This document shows, in pieces, positions 1-36,789 of a DNA stretch of 36,789 nt (positions within the stretch are counted from its first letter, which is position 1; every line of letters begins with the position of its first letter). The position numbers and the translations under genes are program-made. Where the stretch lies: assembly GCA_041575955.1 (NCBI GenBank), contig JBFGLX010000003.1, forward strand, positions 1-36,789, in the 5' to 3' direction. Under the pieces are notes generated by a model. The model had not been told where the DNA came from and ran no database searches. It was given only the letters and a program-made list of their open reading frames with translations. The DNA comes from Thermoanaerobaculia bacterium. GTDB taxonomy: Bacteria > Acidobacteriota > Thermoanaerobaculia > Multivoradales > JAHEKO01.

Positions 1-732
1 CAGGCCGATCTCGACCGGGCCGCCGCCGAGCGCGATTCGCTCGCCGCGCGCCTGGCTCGCCAGGCGGAGGAGGCCGCGGTCGGCGAGCGGCAGGTGGCCT
101 TCTGGCGGCAGGAGGTCGAGGACCGGATCATCCGGGCGCCTTTCGACGGCGTCGTGGTGTCGAAGAACGCCCAGCCGGGCGAGATGATCTCGCCGGTCTC
201 GGCGGGCGGCGGCTTCACCCGCACCGGCATCTGCACGCTGGTGGACATGGGATCGCTGGAGATCGAGGTGGACGTCAACGAGGCCTACATCAACCGCGTG
301 GCGCCCGGCCAGCCGGTGGCGGCGACCCTGGACGCCTACTCCGACTGGAAGATCCCGGCGAGCGTGATCGCCATCGTGCCGACCGCCGACCGGCAGCGGG
401 CGACGGTGCGCGTGCGCGTCGGCTTCGATCGGCTCGACCCGCGGATCCTGCCCGACATGGGGGTCAAGGTGGCGTTCCAGGAGACCACCTCGGGCGAGGG
501 CGAGGACCGGCAGGCACGCGTCTCGGTGCCGGCGGCCGCCCTGTGGAGCGACGGCGGCAGCGACGTCGCCTGGGTGCTGGCGGGCGGGACCGTCGAGCGC
601 CGGGCGGTGGCGGTCGAGGAGGTGCGCGGCCAGGAGGCGCTCCTGTCGGCCGGTTTGAGCCCGGGGGAGCGGGTGGTGATCGAGCCTCCGGAGACGCTTT
701 CGGAGGGAGACCAGGTAAAGGAGGTAGCGTGA
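1..732 (+). CDS. Efflux membrane-fusion (HlyD/MFP) periplasmic adaptor, 5'-partial
   Basis: Frame is open from base 1. Contains IRAPFDGVV (lipoyl-like half), [16 protein letters not shown] and GLSPGERVV, typical of MFPs. Stop overlaps the next start (GTGA). Confidence 0.93.
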
Positions 733-1427
733 GCTCGGACAATGGCCACCTGGTGGAGGCGCGAGGCATCGACAAGGTCTTCAAGCGCGGCGCCGAGAAG
801 ATCCACGTCCTCGGCGGCCTCGATCTCACCGTTCCGAAGGGTGAGTTCCTGGCGCTGATGGGCCCGTCGGGCTCGGGCAAGAGCACCCTGCTGAACCTGA
901 TCGGCGGCCTCGACCGGCCGACCAAGGGAACGATCGAGGTCGCCGGCCGGCGCATCGACAACCTCTCGGAGCGCCGGCTCGCGGAGTGGCGGGCGCGGCA
1001 CGTGGGGCTGGTCTTCCAGTTCTACAACCTGCTGCCGGTACTGAGCGCGGAGCGCAACGTCGAGCTGCCGCTGCTGCTGACCGCGCTGTCGAGGAAAAAG
1101 CGGCGCGAGCACGTCGCCACCGCACTGTCGGTGGTCGGTCTGGACCATCGCAGCCGGCACTATCCGCGTCAGCTGTCGGGTGGCGAGCAGCAGCGGGTGG
1201 GCATCGCGCGGGCGATCGTCACCGATCCGACGCTGCTGCTGTGCGACGAGCCGACCGGCGATCTCGACCGCAAGTCGAGCGACGGCGTGCTCGACCTGCT
1301 CGATACCCTCAACCGGGAGCAGGGCAAGACGATCGTCATGGTGACCCACGATCCGCACGCCGCCGCCCGCGCCACGCGCGTCCTCTATCTCGACAAGGGG
1401 CAGCTGACCACCGAGGCGGCGGCATGA
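729..1427 (+). CDS. ABC transporter ATP-binding protein (LolD/MacB-type), 232 aa
   Basis: Walker [10 protein letters not shown], signature LSGGEQQ, Walker [10 protein letters not shown]-loop VTHD. GTG at 729 follows AAGGAGGT. Confidence 0.96.
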
Positions 1428-2575
1428 GGTTCTTCGGCCTGATCTGGAGCAACCTCAAGCGCAAGAAGCTGCGCACCGTGCTCACGATCCTGTCGATCCT
1501 GGTCGCCTTCGTGCTCTTCGGCTACCTCTCTGCCCTGCGCATGGCGTTCAGCCAAGGGGTCGAGGTGGCGGGGCAGGACCGGCTGGTGGTCCGCCACAAG
1601 GTGTCGATCATCCAGCTGCTGCCCGAGAGCTACGAGGAGCGCATGGAGCGGATCGAGGGCGTGGAGGACGCCACGTTCGCCACCTGGTTCGGCGGCAGCT
1701 ACAAGGATCCGAGAAACTTCTTCGCCAAGATGCCGGTCAAGCCGGAGGAGTTTCTCGAGATGTTCCCCGAGTTCGTCCTGACCGACGAAGAGCGGTCGGC
1801 GTGGCTCGAGACGCGCAGCGGCGCCATCGTCGGCCGGGCATTGGCCGATCGCTTCGGCTGGAAGGTCGGCGACCGCATTCCGATCGAGCCCGACATCTGG
1901 CGGCTCAAGGGAAGCGAGGGCGCCTGGGAGTTCGACCTGGTCGGCATCTACGACGGCGTCGAGAAGGCCACCGACACCACCCAGATGTTCTTCCGCCACG
2001 ATTTCTTCCACGAGAGCCGCCGGTACGGCAGCGGCGAGGTTGGGTGGTACTGGGTGAGGATCGGCGAGCCGGAGCGCGCGGCCGAGATCGCCCAGGCGAT
2101 CGATCGGGAGTTCGCCAACTCGCCGGCCGAGACCAAGACCGAGCCGGAGGGCGCCTTCGTGCAGGGCTTCGCCAACCAGGCGGGCAACATCGCCGCCATC
2201 ATCACCGCGATCCTCGGCGCCGTCTTCTTCACCATCCTGCTGGTCGCCGGCAACACCATGGCGCAGGCGGTGCGCGAGCGCACCGAGGAGCTCGGCACGC
2301 TCAAGGCGCTCGGCTTCACCCACCGCGGCGTCTCGCTGCTGGTGCTGGGCGAGTCCCTCCTGATCACCATGCTCGGCGGCTTGCTCGGGCTGGGGGTGGC
2401 CTGGCTGCTGATCTCGGGCGGCGATCCGTCGAGCGGCATGCTGCCGTTCTTCTACTTCCCGGTTCGGGACCGGCTGATCGGCCTCGCCCTGGCGCTGCTG
2501 CTCGGCCTCGCCGCGGGCACCTGGCCGGCCTGGCAGGCGCGGCGGCTGCAGATCGCCGAGGCGATGAGGAGATAG
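1424..2575 (+). CDS. ABC transporter permease (MacB/FtsX family), 383 aa
   Basis: ATGA overlap with the ATPase stop. N-terminal TM ([16 protein letters not shown]), large extracytoplasmic loop, [15 protein letters not shown] motif, C-terminal TMs. Confidence 0.93.
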
Positions 2576-2580
2576 GGGCC

Positions 2581-3780
2581 ATGGCGCGACTCGTGAACTG
2601 GATCGCGCAGGTCGTCTCGGTGACCCGCTTCAGCCTGATGACGATCCCCGCGCGGCTCGGCTCGGCCGCCTCCGCCGCGTTCGGCATCGCCGGCGTGGTC
2701 GCGGTGATGGTCGGCGTGCTGTCGATCTCGCAGGGCATCCTCTACATGGTCAAGCAGTCCTCGGTGCCGGAGAACGCGCTGGTTCTCAGGAGCGGCGCCA
2801 ACAGCGAGCTGGTCAGCGGCCTCTCCGGCGCCGACGCGGAGGTCATCGCCGAAGGGCCCGGCATCCGCCGGTCCGACGACGGCCCGGCGTCTTCGCCCGA
2901 GCTCTTCCTGATCATCAACCTGCCCAAGCGCTCGACCGGCACCGACGCCAACGTGCCGCTGCGCGGCGTGAAGCCGGCCGCGTTCCAGGTGCGCGACCGG
3001 GTGCGGATCGTCGAGGGCAGGAGCTTCGAGTGGGGCCTCAACGAGCTGATCGTCGGCCGCGGCGCCGCGCAGGAGTTCGCCGGTCTGTCGGTCGGCGAGA
3101 CGGTCGAGGTGGGCGGCGAGCAGTGGCCGATCGTCGGCAAGTTCGAGGCCGGGGGCGGCATCGCGGAGTCCGAGATCTGGGCGGACGCGGCGCTCGTGCA
3201 GTCGGCCTACCGCCGCGGCAACAGCTACCAGGCGGTTTACACCAAGCTCGAAACCGCCGGCGCGTTCCAGGGCTTCAAGGATTCCTTGACGACCGATCCC
3301 CGACTGAACGTACGCGTGGTGCGCGAGGCCGAGTTCTACGACTCGCAGGCGCAGATGCTCACCACCCTGATCACCGGCATCGGTACGGTGATCGCGATCC
3401 TCATGGGCCTGGGAGCGGTGTTCGGCGCCCTCAACACGATGTACAACGCGGTCTCGACCCGGACCCGGGAGATCGCCACCCTGCGCGCGCTCGGCTTCAG
3501 GAGCGGCCCGGTGGTGTTCTCGGTGCTGTTCGAGTCGCTGCTTCTGGCCCTTGCCGGCGGCGTGATCGGCGGTGGCCTCGCCTATCTGGCCTTCGACGGC
3601 TTCCGCGCCGCGACCATCAACTGGACCAGCTTCAGCCAGATCGCCTTCGCGTTCGACGTCACGCCCGGGCTGATGCTGCAGGGCGTCGCCTACGCCGCGA
3701 TTCTGGGCCTCGTCGGCGGGCTCTTCCCGGCCATCCGCGCCGCCCGGCTGCCGATCTCGGCCGCCCTGCGCGAGCTCTAG
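2581..3780 (+). CDS. Second ABC transporter permease (MacB/FtsX family), 399 aa
   Basis: ATG lies 5 nt after the previous stop. RTREIATLRALGF and GGLFPAIRAARLPI motifs. Confidence 0.93.
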   Translation: MARLVNWIAQVVSVTRFSLMTIPARLGSAASAAFGIAGVVAVMVGVLSISQGILYMVKQSSVPENALVLRSGANSELVSGLSGADAEVIAEGPGIRRSDDGPASSPELFLIINLPKRSTGTDANVPLRGVKPAAFQVRDRVRIVEGRSFEWGLNELIVGRGAAQEFAGLSVGETVEVGGEQWPIVGKFEAGGGIAESEIWADAALVQSAYRRGNSYQAVYTKLETAGAFQGFKDSLTTDPRLNVRVVREAEFYDSQAQMLTTLITGIGTVIAILMGLGAVFGALNTMYNAVSTRTREIATLRALGFRSGPVVFSVLFESLLLALAGGVIGGGLAYLAFDGFRAATINWTSFSQIAFAFDVTPGLMLQGVAYAAILGLVGGLFPAIRAARLPISAALREL

Positions 3781-3873
3781 CCTGCTCGACCGGAGCGAAA
3801 TCCAGCAGATTCAGGTAGTTGCGGCATTGTGGGCGAAGGCTGGTGAGAAGGTCAGGCTGGCCCGACCTTCTAG
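3777..3873. repeat. Partial copy of the CTAG-ended palindromic repeat, followed by a second element end that forms a hairpin
   Basis: 3787-3860 closely matches the reverse complement of 10195-10268. AGAAGGTC (3846-3853) pairs with GACCTTCT (3864-3871). Lies between convergent genes. Confidence 0.85.
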
Positions 3874-5741
3874 CTCAGGAGCTCTCGCAGCCGCGTCAGG
3901 TAGCCGCGGGAGTCGTCCAGCCCGCCCGGGCGGCTGCGGGCGAGCCAGAGCTCGGGGAGCTCGTCGATGATCGACTGGAGGGGCTCGGCCAGCGCGCGCC
4001 GGGCGGCCACCGGCACCTGGGTCAGGCGGCGCCCGCGTCCCGCCTGCAGCCGCTCGAGGCCGAGCCGGCAGGCGAGCTCCAGGAGGCGCGCGGTCCAGTC
4101 GAGCTCGCGGGCGACCAGGGCGCGAGCGGCCCCCCGAGGGAGGTCGATGCTCGCCAGCCGATCGAGCGCCCGCTCGAGCCCGCGCCGGCCGAGGCCGTCG
4201 AAGCGCCGGTGCTCGAGCGTCTCCTCGGCCCGGATCAGGAGCTGGAAGAGGACGGTCGTGTTGCGGAGCTCGACCCCGGTCTCGGCGGGCGCCTCGCCGA
4301 GCGCCATCAGCGCCGAGACCAGCGAGGCGTCGGCGAGCTCGGGCACGTGCGTTTGCAGCAGCTCGCGCAGCGGCAGCGCCGCCGGATCGGCCGCTCGGGA
4401 AGCGTTCCAGGAGAACGCGGCGCCCGCGACGATGCCCGGATAGCTGATCGGCAGCGGCTGGAGATGGCCGAAATCGCCCCAGTCGGTGACCAGGTAGCCG
4501 GCCGCCTGCTGGGCGCGACCGGCGACGGCGGCGCGCGCCAGGTTGACCACGGCGTTGTCGACCCGGCCGCCGAGGCTCGACCAGCTGCTGGTTCCCGGAC
4601 AGACGTAGTAGTCGAGGCCGGCGGCGGCGAACGCGCGCGCCTCGTCGTCGAACGGATGGTCGGCCTCGTAGCCCCAGTCGAGCGCGATGACGTCGCCGGG
4701 CAGCCTGCCGATCAGGTCCGGCCGCCGCAGGATGATGTCGCCCCAGAACTGCATGCGCCGTCCCCAGGCGCCGACCAGGGCGTGGATCTCGCGCAGGAAG
4801 TCGAGGTAGACCTCTTCCTTGCCGCGCTCGGCGCAGGCCTGGGCCGAGCGGCCGGTGCCGAGGTCGAAGGTCTCGTCGAGACCGACGTTGACCAGGCGGC
4901 TGGTGAAGTTCGGCAAGAGCTGCTCGAACAGATCGTCGAGCAGGCGCAGGCTGCCCGGGTCGAGGGGGCAGAGGCTGAACGGCTCCCGGTGGCGGCCGAA
5001 CGGATGGCGGACGCCGTCGGGACGCTCGGCCAGGGGGCGGTAGGCGTCGTGGGACAGCCAGCGGTGGAAGTGTCCGAAGCTGTTCTGGTTGGGCACCAGC
5101 TCGACGAAGCGCCGGCGGCAGAAGGCGTCGAGCTCGCGCACGTCGCGCTCGGTGAGCGGGCTCGACGCCTGCCAGACCGCGTCGTGCCCGCGGTAGGCGA
5201 AGGTGTGCTCGGTGTAGAGCTGCAGCTGGTTGAACTTCAGGCCGGCCAGCAGCTCTACCAGCTCGAACAGGGTGTCGAGGCGCGGCACCCGGTTGCGGCT
5301 GACGTCGAGCATGAAGCCGCGGGCGGCGAAGTCCGGCGCGTCGACGATCTCGACGCACGGCAGGCGCCAGCGGTCGCCCCGTCGCCGGCCGGTGAGCCGC
5401 AGCCATTGGCTGAGGGTGGCGCCGCCGTAGGCCAGCCCGGCGGCGTCGGCCGCCACCAGGTCGACGCCGCTCGGCTCCACGCTCAGCCGGTAGCCCTGGG
5501 GCCCGAGCGGCTCGTCGACGTCGAGGGCCAGCCGCAGCTGCGCCGCGCCGCGACCGCTCGAAGAGCCGCCCATCGAGGGCTCGAGGCCCTGGGCGCGCAG
5601 GCTGCGCAGCAGCCCGTCGGCGGCGCCGGCCGCGGCGGCCGAGACGGCGATCCGGCAGCGCCGGTCGAGCCCGAGCTCGCCGGCCCGCGGACGGACCTCT
5701 CGGGGCCGGGGAAGCAGGAGCTCGACCGCCGGAGTGGCCAC
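3870..5741 (-). CDS. Glycoside hydrolase family 20 (beta-N-acetylhexosaminidase-like), 623 aa
   Basis: RGFMLDVSR, NQLQLYTEH, ELVPNQNSFGH and the catalytic DE pair in NVGLDET. No obvious signal peptide. Confidence 0.9.
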   Translation of the reverse strand: MATPAVELLLPRPREVRPRAGELGLDRRCRIAVSAAAAGAADGLLRSLRAQGLEPSMGGSSSGRGAAQLRLALDVDEPLGPQGYRLSVEPSGVDLVAADAAGLAYGGATLSQWLRLTGRRRGDRWRLPCVEIVDAPDFAARGFMLDVSRNRVPRLDTLFELVELLAGLKFNQLQLYTEHTFAYRGHDAVWQASSPLTERDVRELDAFCRRRFVELVPNQNSFGHFHRWLSHDAYRPLAERPDGVRHPFGRHREPFSLCPLDPGSLRLLDDLFEQLLPNFTSRLVNVGLDETFDLGTGRSAQACAERGKEEVYLDFLREIHALVGAWGRRMQFWGDIILRRPDLIGRLPGDVIALDWGYEADHPFDDEARAFAAAGLDYYVCPGTSSWSSLGGRVDNAVVNLARAAVAGRAQQAAGYLVTDWGDFGHLQPLPISYPGIVAGAAFSWNASRAADPAALPLRELLQTHVPELADASLVSALMALGEAPAETGVELRNTTVLFQLLIRAEETLEHRRFDGLGRRGLERALDRLASIDLPRGAARALVARELDWTARLLELACRLGLERLQAGRGRRLTQVPVAARRALAEPLQSIIDELPELWLARSRPGGLDDSRGYLTRLRELLS

Positions 5742-5745
5742 TCGC

Positions 5746-7068
5746 CTAACCGATGCGGACGGCCAGCACCGGCGGCAGGTTCTGGGCCGCGGTCATCCAG
5801 CTGGCGCCGCCGTCGGCCGAGGCGTAGACCGCGCCCTGCTCGGTGCCGAAGCAGAGCCCGAGCGGCCGGCGGCCGTCATGCGCGAACGCCTGGCGCAGGA
5901 CCGTGGCGTAGGCATCGGTGGGCAGTCCGTCGGTCAGCGGGCGCCAGCTCCGGCCCCGGTCGCGGGTCTCGTAGACCGCGATGCGCCCCTCGGGCGTCAC
6001 CCGATCGACGTCGGCCACCAGCGGAATGACGTAGGCGCGGTCGGGATCGTGCGGATCGGCGACCAGGGGAAAGCCGAAGTCGGACGGCAGGCCGTCGCCG
6101 ATGTCGATCCAGCTCAGACCGCCGTCGTCGGAGCGGTAGACGCCGCCGTGAAACTGCAGGTAGAAGGTCTGCGGCTCGACCGGCGAGCGCTCCATGTGGT
6201 GGACGCACAGCTGCAGGGTGTTGGCGCGCACCTCCTCGGGCAGGTAGCGCGCGACCAGCCCGTCGACGCCCCGCGACCAGCTGGCGCCGCCGTCCTCGGT
6301 GTGCCAGACGCCGACCGCCGACATCGCCACCGCTAGCCGCGCGGGATCGCCCGGCCAGGGGCAGATGGAGTGCAGGCAGAGGCCACCGGCGCCGCCCTGC
6401 CAGTCGGGGCGCGTCGGTTGGTCCCAGAGGGAGCGGTTGAGGGTCCAGCTCTCGCCGTTGTCGGTGCTCCGGAACAGGGCCGCCGGCGCTACCCCGGCCC
6501 AGATCTCGCCCTCGGCCTCGCCCGGCTGGATCACCCAGATGCGGCCGACCGCGGCGTCGGTGTCCGGTGGAAAGACCGGGCCCTGCGCCTGCTGCCACTC
6601 GTCGGCGAGATCGTCGGTCCAGCACAGTCGGGGGCCGAACTGGCCGTGGGTCACGGCGGCGAAGTAGCGCCCGCTCCGCCGGTCGCGAGTCACGATCTCG
6701 GCCGCCTCGCCCGCGAAGTGCCGCTGGTCGACCTCGAAACCGCCGCCCGGGTCGCCGCGCAGGACGAATAGGCCCTTACGGGTCGCGATCAGGATCTCGG
6801 TCGCCGGCGCGCCACCGGAGATCGCGTGCACGATGTAGAGCTCGTCACCCTCGCCGAGCGGCTGCTCGAGGCCGGCGCTGCGATCGTTGACGAACAGGCT
6901 GACGTGCTCGCGCAGCCGGCCGCGCTCGTCGAGCACCCAGCCGCGCAGCCGGGGCTGCTCGGCCTCGAGCGCCTTGATCGCGTCGCCGGCGGTGGCTCCC
7001 CGGACGCCGATCCGGTCCGCGCCGTCGGTGTAGCGAAGCAGCGGCGAAGGCAGAACGACGGTGGGCAC
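5746..7068 (-). CDS. MoaD/ThiS ubiquitin-like domain fused to a BNR/Asp-box beta-propeller (sialidase/Ycf48-like), 440 aa
   Basis: Residues 1-86 look like a beta-grasp domain ending VHAISGG. Asp-box repeats follow: STDNGESW, TEDGGASW, SDDGGLSW, TRDRGRSW, SADGGASW. Confidence 0.88.
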   Translation of the reverse strand: MPTVVLPSPLLRYTDGADRIGVRGATAGDAIKALEAEQPRLRGWVLDERGRLREHVSLFVNDRSAGLEQPLGEGDELYIVHAISGGAPATEILIATRKGLFVLRGDPGGGFEVDQRHFAGEAAEIVTRDRRSGRYFAAVTHGQFGPRLCWTDDLADEWQQAQGPVFPPDTDAAVGRIWVIQPGEAEGEIWAGVAPAALFRSTDNGESWTLNRSLWDQPTRPDWQGGAGGLCLHSICPWPGDPARLAVAMSAVGVWHTEDGGASWSRGVDGLVARYLPEEVRANTLQLCVHHMERSPVEPQTFYLQFHGGVYRSDDGGLSWIDIGDGLPSDFGFPLVADPHDPDRAYVIPLVADVDRVTPEGRIAVYETRDRGRSWRPLTDGLPTDAYATVLRQAFAHDGRRPLGLCFGTEQGAVYASADGGASWMTAAQNLPPVLAVRIG

Positions 7069-7078
7069 GGCGACCGGC

Positions 7079-7115
7079 AGTCTAGCACGGCGCCAGACGG
7101 TTTCTGGGGTAGGCT
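7079..7115. promoter_or_regulatory. Putative divergent promoter pair
   Basis: Minus-strand extended -10 TGCTAGACT (7087-7079) lies 10 nt before GTG 7068. Plus-strand TAGGCT (7110-7115) lies upstream of a purine-rich RBS and ATG 7137. Confidence 0.45.
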
Positions 7116-7136
7116 AGCGACCTCTGGAAGGGGGCC

Positions 7137-8465
7137 ATGGCGGGCAAGAAGCTTGTTCTGATCGTCGACGACGAACCCGGCATCCTGACGACCCTGGCGG
7201 GCGTGCTGTCGGATGAAGGCTACGCGACCGTCTGCACCGGCAGCGGCGGCGAGGCGCTCGACCTCTACGGTCGCGATCGCCCCGACGTGGTGCTGCTCGA
7301 CGTCTGGCTTCCCGACCACGACGGGCTCGAAACCCTGCAGGCGCTGCGCGAGGCCGACCCGACCGCGGCGGTGATCATGATGTCGGGCCACGGCACCGCC
7401 TCGACCGCGGTCAAGGCGATCAAGATGGGCGCCTACGACTACGTCGAGAAGCCGCTGTCCTACAGCCGGACGGTGGAGGCGGTCGAGGGCGCCCTCGAGT
7501 ACCGCCGGTCGGTGGCGTCCGACCGTGAGCTCCTGACCTCGCTCGAGAAGACCAAGGACCGCCTCGAGACGCCTCCCGACCTGAGCGGACCGCCGATTTT
7601 CCGGCTGGTGGAGCGATCCTCGCTGCCGCAGAAGACCATCGCCCGCAGCACCGTCATCTACGGCCTGGGGCTGCACTCGGGGAGCCGCACCGGCATGGCC
7701 ATCCAGCCGCTGCCCGCCGACACCGGCATCCATTTCATGATCCTGCCGACCAACACCCACGTTCCGGGACACGTCGCCGCGGTCGCGGAGACCGACTACG
7801 CGACCACCCTGGCCAACGACGGCGAGAGCATCAAGACGGTCGAGCACTTCCTGTCGGCGGTGCACGCGCTCGGCATCACCAACCTGCTGATCAAGGTGCA
7901 CGGCGAGATCCCGGTGCTCGACGGCTCGGCGCTCGAGTTCTGCAAGACGCTCGAAGAGGTGGGGATCGACGTACAGCCCGAGCGGCGCCGCGAGATCGTC
8001 ATCGACCGGGTCTACGAAGTGGTCGGCGAGGGCGAGAAGCGACTCACCCTGGAGCCCGACGACGGTTTCGCGATCTCGTATCTGCTGCGCTATCCGCCGC
8101 CGATCGGGGAGCAGCGCTACGAGTTCCGGCTGTCGAGCTTCTCGGCCTACAAGGAGCAGATCGCGCCGGCACGGACCTTCGGCTTCATGCGCGACCTGAA
8201 GATGATGTCGGAGCTCGGCCTGGGCTCGGGCGGCCGGCTCGACAACTGCATCCTGGTCGGCGAGGACAACGTGATCAACACGGCGCTCCGGTTCCCCGAC
8301 GAGTTCGTGCGCCACAAGATCCTCGACATCATCGGCGACCTCTACCTGCTCGGCTTCCCGATTCGCGGCAAGGTGACGGCCCGGTTCACCGGCCACCGCG
8401 ACAACATCAGGATCCTGCGGACGGTGCTGGAGGAGAACGTGACCCCCGCCCCCGCGGGCTCCTAG
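7137..8465 (+). CDS. lpxC: Receiver (REC) domain-LpxC fusion (UDP-3-O-acyl-GlcNAc deacetylase), 442 aa
   Basis: REC motifs: IVDDE, LLDVW (phospho-Asp), MSGHG, VEKP. LpxC starts near residue 165: QKTI..GLGLHSG, TVEHFLSA, EIPVLDGSA, APARTFGF, FPDEFVRHKILDIIGDL, TGH. Confidence 0.93.
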   Translation: MAGKKLVLIVDDEPGILTTLAGVLSDEGYATVCTGSGGEALDLYGRDRPDVVLLDVWLPDHDGLETLQALREADPTAAVIMMSGHGTASTAVKAIKMGAYDYVEKPLSYSRTVEAVEGALEYRRSVASDRELLTSLEKTKDRLETPPDLSGPPIFRLVERSSLPQKTIARSTVIYGLGLHSGSRTGMAIQPLPADTGIHFMILPTNTHVPGHVAAVAETDYATTLANDGESIKTVEHFLSAVHALGITNLLIKVHGEIPVLDGSALEFCKTLEEVGIDVQPERRREIVIDRVYEVVGEGEKRLTLEPDDGFAISYLLRYPPPIGEQRYEFRLSSFSAYKEQIAPARTFGFMRDLKMMSELGLGSGGRLDNCILVGEDNVINTALRFPDEFVRHKILDIIGDLYLLGFPIRGKVTARFTGHRDNIRILRTVLEENVTPAPAGS

Positions 8466-8523
8466 CCGGGCTGGGCGAGTCCGGCCGGACTGGCCGGAAT
8501 GACGGCTCGAGGCGCCGAAATTC

Positions 8524-8548
8524 CGGCGACCGGCCCGCCGCTTTTTTT
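8524..8548 (+). terminator. Possible weak intrinsic terminator after REC-lpxC
   Basis: CGGCG-(7 nt)-CGCCG stem followed by C and a run of 7 T. Confidence 0.4.
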
Positions 8549-8606
8549 CCGCGCCGCCGGTTTTTACGGGTGCCGCCGCCTCGACTGGGAGCTCGGGCCT
8601 GGGAGT

Positions 8607-8632
8607 TTGCATAGACGTATCGCCATATGCAA
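8607..8632. promoter_or_regulatory. Palindromic putative operator TTGCATA-N12-TATGCAA
   Basis: Perfect 7-bp AT-rich inverted repeat in GC-rich DNA at the 5' end of the EAL gene. Confidence 0.4.
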
Positions 8633-10198
8633 CCGGCCTGGAGATTGCTTCTCGGAGAGATGGAGATCCTCGGCATGGCCATCGGCGTAGAACACGAAGC
8701 AGAAGACAACCTGGCGTCGGTCGTCGACCTCGCGGAGCCCGTGACCGTGGGCGATCCGCTGGCGGACGCGGTCGATCGGGTCATCGACCAGTGCCTGCTG
8801 AGCATGGTTTTCCAGCCGATTGTCGACCTCAAGCAAGGCACGATCTTCGCCTACGAGGCGCTCAGCCGCAGCCGCGTGCCGGAGTTCGAGGATCCGCCGG
8901 CCCTGGTCGAGGCCGCGACGGCGGCCGGCAGGGTCGGCGAGCTCGGGCGGCTCCAGCGAGCGCTGGCTTCCAAAAATTGTCCAGACTGGCCGATTTTTGT
9001 CAACATCTCGCCCAACGAGTTCGACGAGGGCTTTCTGGTTCGGCCGGACGACGCGATCTTCAGGCACCGCAAGCCGGTCTACGTCGAGATCACCGAGTCC
9101 GTCCCGCTGGTCTTCTTCGAGCAGTGCCACAGCGTCCTGGCCGAGCTCCGGCGCAAGGGCGCCCGGCTGGCGATCGACGACCTTGGGGCCGGCTATTCGA
9201 ATCTCAAGTACATCGCCGACCTGGCGCCCGATATCGTGAAGCTGGATCGGGAGCTGGTGGCCGGCTGTGCGTTGCAGGGCAGCCAGTACGAGCTGCTCTG
9301 TTCCATCGCCAGCCTCTGTCATCAGGTCGAGGCGCGGGTGGTCGCCGAAGGAGTGGAGACGGCGGAGGAGCTCGAGGCGGTGAGCGCTGCCGGCATCGAC
9401 CTCGGCCAGGGCTTCTTCCTCGGCCGGCCCAAGATCTCCCCGGCGGAGCTGAGCTGGCCCGCCTCGGACCTGATCACCAGCGCGGATTTCAAGGTGCGGC
9501 GCGCGACCCATGCGGCCGACCGCTGCGATCCGTCGCCGGAGCGCGCCGATCGGCGCCTCGACGAGCTCGAGGAGATCCGCTCGCTGCTGGAGAAGAGCGT
9601 CCGCAAGGCGCGGGGCGAGGTCGTCCGACTGCGCAAGGCGGTCAGCGAGGCCGAGAGCCGGAGCGAGCGCGCCCAGGCGCGGCTCGAACAGCTCGAGAGC
9701 TCGCTCGCCGAGTCCGAGACCAACCGCCGCCGGCTGGCACGCCTGTACGAGGCGGCCACCCTCAAGAAGAAGGCGCAGCCGGCGCCGCCATCGGCGCCCC
9801 GCCGCGGCTTCGACCTCAAGAAGGTCGTCGCCCAGGGGCTGATCTGGGCGGCGGGCCTGGCGGCCGGTCTGATGCTCTACAAGTTCGATCCGCGCACCGA
9901 TAGGCTCGCGCCCCCCGCCGAGGCCGGGACCGCGCCGGTGGCGGCCGAGGCCGAGGACGAGCGGACGCGCTCCGAGATTCGATCTCTGGTGCTCGACTGG
10001 GCGCGCTCGCGATCGGGACAGCCGGGCGAGGCGGTGCGCGACCTGGAGATCGACCTGCTCTCCGAGTCCGCGGCGCGCGCGAGCTTCGTGCTGACCGACG
10101 CCACCGGCGACCGCCCCGGGCAGCGGCGCCAGAGTCTCGATCTGGTGCGCGACGCCGGCGGTTGGCGGGTCGACCGGCAGTCCCTCCCCGGCGCCTAG
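8627..10198 (+). CDS. EAL-domain c-di-GMP phosphodiesterase with coiled coil, TM helix and C-terminal NTF2-like domain (start may be 8660 or 8675)
   Basis: FQPIVDL, YEALSR, VNISP, EITES, AIDDLGAGYSN, VKLDR, AEGVET and QGFFLGRP. Then an E/R-rich heptad region and hydrophobic VVAQGLIWAAGLAAGLML. Confidence 0.88.
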   Translation: MQPAWRLLLGEMEILGMAIGVEHEAEDNLASVVDLAEPVTVGDPLADAVDRVIDQCLLSMVFQPIVDLKQGTIFAYEALSRSRVPEFEDPPALVEAATAAGRVGELGRLQRALASKNCPDWPIFVNISPNEFDEGFLVRPDDAIFRHRKPVYVEITESVPLVFFEQCHSVLAELRRKGARLAIDDLGAGYSNLKYIADLAPDIVKLDRELVAGCALQGSQYELLCSIASLCHQVEARVVAEGVETAEELEAVSAAGIDLGQGFFLGRPKISPAELSWPASDLITSADFKVRRATHAADRCDPSPERADRRLDELEEIRSLLEKSVRKARGEVVRLRKAVSEAESRSERAQARLEQLESSLAESETNRRRLARLYEAATLKKKAQPAPPSAPRRGFDLKKVVAQGLIWAAGLAAGLMLYKFDPRTDRLAPPAEAGTAPVAAEAEDERTRSEIRSLVLDWARSRSGQPGEAVRDLEIDLLSESAARASFVLTDATGDRPGQRRQSLDLVRDAGGWRVDRQSLPGA

Positions 10199-10428
10199 CC
10201 CGACCTTCTCACCAACCTTCGGCCAGAATGCCGCACCTACCTGAATCTGCTGCGTTTCGCTCCGGTCGGCCTCCTCGACGTATGTCGAATACGCCTGCGT
10301 CGCCCTCGGTCGCAAGCCTGGCATCTCCAGGCATTTGCGGCCTTCTGCACGCAACTACTTGAAAACATCGGGTCCAGGCCGGCAGCCGGCCGCAGGCGAA
10401 GCTGACGCCGGTGCGAAGTTCAGGCTAG
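10195..10428. mobile_element. MITE/RPE-like palindromic element with CTAG termini (most complete copy)
   Basis: Left end CTAGCCCGACCTTCTCACC versus right-end reverse complement CTAGCCTGAACTTCGCACC, 16/19 identical. 10195-10377 is itself an imperfect palindrome. No coding capacity. Related copies at 3777-3873, 14719-14748 and 15629-15709. Confidence 0.75.
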
Positions 10429-10461
10429 CTCCCAGGGGGCGATCCGGCGGAGCCCCGACCT

Positions 10462-10470
10462 TGTTATCCT
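10462..10470 (+). promoter_or_regulatory. Extended -10 box, probable leaderless promoter of the S8 protease
   Basis: TGTTATCCT lies 7 nt upstream of ATG 10478, with no strong SD. Confidence 0.5.
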
Positions 10471-10477
10471 TGGACTC

Positions 10478-12301
10478 ATGAGCCCGCTGCGACGAGTCTG
10501 CTCGCTGTTCGCCCTGCTGGCGACCCTGCCGCTGGCGGCGGAGGAGCTGCCGGAGTGGGGGCGCAAGGTGGATCCCTGGGTCCTCGACCGGCTGGCGAGC
10601 CGATCGGAAGCCGAGTTCCTCGTTCTCCTGGAGACCCAGGCGGACCTGAGCGGCGCCGACCGGCTCGCGACCAAGGCGGCCAAGGGTCGCTACGTCTACG
10701 AGCGGCTCAAGGCCACCGCCGAGCGGTCGCAGCCGGCGCTCCTCGAGCGCCTGCGCCGGGACGGCCATGAGCACCGCCCCTTCTGGGTCGCCAACATGGT
10801 CTGGGTGCGCGGGGGCGCCGCCCTGGTCGAGGAGCTCGCCTCCCGCGACGACGTCGCCCACATCTACGCCAACCCCCGGGTCGAGCTCGACCTGCCGCGG
10901 CGTGACGTCCTCGCCAAGGGATCGGGCCGCGCCATCGAGCCGAGTCTCGCGCACGTCGGGGCGCCCAAGGTCTTCTGGGCGCGCGGCTTCACCGGCCAGG
11001 GCGTGGTTATCGGCGGCCAGGACACCGGTTACAGCTGGAGCCACCCCGCCTTGAGGTCGAAGTACCGGGGCGCCGCCGGTGGCGTCGATCACAACTACAA
11101 CTGGCACGACGCGATCCACGCGAGCATCGGTCCGTGCGGAGCGGATTCCCGCGAGCCGTGCGACGACAACAACCACGGTACCCACACGATGGGCACCATG
11201 GTCGGCGACGACGGCGAGGGCAATCGCATCGGCATGGCGCCCGGAGCGACCTGGATCGGCTGCCGCAACATGGACGGCGGGGTCGGCACTCCGGCCAGCT
11301 ACAGCGAGTGCTTCCAGTGGTTCATCGCCCCCACCGACCTCGCCGACCGGAACCCGGATCCCGACGCCGCCCCGGACGTCATCAACAACTCCTGGTCGTG
11401 CCCGCCCTCGGAAGGCTGCACCGACCCGAACGTGCTGCGCCGGGTGGTCGAGAACACGCGCAAGGCGGGCATCCTGGTCGTGGTCTCGGCCGGCAACGAG
11501 GGTCCCGACTGCGAGACGGTCGCCTCGCCGGCGGCGATCTACGACGCCTCGCTGACCGTCGGTGCGAGCAACAACTTCGACGGCATCACCGGTTTTTCGA
11601 GCCGCGGCCCGGTGTCGGTGGACGGCAGCGGCCGGCTCAAGCCGGACGTGGTGGCGCCCGGCTTCCAGATTCGCTCGAGCGTCCTCGCCGACGGCTACGA
11701 CCGGTTCAACGGCACCAGCATGGCCGGTCCGCACGTGGCCGGCCTGGCGGCGCTGGTGATCTCGGCGGCGGGCTGCCTGCGCGGCAACGTCGACGCGATC
11801 GAGCGCCACATCCTGGAGACTGCTCAGCCCGTGCTGGCGGATCAGTCTTGCGGCGGGTCGGGCGACGACGTTCCCAACGCGGTCTACGGTCACGGCGCGA
11901 TCCGGGCGGCGTTGCCAGCCTGTGGCGACGGCATTTCCGGCGCGGCCACCGGCATGGCCTTGAGGAAGCTCGTCTGTCGGAACCGGAGCTCCAGGCCGCG
12001 CCAGAAGGTCACCGCCCGTCTGGGCGGCGCCGACGCGTGGGACTGCGGCGCCCAGGGGCTGAGCGCCGGTGGCGGCGATCGCGTCAAGGTCCAGCTGACC
12101 GCGACCGCTAGCGGCGGCGGCGAGGTCGGGGGCTCGATCGAGGGCATCCCGAAAGCCAAGGTCGTGTGCAAGAACCAGTCGGCCGGCGGCAAGACGACGA
12201 TCAGGCCGGGGGATGGCGAGCCGTGGGACTGTCGCGGCGCCGGACTTGCCGTCTCCGACGGCGATGCGCTGAAGGTGACCATCAGCGGCAAAGCAGGGTA
12301 G
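10478..12301 (+). CDS. Secreted S8 subtilisin-like serine protease (bacillopeptidase F-like) with two C-terminal Cys-containing repeats, 607 aa
   Basis: Signal peptide (LFALLATLPLAA), triad motifs GQDTG / HGTHTMGT / GTSMAGPHVAG, oxyanion SAGN. Confidence 0.95.
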   Translation: MSPLRRVCSLFALLATLPLAAEELPEWGRKVDPWVLDRLASRSEAEFLVLLETQADLSGADRLATKAAKGRYVYERLKATAERSQPALLERLRRDGHEHRPFWVANMVWVRGGAALVEELASRDDVAHIYANPRVELDLPRRDVLAKGSGRAIEPSLAHVGAPKVFWARGFTGQGVVIGGQDTGYSWSHPALRSKYRGAAGGVDHNYNWHDAIHASIGPCGADSREPCDDNNHGTHTMGTMVGDDGEGNRIGMAPGATWIGCRNMDGGVGTPASYSECFQWFIAPTDLADRNPDPDAAPDVINNSWSCPPSEGCTDPNVLRRVVENTRKAGILVVVSAGNEGPDCETVASPAAIYDASLTVGASNNFDGITGFSSRGPVSVDGSGRLKPDVVAPGFQIRSSVLADGYDRFNGTSMAGPHVAGLAALVISAAGCLRGNVDAIERHILETAQPVLADQSCGGSGDDVPNAVYGHGAIRAALPACGDGISGAATGMALRKLVCRNRSSRPRQKVTARLGGADAWDCGAQGLSAGGGDRVKVQLTATASGGGEVGGSIEGIPKAKVVCKNQSAGGKTTIRPGDGEPWDCRGAGLAVSDGDALKVTISGKAG

Positions 12302-12310
12302 GGGAGAGGC

Positions 12311-14722
12311 TTGGAGACCAGCGGCACCGAGCGGAGCTCCCTCCAGTTCACCGGCGAGAGCATTCTGCGCGACTACCGGATCGCGTTCCAGAGCCGGGAG
12401 GCGAGCCTGCTCGGCCGGCGCGAGGTGCTGACCGGCAAGGCCAAGTTCGGCATCTTCGGCGACGGCAAGGAGGTCGCACAGGTGGCGATGGCGCGCTCGT
12501 TCCGCAAGGGCGACTTCCGCGCCGGCTACTACCGCGACCAGACGTTCATGTTCGCGCTCGGCCTGCTGACCGTCCAGGAGTTCTTCGCGCAGCTCTACGC
12601 CGACGCCAGCCTCGAGCGCGAGCCGGCGTCGGGCGGCCGCCAGATGACCGCCCACTTCGCCACCCGGCTGCTCGACCCCGATGGCGGCTGGCGCAGCCAG
12701 TTCGACCGCTACAACGTGGCTGCGGATCTCTCGCCAACCGGCTCGCAGATGCCGAAGCTGGTCGGCCTGGCCTACGCCTCGCGCATCTACCGCGAGCTCG
12801 AGGGGCTGGACGGCGCCGAGCGCTTCTCGCGCAACGGCGACGAGATCGCCTTCGGCACGATCGGCGACGCGAGCTGCGCCGAGGGGCTCTTCTGGGAGTC
12901 GGTCAACGCCGCCGGCGTCTTGGGCGCGCCCATGCTGCTGTCGATCTGGGACGACGGCTTCGGGATCTCGGTGCCGACCGAGCGCCAGGTCACGAAAGGC
13001 GACATCTCGCAGCTGGTGCGCGGCTTCCAGCGCTCGCCCGGCGACAAGCGCGGCTACGACATCTACACCGCCAGGGGCTGGGACTATCCCGGCCTCTGCG
13101 AGACCTATCTGACCGCCTCCGAGATCGTGCGCATCGAGCACGTGCCGGCGATCATCCACGTCCAGGAGGTGACCCAGCCCCAGGGCCACTCGACGTCGGG
13201 CAGTCACGAGCGCTACAAGACCGCCGACCGGCTGGCCTGGGAGGCCGAGCACGACTGCATCGCGCGCATGCGCGGCTGGATGGAGCGCCAGGGCATCGCC
13301 ACCGCCGAGGAGCTCGACGCCGCCGAGGCCGAGGATCGCGAGCTGGTGCGGCAGATGCAGCGCGCGGCGTGGCACGCCTTCCGCGAGGAGCTCGATGCCG
13401 ACCGCCAGCGGCTGACGGCGATACTCGACGAGGTCGGGCGGGAGTCGGCCGCGCACGGCGCGATCGGCGAGCTCCGGCAGCGGCTCGACCGGACGCCGAA
13501 CCCGCTCCGGCGCGACCTTCAGGGAACGGCCGCCGAGGCCCTGATCGCGGTGCGCGACGAGTCGCATCCGGCCAGGGAGCGCCTGCGGAGCTGGCATCGC
13601 GAGATGCTCGAGCGCCAGGCCGAGCGCTACGGCACGCACCTCTACAGCGAGACCGAGGGCTCGGCGCTGACCGTGCCGGCGGTGCCGCCGGTGATCACCG
13701 CCGACTCACCGGAGGTTCGCGGCTTCGAGGTGCTCAACGCCTGCTTCGACCGGGCGCTGGCGCGCACTCCCAACCTGGTGGCGTTCGGCGAGGACCTCGG
13801 GCGCCTGGGCGACGTCAACCAGGGCTTCGCCGGCCTGCAGGAGAAGTACGGCGAGCTGCGGGTGGCGGATGCCGGGATTCGCGAGGCGACGATCATCGGC
13901 CAGGCGATCGGCATGGCGCTGCGCGGCCTGCGTCCGCTGGCCGAGATCCAGTATCTCGACTACCTGCTCTACTGCCTGCAGATCCTCTCGGACGACCTGG
14001 CGACCCTGCGCTGGCGGACGCTCGGCGGGCAGAAGGCTCCGGTCATCATCCGCACGCGTGGCCATCGCCTCGAAGGCGTCTGGCACGCGGGCTCGAACCT
14101 GGCCGGCCTGATCCATCTGCTGCGCGGCATCTACATCTGCGTGCCGCGGGACATGACCCGGGCTGCCGGCTTCTACAACACGCTGCTGCGGTCCGACGAC
14201 GCCGGCCTGGTGATCGAGGTGCTGAACGGCTACCGGGTGAAGGAGAAGCTGCCGGACAACATCGGCGAGCTGACCGTGCCGCTGGGCGTTGTCGAGGTCC
14301 TGAGGCCGGGGCGAGACGTCACCGTCGTCACCTATGGCGCCCTCTGCCGGATCGCGCTGGAGGCGGCCGAGCTGCTGGCCGGAGTGGGCATCGACGCCGA
14401 GGTGATCGACGTCCAGACCCTGCTGCCGTTCGATCTCGGCAGCCGGATCCTGGAGTCGATCAAGAAGACCGGCGCGGTGCTGTTCGTCGACGAGGACGTG
14501 CCGGGAGGCACCACCGCCTACATGGCCCAGCAGGTGATCGAAGCGCAGGGGGCATTCGCGTGGCTGGACGCGGCGCCTCGGACGCTCTCCGCGCAGGAGC
14601 ACCGTCCCGCCTACGGCTCCGACGGCGACTACTCGTCGAAACCGAACCGTGATTCGATCTTCCAGACCCTCTACGAGATGGCGCGCGAGCGCGAGCCGAA
14701 GCGCTTCCCGCAGCTGTTCTAG
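12311..14722 (+). CDS. Fused 2-oxoacid dehydrogenase E1 alpha+beta (ThDP-dependent), 803 aa
   Basis: YYRD, ThDP-binding variant GDASCAEG...WDD, QGHSTS, FGEDLG, IREATIIG, EIQYLDY, VIDVQTLLPFD. TTG start after GGGGAGAGG. Confidence 0.92.
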   Translation: METSGTERSSLQFTGESILRDYRIAFQSREASLLGRREVLTGKAKFGIFGDGKEVAQVAMARSFRKGDFRAGYYRDQTFMFALGLLTVQEFFAQLYADASLEREPASGGRQMTAHFATRLLDPDGGWRSQFDRYNVAADLSPTGSQMPKLVGLAYASRIYRELEGLDGAERFSRNGDEIAFGTIGDASCAEGLFWESVNAAGVLGAPMLLSIWDDGFGISVPTERQVTKGDISQLVRGFQRSPGDKRGYDIYTARGWDYPGLCETYLTASEIVRIEHVPAIIHVQEVTQPQGHSTSGSHERYKTADRLAWEAEHDCIARMRGWMERQGIATAEELDAAEAEDRELVRQMQRAAWHAFREELDADRQRLTAILDEVGRESAAHGAIGELRQRLDRTPNPLRRDLQGTAAEALIAVRDESHPARERLRSWHREMLERQAERYGTHLYSETEGSALTVPAVPPVITADSPEVRGFEVLNACFDRALARTPNLVAFGEDLGRLGDVNQGFAGLQEKYGELRVADAGIREATIIGQAIGMALRGLRPLAEIQYLDYLLYCLQILSDDLATLRWRTLGGQKAPVIIRTRGHRLEGVWHAGSNLAGLIHLLRGIYICVPRDMTRAAGFYNTLLRSDDAGLVIEVLNGYRVKEKLPDNIGELTVPLGVVEVLRPGRDVTVVTYGALCRIALEAAELLAGVGIDAEVIDVQTLLPFDLGSRILESIKKTGAVLFVDEDVPGGTTAYMAQQVIEAQGAFAWLDAAPRTLSAQEHRPAYGSDGDYSSKPNRDSIFQTLYEMAREREPKRFPQLF

Positions 14723-14748
14723 GCTGACCTTCTCTCCGGCCTTCGCCC
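14719..14748 (+). repeat. Terminal remnant of the CTAG-ended repeat
   Basis: CTAGGCTGACCTTCTCTCCGGCCTTCGCCC matches the element end (copy-1 reverse complement CCAGCCTGACCTTCTCACCAGCCTTCGCCC). Its TAG is the E1 stop codon. Confidence 0.7.
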
Positions 14749-14752
14749 GCTC

Positions 14753-15301
14753 CTAGAGCATTCCGAGCTGCAGCTTGGCGGCCTCGGTCATCATGTTGGG
14801 GCCCCAGGGCGGGTCGAAGACGATCTCGATGTCGGTCTCGCCGACCCCGGCGAGCGCCTCGACGCGCCGCTTGACGTCGTCGGCGAGCACCGGCCCCATG
14901 CCGCAGCCGGGCGCCGTCAGGGTCATCTTGACGCCCACCCGTGAGCCGCCGTCCGCGAGCTCCTCGATCGAGCAGTCGTAGACCAGACCGAGGTCGACGA
15001 TGTTGACCGGGATCTCGGGGTCGTAGCACTTGCGCAGCTGCGCCCAGACGCGCTCTTCGAGGGGCGCGTCGTCGGCGAGGGCGTCCTCGGCCGCGCCGGC
15101 GGTCTCCTTGCCGAGGGCGTCCGCGTCCTTCTCTTCGATCCGGAACATGGCGCCGTAATCGTTCATCACGGTGAACGAGCCGCCGAGCTCCTGGGTGATC
15201 AGGACGCGCGAGCCCTGGGCCAGGACGGCGGGCAGCCCGTCCGGGATCTGGACGACCTGCACGTCTCGGCTGAGGGTCGCGGGCTCACGCGTGTGCATCA
15301 C
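14753..15301 (-). CDS. sufT: Fe-S cluster assembly protein SufT (long form, DUF59)
   Basis: ITQELGGSFTV N-terminal domain, YDPEIPVNIVDLGL, TLTAPGCGMG, VFDPPW...MTEAAKLQLG. Confidence 0.92.
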   Translation of the reverse strand: MMHTREPATLSRDVQVVQIPDGLPAVLAQGSRVLITQELGGSFTVMNDYGAMFRIEEKDADALGKETAGAAEDALADDAPLEERVWAQLRKCYDPEIPVNIVDLGLVYDCSIEELADGGSRVGVKMTLTAPGCGMGPVLADDVKRRVEALAGVGETDIEIVFDPPWGPNMMTEAAKLQLGML

Positions 15302-15552
15302 GGATTCTCGGGCTGGCGAGAAAAAATCTCAGATCGCCGTCAGAAAAGCGCCTCGAGCGGCAACTCGTAGTCAGTGGTGGCTCTAGCGGTCACTGGAGGT
15401 GTGGGGGAGGTTTCGAACGCGGAAGGCACTATCGGTTTACCGCTGTAAGGGAGCGGATGCGGATAGGGAGTAGAAGTGATGCTCGTGAATCTCTCCGAAG
15501 AGAGGGATGGGATAAGTATGGCGAGCGAATTCCTCCCCCACGACCACGAATC

Positions 15553-15576
15553 GATTCAAGCTCTATGCATTGAATC
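15553..15576. promoter_or_regulatory. Palindrome GATTCAA-N10-TTGAATC, putative operator
   Basis: Perfect 7-bp inverted repeat in the lower-GC spacer between divergent sufT and the small Cys protein. Confidence 0.35.
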
Positions 15577-15628
15577 ACCTGGTTGGATTGTAGACGAACT
15601 GGCGGGACGCGTCCACACGAGAAACGAG

Positions 15629-15709
15629 GTCGAGTAGCCCGAGCGGAGCGAAACGCGGCAGGCTTAGGTAGTTGCGGCGTTCTGGGCGAAGGCTGGCGAG
15701 ACGGGCTGG
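15629..15709. repeat. Diverged half copy of the CTAG-ended palindromic repeat
   Basis: GTCGAGTAGCCCGAGCGGAGCGAAACGCGGCAGGCTTAGGTAGTTGCGGCGTTCTGGGCGAAGGCTGG aligns with the reverse complement of about 10195-10280 and with 3787-3860. Confidence 0.82.
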
Positions 15710-15758
15710 ACCGAGCTTGCGCGGGGGCGGTGCCGGCCGATACGACGAAAGGTGCGCT

Positions 15759-15977
15759 ATGGACGAGCCGAAGATGGAGGCGGCCATCGAGGCCGAGTAC
15801 ACGCTCGAGGCGCCGGCGGTGTGCCCGGGGTGCGAGAAGTCGATCGAGACCCTGCTGGTGGTTCGGCTCCTGCGCACCCGGGTGAACTTCACCTCGGCGC
15901 TGCCCCGGCGCGGCCAGTCCTTGATCTGCCCCAACTGCCGGACGATCCTGTCGGGCAGCCTGGGTGGCCTGATCTAA
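15759..15977 (+). CDS. Small hypothetical zinc-ribbon-like protein, 72 aa
   Basis: ATG follows GAAAGG. Two CxxC pairs (CPGC, CPNC). Codon usage fits the host. Confidence 0.75.
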   Translation: MDEPKMEAAIEAEYTLEAPAVCPGCEKSIETLLVVRLLRTRVNFTSALPRRGQSLICPNCRTILSGSLGGLI

Positions 15978-16032
15978 GGCGCCGGGAGCGCAAGACAATG
16001 GCCGCGTTTTCCGTCTCTTCGAGACGGGAACG

Positions 16033-16575
16033 ATGGCTGTGCACGAACATCTGCGGCCCGGGCGCTCGGCTCCTGGACGCCGGCGGGTCCGGCTCGAGGC
16101 CGTCGGCGGCTGGTCGCTGATCGAGCTGCTGCTCGCGAGCGCCCTCTTTCTGGTCGCGCTGCTGGCGGCGACACCGCTGTTCGTGCGCGCCGTCGGCGAC
16201 GTGCGCGCCGGTGGCGTCCGCTCGACAGCGTCGGCCCTGGCCCAGGACGCCCTGGAGAGCGCGCTACCGCCGCCGGTGGCGGGCTCCCCGGTGGCGCGCG
16301 TGGAGTACTACTCGTTCGAGCGCCGGCGTTGGCTGGCCGAGCCCCCGGCGCCGCCCGACCGCGCCCTCTGGGTGCGCGAGACGAAGGGATTGCTCTACCC
16401 GCTGGCCGCGATCTCCGACGGCCGCGTGGCCCCTGGGGAGAGTACGCCGGGCGGCGACTGCCGGCCGGCGGACAGCCCCGCGATCTGTCTGTTGGGCGTC
16501 CGAGTCGAGCTTTCCCGCCGGCCGGGAGGCCGCCCGGTCGTCACCCTGGAGCGTCTCGAATGGACAGGCGGCTGA
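16033..16575 (+). CDS. PilV-like minor pilin/pseudopilin
   Basis: Prepilin-like G|WSLIELLLA with E+5 and a hydrophobic helix. First gene of an overlapping three-gene set. Confidence 0.65.
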   Translation: MAVHEHLRPGRSAPGRRRVRLEAVGGWSLIELLLASALFLVALLAATPLFVRAVGDVRAGGVRSTASALAQDALESALPPPVAGSPVARVEYYSFERRRWLAEPPAPPDRALWVRETKGLLYPLAAISDGRVAPGESTPGGDCRPADSPAICLLGVRVELSRRPGGRPVVTLERLEWTGG

Positions 16576-17711
16576 GCCGCGGGCGCGGCACCTCGCTGAT
16601 CGAGCTGCTGGTGGCGCTGGCGCTCGGCCTGGGCCTGGTCGCCGGGCTCCTGTCGCTCTTCCGGGTCCACGCGGCGGTGGCTCACCGGCAGAGCCAGCTG
16701 GCCGACCTCCAGCAGGCGTTGCGCATCGCCAGGCACGAACTGAACCGAGCGTGCCGGCTGGCGGGACGGGGCGGCCTGCTCGACGCGGCGGTGGCGGTCC
16801 GGAACAACGTCGCTCCGGGGACGCGCATCGGCGGCGCCGGCACCGCCGGCGTCGTGGCGGGAACGGACGTGCTGGTGGTGCGGGGTGCGCTCGGAGGCCC
16901 GATGCTCGAGGCCACCGGCGCCGCGGGGCTGGCCTCGGGCTCGGCCAACCTGATCCTGACCCGGCTGCGCGCTGCGGGCACCGTCCAGGAGCTCGAGCCG
17001 CTGGCGGAGGCCGCGGCCGGCGGCGAGGCGCTGCTGTTGAGCGGCGGCGCCGGCTCGGGGCGCTGCGCGGTCGTCGAGGTGACCAGCCTCGCCGAAACGA
17101 AAGGCGAGCACGGCGAGCTGCTCGAGCTGGTGGTCGGTTTCCGCGCGGAGGGCTCGGCCACCGCCGACGGCTACCGGGCTCTGGCGCGCGGTTGCGAGCC
17201 GCCGCTACCGGATGCGCCGCTGCTCGTCGGCGTGCTCGAGGAGCAGCGGTTCTACCTGCGCCGCGACGACCGCACCTTTGGAGTCGACGCCAGCCACCGG
17301 CTCGCGCGCGCCCGGTTCCGCCCGGGCTCGGAGCGCGTCCATCCGGGCGGACCGCGAAGCGGCGTGGCGCTGGTCGACCATGCGGTCGACCTGCAGGTGG
17401 CGCTGGGGTTCGACTCCGACGGGGATGGAGCGATCCTCGAGAGCTCCGGTCCCGGCCGGGCAGCCGACGAGTGGCTGTACAACGATCCAGCCGATCCGGT
17501 GGCGGTCGCTGACCGGCTTGGGGGGCGCCCGGAGCTCATCCGCTGGAGTCTGATCTTGCGATCGGCGCGGCCGAGTCGCGGGCATCTGGCGCCGCCCCTG
17601 GGCCAGCTGGAAGACCATGAGTACGATCGAGCCGGACCCGACGGGGACCCCGTGAGCCGGCTCTTCCTGCGCGGCTCGACCGGCGCCACGGTCCGGCCGC
17701 GAAGCCGATGA
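16560..17711 (+). CDS. PilW-like minor pilin, 383 aa
   Basis: MDRRLSRGRG|TSLIELLVALALGLG, LQQALRIA...RLAGRG, VDLQVALGFDSDGDG (PilW-type pattern). Confidence 0.78.
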   Translation: MDRRLSRGRGTSLIELLVALALGLGLVAGLLSLFRVHAAVAHRQSQLADLQQALRIARHELNRACRLAGRGGLLDAAVAVRNNVAPGTRIGGAGTAGVVAGTDVLVVRGALGGPMLEATGAAGLASGSANLILTRLRAAGTVQELEPLAEAAAGGEALLLSGGAGSGRCAVVEVTSLAETKGEHGELLELVVGFRAEGSATADGYRALARGCEPPLPDAPLLVGVLEEQRFYLRRDDRTFGVDASHRLARARFRPGSERVHPGGPRSGVALVDHAVDLQVALGFDSDGDGAILESSGPGRAADEWLYNDPADPVAVADRLGGRPELIRWSLILRSARPSRGHLAPPLGQLEDHEYDRAGPDGDPVSRLFLRGSTGATVRPRSR

Positions 17712-18412
17712 CCGGACGGCGACGGTTCGCGGCCGAGCGCGGCGGCGCCTATCTGCTGGCGCTCACCGCCCTTCTGGCCCTGACCGGCCTGGGAATCGCG
17801 CTGTCGGGGATCGCTCTGATCGAGCGCCGGTTGGGCTCGGCCGACGAGCGCCGGCAACAGGCGCTCAACGCGGCCGACAGCGGGCTGGCGCTCGCCACCG
17901 CCCGCCTGCTCGCCGGTGGCGGCAGCGATCCGCTGCAGGTCGTCTTCGGCGCCGGCCGCACGGCGGCGATGGCTCGCGCCAGCCGGGTGCGGGTCGAGCC
18001 GCCGCTCCTGGTTGCCGCCGCTCCGTGCGCGTCCTGCGATCCGGCGGCCGGCGGCGTCGGCAGGGTGAGCTACGCGCTGGCCGCCCTCGGCGAGCAGATC
18101 GTCTGGCCCGGGCACCTTTCGCCGGACGACCCGCGCCCGACCGCCCGGGCGTCCGTGGAGGCGATCGTGACCCTCCAGCCCTGGCCGATTCCGGGCTCGC
18201 CGGAGCCGCCCGGGGCCGCCGCTGGCGGCCCGGCGTGCGATCCGGAGGCCCGCGCGAGAGCGCTCGAGCGGCTGCGCGGCGAGCTGCATCCGCCCGGGTG
18301 CAGATTCGGACCGGCGTCGCTCGCGGTGCGGGCGCTCGACGCCGAGAGCGGCTCGAGCTGCGGGGTAACGGTGCCCGTCTGCGTGCTCCTGAGCGGCTGG
18401 CGAGAGCGCTAG
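17708..18412 (+). CDS. PilX-like minor pilin
   Basis: ERG|GAYLLALTALLALTGLGIAL lacks E+5, as in PilX. QALNAADSGL. ATGA overlap with the pilW-like gene. Confidence 0.7.
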   Translation: MTGRRRFAAERGGAYLLALTALLALTGLGIALSGIALIERRLGSADERRQQALNAADSGLALATARLLAGGGSDPLQVVFGAGRTAAMARASRVRVEPPLLVAAAPCASCDPAAGGVGRVSYALAALGEQIVWPGHLSPDDPRPTARASVEAIVTLQPWPIPGSPEPPGAAAGGPACDPEARARALERLRGELHPPGCRFGPASLAVRALDAESGSSCGVTVPVCVLLSGWRER

Positions 18413-18427
18413 ATCCTGACCGGCGGC

Positions 18428-18433
18428 TATACT
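18428..18433 (+). promoter_or_regulatory. -10 box TATACT, probable leaderless promoter of the CHAD-parA pair
   Basis: TATACT lies 8 nt before ATG 18442, with no SD. Confidence 0.55.
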
Positions 18434-18441
18434 GGCGCGCC

Positions 18442-20025
18442 ATGGCCGAGCGCGGGATCGCCTACTGTGCCGGCGACGAGTCCGAGCTCGAGCGGATCGT
18501 GCGCGCTCTGGGTGAGCGCTTCGCGATCGAGCAGGAGCGTACCCTCAGGCGGCGGCTCTACTACGACACCTTCGACTGGCGTCTGTGGCGGAGGCGAAGC
18601 CGGCTGTGGACCGAGCCCGAGCCGGCTGGCGCCCGGCTGGTGTGGCAGCGCGAGCCGCCGCGGCGGCGGCTCGGACTGGCGTTGGCGGCCGAGCGCGGCG
18701 GCGAGATCGGCTTCGCGGCCGATCTGCCCGCCGGGCGGCTTCGCGACCGCCTCACCCGGGTGCTCGGCGTGCGCCGGCTGCTGCCGGTGGTCGAGGTGCG
18801 CGCCGAGGGCCGGCTGGTCCGGATCCTGGACGGCCGGCAGAAGACCGTCGTCCGGGTGTTCGCGGAACTGCCGGCCGCCCGCGCGCCCGGCGCCCCCGGC
18901 CCGTGGACGCGGCTGGCGCCGCTCGCCGTCGTCCAGCCGGTCAAGGGCTATCCGGGGGCCTGCCGCGAGGTGACCGGCTTCCTCGGCGGCGAGCTCGAGC
19001 TCGCGGAGCGGCAGGCGGACGAGCTCGAGGCCGGCTCGGTTCTCGGCGGGTTGGGTCCGGCCGGTGGCTACACCGGCAAGCTGAGCGTGCCCCTCGACCG
19101 CGACGCCGACGCCGACGATGCGCTGCGCGCCGTGCTGCGCGAGCTGCTCGAGACGATCGAGAGGAACGAGGCCGGGACCATCGCCAGGCTCGACACCGAG
19201 TTCCTGCACGACTTCCGGGTGGCCGTCCGGCGGACGCGGTCGGCGCTGAGCCAGACCCGGAAGGTGTGGGCGCCCGAGCTCATCCGCCCGTTCCGCCGCG
19301 AGCTCTCCTGGCTGGGCGGGATCACCGGTCCGATGCGCGATCTGGACGTCTACCTGCTGGCGCTGCCTGGGTACGCCGCGGCCCTGCCGGCGCCGGTGCG
19401 TGCCGACCTCGAGCCCTTCCGACGGCTGCTCGAGTCGCACGGCGAAGCCGAGCAGGCGAAGCTGGCGTCCGCGCTCGGCGGGTCGCGCTACCGCCGGTTG
19501 ATCGACTCGTGGCGGAGCTTCCTCGCCGCCCGCCCGGCCGAGGAGAGCCGCCCCCCCGCGGCCCGCCAGCCGATCGTGCGCCTCGCCCACCGGATCATCG
19601 GCAAGGCCCACCGCCGCATCCTGAAGCGCGGGCGCGCGATCGACGACGACACGCCTCCGGAGGCGCTTCACCGCCTGCGCATCGACGGCAAGAAGCTCCG
19701 CTATCTGCTCGAGTTCTTCCGCGCGCTCTATCCACCGGCGGCGCTCGGGCCGCCGATCCGAGCGCTCAAGCAGCTCCAGGACAACCTCGGCGCCTACAAC
19801 GACTACGGCGTCCAGCTGCGCATGCTGGAGAGCTGCGGCGGCCGGCTGGCCACCGGCGACGCCCCGGGCGTCGCGGCCGTGATGGCGCTGGGCCGGCTGG
19901 CGGCCGAGCTCGAGCGGCGGGAAGCGCGCGAGCGCGCCCGCTTCTCGGAGCGGTTCGCCGAGTTCAGCCGCGGCGAGACCAGCGAGCGTTTCCGGGCGCT
20001 GCTCGCGGCGGGAGAGACGCCGTGA
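18442..20025 (+). CDS. CHAD-domain polyphosphate-binding protein with degenerate N-terminal CYTH-like domain, 527 aa
   Basis: YYDTFDWRL (CYTH-like). CHAD motifs EFLHDFRVAVRRTRS, GPMRDLDV, LHRLRIDGKKLRYLLEFF, LKQLQDNLGAYND. Confidence 0.92.
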   Translation: MAERGIAYCAGDESELERIVRALGERFAIEQERTLRRRLYYDTFDWRLWRRRSRLWTEPEPAGARLVWQREPPRRRLGLALAAERGGEIGFAADLPAGRLRDRLTRVLGVRRLLPVVEVRAEGRLVRILDGRQKTVVRVFAELPAARAPGAPGPWTRLAPLAVVQPVKGYPGACREVTGFLGGELELAERQADELEAGSVLGGLGPAGGYTGKLSVPLDRDADADDALRAVLRELLETIERNEAGTIARLDTEFLHDFRVAVRRTRSALSQTRKVWAPELIRPFRRELSWLGGITGPMRDLDVYLLALPGYAAALPAPVRADLEPFRRLLESHGEAEQAKLASALGGSRYRRLIDSWRSFLAARPAEESRPPAARQPIVRLAHRIIGKAHRRILKRGRAIDDDTPPEALHRLRIDGKKLRYLLEFFRALYPPAALGPPIRALKQLQDNLGAYNDYGVQLRMLESCGGRLATGDAPGVAAVMALGRLAAELERREARERARFSERFAEFSRGETSERFRALLAAGETP

Positions 20026-20768
20026 GGGTCCTGGCGCTCTACAACATCAAGGGCGGGGTCGGTAAGACCGCATCGGCCGCCAACCTCGCCTATCTGGCCG
20101 CCCGGGGCGGCCGCCGCACCCTGCTCTGGGACCTCGATCCGCAGGGCGCCGCCTCCTATCTGTTCCGCATCCGAGCCAAGGTGAAGGGTGGCGGCCGCAA
20201 GCTGCTGCGCGGGGACCGCGCGCTCGATGAGGCGATCAAGGGAACCGATTTCGAAGCCCTCGACCTGCTACCGGCCGACTTCTCCTACCGCAAGCTGGAC
20301 CTGGCGCTCGGCACCATGAAGAAGCCCGCCCGCCGGCTGGCCGGGCTCCTGCAGACCCTCGAGCCCGAGTACGACGACGTCATCCTCGACTGCGCTCCCA
20401 GCATCTCCCTGCTCTCGGAGAGCGTCTTCGTCGCCTCGGACGCCCTGCTCGTGCCGACCATTCCGACCACCCTCTCGCTGCGCATGCTGGAGCGGCTCGG
20501 GCGGCACCTGGCCCGTCGCAAGCGCTTTCGCCGCGCCGCGGTGCTGCCGTTCTTCTGCATGGTCGACTGCCGCAAGAAGCTCCATCGCGAGGTGACGGCG
20601 GGGGCAGGCGCGGACGCGGAGTTTCTCGAGGCGGTGATTCCCTACTCGAGCCTGGTCGAGCGGATGGCGGTAGAGCGCGCGCCGTTGCATGCGTTCGCGA
20701 GCTGGAGCACCCCGGCGCGCGCCTACGAGCGGCTGTGGGCCGAGATCGAAGCGCGCGTGCCGAGCTGA
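20022..20768 (+). CDS. ParA/Soj-family ATPase, 248 aa
   Basis: GTGA overlap with the CHAD stop. Deviant Walker A KGGVGKT, DLDPQG, ILDCAP. Confidence 0.93.
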   Translation: MRVLALYNIKGGVGKTASAANLAYLAARGGRRTLLWDLDPQGAASYLFRIRAKVKGGGRKLLRGDRALDEAIKGTDFEALDLLPADFSYRKLDLALGTMKKPARRLAGLLQTLEPEYDDVILDCAPSISLLSESVFVASDALLVPTIPTTLSLRMLERLGRHLARRKRFRRAAVLPFFCMVDCRKKLHREVTAGAGADAEFLEAVIPYSSLVERMAVERAPLHAFASWSTPARAYERLWAEIEARVPS

Positions 20769-20796
20769 TCCCGCCCCGGGTCCGGCGGCGCCGGCC

Positions 20797-22941
20797 TCAC
20801 TCCTGGGGGTGCCAGGAGCCGCGGTGGTGGAGCCGGTGGTGCTGCGAGTCGACGCGCTCGTCATCCGGTCCGGGTCGCACCCGCTGGTAGACACCGTCGG
20901 TGTCCAGTACCCGAGCCTGCACGTTGTCGCGCAGGTGCAAGAAGAGGATGTCGTCGCGCAGCGCGCACCGGAGCTTCGGATCGAGGACCGGGAAGAGAAG
21001 CTCGACCCGGCCGTCCAGGTTGCGGGGCATGAGGTCGGCGCTGCCGAGCAGGATCTCCTCCTCGCCGCCGTTGCGGAAGTAGTAGATGCGCGAGTGCTCC
21101 AGGAAGCGGCCGACGATCGAAGTGACGCGGATGTTGTCGCTGACGCCGGCGACGCCGGGTCGCAGGCAGCAGATGCCGCGTACCTGGAGGTCGATGCGCA
21201 CCCCGGCCCGGGAAGCTTCGTAGAGCTTGCTGATGCAGCTTTTGTCGACCAGCGAGTTCATCTTGAACGCCAGGTAGCCGCCGCCGCTGTCGCGCTGCAC
21301 GGCGATCTCGCGGTCGATGCGCTCGAGCAGCTGGTCGCGCATCGAGTGCGGCGAGACCAGCAGCTTGCGGTAGCTGTTCTTCCGCGAGTAGCCGGTCAGG
21401 GAGTTGAACAGGTCGGAGACGTCCGCCGCCAGGTCGGAGTCGGCGGTGAAGTAGCCGAGATCGGTGTAGACGCGCGAGGTGACCGGGTTGTAGTTGCCGG
21501 TTCCGAGGTGCACGTAGCTCTGGATGCCGTGGGCCTCGCGCCTGACGATCAGGCACATCTTGCAGTGCACTTTCAGGCCCACCAGGCCGTAGACCACGTG
21601 CACCCCCGCCTCTTCCAGCGCCCGTGCCCAGACGATGTTGTTCTCCTCGTCGAAGCGCGCCTTGAGCTCGACCAGAACGGCGACCTGCTTGCCCCGCTCG
21701 CGCGCCTCGCGCAGCGCGCGCACCACCGGCGAGTTGGGTCCGGTGCGATAGAGCGTCTGCTTGATGGCGATCACGTTGGGGTCGCGGCTGGCGCACTGGA
21801 TGAGGTCGACCACCGGCCCGAAGCTGTCGAACGGGTGGTAGAGCAGCGCGTCGTGCTCGCGCAGCACCGAGAACAGGCTCTCGTCCTGGGTGAGCTGGGG
21901 CGGCGTCAGCGGCAGGAACGGCGGGTCCTTGAGCTCCGGCCGGTCGATCCTGGTCAGCTCCATCAGGTCGGCGAGTCCGAGCGGGCCCTCCTCCTCGTAC
22001 ACCTGATAGGGCGAGATGCGCAGGTTGCGGCTCAGGATCGAGCGGATGCGCTCGGGCATCCGGGCGTCGACCTCGAGCCGGATCGCGGAGCCGAAATGGC
22101 GCTGCGCGACCACGTCCTGCATGGTCGTCATCAGGTCGGCGGCTTCGTCCTCTTCGATCTCGAGATCGGCGTCCCGGGTCACCCGGAAGGGGTGAGCGGC
22201 GAACACCTCGAGCCCCGGGAAGAGCAGGTCGAGGTTGGCCGCGACCACTTCGTCCAACCAGACGAAGTTGCTCCCGACGGGCTCGACCAGGCCGAGGTGC
22301 TCGTAGCCGCCGGCGCGGTCTTCGCTGGGAATCCGCAGCAGGCGCTCGAGCGTGTTCGGCACCTTGAGCCGGGCGAAGCGCTCGCCGTCACGGTCATCGT
22401 GGATCTCGACCGCCAGGTTGATGCTCAGGTTGGAGATGTGCGGAAACGGGTGCCCCGGATCGAACGCCAGCGGCGTCAGCACCGGGAAGATCGCGCGCTT
22501 GAAGTGACGGCGCAGGAGCTTGCGCTGCTTGCGCTTCAGGTCGCCGTAGCTGAGGACGCGAATCGCCCGCTTGGCCAGCTTGGGCTGCAAGTCGTCGCGC
22601 CAGCAGCGGACGCTCTGCTCGAGCATCGGCATCAGCTTCTCGCGAATCGCGGCGAGCTGCTCGGCCGGGGTCATGCCGTCCGGGGGGGCCTCGAGAGCGC
22701 CCGCCTCCAGCTGCCGTCGCAGGCCGGAGACCCGGATCATGAAGAATTCGTCGAGATTGCTGTTGAAGATCGACAGGAACTTGACCCGTTCGAGCAACGG
22801 ATGGTCCGGGTCGAGCGCTTCCTCGAGCACGCGGGCGTTGAAATCCAGCCAGCTCAACTCGCGGTTGGTGTAGTACCGCTTGTCGGCGAGATCGGGGGCG
22901 GCGTCGGTAAGCTGGGTGGGGCGGTCTTCGAGAGTAGCCAG
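20797..22941 (-). CDS. ppk1: Polyphosphate kinase 1 (probable CTG start), 714 aa
   Basis: YTNRELSWLDFNARVL, NLDEFFMIRV, HPFPHISN, KQTLYRT, ELKARFDE, GLKVHCK, GTGNYN, RFLEHSR, SADLMPRNL. The ORF-track start at 22857 cuts the conserved N-terminal motif. Confidence 0.96.
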   Translation of the reverse strand: MATLEDRPTQLTDAAPDLADKRYYTNRELSWLDFNARVLEEALDPDHPLLERVKFLSIFNSNLDEFFMIRVSGLRRQLEAGALEAPPDGMTPAEQLAAIREKLMPMLEQSVRCWRDDLQPKLAKRAIRVLSYGDLKRKQRKLLRRHFKRAIFPVLTPLAFDPGHPFPHISNLSINLAVEIHDDRDGERFARLKVPNTLERLLRIPSEDRAGGYEHLGLVEPVGSNFVWLDEVVAANLDLLFPGLEVFAAHPFRVTRDADLEIEEDEAADLMTTMQDVVAQRHFGSAIRLEVDARMPERIRSILSRNLRISPYQVYEEEGPLGLADLMELTRIDRPELKDPPFLPLTPPQLTQDESLFSVLREHDALLYHPFDSFGPVVDLIQCASRDPNVIAIKQTLYRTGPNSPVVRALREARERGKQVAVLVELKARFDEENNIVWARALEEAGVHVVYGLVGLKVHCKMCLIVRREAHGIQSYVHLGTGNYNPVTSRVYTDLGYFTADSDLAADVSDLFNSLTGYSRKNSYRKLLVSPHSMRDQLLERIDREIAVQRDSGGGYLAFKMNSLVDKSCISKLYEASRAGVRIDLQVRGICCLRPGVAGVSDNIRVTSIVGRFLEHSRIYYFRNGGEEEILLGSADLMPRNLDGRVELLFPVLDPKLRCALRDDILFLHLRDNVQARVLDTDGVYQRVRPGPDDERVDSQHHRLHHRGSWHPQE

Positions 22942-23014
22942 ATTTACCTCCGGGCGCGCGAGATCTAGTATAGCGGGCGGACTCGAGCCGGACGAACCGG
23001 CGCCCGGAGGGAGT

Positions 23015-23518
23015 GTGAAGCGCCTCTATCTGTTGCGACATGCGAAGTCGGATTGGCAGGGCGACTCGCCGACCGACCACGATCGGCCGCTCTCGGCGCG
23101 CGGTCGGCGGGCAGCGTCCACCGTCGGCAGGTTTCTGGCCGCCGTCGGGCAGAGGCCCGACGCGGTGGTCACCTCGACCGCGGTGCGGGCGCGAGCGACG
23201 GTCGAGATCGCGGCGAGCGCGGGCGGCTGGAGCTGTCCGGTGACGGCGACCGAGCGGCTCTACGCCGGCTCGCCGGACCGGCTGCTCGAGGTCGTCCGCG
23301 AGACCGACGACGCCGTCGGCCGCCTGCTGCTGGCCGGGCACGAGCCGGTCTGGTCGGAGAGCGCCGGCCGCCTGATCGGCGGCGGCAGGATCAAGCTGGT
23401 CACCGCGGCGGTGGTCAGGATCGATCTCGAGAGCGCTCGCTGGCGCGACGCCGCGTTCGGCGCCGGAACGCTGGCGTGGCTGGTAACCCCCAAGCTGCTC
23501 ACCAGGTTCGGCGGCTAG
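23015..23518 (+). CDS. sixA: SixA-like phosphohistidine phosphatase, 167 aa
   Basis: GTG after GGAGGGA. LYLLRHAKS, DHDRPLSARG, STAVRARAT, ERLYA, AGHEP. Confidence 0.88.
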   Translation: MKRLYLLRHAKSDWQGDSPTDHDRPLSARGRRAASTVGRFLAAVGQRPDAVVTSTAVRARATVEIAASAGGWSCPVTATERLYAGSPDRLLEVVRETDDAVGRLLLAGHEPVWSESAGRLIGGGRIKLVTAAVVRIDLESARWRDAAFGAGTLAWLVTPKLLTRFGG

Positions 23519-23547
23519 CCTGGCCCCCTGCTAGGCTGTTCCCCCAG

Positions 23548-26013
23548 ATGGGCAAGCGCGACTCGAGAGACCAGAGCCGAGGCCGCAAGCAGGTCACGGT
23601 GGTCAATTCGAAAGGGCAGGAGAGCCGTTTCCTGCGCGGCATGATCACCCACGACCTGGTGCAGCGCGGTCTCGACTTCGATCGGGCGTACGCCATCGCC
23701 AGCTCGGTGCGCGACACGGTCGGCGGGCGCGAGCGGGTCTCGACCGGCGAGCTGGCCGGCCTGATCCGGGAGGAGCTCGTCCGCTACCTGGGTCCCGATC
23801 TGCCCGACCACCTGACCCGCGGCTCGCGCCCCGCGCCCGCCTTCTCGGTGCTCTACCACGGCGACCGCCACCCCTTCTCGCGCGGGCTGCTGGCGCGCAG
23901 CATCCACGCCGCCGGGCTGGAGCTCGACCACGCCTACCGGTTGGTGCGCCGGCTGACCGAGATCCTCCAGGAAGAGGGGCGCAGCGAGCTGCGCAGTGAC
24001 GAGCTGGTGCGGCGGGTCAGCGAGCTGCTCCGGGAGACGGAGGGTGCGGAGGCGGCGCGCCGGTATCTGCTGGTCCGGCGCATCAACCGGCTGCCGAGAC
24101 CCCTGGTCGTCTACGTCGGGGGCGCCACCGGCACCGGCAAGTCGACGCTGTCGCTGGAGCTCGCGCCGCTGCTTCGGATCTACCGGATCGGGGCGACCGA
24201 CACGATCCGGCAGGTACTGCGGATCGTCTTCTCGGAGAAGGTGATGCCGGAGCTCCACAGCTCGAGCTTCGAGACGATCTCTCCGTTCGGCTTCGAGGCC
24301 TCCGAGCCGCCGTTACGGCTCAGCGAGACCGACTCCTCGGACCTGCTGTTGCAGAGCTACGAGGAGCAGTCCGCCCGGGTCGTGGTCGGCGTGCGCGCCA
24401 TCGTCGAGCGCGCCATCACCGAGAACACCAGCCTGATCGTCGAGGGCGTCCACCTCTGCCCACCGCTGGTGCCCTTCAAGGACCTCGAGGGCGCGATCTA
24501 CCAGGTGCCGCTGGTGCTGGCGACCCTCGATCCGGAAGTGCACCGCTCGAGGTTCCTCGCCCGCGCGGGCGCCACCGGCCGGCACGCCGAGCGCTATCTC
24601 GAGCGCTTTCGGGCCATCCGCCAGATTCACGATTTCGTTCTCCACCAGGCCGAGCTCCACGACGTCCAGACCGTCGACACCTCGGACGGCGATCCGCCGG
24701 TGGTGGAGACGCTGCGGCTGGTGACCGAGATGCTGGGCAGCAAGCTGCCGGAGTTCTACTCGTCGGCCGATGGCGCGACCGACACGCCGGTGCCGACCCT
24801 GCTGCTGGTCGTGGACGGCCTCGCGGACCGGCCGATCCGCGCCCTCGGCGGGCGCACGCCGCTGCAGGCGGCCAGGACGCCGACGCTCGATCGGCTGGCC
24901 CGCGAGGGACAGACCGGGCTGGCCGACCCGGTCTCGCCGGGCGTGGTCCCGGACACCGCCGCCGGCAGCCTGGCGCTGTTCGGCCAGTCGCCGGTGGCGA
25001 TGAAGCGGGGACCGGTAGAGGCGCTCGGCGCGGGCATCGAGCTCGGCCCGGGCGACGTGGCCCTGCGCGGCAACTTCGCCACCCTCGACGACCAGGGCCT
25101 GGTGATCGATCGCCGGGCAGGGCGCATTCGCGAGGGTGTCGGCGAGCTCGCCAAGGCGCTCGATCGACTGCCGCTGACCGGTGGCCTGGCCGACGAGATC
25201 GAGGTGCGGGTGCGCAACGCCACCGAGCATCGGCTGGCGATCGTCCTGCGCGGGGAGCGGCTGTCGTCCGCGATCCTGGGCAGCGATCCGGGCGAAGGCG
25301 CCGCCCCGGGGCGGCCCCTGATCCCGCGGCCGCTCGACCCCCACGACGAAGCCGCGGTCTACACCGCGCGGGCGCTGGCGCTGTTCGAGCAGCAGGCGCG
25401 GCAGGTGCTCGGCGGCCACAAGCTCAACAAGCGGCGGCGGCGCGAAGGGCTGCCGGTCGCCAATGCGGTGATCACGCGCGGCGCCGGCCACCTCCACCGG
25501 TTGATTCCCCTGGAGGAGGCCGGCTTCCCGTTGCGTATCGCTTGCGTCGCCGGCGACCGGACGGTGCTCGGGCTGGCCGGCTGGCTCGGAGCTCGAACGA
25601 TCCACAGCGCCGAGATGACGGCCAGCCTCGACAGCAATCTGCGACTCAAGTTCGACGAAGCGCTCGCGGCGTTGGCGAGCTCGGATCTGGTCATCCTGCA
25701 CCTCAAGGGAGCCGACATCGCCGCCCACGACCAGCGTCCGGATCTCAAGGTCGACTTCATCGAGCGCTTCGATCGCGAGCTCGGCAGGCTGGTCAAGAAG
25801 CACGACGGCCCCCTGCGGATCGCCGTCGGGTCCGATCACTCGACCCTGTCGGAGAGCGGGCAGCACGCGGCCGACCCGGTACCGGTGCTGATCTGGGGCG
25901 ACGGCATCGAGCCCGACGCGGTCGAAGCCTTCGACGAGTCCTCGGCCGGCGGCGGACGGCTGCAGCGCTTTCCGCTCCAGATGTTCCTGACCCGGCTCTA
26001 CGAGCCGCGCTAA
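23548..26013 (+). CDS. Fusion of 2-phosphoglycerate kinase-like (ATP-cone + P-loop) and cofactor-independent phosphoglycerate mutase (ApgM type), 821 aa
   Basis: N-half: FLRGMITHDL and PFSRGLLARSI, GGATGTGKST, TDTIRQ, IVEGVHL. C-half from about 24790: LVVDGLAD, GRTPLQAARTPTLD, RGNFAT, DRRAGRI, HLKGADIAAHD, GSDHST, HAADPVP. Confidence 0.88.
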   Translation: MGKRDSRDQSRGRKQVTVVNSKGQESRFLRGMITHDLVQRGLDFDRAYAIASSVRDTVGGRERVSTGELAGLIREELVRYLGPDLPDHLTRGSRPAPAFSVLYHGDRHPFSRGLLARSIHAAGLELDHAYRLVRRLTEILQEEGRSELRSDELVRRVSELLRETEGAEAARRYLLVRRINRLPRPLVVYVGGATGTGKSTLSLELAPLLRIYRIGATDTIRQVLRIVFSEKVMPELHSSSFETISPFGFEASEPPLRLSETDSSDLLLQSYEEQSARVVVGVRAIVERAITENTSLIVEGVHLCPPLVPFKDLEGAIYQVPLVLATLDPEVHRSRFLARAGATGRHAERYLERFRAIRQIHDFVLHQAELHDVQTVDTSDGDPPVVETLRLVTEMLGSKLPEFYSSADGATDTPVPTLLLVVDGLADRPIRALGGRTPLQAARTPTLDRLAREGQTGLADPVSPGVVPDTAAGSLALFGQSPVAMKRGPVEALGAGIELGPGDVALRGNFATLDDQGLVIDRRAGRIREGVGELAKALDRLPLTGGLADEIEVRVRNATEHRLAIVLRGERLSSAILGSDPGEGAAPGRPLIPRPLDPHDEAAVYTARALALFEQQARQVLGGHKLNKRRRREGLPVANAVITRGAGHLHRLIPLEEAGFPLRIACVAGDRTVLGLAGWLGARTIHSAEMTASLDSNLRLKFDEALAALASSDLVILHLKGADIAAHDQRPDLKVDFIERFDRELGRLVKKHDGPLRIAVGSDHSTLSESGQHAADPVPVLIWGDGIEPDAVEAFDESSAGGGRLQRFPLQMFLTRLYEPR

Positions 26014-26104
26014 GAGCTCGATCGGACCGCTCGGCCCGGGTGCGCGAAATGCGCGGCCGGGTCCGTCCAATGAGTGAGAGGGGTGCCATCGAGGAGGCTG
26101 GCGA

Positions 26105-28492
26105 ATGTCCAAGAACATCGTTCTCTGTTCCGACGGCACCGGCAACTCGGCCGGCAAGCGCGGCGAGGGCACCAACGTCTGGAAGCTCTTTCGCGCCGTC
26201 GACGTGCACCGCCGCAACTCCGAGAAACGCCTGCAGATGTCGTTCTATGACGATGGCGTGGGCTCGGGCGGAATGAAGATCCTCAAGATGCTGGGCGGCG
26301 CGTTCGGCATGGGCTTGAACCGCAACATTCGCGATCTCTACTCCTTCCTCGTACAGCACTACGATCCGGGCGACCGCATCTTCCTGTTCGGCTTCAGCCG
26401 CGGGGCCTTCACCGTGCGGGCACTGGCCGGCTTCGTGCACACCTGCGGGATCATCGACCGCAACCGGCCGATGCCGTTTCCCTGGCGCTGGTGGCACTGG
26501 CTGCTGCCCTGGCGCTGGGGTCGCAAGGGCACCGCCTGGTCGCTCGAAGAGCGGATCCGCAAGGCGTTCTCGATCTACCGCGACGCGCACCGCTCGGGAG
26601 CCTCGGGCTCGGCCCGCGGCACCGAGCTGACGTCGGAGCGCAGCCGCGCCTTCCGCGACCAGCAGAGCGTCGAGATCCCCGAGGATCTGCGCGGCGCCGG
26701 CTGCGGCGGCGCGCACCAGATCCCGATCGAGTGTCTGGGCCTGTGGGACACGGTGGACGCGGTGGGGCTGCCGGTCGACGAGCTCACCCAGGCGCTCGAC
26801 AAGATCCTGCGCTTCAGCTTCTACCGGCACGGCCTCCTGCCGTGTGTCCAGAGGGGGTTCCACGCGCTGGCCATCGACGACCAGCGGCACACGTTCCACC
26901 CCGTGCTCTGGGACGAGTCGAAGATCCAGCCGCACCAGGAGATCGAGCAGGTCTGGTTCGCCGGTATGCACTCGAACGTCGGTGGCGGCTATCCCAAGGA
27001 CCAGATGGCGCTGGTGACCCTGGACTGGATGATGCGCAAGGTCGGATACGACGCGACCGACAATCCACGGGGTCTGCACTTCCGGCCCGGCCTGGCCGAG
27101 GAGTGGTGCCAGGAGGCCAACGTCAACGGCAAGCTCTACGACTCCCGATCGGGCCTCTCGGCCTACTACCGCTACCGGCCCCGCGACATCGACGAGCTGG
27201 CGCGCGAGTACCAGAAGCTGCCGGCCGGTCAGCTGCCCAAGGTGCACGTCAGCGTCGTCGAGCGGATCCGCAACGCCACCGACGACTACGCGCCGGTCAA
27301 CCTGCCCAGGGAGTTCGAGGTCGTCGACCTCCGGGGTCCAACGACCGGTGACGGCGACTGCGACGGCCCGACCCCGCCGGCGAGCCAGCCCTGGTGGGAG
27401 CACGTCGGCGCCACCGTGCGGGCGCGCGAGAACGGCTGGCGTGCGTTCGACGTCGCCTGGGACGTCATCTGGCTCCGGCGGCTGCTCTACTTCGCGTTCG
27501 TCGCGCTGACCGGATTCCTGGTCTGGCGGCTGATGACCCTGCCGTCGGCGGAAGAGGTCGGCGCCGAGGTGCCGTGGGGAGTGGCGAGCCCGCTGTTCGA
27601 AGTCGCTCGCTGGGCGGCGCCTGCGGCCACCGAGGGCCCGGTGCTGGCGCTGCGCGACAACCCCTTCTGGCTGCTGCTGGTGCTCGCCATCGGCGCGACC
27701 CTGCTAGTGATCCGGAGCCGGCTGCTCCTCCGCACGCGCGAAGCGGGCTCGGCCGCCTGGCGGCACTTTTACGGCCTCGGCACCCGCCTGCCGCGGGCCA
27801 ACCTGCTCGAGAAGCTGGTACGCGGCATTCGCAAGTCGCCGCTCACCAGGCTGTCGCGATGGTTCAGCCGCACCGTGATGCCCTGGCTGGTGCTCGGCGC
27901 CCTCGGCGTAGGAGTCGTCTGGCTAGGCTACCGCCTGACCCAGCCACCGGCGCCGCCACCGGCGCCGGACACCGCCTGTGGCCGCGGGTCGGTGGCGCGA
28001 ACGCTGGAGGTCGGCGGCGAGCGCTCGAGCCGCTTCGAGACCGGCTGTCCGGCGCACGCCACCGACGCCCTCTTGGAGGCGGGCGCCCGCTACTCGATCG
28101 CGGTGACGATCGATCCCCAGGTCGACGAGGAGTGGTGCGACGCGAGCTTCGCGGCCGGTCCGGCCGGGCTGCGGGAGCCGGCCGGAGACTCGGAGTGCGG
28201 CGACGGGCCGGGTGCGGCGAAGAGCCCTTCAGAGGCCGGCATCTTCCGCTGGGGTCGGTTTCTGAAAAGGGCTCCCCACAGCGGCTGGTACGTCCTGCTG
28301 GGCGAGATCGGCGCCGGCGGCGGGCAACGGTTCGAGATCGCCGAGGGCGTGGCCGAATACCGCGCGACGGCCACCGGCCCGCTCCGCCTCTACGTCAACG
28401 ACGCCATCTGCTACGTCTGCCCCTCGGGGCCGTGGTGGTTCTACGACAACAACGAGGGCAGCGCCACGGTCACGGTCCGGCGCCTCGACTAG
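26105..28492 (+). CDS. DUF2235 (Tle1-like alpha/beta hydrolase) membrane protein with C-terminal beta-sandwich, 795 aa
   Basis: IVLCSDGTGN, GFSRGA (GxSxG), GLWDTV, HALAIDDQR, WFAGMHSNVGGGY. About 3 TM segments. C-terminal YVNDA...YDNNEGSATVTV. GAGGAGG RBS. Confidence 0.88.
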   Translation: MSKNIVLCSDGTGNSAGKRGEGTNVWKLFRAVDVHRRNSEKRLQMSFYDDGVGSGGMKILKMLGGAFGMGLNRNIRDLYSFLVQHYDPGDRIFLFGFSRGAFTVRALAGFVHTCGIIDRNRPMPFPWRWWHWLLPWRWGRKGTAWSLEERIRKAFSIYRDAHRSGASGSARGTELTSERSRAFRDQQSVEIPEDLRGAGCGGAHQIPIECLGLWDTVDAVGLPVDELTQALDKILRFSFYRHGLLPCVQRGFHALAIDDQRHTFHPVLWDESKIQPHQEIEQVWFAGMHSNVGGGYPKDQMALVTLDWMMRKVGYDATDNPRGLHFRPGLAEEWCQEANVNGKLYDSRSGLSAYYRYRPRDIDELAREYQKLPAGQLPKVHVSVVERIRNATDDYAPVNLPREFEVVDLRGPTTGDGDCDGPTPPASQPWWEHVGATVRARENGWRAFDVAWDVIWLRRLLYFAFVALTGFLVWRLMTLPSAEEVGAEVPWGVASPLFEVARWAAPAATEGPVLALRDNPFWLLLVLAIGATLLVIRSRLLLRTREAGSAAWRHFYGLGTRLPRANLLEKLVRGIRKSPLTRLSRWFSRTVMPWLVLGALGVGVVWLGYRLTQPPAPPPAPDTACGRGSVARTLEVGGERSSRFETGCPAHATDALLEAGARYSIAVTIDPQVDEEWCDASFAAGPAGLREPAGDSECGDGPGAAKSPSEAGIFRWGRFLKRAPHSGWYVLLGEIGAGGGQRFEIAEGVAEYRATATGPLRLYVNDAICYVCPSGPWWFYDNNEGSATVTVRRLD

Positions 28493-29363
28493 GTTTCCCC
28501 CATGGCTCGACGTGGGTGACCACGTCCGCCAGGCCGAGCTCCTGCTCGAGCCGGTCGGCGACGCGGTGGCCGATCGCGTGGGCCTCGTCCAGGCGCAGGT
28601 CGGGCCGCACCTGGACGTGGAGATCGGCGTGTCCGCCGCCCGGAGCGACCCGCGTGCGGATCTTGTGCACGCCCCGCACGCCGTCGACCGCCATGGCGAT
28701 GGCCCGCACCTCGCCGGCCGGCACGACCGCCGCGTCGGTCAGGCGCACCGTGCTCCGGCGCAGGATCTGGAGCGCCGCCCGGGCGATGACGGCGGTGATC
28801 ACGACCGCCACAAAGACGTCGACCCGCGGGTATCCGAGGCGGACGGCGGCGAGGCTGGCGAGCACCGACAACGAGACGAAGACGTCGCTGCGCGTGTGCG
28901 CGGCGTCGGCCAGCAGGAGCTCGCTGCCCAGCCGGCGCCCCTGCCGCTGCTCGTAGAGCGTGACCGCGATGTTGATCAGCATCGTCGCCACCATCACCGC
29001 CACCGCCAGTGGCCCGACCTCGGGCGCGCCGCCGCCCAGCAGCCGGTTGAAGCAGCTGCGCAGGATCTCCCAGGCGGTCATCGCGAGCAGCCCGCCCATC
29101 AGCAGGGCGGCCAGGGTCTCGAACTTCCAGTGGCCGTAGGGGTGGTCCTCGTCCGGGGGGCGGGCGGCGAGCGAGATGCCGATCAGACCCACCACGTTCG
29201 AGGCCGAATCGGTCAGCGAGTGGAATCCGTCGGCGATCATGCTGATGCTCTGGATCGCGGCGCCGACGGCGAGCTTGGCGCCGGCGACGGCCAGGTTGAG
29301 CGCCAGGGTGATCGCGAGCGTGCGCCGCACCGAGCGAACCGCGCGCTGCGAATCGCCGGCCAT
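28470..29363 (-). CDS. Cation diffusion facilitator (FieF-like) transporter, 297 aa
   Basis: ADGFHSLTD, HPYGHWKFE, ADAAHTRSD (HD-HD site), C-terminal HVEP. The 3' end overlaps the convergent DUF2235 gene by 23 nt. Confidence 0.93.
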   Translation of the reverse strand: MAGDSQRAVRSVRRTLAITLALNLAVAGAKLAVGAAIQSISMIADGFHSLTDSASNVVGLIGISLAARPPDEDHPYGHWKFETLAALLMGGLLAMTAWEILRSCFNRLLGGGAPEVGPLAVAVMVATMLINIAVTLYEQRQGRRLGSELLLADAAHTRSDVFVSLSVLASLAAVRLGYPRVDVFVAVVITAVIARAALQILRRSTVRLTDAAVVPAGEVRAIAMAVDGVRGVHKIRTRVAPGGGHADLHVQVRPDLRLDEAHAIGHRVADRLEQELGLADVVTHVEPWGKPSRGAGP

Positions 29364-29367
29364 CGGG

Positions 29368-30738
29368 CTAGTCGATCCAGACCGTCTTGACGTTGACGAA
29401 CTCGCGGATGCCGAACGGGCCGAGCTCACGGCCGTAGCCGGACTCCTTGATGCCGCCGAACGGCAGCCGCGGATCGGAGCGCACGAAGCCGTTGACGAAA
29501 CAGCATCCGGCCTCGAGCCGGTCGCGGGCGAGCCGCTCGGCGCGCTCGACGTCGCCGGAGAAGATCGCCGCGCCGAGCCCGAACGGCGAGTCGTTGGCGG
29601 TCTCGATCGCCTCGTCTTCGCCGGCGACCGGGATGATCGCCGCCACCGGCCCGAAGAGCTCCTCGGCGTAGGCGGGCATGCCGGGCCCGACCTCGGTCAG
29701 GACCGATGCGGGGTAGAAGGCTCCGGCCCCGTCCGGCAGCTCGCCGCCGAGCAGGCAGCGCGCGCCGGCGTCGATGCTCCCGGTCACCTGCCGGTGGAGC
29801 TCGTCGCGCAGGTCGACCCTGGCCTGCGGCCCGATGTCGGTTCTCGGATCGAACGGGTCGCCCAGCCGCTTGCCGCTCATCGACTCGACGAAGCGGCGCT
29901 CGAACTCCGCGCGCACGCTCTCGACGACAATGAAGCGCTTGGCGGCGATGCAGCTCTGGCCGCTGTTGATCAGCCGGCTGGCTACGCACGCCTCGACCGT
30001 GCTCCGGAGATCGGCGTCGCCGAGGACGACGTAGGGATCGCTGCCGCCGAGCTCGAGCACCGTCTTCTTGAGGGCGGCGCCCGCCTGGGAGGCCACCGCC
30101 CGGCCGGCCGGCGTCGAGCCGGTGAGGGTGACGGCGCGAATCGCCGGATGCTCGATCACCCGCTCGACGCCCGCGGAGGAGATCAGCAGCGTGCGGAAGA
30201 GGTCGTCGGGCAGGCCGGCGTCCCGGAAGACCTCCTCGATCGCCAGGGCGCAGCCGGAGACGTTGCTGGCGTGCTTGAGGACGCCGCCGTTGCCGGCCAT
30301 CAGGTTCGGCGCGGCGAACCGGAAGACCTGCCAGAAGGGGAAGTTCCAGGGCATCACGGCCAGCACCACCCCGAGCGGCCGGAAGCTCACGAAGCCGCGC
30401 TCTGCGTCGCCCTCGAGGTCGACTTCCTCGTCCTGCAGGAACCCGGCGCCGTTGCGGGCGTAGTAGTCGCAAACCCAGGCGCACTTGTCGATCTCCGAAC
30501 GGCCCTGCTCGAGCGGCTTGCCCATCTCCCTGGCCATCAGCTCGGCGTAGCGGTCACGGCGCTCGCGCAGGATGGCGGCGGCCGCGGAAATGCCGGCGGT
30601 CCGCTCGCCGAGCTCGGAGTGCCGCCAGGCGCCGGCCGCCGCCGCGGTCCGCTCGAGGATCTCGTCGACCGCGGCCGAGGTCATCTCCTGGTAGCGCTCG
30701 ATCGTCTCGCCGGTCGCCGGGTTGATGCTCTCGATCAT
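29368..30738 (-). CDS. NAD(P)-dependent succinate-semialdehyde dehydrogenase-like aldehyde dehydrogenase, 456 aa
   Basis: SINPATGE, VMPWNFPFWQ, LTGST, LELGGSDP, GQSCIAAKR, EELFGP, PFGGIKESGYGRE. AGGAG RBS. Confidence 0.94.
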   Translation of the reverse strand: MIESINPATGETIERYQEMTSAAVDEILERTAAAAGAWRHSELGERTAGISAAAAILRERRDRYAELMAREMGKPLEQGRSEIDKCAWVCDYYARNGAGFLQDEEVDLEGDAERGFVSFRPLGVVLAVMPWNFPFWQVFRFAAPNLMAGNGGVLKHASNVSGCALAIEEVFRDAGLPDDLFRTLLISSAGVERVIEHPAIRAVTLTGSTPAGRAVASQAGAALKKTVLELGGSDPYVVLGDADLRSTVEACVASRLINSGQSCIAAKRFIVVESVRAEFERRFVESMSGKRLGDPFDPRTDIGPQARVDLRDELHRQVTGSIDAGARCLLGGELPDGAGAFYPASVLTEVGPGMPAYAEELFGPVAAIIPVAGEDEAIETANDSPFGLGAAIFSGDVERAERLARDRLEAGCCFVNGFVRSDPRLPFGGIKESGYGRELGPFGIREFVNVKTVWID

Positions 30739-30822
30739 CTGAATCTCCTGGTCCGGGCTGCTCCGTCTGGTGTGTCCGGGCCGGCCGCTCACGCCTGGCG
30801 CGCGCCGCTACGGAACTGGCAG

Positions 30823-30828
30823 TATCCT
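30823..30828 (+). promoter_or_regulatory. -10 box TATCCT, probable leaderless promoter of mscS-ndh
   Basis: Lies 7 nt upstream of ATG 30836, with no SD. Confidence 0.45.
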
Positions 30829-30835
30829 ACGTCGG

Positions 30836-31873
30836 ATGAACGAGAACCCGGCGAGCGACCCGAGAGAAGTGCTGACGCTGGTCACCCAGACCCTGGTCGA
30901 GAAGGGGCGGGAGTTCATCGCGTGGCTGCCGCTGCTGATCGCGGCGCTGCTGCTGGTCGCCCTGTTCGCCTGGCTCGCCGGCTGGGTGGGGCGCTGGCGG
31001 AAGCCCTACGAGCGGCTCTCGAGCAACGCCTTCGTGCGCGACCTCGTGCGCAACATCGTGCGTATGTCGGTCTTCGTGGTCGGCCTGCTGCTGGCGCTCG
31101 ACCTGCTCGAGGCGACCGCCCTCGTCGGCGCCATCCTGGGGGCGGCGGGCGTCCTGGGCATCGCCGTCGGCTTCGCCTTCCGGGACGTCGGCGAGAACTT
31201 CCTGGCCAGCGTGCTGCTGAGCCTGCGTCAGCCGTTCGGGCCGAGCGACCACGTGGTGATCGACGGCCACGAGGGCAAGGTCCTGCGGCTGTCGACGCGC
31301 TCGACCTGGCTGGTGACGCTCGACGGCAATCATCTTCGGCTGCCCAACTCGACCGTGTTCAAGGCGCCGATCCTCAACTACTCGCGCAGCCCGTTCCGGC
31401 GCTTCGACTTCGGCGTCGGGATCGGCGTCGAGGAGGACCTGGTCCGGGCCCAGGAGCTCGGCGTGGAGACGCTGGAGGCGATTCCCGGGGTGCTCGGCGA
31501 GCCGCGCGCCTTCGCCCGGGTGGAGGCGCTGCAGGACTCGAGCGTCCTGGTGCGCTACTACGCCTGGGTCGACCAGCGCGAGCATGAGTTCGGCGCGGTC
31601 CGCAGCCAGGCCATGATCGAAGTGAAACAGGCGCTCGAAGCCGCCGGCCTCGATCTGCCCGAGCCGATCTACCGCCTGCGGGTCACCCAGGCGGACCCGG
31701 CCGCGGCCGCCTCCCCGCCGCGAGCTCCGCAGAGGGCGCCGGCCAAGGCGCCGGCACGCCAGGCGGCGGCCGACCGGGAAGCGGCCACCGACGTCACCAT
31801 CGAGCGGCAGATCGAGCGCGAGCGGGCGGCGGCGGGCGACGATCTGTTCAGCGACGAGAGCCGGTTCGAGTGA
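30836..31873 (+). CDS. Small-conductance mechanosensitive channel (MscS family), 345 aa
   Basis: TM helices, GVLGIAVGFAFRD..ENF, QPF..DHV, EGKV, LPNSTV...NYS. Confidence 0.92.
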   Translation: MNENPASDPREVLTLVTQTLVEKGREFIAWLPLLIAALLLVALFAWLAGWVGRWRKPYERLSSNAFVRDLVRNIVRMSVFVVGLLLALDLLEATALVGAILGAAGVLGIAVGFAFRDVGENFLASVLLSLRQPFGPSDHVVIDGHEGKVLRLSTRSTWLVTLDGNHLRLPNSTVFKAPILNYSRSPFRRFDFGVGIGVEEDLVRAQELGVETLEAIPGVLGEPRAFARVEALQDSSVLVRYYAWVDQREHEFGAVRSQAMIEVKQALEAAGLDLPEPIYRLRVTQADPAAAASPPRAPQRAPAKAPARQAAADREAATDVTIERQIERERAAAGDDLFSDESRFE

Positions 31874-33180
31874 GCGCCGGCGGCAGCGACGAGTCGAGGC
31901 ACCGCGTCGTCATCGTCGGTGGCGGATTCGCGGGCCTGAACGCGGCACGCGGGCTCGATCGAAGCCCGGTCGAGCTGACTCTGGTCGACCGCCGCAACTT
32001 CCACCTCTTCCAGCCGCTCCTCTACCAGGTGGCGACCGGCGGGCTGTCGCCGGCGGACCTCTGCGCGCCGCTGCGGGCGGTGCTCAAGCGGCAGGCCAAC
32101 GCCACCGTGCTGCTGAGCGAAGTGGTCGGTTTCGACGTCCCCGGCCGGCGGGTGACCCTGGCCGACGGCGAGCTGCCCTACGACACCCTGATCGTCGCCG
32201 CCGGCGCACGCCACCACTACTTCGGCCGCCCTGAGTGGGAGCGGGTCGCCCCGGGGCTCAAGGACGTGGAGGACGCGACCGAGATCCGCGGTCGCATCCT
32301 CGGCGCCTTCGAGGCGGCCGAGCTGACCACGGACCCGGAGCGCCGGCGGGAGCTCTTGACGTTCGTGGTGGTCGGGGCCGGGGCCACCGGCGTCGAGCTG
32401 GCGGGCGCGATCGGCGAGCTGGCGCGCCACACCCTGCGCCGGGAGTTCAGGCACTTCGCCCCCGAGGAGGCGCGCATCGTGCTCGTGGAGGGGGCCGAGC
32501 GCGTCCTGCCGCCCTACGTGCCGCGACTCTCGGCCGCGGCGCAACGGTCGCTCGAGCGGCTCGGCGTGGAAGTGCTCCTCGGCACCCTGGTCGAGGAGGT
32601 GGGCAAGCGGGCGGTGACGCTGCGCCGGGGCGAAGAGCGGCACCGGATGCCGTGCGCGACCGTCCTGTGGGCCGCCGGCGTCCAGGCGTCGCCGCTGGCC
32701 CGGATGCTCGCCGAAGCGTGCGGAGCGGAGACCGATCGGGCCGGCCGGCTGAAGGCCGCCGCCGACCTGACGGTTCCCGGGCATCCCGAGATCCTCGTCC
32801 TCGGCGACATGATCTACCTCGAGGACCGGCGGGGCCGGGCGCTTCCCGGAACGGCGCCGGTGGCCATGCAGCAGGGACGCTTCGCCGCCAAGCTCGTCAA
32901 GCGGCGCCTGGCGGGCAGACCGGCGCGCGCGTTCCGCTACGCGAACCGGGGCAGCCTGGCGGTGATCGGCAGGGCCGCGGCGGTCGCCGACCTGGGACGA
33001 GTCAAGTTCTCGGGCTACTTCGCCTGGCTGCTCTGGCTGTTCATCCACATCCTCTACCTGGTCGGCTTCGCCAACCGGGTGCTGGTCGCGTTCCAGTGGG
33101 CCTACAGCTACGTCACGCGCGGGCGCGGGGCGCGCATCATCGCCCACTCCTCGGCCGCCGCGGACGACCAGGGATCGTAG
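31870..33180 (+). CDS. ndh: Type II NADH:quinone oxidoreductase (NDH-2), 436 aa
   Basis: GGGFAG, HLFQPLLYQVATG, GAGATGVELAG, WAAGV, APVAMQQG, C-terminal membrane helix. GTGA overlap with the mscS stop. Confidence 0.93.
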   Translation: MSAGGSDESRHRVVIVGGGFAGLNAARGLDRSPVELTLVDRRNFHLFQPLLYQVATGGLSPADLCAPLRAVLKRQANATVLLSEVVGFDVPGRRVTLADGELPYDTLIVAAGARHHYFGRPEWERVAPGLKDVEDATEIRGRILGAFEAAELTTDPERRRELLTFVVVGAGATGVELAGAIGELARHTLRREFRHFAPEEARIVLVEGAERVLPPYVPRLSAAAQRSLERLGVEVLLGTLVEEVGKRAVTLRRGEERHRMPCATVLWAAGVQASPLARMLAEACGAETDRAGRLKAAADLTVPGHPEILVLGDMIYLEDRRGRALPGTAPVAMQQGRFAAKLVKRRLAGRPARAFRYANRGSLAVIGRAAAVADLGRVKFSGYFAWLLWLFIHILYLVGFANRVLVAFQWAYSYVTRGRGARIIAHSSAAADDQGS

Positions 33181-33195
33181 GGGAGGGGGGGTGAG

Positions 33196-34599
33196 CTAGG
33201 CCGAGCGCTCGGCCAGGTGGCGCAAGCGCGCGCCGATGGCGGCGCGGTCGTCGCTCTCCACGGTCCGGAGGTCGAACAGCAGGGCGTCGTCCTGGGCACG
33301 CGCCAGGATCGCCGGCTCGCCCCGGCGAAGCTCGGCGGCGAGGGCGGCCACCGAGCACCACGCCGGCGCCACCGCAACGCCCCAGCTCGGCAGATCGTGG
33401 GTCGGAAGCGAGCCGCTGCCGGCCTGCGAGAAGCAGGCGACCGCCTCCGCCTCGAGGCCGGGAATGTCGGCCAGCTGCGCGGCCCACGCACCGGCCTCGC
33501 GCTCGAGCTCGTCGGCGTCCCTGGCGAGCCGCCGGAGCGCCGGAACCCGCTCGATCGCGTGCTCGTCCCCTCCCAGGTAGAGGCGCAGGGTCGCCTCGAG
33601 GGCACTGTAGACCAGGCGTCCGGGGCGCATCGCCCGGAACAGCGGGTGCCGGCGACACGCTTCGACCGGCGCCGCCCGGCCCGCGATCAGGCCCGCCTGC
33701 GGACCGCCGAGGAGCTTGTCGCCGCTGAAGCAGACCAGGTCGACGCCGGCCGCGATCAGCTCGGGCACCGACGGGTCGGCGATGTGGCCGGTCGCGGCCA
33801 GGTCGACCATGCTGCCCGAGCCGAGGTCGTAGACCACCGGCACTCCGCGCTCGCGCCCGACCTCGACCAGCGCTCGGACGTCGACCTCCGCGGTGAACCC
33901 GACCACCCGGTAGTTGGAGGTGTGGACCTTCAGGATCAGCCCGGTGTCGTCGTCGATCGCCCCTTCGTAGTCGCGCAGGTGGGTGCGATTGGTGGTACCG
34001 ACCTCGGTCAGCCGGGCGCCGCTCTCGGCCATGATCTCCGGCACCCGGTAGGAGCCGCCGATCTCGACCAGCTCGCCGCGCGAGACGATGACCCCCTTGC
34101 CCCGCGCCAGGGCGGCCAGCAGCACCAGCGTCGCCGCCGCGTTGTTGTTCACCACCGTGGCGTCCTCGCAGCCGGTGAGCTCGCGCAGGAGGTCCGCGCA
34201 GCCGCGGTCGCGGCCGCCCCGCTCGCCGCTTGCCAGGTCGATCTCGACCCGCTGCGGCTGGCCGGAGAGCTCGGCCAGAGCCGCGACCGCCTCGGGCGCC
34301 AGCGGGGCTCGGCCGAGCCCGGTGTGCAGGATGACGCCGGTGGCGTTGATCACCCGCCGGTAGTAGGTCCGCGAGCTCTCCGCCAGGCGCTCGCCGAGCC
34401 GCGCGCGGATCGCCTCGACGGAGATGTCGTCGGCGGACGCGCCCTCCTCGGCGATCCGCCGGCGCAGGTCGTCGAGGAGCCTACGCAGCTCGGAGAGCAC
34501 CTGCCGTCGCGGGTAGGCGGCGCACAGCTCCTCGAGCTCGCCGCCCATCAGGCGGTCGACCTTGGGCAGGCCGCGCAGAAGCTGTTGCGGGTCGGTCAT
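33196..34599 (-). CDS. selA: L-seryl-tRNA(Sec) selenium transferase (selenocysteine synthase), 467 aa
   Basis: VINATGVILHTGLGRAPL, VNNNAAA, SRGELVEIGGS, VHTSNY, DLGSG, FSGDKLLGGPQAG (PLP Lys). Confidence 0.96.
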   Translation of the reverse strand: MTDPQQLLRGLPKVDRLMGGELEELCAAYPRRQVLSELRRLLDDLRRRIAEEGASADDISVEAIRARLGERLAESSRTYYRRVINATGVILHTGLGRAPLAPEAVAALAELSGQPQRVEIDLASGERGGRDRGCADLLRELTGCEDATVVNNNAAATLVLLAALARGKGVIVSRGELVEIGGSYRVPEIMAESGARLTEVGTTNRTHLRDYEGAIDDDTGLILKVHTSNYRVVGFTAEVDVRALVEVGRERGVPVVYDLGSGSMVDLAATGHIADPSVPELIAAGVDLVCFSGDKLLGGPQAGLIAGRAAPVEACRRHPLFRAMRPGRLVYSALEATLRLYLGGDEHAIERVPALRRLARDADELEREAGAWAAQLADIPGLEAEAVACFSQAGSGSLPTHDLPSWGVAVAPAWCSVAALAAELRRGEPAILARAQDDALLFDLRTVESDDRAAIGARLRHLAERSA

Positions 34600-34611
34600 C
34601 GCCGACCCGCA
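34586..34611 (-). promoter_or_regulatory. Perfect 10-bp hairpin with the selA AUG in its loop
   Basis: mRNA strand reads UGCGGGUCGG-CGAUGA-CCGACCCGCA. Confidence 0.5.
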
Positions 34612-34630
34612 GAATACAACGTCGCTCCTC

Positions 34631-36106
34631 CTAGTCCGCCACCGGCAGCCCGCTCGGCACGCTCGACGGTACGAGGTCGCTCAGGTCCTCGGCCTGCGGA
34701 TCGGTGAGGCTGTCCAGGAACGCCAGCAGGTCTCGTACCTCGGCGTCGGACAGCTCGACCGGCGCCAACTCGTTGGCGGCGGCGATCTGCGCGCGCAGCT
34801 CTGGATGCCGCTGGACCCAGGTGTCGCGGGCCGCGAAATCCGCCAGCCGCGTGCGGCTGAGCCAGGTCGGCTCGAGCCGCGAGCCGCTCGCCGCCAGCTC
34901 GAGGACGGCGTCGATCGGCGGCAGGACGCGATCGGGCAGCGCGTAGCGCTCGAGCGAGCCGACCGGATCCAGATGGTGACGGACGACCGCTTCCAGGCGG
35001 TCGTAAGCGCCCGCGTGCCCCCAGGGTCCGGTGAGCGCCACGTTGCGCAGCGACGGCGTGCGGAACTTGTAGCGGTCCTCCGGGCGCGCCGTCTCGCGGC
35101 CGCGCCCGAAGTCCTCGGGGAACGCCTTGAGGCCGGTCGCCCGCCAGTAGTCGGCGTTCCAGCCGTCGGACTTTCCGGGTCCGATCTGCGGCATGGCGAT
35201 GGCGTGGAAGTCGTGGTCGGTCTGGAACTTGCCGCTGTGGCAGCCGGCGCACCCGGCGGCGCCGTAGAACAGCTCCATGCCGCGACGGGCGGGCGCGGTC
35301 AGGCTCGAGGAATCGCCGCGCAGGTAGCGGTCGAAGGGGCTCCGGTCGCTGCGGAAGCCGACGGTCTCGAAGGCCGCGATGGCGTTGGCCGCCAGGACGA
35401 AGGTGACGTCGTCCGGCCCGCGAACCCGCCGGGGGAAGGCCTCGGCGAAGCGCTCGACGTACTCGGGGATCGCGCGCAGGCGGCGGCCGAGAAGCTCCCA
35501 GACCCCGCCCGGCCCGGCCGCGTTGTTGAGCGACTGGGCGTCGGCGATCGGGTTCTCGCCCTTCTGTCCGGCCATCTCGGCGAACGAGGTGACCGGGAAC
35601 ATCGCCTGGGCGGCGAGCACGTTGTCCAGCCCGGCCGGCAGCTTCCACTTGGCGGGGGTCACGAACCCGCCTTCGAAGTGGCCGGCGGGATCGGTCTCGA
35701 CGCGGCCGTCGTGGAACAGGCGGATGAACTCGCGTGCTCCCAGGTTGAACAGGGCGGGGGAGTTGCGCGGCACGCGCTCGTGGATCGCCTTCGCCAGGGT
35801 CGCTCCGGGGCGGCGCTCGGGTCCGAGCCCGTCGGGGCCCTCGCCGAACGGCAAGGCGAGAGCGTCACCGCTGGCGAGCTGCGGATGGTGACAGGTCGCG
35901 CACGAGATGTTCCGGTTGCCGCTGAGGATCTTGTCGAAGAAGAGCAGGCGTCCGAGCTCGACGCGCGCGCTCGGCGGCCGGCCGTCGAAGTAGTAGTCGG
36001 CGTCGACCACCGGCTCGGGGAGCGGGATCGGTGCGCCCCGGTCGGCTGCATGGGCACCTGTCAGGGCGGCGCCGGCCAGAAGGACGAGGGGAAAGAGGGC
36101 TTTCAT
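34631..36106 (-). CDS. Di-heme cytochrome c peroxidase/MauG-superfamily protein, 491 aa
   Basis: Signal peptide MKALFPLVLLAGAALTGAHA, LGRLLFFD, CATCH, RNSPALFN, CAGCH, KFRTPSLRNV..TGPWGHAG. AGGAG RBS. Confidence 0.92.
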   Translation of the reverse strand: MKALFPLVLLAGAALTGAHAADRGAPIPLPEPVVDADYYFDGRPPSARVELGRLLFFDKILSGNRNISCATCHHPQLASGDALALPFGEGPDGLGPERRPGATLAKAIHERVPRNSPALFNLGAREFIRLFHDGRVETDPAGHFEGGFVTPAKWKLPAGLDNVLAAQAMFPVTSFAEMAGQKGENPIADAQSLNNAAGPGGVWELLGRRLRAIPEYVERFAEAFPRRVRGPDDVTFVLAANAIAAFETVGFRSDRSPFDRYLRGDSSSLTAPARRGMELFYGAAGCAGCHSGKFQTDHDFHAIAMPQIGPGKSDGWNADYWRATGLKAFPEDFGRGRETARPEDRYKFRTPSLRNVALTGPWGHAGAYDRLEAVVRHHLDPVGSLERYALPDRVLPPIDAVLELAASGSRLEPTWLSRTRLADFAARDTWVQRHPELRAQIAAANELAPVELSDAEVRDLLAFLDSLTDPQAEDLSDLVPSSVPSGLPVAD

Positions 36107-36171
36107 GGGTCTCTCCTGAGAGAAAGGACGCGGGGCCGAGCGCGTCGGCGGCCGGCCCCGGCCGCAGGTGG

Positions 36172-36789
36172 TTACTGAATTCCCTCCCGCGGCGGCAGCA
36201 TCACGAACAGGGGAACGTGCGCGGCGTAGCCGAAGGGACCGGGATGGCCGCCGTAGGTCCGGCCGTCGCTGTGCCAGTTGACGGCCAGCATCGACGTGGT
36301 CCAGACGTCCGAGAGCTCGAGGCAGGGCTTGAAGCGGCGTTGGAAGGTCGCGGTGCCGTCGGCCTCGGCGATGAAGACGCTGTCCGAGCCGTCCCGGGCG
36401 CCGAGCGGCAGATCCAGGGTGCCGGTGAAGGGCTCGGGCGGCGGCAGCGCGATGAACGCATGCCACATCGTGTAGACGCCGTTCGGCACCAGGCCGCTGA
36501 ACTCGAGGTCGAGCGTGCCCTCGCCGTCGTCGGCGCAGGTGTAGCGGCCGGTTCCGCGGTGGCGCAGCCACTCGCCGAGCGTCATGCCGGCCGGCTCGCC
36601 CTTCGGGTGCGGCCCGAGGGCCGCCGGGTCGAACGGGTTGTGCTCGACCGGCTCGGCGCTCTTGAACAGCGGCGCGCTCATGTCGTTGTCGCCGCGGGTC
36701 ACCCGGTAGACCTCGTCCGAGCCGGGCTCGCGCTCCAGGAACACGTCCTGCTCGGGGAGGTTCATGTCGAGGTGGGTGACGAACGCCAG
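36172..36789 (-). CDS. Hypothetical protein, 5'-partial (frame open to window edge)
   Basis: Host-like codon usage. The frame continues upstream of ATG 36765 (LAFVTHLDM). His/Trp motifs YTMWHAF, NWHSDG and GHPGPFGYAAH. Confidence 0.75.
   Translation of the reverse strand: MAFVTHLDMNLPEQDVFLEREPGSDEVYRVTRGDNDMSAPLFKSAEPVEHNPFDPAALGPHPKGEPAGMTLGEWLRHRGTGRYTCADDGEGTLDLEFSGLVPNGVYTMWHAFIALPPPEPFTGTLDLPLGARDGSDSVFIAEADGTATFQRRFKPCLELSDVWTTSMLAVNWHSDGRTYGGHPGPFGYAAHVPLFVMLPPREGIQ

Follow-up and report, generated by a model that had tools for sequence, protein, structure and literature searches.

We have identified, in a stretch of 36,789 nucleotides from a Thermoanaerobaculia bacterium (the window), a gene whose product joins a response-regulator receiver (REC) to LpxC. 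LpxC catalyzes the step at which lipid A production becomes committed and is the control point of lipid A and lipopolysaccharide (LPS) as well as a major antibiotic target. We consider it probable, at roughly 60%, that an NtrY-like kinase phosphorylates Asp55 (D55) of the receiver and switches LpxC, probably on. Apparently, a membrane sensor kinase controls LpxC directly instead of through transcription. The original prediction of a two-component signal acting directly on LpxC is supported as far as sequence analysis reaches, by the conservation of the receiver, the sole-copy status of the fusion, and the context of the kinase. Phosphotransfer from the NtrY-like kinase, any influence on LpxC, the direction of that influence, and how it would come about physically are what we infer. 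On a wider scale, we see an even chance that these proteins represent an undescribed, widespread form of outer-membrane control, in which a sigma-54/NtrX circuit was short-circuited by a receiver-enzyme fusion in several phyla.

The ORF list, Pfam, and NCBIfam confirmed the single 442-residue reading frame with both domains that had been described, and the linker, first put at about 45 residues, measured slightly longer (Table 1). The codon-position GC of the gene is 0.66/0.43/0.94, and the neighboring genes are alike. A terminator consensus scan gave 2 sites against 0.5 expected, and the gene looks monocistronic. Scans found neither a sigma-70-type promoter over positions 6900-8800 nor a sigma-54 motif 5' of the gene. 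The EAL gene on its 3' side was suspected to be a functional partner and was rejected, as it was found beside the fusion in 0 of 35 relative loci compared. No cognate histidine kinase had been seen in the window; accordingly, HisKA and HATPase domains were absent from the 15 window ORFs scanned with Pfam, and tblastn with three kinases of NtrY type as queries against all six frames of the window gave no match at E <= 1e-3.

Table 1. Coordinates of the REC-linker-LpxC gene and its features in the window.
Feature	Residues	Position	Strand	Basis
REC-linker-LpxC gene, complete	442 aa plus stop	7137..8465	+	ATG start; ORF list, Pfam and NCBIfam domains
REC domain, NtrC/NtrX type	7-116	7155..7484	+	PF00072, E 2.2e-28
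Codon of D55, predicted phospho-acceptor Asp	55	7299..7301	+	LLDVW motif
Linker	117-164 (48 aa)	7485..7628	+	Between Pfam domains; poorly conserved
LpxC (UDP-3-O-acyl-GlcNAc deacetylase) domain	165-431	7629..8429	+	PF03331
Terminator-like hairpin with T run		8524..8550	+	59 nt 3' of the REC-LpxC stop; pattern match alone

The enzyme part matches PF03331 with 277 bits (E 1.8e-82, cutoff 27) over model positions 1-267 of 268, and the TIGR00325 lpxC equivalog with 243 bits (cutoff 187). The residues E236-H237 (TVEH), T347-F348, H393-K394 and D397 (HKILD), D401, and H420 (TGH) are present and are conserved in 139-140 of the 140 short forms of the fusion. We take H237, H393, and D397 to be the zinc ligands and E236 and H420 to be catalytic. 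In an alignment with P. aeruginosa LpxC (5u39), these five coincide with its TVEH, HKILD, and SGH motifs, so that the full set of Zn ligands and catalytic residues noted at the outset (EH, HKxLD, GH) is kept, and all five occur in 15 of 15 longer forms. Foldseek comparison with solved LpxC chains gave E values down to 2e-33, TM scores (target) of 0.84-0.94, and an rmsd of about 1.8-2.6 A for many. The domain resembles the standalone LpxC of P. aeruginosa (5u39), A. aeolicus (1p42), and E. coli (3p3g) at 34-38% identity. Compared with these, the window protein adds the N-terminal receiver and the 48-residue linker, and is without the C-terminal TIGR00325 stretch: the match ends at model position 274 of 297, and the protein stops 11 residues past the LpxC domain. 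The LpxC-FabZ type was excluded, since NF009667 reached only 190 bits against a cutoff of 465, over the LpxC part only.

The AlphaFold2 (AF2) model of the full two-domain chain has a pLDDT of 92.2 and a pTM of 0.91, which suggests that the receiver packs on LpxC in a defined arrangement. In a CheB-like autoinhibited protein, the unphosphorylated receiver would lie over the active site of the enzyme; what was read from the model in this regard is the pTM, a score of the whole chain. Docking of the separate chains (REC 1-140 against LpxC 158-442) gave scores of 0.01 and 0.01, below the mark of 0.32, and speaks neither for nor against such packing. In the AF2 model of the linker, alpha5 is prolonged to residue 128 and is followed by a second helix (130-138) and a Pro-rich coil, with block pLDDT values of 80-96.

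The fusion recurs widely. Its architecture is shared by 120/120 of the best 120 database matches, and it is carried by 33 of 121 genomes of the window's class and by 23 of 301 of its phylum. It also recurs in records named Thermodesulfobacteriota, Myxococcota, and Nitrospirota, so the proposed architecture search places the same fusion in several phyla. The REC-LpxC architecture is not rare, because the ESM Atlas holds 17 such clusters of at least 50 members each. The source records label these proteins plain LpxC.

The genome of the window (G000) gave one LpxC match. Among 41 relatives, 39 have an LpxC match, exactly one each, and many of these genomes are more than 95% complete; three other genomes (G153, G155, G156) likewise have the fusion as their sole LpxC. 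The question of whether the fusion is the only lpxC is thus answered in the affirmative for the window's genome and most carriers. Accordingly, the window gene is predicted to be the organism's working LpxC, the only one found. LpxA and LpxB were found in the same genome.

A reading in which the fusion is an artefact or wrongly assigned, be it an assembly chimera, a pseudogene, or a domain that resembles LpxC but acts on another substrate while the genuine lpxC escaped assembly, seems hardly credible to us. It could draw on the state of the window's genome, which is 78% complete in 510 contigs and in which WaaA/KdtA was not found; at this completeness, another lpxC or an NtrX could have been missed by the assembly. 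Against it, hundreds of independent contigs, some of them chromosomes of 1-5 Mb, carry this architecture, the relatives have a single LpxC match each, the TIGR00325 cutoff is passed, the frame is open, the catalytic residues are complete, and the fold matches solved LpxC. On the grounds of recurrence and single matches, we rejected an assembly chimera or pseudogene, and the fusion is no singleton. A search for sequencing runs bearing on the window gave 20 DNA runs from 8 studies and none of RNA. A 576-nt contig of one run (X1), possibly the source sample itself, spans positions 7332-7907 from REC through the linker into LpxC with one difference. Reads of a second study (X5-X7) cover the conserved parts at 90-95% likeness and leave the linker (7486-7647) nearly bare; therefore, the exact junction of the window is without independent confirmation from those runs.

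The receiver matches Response_reg (PF00072) with 99.1 bits (cutoff 30.2) over model positions 1-110 of 111. Every motif first read in it was found, namely the pocket D11-D12 (LIVDDE), the phospho-acceptor D55 (LLDVW), S83 (MSGH), and K105-P106 (EKP), together with Y102. The window protein thus passes the domain cutoff for a receiver and has the pocket, Asp, Ser/Thr, aromatic switch, and Lys. Among the 140 short forms, D12, S83, and K105 are each kept in 140, D55 in 139, Y/F102 in 138, and D11 in 137, down to 32% overall identity. Judged by these residues, the receiver is phosphorylation-competent in 139 of 140 short forms. In close relatives, identity to the window protein is 0.76 in REC, 0.75 in LpxC, and 0.37 in the linker; in remote relatives, the values are 0.39, 0.44, and 0.11. 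By this measure, the receiver is under constraint equal to that on the enzyme domain while the linker drifts.

In terms of type, the best NCBIfam family of the receiver is NtrX (NF051870), with 109 bits over the receiver part only, against a whole-protein cutoff of 600. The closest solved receivers are of the NtrC family and NtrX (1zit, 4d6x, 5m7n, 3dzd). An NtrX/NtrC-type bEBP would carry a sigma-54 AAA+ domain with GAFTGA and HTH_8, and Pfam found neither in the window protein. On these domain assignments, the window protein is not NtrX; only its receiver is of that type.

Longer forms of the fusion, REC-AAA+-lid-LpxC and REC-HTH_8-LpxC, also exist. The fused LpxC domains form one clade (SH-aLRT 99), in which long and short forms are interleaved; the standalone LpxCs of the window's class lie outside it. 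Neither GAFTGA nor the Walker B Glu is present in the AAA+ domain of any of the 15 long forms; therefore, these are not transcription factors. The long forms with a degenerate AAA+ domain appear to mark the path to the fusion. The candidate origin of the fused receiver in the operon's own NtrX (described below) is unsupported, since the REC-AAA modules of the long forms lie on long branches outside the clade of operon NtrX and its paralogue, and the receiver's alpha1 'specificity' helix bears only moderate resemblance to that of operon NtrX.

It could be argued that the receiver no longer signals and is a structural, dimerization, or localization leftover on a constitutive LpxC. Phosphorylation-independent receivers do exist, and the phospho-acceptor is replaced by Asn in one of the 140 short forms (P0148) and by Ser at the equivalent position in one of the 15 long forms. 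We regard this as very improbable, considering that none of the five positions of the phospho-chemistry is retained in fewer than 137 of 140 short forms, that at least 14 of 15 long forms have the phospho-site and the LpxC metal and catalytic residues, with the phospho-acceptor Asp itself in 14, and that the receiver is as conserved as the catalytic domain. Moreover, the AAA+ and HTH parts decayed or were lost repeatedly while the receiver was retained, which is the pattern expected if the receiver still matters.

The likely partner of a signaling receiver is indicated by relatives in which lpxC is unfused. Of 16 unfused genomes examined, 14 have lpxC, a DUF4390 gene, an NtrY-like histidine kinase (HK), and NtrX in succession on one strand, as do 15 metagenome loci. 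A sigma-54 -24/-12 motif precedes the operon lpxC in 18 of 18 loci, against 0.08 expected per window, and precedes the fused genes in 0 of 15. All of 21 operon NtrX proteins retain GAFTGA together with the Walker A and Walker B motifs, by which operon NtrX is a real sigma-54 activator. There is published precedent for the link. In R. sphaeroides and C. crescentus, both the lpxC transcript and the amount of LPS respond to NtrYX, according to the portions available to us of PMC12444477 and PMC7240162, and DUF4390/PlrP has been proposed, in the available text of PMC13001219, as a periplasmic third component of NtrYX-family systems.

In the 28 genomes in which no LpxC besides the fusion was found (25 in or near the window's class and three from other phyla), the kinase locus has changed. 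The kinase is full length, DUF4390 is kept, and lpxC and NtrX are gone from the locus in 28 of 28. The suggested search for a co-evolving NtrY-like kinase was therefore productive. In the window's genome, this kinase lies on contig C40, outside the window. It has NtrY_N (27.9 bits, cutoff 23.2), HAMP, PAS, HisKA, and HATPase_c, and its neighbor is a 186-residue protein with DUF4390 (64.8 bits, cutoff 27), so that both the full NtrY architecture and the PlrP-like neighbor are there. In four fused genomes that are near-complete, the best NtrX-like matches fall with another paralogue (SH-aLRT 100). The sigma-54 motif has disappeared 5' of DUF4390/HK (3 weak matches in 27), although rpoN is present in three genomes (G002, G022, G040); rpoN was not found in the 78% complete genome of the window. 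Genomes keeping a second lpxC and/or the operon also kept NtrX in 8 of 10 cases. In two loci, the fusion lies 23-46 nt 3' of the NtrY-like kinase, once as a short form (L092) and once as a long form (L100), and in three others (L157, L160, L181) it follows the kinase directly. In these five loci, the fusion occupies the NtrX slot behind the kinase.

On the other hand, several observations count against the kinase link. In the window's genome, as in most carriers, the fusion is not linked to the kinase; of 11 metagenome fused loci that extend at least 2.3 kb upstream, only 3 showed an adjacent kinase, and of the 33 loci L074-L106, only 2 did. Two genomes with both LpxC types (G128, G154) have the kinase without NtrX, and an unfused genome (G058) has the kinase with neither lpxC nor NtrX beside it, indicating that NtrX loss is not strictly tied to a sole-copy fusion. 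On the kinase tree, fusion and NtrX loss offer 4-5 independent contrasts, of which about three agree and almost none are opposite; a sign test gave a median p of 0.25, with too few independent pairs for significance. These points, and at least eight further kinase-like matches in the window's genome, would suit a reading in which another kinase or acetyl phosphate phosphorylates the receiver and NtrY lost its neighbor NtrX in an unrelated event of the lineage. We consider this quite unlikely, since the best family match of the receiver is NtrX, the fusion takes the place of the regulator in the five loci, and a full-length kinase kept with DUF4390 but without a neighboring regulator in every fused-only genome examined, the three from other phyla included, is difficult to account for if it lacks a partner.

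According to our preferred reading, the NtrY-like kinase on contig C40, with its DUF4390/PlrP-like partner beside it, would be the most likely phosphodonor. It would phosphorylate D55, and the receiver would then switch the output of LpxC. The fusion would have replaced an older circuit of a sigma-54 promoter, lpxC, DUF4390, ntrY, and ntrX. Since sigma-54 activators only activate, the ancestral logic would be that an active kinase gives more lpxC, from which we infer that the phosphorylated receiver turns LpxC on, possibly because autoinhibition is relieved or the dimer state changes. In alphaproteobacteria, loss of NtrYX raises lpxC, and the effect is reported as indirect and negative in the available part of PMC7240162; the sign that we propose is opposite to this effect.

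The receiver could instead set the lifetime of LpxC, through proteolysis by way of an adaptor or degron, and not its catalytic rate, as a two-component analogue of the E. coli FtsH/LapB control. LpxC is under proteolytic control in the best-studied species. Such control is also the subject of a 2025 review (PMC12444477, available in part). The E. coli-like C-terminal tail is missing in the window protein, so another handle for proteolysis would be needed, and all evidence for the kinase input fits control of lifetime equally well. We nevertheless judge this rather unlikely. There is no pointer to a protease or adaptor in the sequence, the fusion has no conserved protease gene as a neighbor (the window's gene for an S8 subtilase, 10478-12301, was found next to it in 0 of 35 relative loci compared), and the whole-chain pTM suggests a fixed packing of receiver and enzyme, which would be more like direct control.

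Direct control of an enzyme by a fused receiver has known parallels. Response regulators with enzymatic output include the methylesterase CheB, the diguanylate cyclases PleD and WspR, and the HD-GYP protein RpfG. These share with the window protein the layout of receiver, linker, and enzyme with a canonical phospho-acceptor. By analogy, CheB-like relief of autoinhibition or PleD/WspR-like phosphorylation-driven dimerization may serve as models. Their outputs are signaling enzymes, whereas the output of the window protein is an essential biosynthetic enzyme at a committed step.

The NtrY/NtrX systems (PlrS/PlrR with PlrP) resemble the present case in the NtrX-type receiver, the NtrY architecture of the candidate kinase, and the DUF4390 neighbor. 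In the published accounts, as far as available, their output is transcriptional through a DNA-binding NtrX, and the NtrX of the unfused relatives likewise keeps GAFTGA and lies behind the sigma-54 promoter that it shares with lpxC. In contrast, the window fusion is without AAA+ and DNA-binding domains, and its receiver is covalent to the enzyme. The LpxC-FabZ proteins of Bacteroidota, Chlorobiota, and Verrucomicrobiota are metabolic fusions with a fatty-acid enzyme at the C-terminus, while the window protein has an N-terminal regulatory domain and no FabZ. LpxC-FabZ was the only LpxC fusion found in our literature search (PMC3087551, available in part). That no case of a receiver-LpxC protein had been characterized was also the outcome of our full-text search, which found no published description, although a listing in Galperin's response-regulator classifications (2006, 2010) is possible. 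In the available text of PMC12444477, the words 'fusion', 'fused', and 'receiver' never occur.

The modes of LpxC control covered in that text, and otherwise generally known, are proteolysis (FtsH/LapB/YejM, Lon) and transcription. If our reading is true, the receiver in LpxC would add a third, post-translational mode driven by a two-component system. It would offer a testable system of one protein, one aspartate, and one candidate kinase, and could reveal which envelope signals govern the output of LPS in Acidobacteriota, Thermodesulfobacteriota, Myxococcota, and other groups. The NtrY/DUF4390 (PlrS/PlrP) sensors, whose signal and key outputs are debated, would gain a single defined enzymatic output. 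The fusion would document a regulatory link moving from DNA to protein, and the repeated reduction of REC-AAA+-LpxC to REC-LpxC would provide a rare stepwise record of a transcription factor becoming an allosteric domain of its former target. New in this study are the lpxC-DUF4390-NtrY-NtrX operon with its sigma-54 motif in unfused relatives, the fusions in the NtrX slot of five loci, the longer forms with a degenerate AAA+ domain, and the loss of lpxC and NtrX from the kinase locus in fused-only genomes.

The gene at the centre of this study is an open frame of 442 codons from ATG, and its GC content at the three codon positions (0.66/0.43/0.94) is like that of the neighbouring genes. The lpxC equivalog TIGR00325 (NCBIfam) matched at 243 bits, above its cutoff of 187, and the best receiver-type family was NtrX (NCBIfam), at 109 bits against a cutoff of 600, with only the receiver part matched. 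In an explicit alignment, TVEH, HKILD..GD and TGH of the fused protein lie opposite the own motifs of P. aeruginosa LpxC (5u39). The original prediction of a receiver (REC) fused to LpxC is confirmed by the ORF, the Pfam domains and the motifs, all of those it had listed being found, and by the presence of both domains in 120/120 best matches (430-462 aa, 68-100% identity, several on contigs of 1-5 Mb) from 5.8 billion clustered proteins.

Features of the fused gene, of its surroundings and of compared loci (L); short forms are REC-linker-LpxC proteins
Feature	Position	Strand	Detail
Fused gene	window 7137-8465	+	
Receiver	residues 7-116		Response_reg, E 2.2e-28 (Pfam)
Receiver positions	D12, S83, K105, P106		kept in 140/140 short forms
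Receiver position	D55		kept in 139/140
Receiver position	D11		kept in 137/140; E in other 3
Receiver position	Y/F102		kept in 138/140
Linker	alpha5 past receiver to residue 128; second helix 130-138; LpxC from about 158-165		Pro-rich coil after second helix (AF2 model)
LpxC domain	residues 165-431		E 1.8e-82; model positions 1-267 of 268 (Pfam)
LpxC positions	E236, H237, F348, H393, K394, D397, D401		kept in 140/140
LpxC positions	T347, H420		kept in 139/140 each
Terminator-like hairpin	window 8524-8540		3' of fused gene
ThiS/BNR gene	window 5746-7068	-	440 aa
EAL gene	window 8627-10198	+	523 aa
E1/transketolase-type gene	window 12311-14722	+	803 aa
CHAD-domain gene	window 18025-20025	+	
PPK1 gene	window 20797-22857	-	
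ATP-cone ORF	window 23053-26013		986 aa
Tle1-like gene	window 26105-28492	+	795 aa; PF09994, E 8e-74
SelA gene	window 33196-34599	-	
SelB-type gene	L020 3956-5866		
Diverged LpxC-like gene	L040 7284-8036	-	28% identity
Partial LpxC fragment	L080 4416-4688		58% identity to residues 184-274
Split LpxC part	L091 6457-7270		two reading-frame pieces

A domain-architecture search showed the fusion to be real and widespread, with full-length matches in 33/121 sampled genomes of the window's class and 23/301 of its phylum. Among the best 150 matches in 1.84 billion representatives at 50% identity were 20 complete short-form clusters, reaching down to 32% identity, 15 long forms (REC-AAA+-lid-LpxC, 650-736 aa) and 2 intermediate forms (REC-HTH_8-LpxC, 491-505 aa). 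Long, intermediate and short architectures thus make up a series. The ESM Atlas listed 17 clusters, each with 50 or more members and the largest with 500, in which 100% of members are two-domain. In named records, the close relatives come from Acidobacteriota MAGs with the labels Thermoanaerobaculia, Holophagales or Holophagae. More distant full-length matches, at 37-48% identity, carry the labels Thermodesulfobacteriota, 'Deltaproteobacteria', Syntrophorhabdus, Desulfocapsaceae, Desulfopila sp. IMCC35006, Myxococcota, Oligoflexales and Nitrospirota, and a few of the labels on remote records look like mis-binning.

When compared across G018, G162, G180 and G195, the window's fusion is 66-67% identical to that of family f28, from another class, and 63-67% to those of f17/f20, but just 57% to that of G018 from its own family; by contrast, the f17/f20 NtrY-like kinases are 33-37% identical and standalone LpxCs about 40-47%. 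These values would fit either an unusual constraint on the fusion or its horizontal spread, with displacement of native lpxC and ntrX. In one locus (L091) the LpxC part of the fused gene is split, possibly by a frameshift or sequencing error, and in another (L080) an extra partial LpxC lies about 1 kb downstream of the fusion.

The fusion is the single LpxC match in the window's own genome (3.68 Mb, 78% complete), and exactly one match per genome was found in 39/41 relatives, the 39 with any match. This genome has LpxA (two matches above cutoff) and LpxB; no WaaA turned up in its incomplete assembly. Fused and standalone lpxC occur together in G065, G083, G086, G101, G113, G117 and G128 of the class sample and, outside the class, in Desulfopila and one Nitrospirota MAG. 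Mean identity to the window's protein was 0.76 for REC, 0.75 for LpxC and 0.37 for the linker among 119 close relatives, and 0.39, 0.44 and 0.11 among 20 remote ones; conservation of the tabulated positions was similar across the 15 long forms. These patterns suggest that both halves are under constraint, and we consider the fusion almost certainly a functional sole LpxC.

In unfused relatives, lpxC comes first on the same strand, followed by DUF4390, an NtrY-like kinase (HAMP-PAS-HisKA-HATPase_c, NtrY_N weak to clear) and an NtrX/NtrC-type regulator (REC, Sigma54_activat, AAA_lid, HTH_8). This operon was present in 14/16 unfused genomes whose kinase locus was fetched and in 15 metagenome loci; the exceptions, G058 and G051, have the kinase locus without lpxC and NtrX, and no LpxC was found anywhere in G051. 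Walker A, G[AS]FTGA and Walker B DE are kept in 21/21 operon NtrX proteins, which marks these as real sigma-54 activators. When the 350 nt upstream of lpxC were scanned on the sense strand for TGGCAC-N5-TTGC (at most 2 mismatches, GG and GC fixed), a sigma-54 -24/-12 motif was found in 18/18 operon loci, mostly with 1 mismatch, against a background of 0.08 per such window. Accordingly, from gene order, NtrX motifs and promoter motif, lpxC in unfused relatives heads a sigma-54-dependent operon with its own kinase and activator. PlrP, the protein characterised by the DUF4390 domain, has been proposed from genetics to act in the periplasm as the third component of NtrYX-family systems (PMC13001219); for R. 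sphaeroides, the effect of NtrYX on lpxC was reported to be indirect and negative (PMC12444477, PMC7240162).

The same kinase was retained where the operon was broken up. An orthologue was found in 111/121 class genomes (E <= 1e-90), and its locus was fetched from 38 fusion-carrying genomes. In 28 of these, no LpxC other than the fusion was found; 25 belong to the window's class or lie near it, and G153, G155 and G156 to other phyla. Their kinase is full-length, DUF4390 was detected alongside in most, NtrX adjoins the kinase in 0/28, and lpxC is also gone from the locus. Where a standalone lpxC and/or the operon is kept, NtrX adjoins the kinase in 8/10 (G065, G086, G101, G113, G117, G057, G129 and Desulfopila G152); G128 and G154 lack it there. 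Beside the DUF4390-kinase-NtrX genes of the fusion carrier G057 (L040) lies a strongly diverged LpxC-like gene in the old operon position (terminal branch 2.07), which may be decaying or have taken on a new function. Related genomes are not independent, and the tree of 55 kinases offers just 4-5 independent contrasts. Loss of NtrX coincides with the fusion in about 3 and hardly ever runs the other way, and with so few contrasts a sign test is unable to reach significance.

As originally stated, there is no kinase in the window: none of 15 scanned ORFs has a kinase domain, and three NtrY-type kinases gave no match to the whole window in six frames. The NtrY-like kinase then sought has an intact candidate on another contig of the genome, C40 (locus L020), in the order smpB, DUF4390 (64.8 bits), kinase (NtrY_N 27.9 bits, cutoff 23.2; HAMP, PAS, HisKA, HATPase_c) and SelB-type GTPase. 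In several fused genomes (L020-L023) the gene immediately after the orphaned kinase encodes such a SelB-type elongation factor, and the window itself encodes SelA of the selenocysteine machinery. Relocation of NtrX was rejected for four near-complete fused genomes, where the best NtrX-like matches elsewhere (48-51% identity, where the true orthologue of unfused control genome G031 reaches 63%) cluster with a different paralogue (SH-aLRT 100). The sigma-54 motif was found upstream of 0/15 fused genes, and the region before the orphaned DUF4390-kinase pair has practically none (3 weak matches in 27). G002, G022 and G040 nevertheless have rpoN, which was not found in the window's incomplete genome.

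Some loci have the fusion in the regulator's place. The gap between an NtrY-like kinase and the fusion behind it is 23 nt in L092 (NtrY_N 28.0 bits; short fusion of 430 aa) and 46 nt in L100 (30.1 bits; 734-aa fusion of REC, Sigma54_activat, AAA_lid and LpxC). In three further metagenome loci (L157, L160, L181) a short fusion immediately follows the kinase; these are 3 of the 11 fused loci that, among the first 50 tabulated, had 2.3 kb or more upstream. When 117 LpxC domains were placed in a tree, every fused form fell in one clade (SH-aLRT 99; 39 short, 15 long, 2 intermediate, 7 N-extended and 2 short 'standalone' representatives), separate from same-class operon LpxCs. The two standalone representatives (P0159 and P0191, about 290 aa) could reflect either truncated gene calls or a later loss of the receiver. 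The interleaving of long and short forms indicates that the AAA+ part was lost repeatedly. It sits on long branches in the long forms, where GAFTGA and the Walker B Glu are gone in 15/15 and Walker A is kept in 13/15, so these are not transcription activators; of the regulator part, the receiver alone stayed intact. Because the REC-AAA module of the long forms is not nested within the operon NtrX clade, the donor regulator can be described as NtrX/NtrC-type but not assigned to the NtrX of the operon.

The comparative evidence supports the original idea of a two-component signal acting on LpxC, and we put the probability that the receiver is phosphorylated and regulatory at about 0.8. The orphaned NtrY-like kinase, the likely phosphodonor, would phosphorylate D55, its DUF4390 partner in the periplasm probably modulating it, and the phosphorylated receiver would alter LpxC output. 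The main alternative is that phosphorylation controls LpxC stability rather than activity. For output control by the phosphorylated receiver, the sign would probably be positive, and we lean slightly towards activation, because the replaced circuit, with its kinase active, could only raise lpxC expression; sigma-54 activators (bEBPs) are not known to repress. An AF2 model built from 140 family members gave pLDDT 92.2 and pTM 0.91, and its LpxC part matched solved LpxC structures at a target TM of 0.84-0.94; no solved chain spanned both domains (query-normalised TM <= 0.59). The high whole-chain pTM suggests that the receiver packs onto the enzyme, which would suit CheB-like autoinhibition lifted by phosphorylation. 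A dimer switch is equally possible, since the long alpha5-linker helix resembles that of NtrC1/DctD-type receiver dimers.

As far as searched, the combination is visible in databases, under the plain name 'UDP-3-O-acyl-GlcNAc deacetylase', and otherwise undescribed. A full-text literature search, with response-regulator censuses (Galperin) and supplementary files outside it, found no description of a receiver-LpxC protein; 'fusion', 'fused' and 'receiver' are absent from a 2025 review of lipid A regulation (PMC12444477), and the only LpxC fusion found in print is LpxC-FabZ (PMC3087551). REC-LpxC would thus add an essential biosynthetic enzyme to the outputs of response regulators, and LpxC would be controlled in a new way.

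Just 3' of the fusion lies a gene for an EAL-domain (c-di-GMP phosphodiesterase-type) protein with a charged, Arg/Glu/Ala-rich C-terminal extension of roughly 250 aa; none of 35 relative loci compared has it beside the fusion. The upstream gene, encoding an N-terminal ThiS/ubiquitin-like domain and BNR/sortilin-Vps10-type repeats, is kept upstream of the fusion in L005 and L075. A fused E1 dehydrogenase/transketolase-type gene, separated from the fusion by the EAL and S8 protease genes in the window, also lies downstream of the fusion in L004/L073, L008, L016, L075 and L088. The Tle1-like protein has an N-terminal T6SS phospholipase catalytic domain, and no T6SS genes were noticed among the window ORFs scanned. 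The 986-aa ORF, whose start may be over-called, joins an ATP-cone to a phosphoglycerate-mutase-like metalloenzyme domain, and the CHAD-domain gene adjoins that of polyphosphate kinase PPK1.

Follow-up and report, generated by a model that had tools for sequence, protein, structure and literature searches.

Why would a bacterium join a kinase of the 2-phosphoglycerate kinase (2PGK) family to a phosphoglycerate mutase-like domain in one protein, and what would such a protein make? This question is raised by a single open reading frame in the window analysed here, a stretch of 36,789 nucleotides from the genome (78% complete) of a marine acidobacterium. A sequence-only reading of this DNA had proposed a route from 3-phosphoglycerate (3-PG) to 2,3-bisphosphoglycerate (2,3-BPG), leading to that compound or to cyclic 2,3-diphosphoglycerate (cDPG) as a phosphate store or signal.

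Architecture of the fusion protein

The fusion gene (23548-26013, forward strand) encodes 821 aa from an ATG start, which is supported by the same aligned methionine opening ten fused homologues. Full-length homologues of about 820 aa are 60-87% identical to its product. Four modules are found in one chain, beginning with two ATP-cones in tandem; a P-loop kinase of the 2PGK family comes next and a mutase of the ApgM family last. The AlphaFold model of the protein has a pLDDT of 84.9. The domain identities given in the sequence-only reading were borne out by the Pfam, NCBIfam and PDB matches and by the predicted structure, and both of its ATP-cone-like segments are upheld.

The second ATP-cone (residues ~97-182, 23836-24093, forward strand) is recognised by Pfam PF03477 at residues 105-180 with 38.1 bits, where the cut-off is 25.8. 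The first (residues ~14-96, 23587-23835, same strand) is too diverged for Pfam. However, the cone part of NF003259 (model positions 6-70) aligns with residues 17-79 at E 6e-5, and hhalign matches the profile of residues 14-96 to that of residues 97-182 with a probability of 99.7% (E 4e-27). Moreover, the pattern strand-strand-helix-helix-strand-helix occurs twice in the N-terminal part of the AlphaFold model. Foldseek of this N-terminal model gave generic NMP-kinase folds (adenylate and UMP/CMP kinases, E ~1e-5) and picked out neither ATP-cones nor any specific kinase. Judged by the profiles and the model, the weaker first cone can be taken as genuine, and the protein has the N-terminal ATP-cone of the 2PGK family together with a second, diverged one.

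The kinase domain (residues ~183-405, 24094-24762, forward strand) has a predicted NMP-kinase-like fold (AlphaFold model, Foldseek) and carries, as read from the codons, the Walker A motif GGATGTGKST (residues 191-200, 24118-24147), TDTIR (217-221, 24196-24210) and EGVH (299-302, 24442-24453). This P-loop core of Walker A, TDxxR and (E/N)GVH is invariant along with several Arg/His kinase columns (19 kinases, 10 fusions). The NCBIfam 2PGK models NF008994 (266.1 bits) and NF003259 (257.3 bits) are the best kinase matches, and the next kinase families are far lower (NF008995 with 123 bits, mevalonate-3-phosphate 5-kinase with 47 bits). By these scores the domain is closer to 2PGK than to other P-loop families, and the 2PGK identity proposed earlier, which depended on the kinase not grouping with another such family, stands. 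Nevertheless, the HMM searches suggested at the time gave a divided answer: the mutase passes the apgM cut-off and the 2PGK models are the best kinase matches, but both 2PGK equivalog cut-offs are missed (603 for NF008994 and 343 for NF003259). The kinases of true cDPG synthetase (cDPGS) operons score 267 and 271 bits on the 2PGK models and are likewise below the cut-offs. Thermus, Deinococcus, Haloferax, Sulfolobus and M. jannaschii also have matches to the 2PGK family model; in the first two, according to a passage of PMC1274311, ApgM occurs together with COG2074. A PDB profile search found no solved structure of the family. In a quick kinase tree all ten fused kinases fell outside the clade of the cDPGS-linked kinases, although this tree is indicative only because 12 of the 52 intended rows, including four of the five ApgM-adjacent kinases, were lost through Walker-A pattern mismatch.

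The mutase domain (residues ~416-821, 24793-26010, forward strand) is of the ApgM family with the alkaline-phosphatase fold. It scores 324.3 bits on the NCBIfam apgM model TIGR00306, over the cut-off of 320 for this subfamily, is covered by Pfam PhosphMutase (451-627) and Metalloenzyme (416-793), and matches the PDB structures 3KD8, 3IDD and 2ZKT at E ~1e-65 and ~40% identity. The PhpG model reaches 226 bits on the same domain, 100 bits under apgM. The motifs VDGLAD (422-427), DRRAGR (521-526), GADIAAHD (721-728), SDHST (762-766) and QHAADPVP (772-779) were located, and the ApgM columns DG..D, DRRAGR, EHR, GxDxxxHD, DH and H are all present. Residues D423, T470, D723, H727, D763, H764 and H773, with DRRAGR, are invariant in ten fused proteins; the substrate-side RGNFAT, DRRAGR and EHR and the metal columns, invariant in ten fusions, are also common to the three solved ApgMs. 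The statement that all metal ligands are in place agrees with these conserved columns, whose identity, like that of the Ser column as nucleophile, we take from the iPGM/ApgM family.

The Ser nucleophile of the GSD motif was not found, and the domain reads PDTAAGS instead of GSDTAHL. Codon ACC at 24955-24957 (forward strand) gives Thr470 in the column of the Ser of the solved ApgMs, and the gap-free HMMER alignment of VPDTAAGS to AGSDTAHL (2ZKT) and CGSDTSHM (3KD8/3IDD) sets T470 on this Ser, so that the Ser-to-Thr call of the sequence-only reading was correct. The motif that follows the nucleophile is altered as well (GSDxxH to PDTAAGS) and varies between the fused clades. Threonine is found in 12 of 12 fused mutase domains and in all five ApgM genes adjoining stand-alone kinases; the stand-alone ApgM-like matches (n=74) comprise 26 with Thr and 48 with Ser. 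In a quick tree of the mutase domain, 35 rows form a Thr group and 51 a separate Ser group, in which 48 rows carry Ser. Going by these alignments, Thr is the hallmark of a kinase-coupled ApgM subfamily and not the peculiarity of one protein. This Thr-type subfamily was previously unremarked and its tie to 2PGK-like kinases is new here; a search of the literature outside supplementary files turned up no paper on the fusion, none on Thr-type ApgM and none that links 2PGK with polyphosphate in bacteria.

Distribution and gene neighbourhood

Of 41 related genomes, 27 carry the fusion either intact or in fragments, and so do 75 of the best 80 public loci, which were gathered with a six-sequence alignment as query; all are from Acidobacteriota/Thermoanaerobaculia MAGs. 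This recurrence means that it is not an assembly artefact, and the single-protein fusion claimed from one sequence is genuine and conserved. A second fused clade exists, 35-41% identical. In other Acidobacteriota with a stand-alone kinase, an ApgM gene directly adjoins it in 5 of 12 loci. The fusion and these adjacent gene pairs can be read, from gene arrangement, as a Rosetta-stone link between kinase and mutase.

A gene encoding a SixA-like histidine phosphatase of 167 aa (23015-23518, forward strand) lies 29 bases upstream of the fusion; it has the Pfam His_Phos_1 domain and scores 48.9 bits on TIGR00249 sixA, below the cut-off of 74.5. It is a probable operon partner of the fusion, and in 18 of the best 80 loci such a gene directly precedes the fusion in the same orientation. 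Alternatively, the SixA-like gene may belong functionally not to the fusion but to the polyphosphate kinase 1 (PPK1) gene (20797-22857, reverse strand), which has four PPK1 Pfam domains, is divergent from the SixA-like and fusion pair and occurs in 22 of the best 80 loci. The conserved coding sequence of PPK1 extends upstream of 22857, and its true start is probably further upstream, near 22940. Further along, a CHAD-domain protein (18025-20025, forward strand; Pfam CHAD 203 bits) is encoded, a family which we take to be associated with polyphosphate granules, and its gene is found in 11 of the best 80 loci.

The loci of relatives contain pstS, pstC/A, pstB, phoU, PPK2 and ParA-like genes, and there the fusion gene is either collinear with the pst operons or divergent from them. 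Not counting loci whose only match is PstB, a phosphate gene is found at most 8 kb from the fusion in 45 of the best 80 loci and in 29 of the 41 with full flanks. Moreover, the immediate neighbour (<400 bases) is a gene of the phosphate set in 34 of the best 80, and of 21 metagenome loci of the distant fused clade, 8 have this context too. The linkage to pst, phoU, ppk and CHAD is therefore conserved, although the related loci are not independent because their synteny is inherited. The phosphate context is absent from 12 of the 41 full-flank loci, and PPK1 with SixA was seen in only 1 of the 12 stand-alone kinase loci. Neither phosphonate nor inositol genes, nor an unknown gene fit to encode a cyclase, were seen as conserved neighbours in the relatives' loci and the best 80.

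Proposed function and alternatives

The best reading, which we put forward tentatively and with slightly less than even confidence, is that the fusion is an accessory ATP-cone-gated enzyme leading from 3-PG through 2-PG to 2,3-BPG for phosphate homeostasis, and not for cDPG, and that its gene is one of the set with which Thermoanaerobaculia-type Acidobacteriota maintain phosphate homeostasis. We infer its substrates, reaction order, product and regulation, and the role of the fusion, as follows. The Thr-type ApgM domain would interconvert 3-PG and 2-PG via a phospho-Thr enzyme intermediate at a two-metal centre, and the fused kinase would form 2,3-BPG from 2-PG and ATP, in a step that the two N-terminal ATP-cones would gate by the adenine-nucleotide level. 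The 2,3-BPG would not be cyclised to cDPG and could be a soluble phosphate-rich reserve, counter-ion or effector beside polyphosphate. For the way back, from 2,3-BPG to PG and Pi, a candidate enzyme is the SixA-like histidine phosphatase of the upstream gene.

The kinase scores, near those of the cDPGS-operon kinases, speak for this best reading, as do the recurrent coupling of kinase and mutase, the substrate-side and metal columns shared with solved ApgMs, the separate housekeeping mutase, the phosphate context and the effect of the rice 2PGK homologue LPA1 on seed phytate. On the other side, the same scores are below both equivalog cut-offs, relatives in the kinase family use other substrates (the mevalonate-3-phosphate 5-kinase model), and the ApgM relatives include the transferase PhpG. 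In addition, the fused kinases lie outside the cDPGS-linked clade of the quick tree, the phosphate context is missing from part of the full-flank loci and from most stand-alone pairs, the feeder mutase looks redundant beside the housekeeping one, and bacterial cDPGS operons with 2PGK have no ApgM nearby.

The redundancy is seen in the fusion genomes themselves. A Ser-type ApgM is also present in 20 of the 27, and of the other seven, five were examined and all have a GpmI over the cut-off. The Ser-type paralogue in the window's own genome scores 467 bits on NF003160, whose cut-off is 468. All ten genomes checked for GpmI and GpmA carry a Ser-type ApgM or GpmI besides the fusion, and none of the ten has a GpmA (dPGM) match over the cut-off. 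The fusion as sole mutase was for that reason rejected, as was 2,3-BPG as a dPGM cofactor. The fusion is not the glycolytic mutase of its genome, and the plain label 'iPGM' that whole fusion proteins bear in public annotation has to be corrected. Given the separate housekeeping mutase, a dedicated one that merely feeds 2-PG is not obviously needed, and the two fused activities could act in either order.

The invariant Ser-to-Thr change, which suggests an altered chemistry, also counts against the best reading. In an alternative that we consider unlikely, the mutase-like domain would act after the kinase and take 2,3-BPG as phosphoryl donor, either as a bisphosphate-primed ('cofactor-dependent') mutase or as a 2,3-BPG phosphotransferase or phosphatase, which would make the fusion a unit that primes itself or cycles. 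A precedent is phosphopentomutase, a member of the alkaline-phosphatase superfamily with a Thr nucleophile, which is a bisphosphate-primed mutase activated by sugar bisphosphate. The invariance of Thr in kinase-coupled ApgMs, against Ser in the housekeeping paralogue and in the three solved ApgMs, is consistent with this order, as are the 2-PG supplied by a separate enzyme and the cDPGS-type operons that need no mutase. However, all other active-site columns are as in ordinary ApgMs, whose subfamily cut-off is passed, a second mutase would be redundant, and a kinase joined to a phosphatase in the same polypeptide would burn ATP in a futile cycle if it were not under tight control.

A wider proposal, which we regard as doubtful, is a Pho-island-encoded, ATP-cone-gated 2,3-BPG cycle, in which 2,3-BPG made by the fusion would give up its phosphate again through the Thr-type domain, the SixA-like phosphatase or both. 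2,3-BPG would then be a soluble organophosphate reserve or signal beside polyphosphate, and the Thr-type ApgMs a new mechanistic class of bisphosphate-using phosphotransferases. If true, this cycle would be the first biochemical handle on the COG2074 '2PGK' homologues outside cDPG producers, including plant LPA1.

We also give a low probability to a different phosphorylated substrate, such as a hydroxy-acid phosphate, a phosphonate intermediate or an inositol- or sugar-phosphate, by which a phosphorus storage or scavenging compound would be made or remodelled under Pho control. The missed 2PGK cut-offs, the changed and variable motif after the nucleophile and the orientation relative to pst operons point this way, and both mevalonate-3-phosphate 5-kinase and the phosphonoformyl transferase PhpG are members of the superfamilies concerned. 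The effect of the plant homologue LPA1 on phytate, as described in passages of PMC5764899, is a further point in its favour. Nevertheless, the 2PGK models are the best by far (257-266 bits, with the mevalonate-phosphate kinase at 47), PhpG is well below apgM, RGNFAT, DRRAGR and EHR on the substrate side are invariant, and phosphonate or inositol genes are not among the conserved neighbours.

The remaining candidate product is cDPG, whose synthesis in methanogens begins with 2PGK according to passages of PMC10690619 and PMC12136491. A cDPGS query (L187:6641-7936), verified against PDB 8ORU/8ORK at E 2e-95, gave no credible match in the window's genome and 40 relatives, 30 of which are at least 90% complete; the sole match in these 41 genomes is at chance level (21.6 bits, E 2.6e-4). 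The absence of a synthetase, noticed earlier for the window, thus extends to the whole genome and the relatives save for this chance match. Among 35 P-loop ORFs of 380-620 aa in the window's genome, seven were scanned against NCBIfam, a scan uninformative on cDPGS because NCBIfam has no cDPGS model; an unexplained one, L124, did not match cDPGS in PDB. As the synthetase is without a credible match, cDPG, one of the two products first proposed, is unlikely, whereas the more general idea of a phosphate store or signal is strengthened by the phosphate and polyphosphate genes around the fusion. A cDPG-type cyclic pyrophosphate solute could still be fed through a cyclase unrelated to the known synthetase, and the role of 2PGK in methanogens and the existence of bacterial 2PGK-cDPGS operons would fit, but with neither a credible cDPGS match nor a cyclase-like conserved neighbour we hold this to be highly improbable. 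An extra glycolytic phosphoglycerate mutase with a regulatory or inactive kinase-like appendage, which would suit the apgM score and the iPGM annotation, is scarcely credible given the invariant kinase motifs, the same kinase encoded separately beside Thr-type ApgMs and the housekeeping mutases.

Relation to known systems

In red cells 2,3-BPG is the side branch of glycolysis known as the Rapoport-Luebering shunt (BPG mutase, MIPP1), where it is hydrolysed by histidine phosphatases. To this shunt, and to phosphopentomutase, the proposed pathway bears a likeness by analogy only; the enzyme families of synthesis differ from those of the fusion.

The closer systems share its domains. The 2PGK of Methanothermus fervidus (EC 2.7.2.16; NF003259/NF008994; COG2074) has, like the fusion, an ATP-cone followed by the P-loop kinase. 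However, the archaeal-type model (~306 positions) has one cone and the fusion two, and the fusion kinase is joined to a mutase, falls below the equivalog cut-offs and has no cDPG synthetase partner. The solved ApgMs (TIGR00306; 2ZKT, 3KD8, 3IDD) are of the same fold family at ~40% identity and share the metal and substrate-side columns, whereas the fusion mutase has Thr for Ser and an altered following motif, does not serve its genome as housekeeping mutase, and belongs to a class coupled to a 2PGK-like kinase (Thr in 12/12 fused and 5/5 adjacent). Bacterial cDPG-type operons, found on soil metagenome contigs with genes for a phosphoesterase, cDPG synthetase, 2PGK and a GlpX-like protein, likewise give a 2PGK-family kinase a dedicated partner enzyme. 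That partner is cDPG synthetase in these operons, which pair it with a one-cone kinase and have no ApgM nearby; the fusion instead has two cones, joins its kinase to a Thr-type ApgM and comes without a synthetase.

2PGK homologues occur in many organisms not known for cDPG, and to our knowledge no role has been established for them outside cDPG producers. The fusion and the gene pairs tie a 2PGK-like kinase to a Thr-type ApgM and, within a single large lineage of bacteria, to genes for polyphosphate and for phosphate uptake. Such a location in a phosphate island points to a phosphate-rich metabolite, as yet unstudied, by which bacteria manage their phosphate; behind it could stand a bacterial 2,3-BPG pool in the phosphate economy or a new chemistry of the alkaline-phosphatase fold. 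Plants carry LPA1 (low phytic acid 1), and in rice this 2PGK homologue affects seed phytate, a phosphorus store (PMC5764899); the source passages name no enzymatic activity for it. As described there, LPA1 resembles the fusion as a 2PGK-family homologue with a genetic tie to a phosphorus store, although it is eukaryotic and its store is phytate, whereas the context of the fusion is polyphosphate.

Architecture and distribution of the fused protein

The fused gene (23548-26013, forward strand) is a single ORF of 821 aa in a window of about 71% G+C, and its ATG start is backed by the same aligned Met beginning 10 fused homologues. All the motifs picked out in the sequence-only reading are present where it had placed them. 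Pfam placed an ATP-cone at residues 105-180, and its PhosphMutase and Metalloenzyme models cover residues 416-793. The first ATP-cone-like segment, which has no Pfam match, is also real: residues 17-79 align with the cone region of NF003259 (E 6e-5), a profile of residues 14-96 aligns with one of residues 97-182 (99.7% probability, E 4e-27), and the AlphaFold model of residues 1-405 (pLDDT 84.9, built from a 19-sequence alignment) has a strand-strand-helix-helix-strand-helix unit twice, followed by the P-loop kinase.

Among NCBIfam models, the N-terminal half was nearest to two for 2-phosphoglycerate kinase (2PGK), NF008994 (266 bits) and NF003259 (257 bits), both below their equivalog cut-offs; the scores of all other kinase families are far lower (mevalonate-3-phosphate 5-kinase, 47 bits). 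The C-terminal half passed the apgM model TIGR00306 (324.3 bits, cut-off 320). Both family assignments stand. Foldseek recognized only a generic NMP-kinase fold in the kinase-half model, and a profile search of the PDB turned up no structure for the family to which the kinase belongs. The mutase half aligns to three solved archaeal ApgMs (E about 1e-65) without gaps around the nucleophile, and Thr470 (VPDTAAGS) falls on their Ser (AGSDTAHL, CGSDTSHM), which bears out the Ser to Thr change first called by eye.

The fusion is real and common. It was found in 27 of 41 genomes (that of the window and 40 relatives of its order, including the unpublished G005, which has a stand-alone ApgM only), in one frame in 24 and in pieces, at contig ends or frameshifts, in three; 10 genomes have only a stand-alone ApgM, 34-40% identical, and four have neither. 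When each species was represented by one genome, scanning gave 328 kinase-half relatives. The best 80 of these loci all come from MAGs, with labels that nearly always read Acidobacteriota, Thermoanaerobaculia or 'Candidatus Multivoradales'; our criterion classes 75 of them as fused. A word-based search listed 120 clusters of about 800-870 aa with 60-100% identity; those listed, where named, are Acidobacteriota or Thermoanaerobaculia MAGs, with public labels reading only 'iPGM' or 'ATP cone domain-containing protein'. Public databases already contain these proteins, with an automatic name that misleads. An exhaustive HMMER search added another fused clade, whose identity is only 35-41%, as well as numerous two-cone kinases and ApgM-like proteins encoded on their own. 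In one family (f8: G031, G219, G228, G255, G305) the match starts only near residue 90 of the fusion, in spite of an open frame of 830-860 aa, and the first ATP-cone seems to have been replaced or to have strongly diverged.

Coupling of the kinase to a Thr-type mutase

Across 86 aligned mutase domains (the query, the stand-alone paralogue of the same genome, and motif- and length-filtered members of 150 listed representatives) the nucleophile column holds Thr in all 12 fused forms; of the 74 stand-alone forms, 26 carry Thr and 48 carry Ser, the paralogue being among the latter. A quick tree of these domains, with SH-aLRT support only, split the rows into a Thr group of 35, comprising the 12 fusions and 23 stand-alone forms, and a Ser group of 51, of which 48 have Ser. 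Kinase-half matches were obtained in 38 of 301 sampled Acidobacteriota genomes (the unpublished G087 included); the kinase is fused in about 21 of them and encoded by a separate gene in about 14. An ApgM gene directly adjoins the stand-alone kinase in 5 of 12 loci, and all five such ApgMs read GTDVGHL, that is, Thr. As fusions and gene pairs both join these two families, they provide a Rosetta-stone link, and these comparisons indicate that a Thr-type ApgM subfamily is coupled to a 2PGK-like kinase.

With 467 bits, the paralogue falls just short of the cut-off of NF003160, an iPGM model (468). A Ser-type ApgM is also present in 20 of the 27 fusion genomes, and GpmI passed its cut-off in all five tested of the other seven; it was not found in five genomes having the Ser-type ApgM. 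With one or the other separate mutase in all 10 genomes checked, the fusion is an accessory enzyme and not the housekeeping mutase. A role in making 2,3-BPG as cofactor of a GpmA-type mutase (dPGM) was rejected, since no GpmA passed the cut-off in these 10 genomes.

Phosphate genes around the fusion

The fused gene lies 29 bases downstream of a gene for a SixA-like histidine phosphatase, and this pair is divergent from PPK1, with a CHAD protein gene beyond. In relatives the neighbours include pstS, pstC/A, pstB, a PhoU with an LMWPc-like domain fused to it, a pair of PPK2 genes and a ParA-like ATPase. By tblastn, at least one phosphate-set gene lies within 8 kb in 49 of 80 loci, which are related and hence not independent, or in 45 when four with only PstB, possibly a generic ABC ATPase, are dropped; for loci with full flanks the figures are 32 and 29 of 41. 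By rough estimate, and not by a computed control, a random gene would fall at such a distance from one or two clusters of this kind about 1% of the time. The nearest neighbour, less than 400 bases away, is a phosphate-set gene in 34 of the 80 loci: upstream on the same strand for SixA-like (18) and PstB (4), upstream and divergent for PhoU (5) and PstS (3), and mixed in four. Arrangements vary: ppk-type and pst-type ones both occur, some loci combine the two, and one is inverted. In the distant fused clade, pst/phoU or CHAD/ParA genes adjoin the fusion in 8 of 21 loci, many of which lie on short contigs.

The PhoU (363 aa; L016:6492-7583, reverse strand), often divergent from the fusion, has two PhoU repeats and a C-terminal extension weakly matching low-molecular-weight phosphatase or ArsC-like LMWPc (cluster c4 in L021, L024, L025 and L026). 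The ParA/MinD-like ATPase gene, between PPK1 and CHAD in 8 of 80 loci (L021:14010-14759, reverse strand; also L023 and L029), may encode a polyphosphate-granule positioning factor. Coding conservation of PPK1 extends upstream of the TTG at 22857 (22858-22945, reverse strand), a stretch without in-frame ATG, GTG or TTG, towards a GGAGG about 85 bases on; a CTG follows this GGAGG by 5-6 bases here and in L030, and a non-canonical start codon is possible for PPK1. The region 16000-20000 has 75% G+C and overlapping long ORFs on both strands. Of these, the CHAD frame (18025-20025) alone was assigned, and no family matches the first 368 or so residues of its product. On the other side, a 795-aa protein (26105-28492, forward strand), not a conserved neighbour, matches the T6SS Tle1-like (DUF2235) catalytic domain over its first 311 residues; the remaining 480 or so have no match in Pfam or NCBIfam. 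With a selenocysteine synthase gene, selA (33196-34599, reverse strand), the organism probably uses selenocysteine.

Proposed route and comparison with cDPG producers

Metagenome scanning with the distant fused clade also gave many one-cone kinases on soil contigs, in a recurring gene order: the phosphoesterase comes first, then a product of some 430-520 aa, the kinase and one of roughly 337 aa. The second protein (L187:6641-7936) matches the M. fervidus cDPG synthetase (PDB 8ORU/8ORK, E 2e-95). NCBIfam has no model for this enzyme, so this homologue served as query, and automatic annotation may overlook it. These recurrent bacterial operons (L153-L206, e.g. L187:5856-9844) comprise a metallophosphoesterase, the synthetase homologue, a one-cone 2PGK and the protein of roughly 337 aa, with no ApgM near. 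The query had no credible match in the genome of the window (78% complete) or 40 relatives (30 at least 90% complete), the sole hit being at chance level (21.6 bits); the absence first noted for the window thus extends to these genomes. A 523-aa ORF of the same genome (L124, G000:C17:14873-16444), with a Walker A near residue 344, belongs to no NCBIfam family and has only chance-level PDB matches, to small kinases. In a quick kinase tree, from which a pattern filter removed 12 of 52 intended rows, 9 of 10 synthetase-linked kinases fall in one clade and all 10 fused kinases outside it. Bacterial 2PGK-like kinases thus occur in at least two contexts, cDPG synthetase-type operons and coupling to Thr-type ApgM.

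The conversion of 3-PG to 2,3-BPG proposed earlier is kept as the simplest reading; its cDPG purpose, with no synthetase matched, gives way to phosphate economy. The ApgM domain would equilibrate 3-PG and 2-PG, the kinase would trap 2-PG as 2,3-BPG, and the two ATP-cones would gate the flux. We hold this route, serving phosphate economy and not cDPG synthesis, tentatively and with a little less than even confidence. The superfamily of the SixA-like protein hydrolyses 2,3-BPG in eukaryotes, and this neighbour could thus catalyse the return step, though it might just as well serve PPK1.

It is possible, if unlikely, that the mutase domain acts after the kinase, on its product: a housekeeping mutase already supplies 2-PG, and Ser is replaced by Thr in all kinase-coupled ApgMs, both of which speak against a simple mutase-then-kinase order. 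That the pair acts on a different substrate altogether is likewise doubtful, though relatives of both halves do act on other compounds. A cDPG-type solute made by a cyclase unrelated to the known synthetase, or an extra glycolytic mutase with a regulatory or inactive kinase-like half, are both very improbable.

Literature searches, which did not reach supplements, returned nothing on the fusion, the Thr-type ApgM or a bacterial link to polyphosphate. The fusion brings the role of 2PGK homologues outside cDPG producers within reach of study on one protein. In the passages available, cDPG and its pathway are described as archaeal (PMC10690619, PMC12136491), a 2005 paper notes that COG2074 and COG3635 occur together in Thermus and Deinococcus (PMC1274311), and rice LPA1, a 2PGK homologue, affects phytate (PMC5764899).
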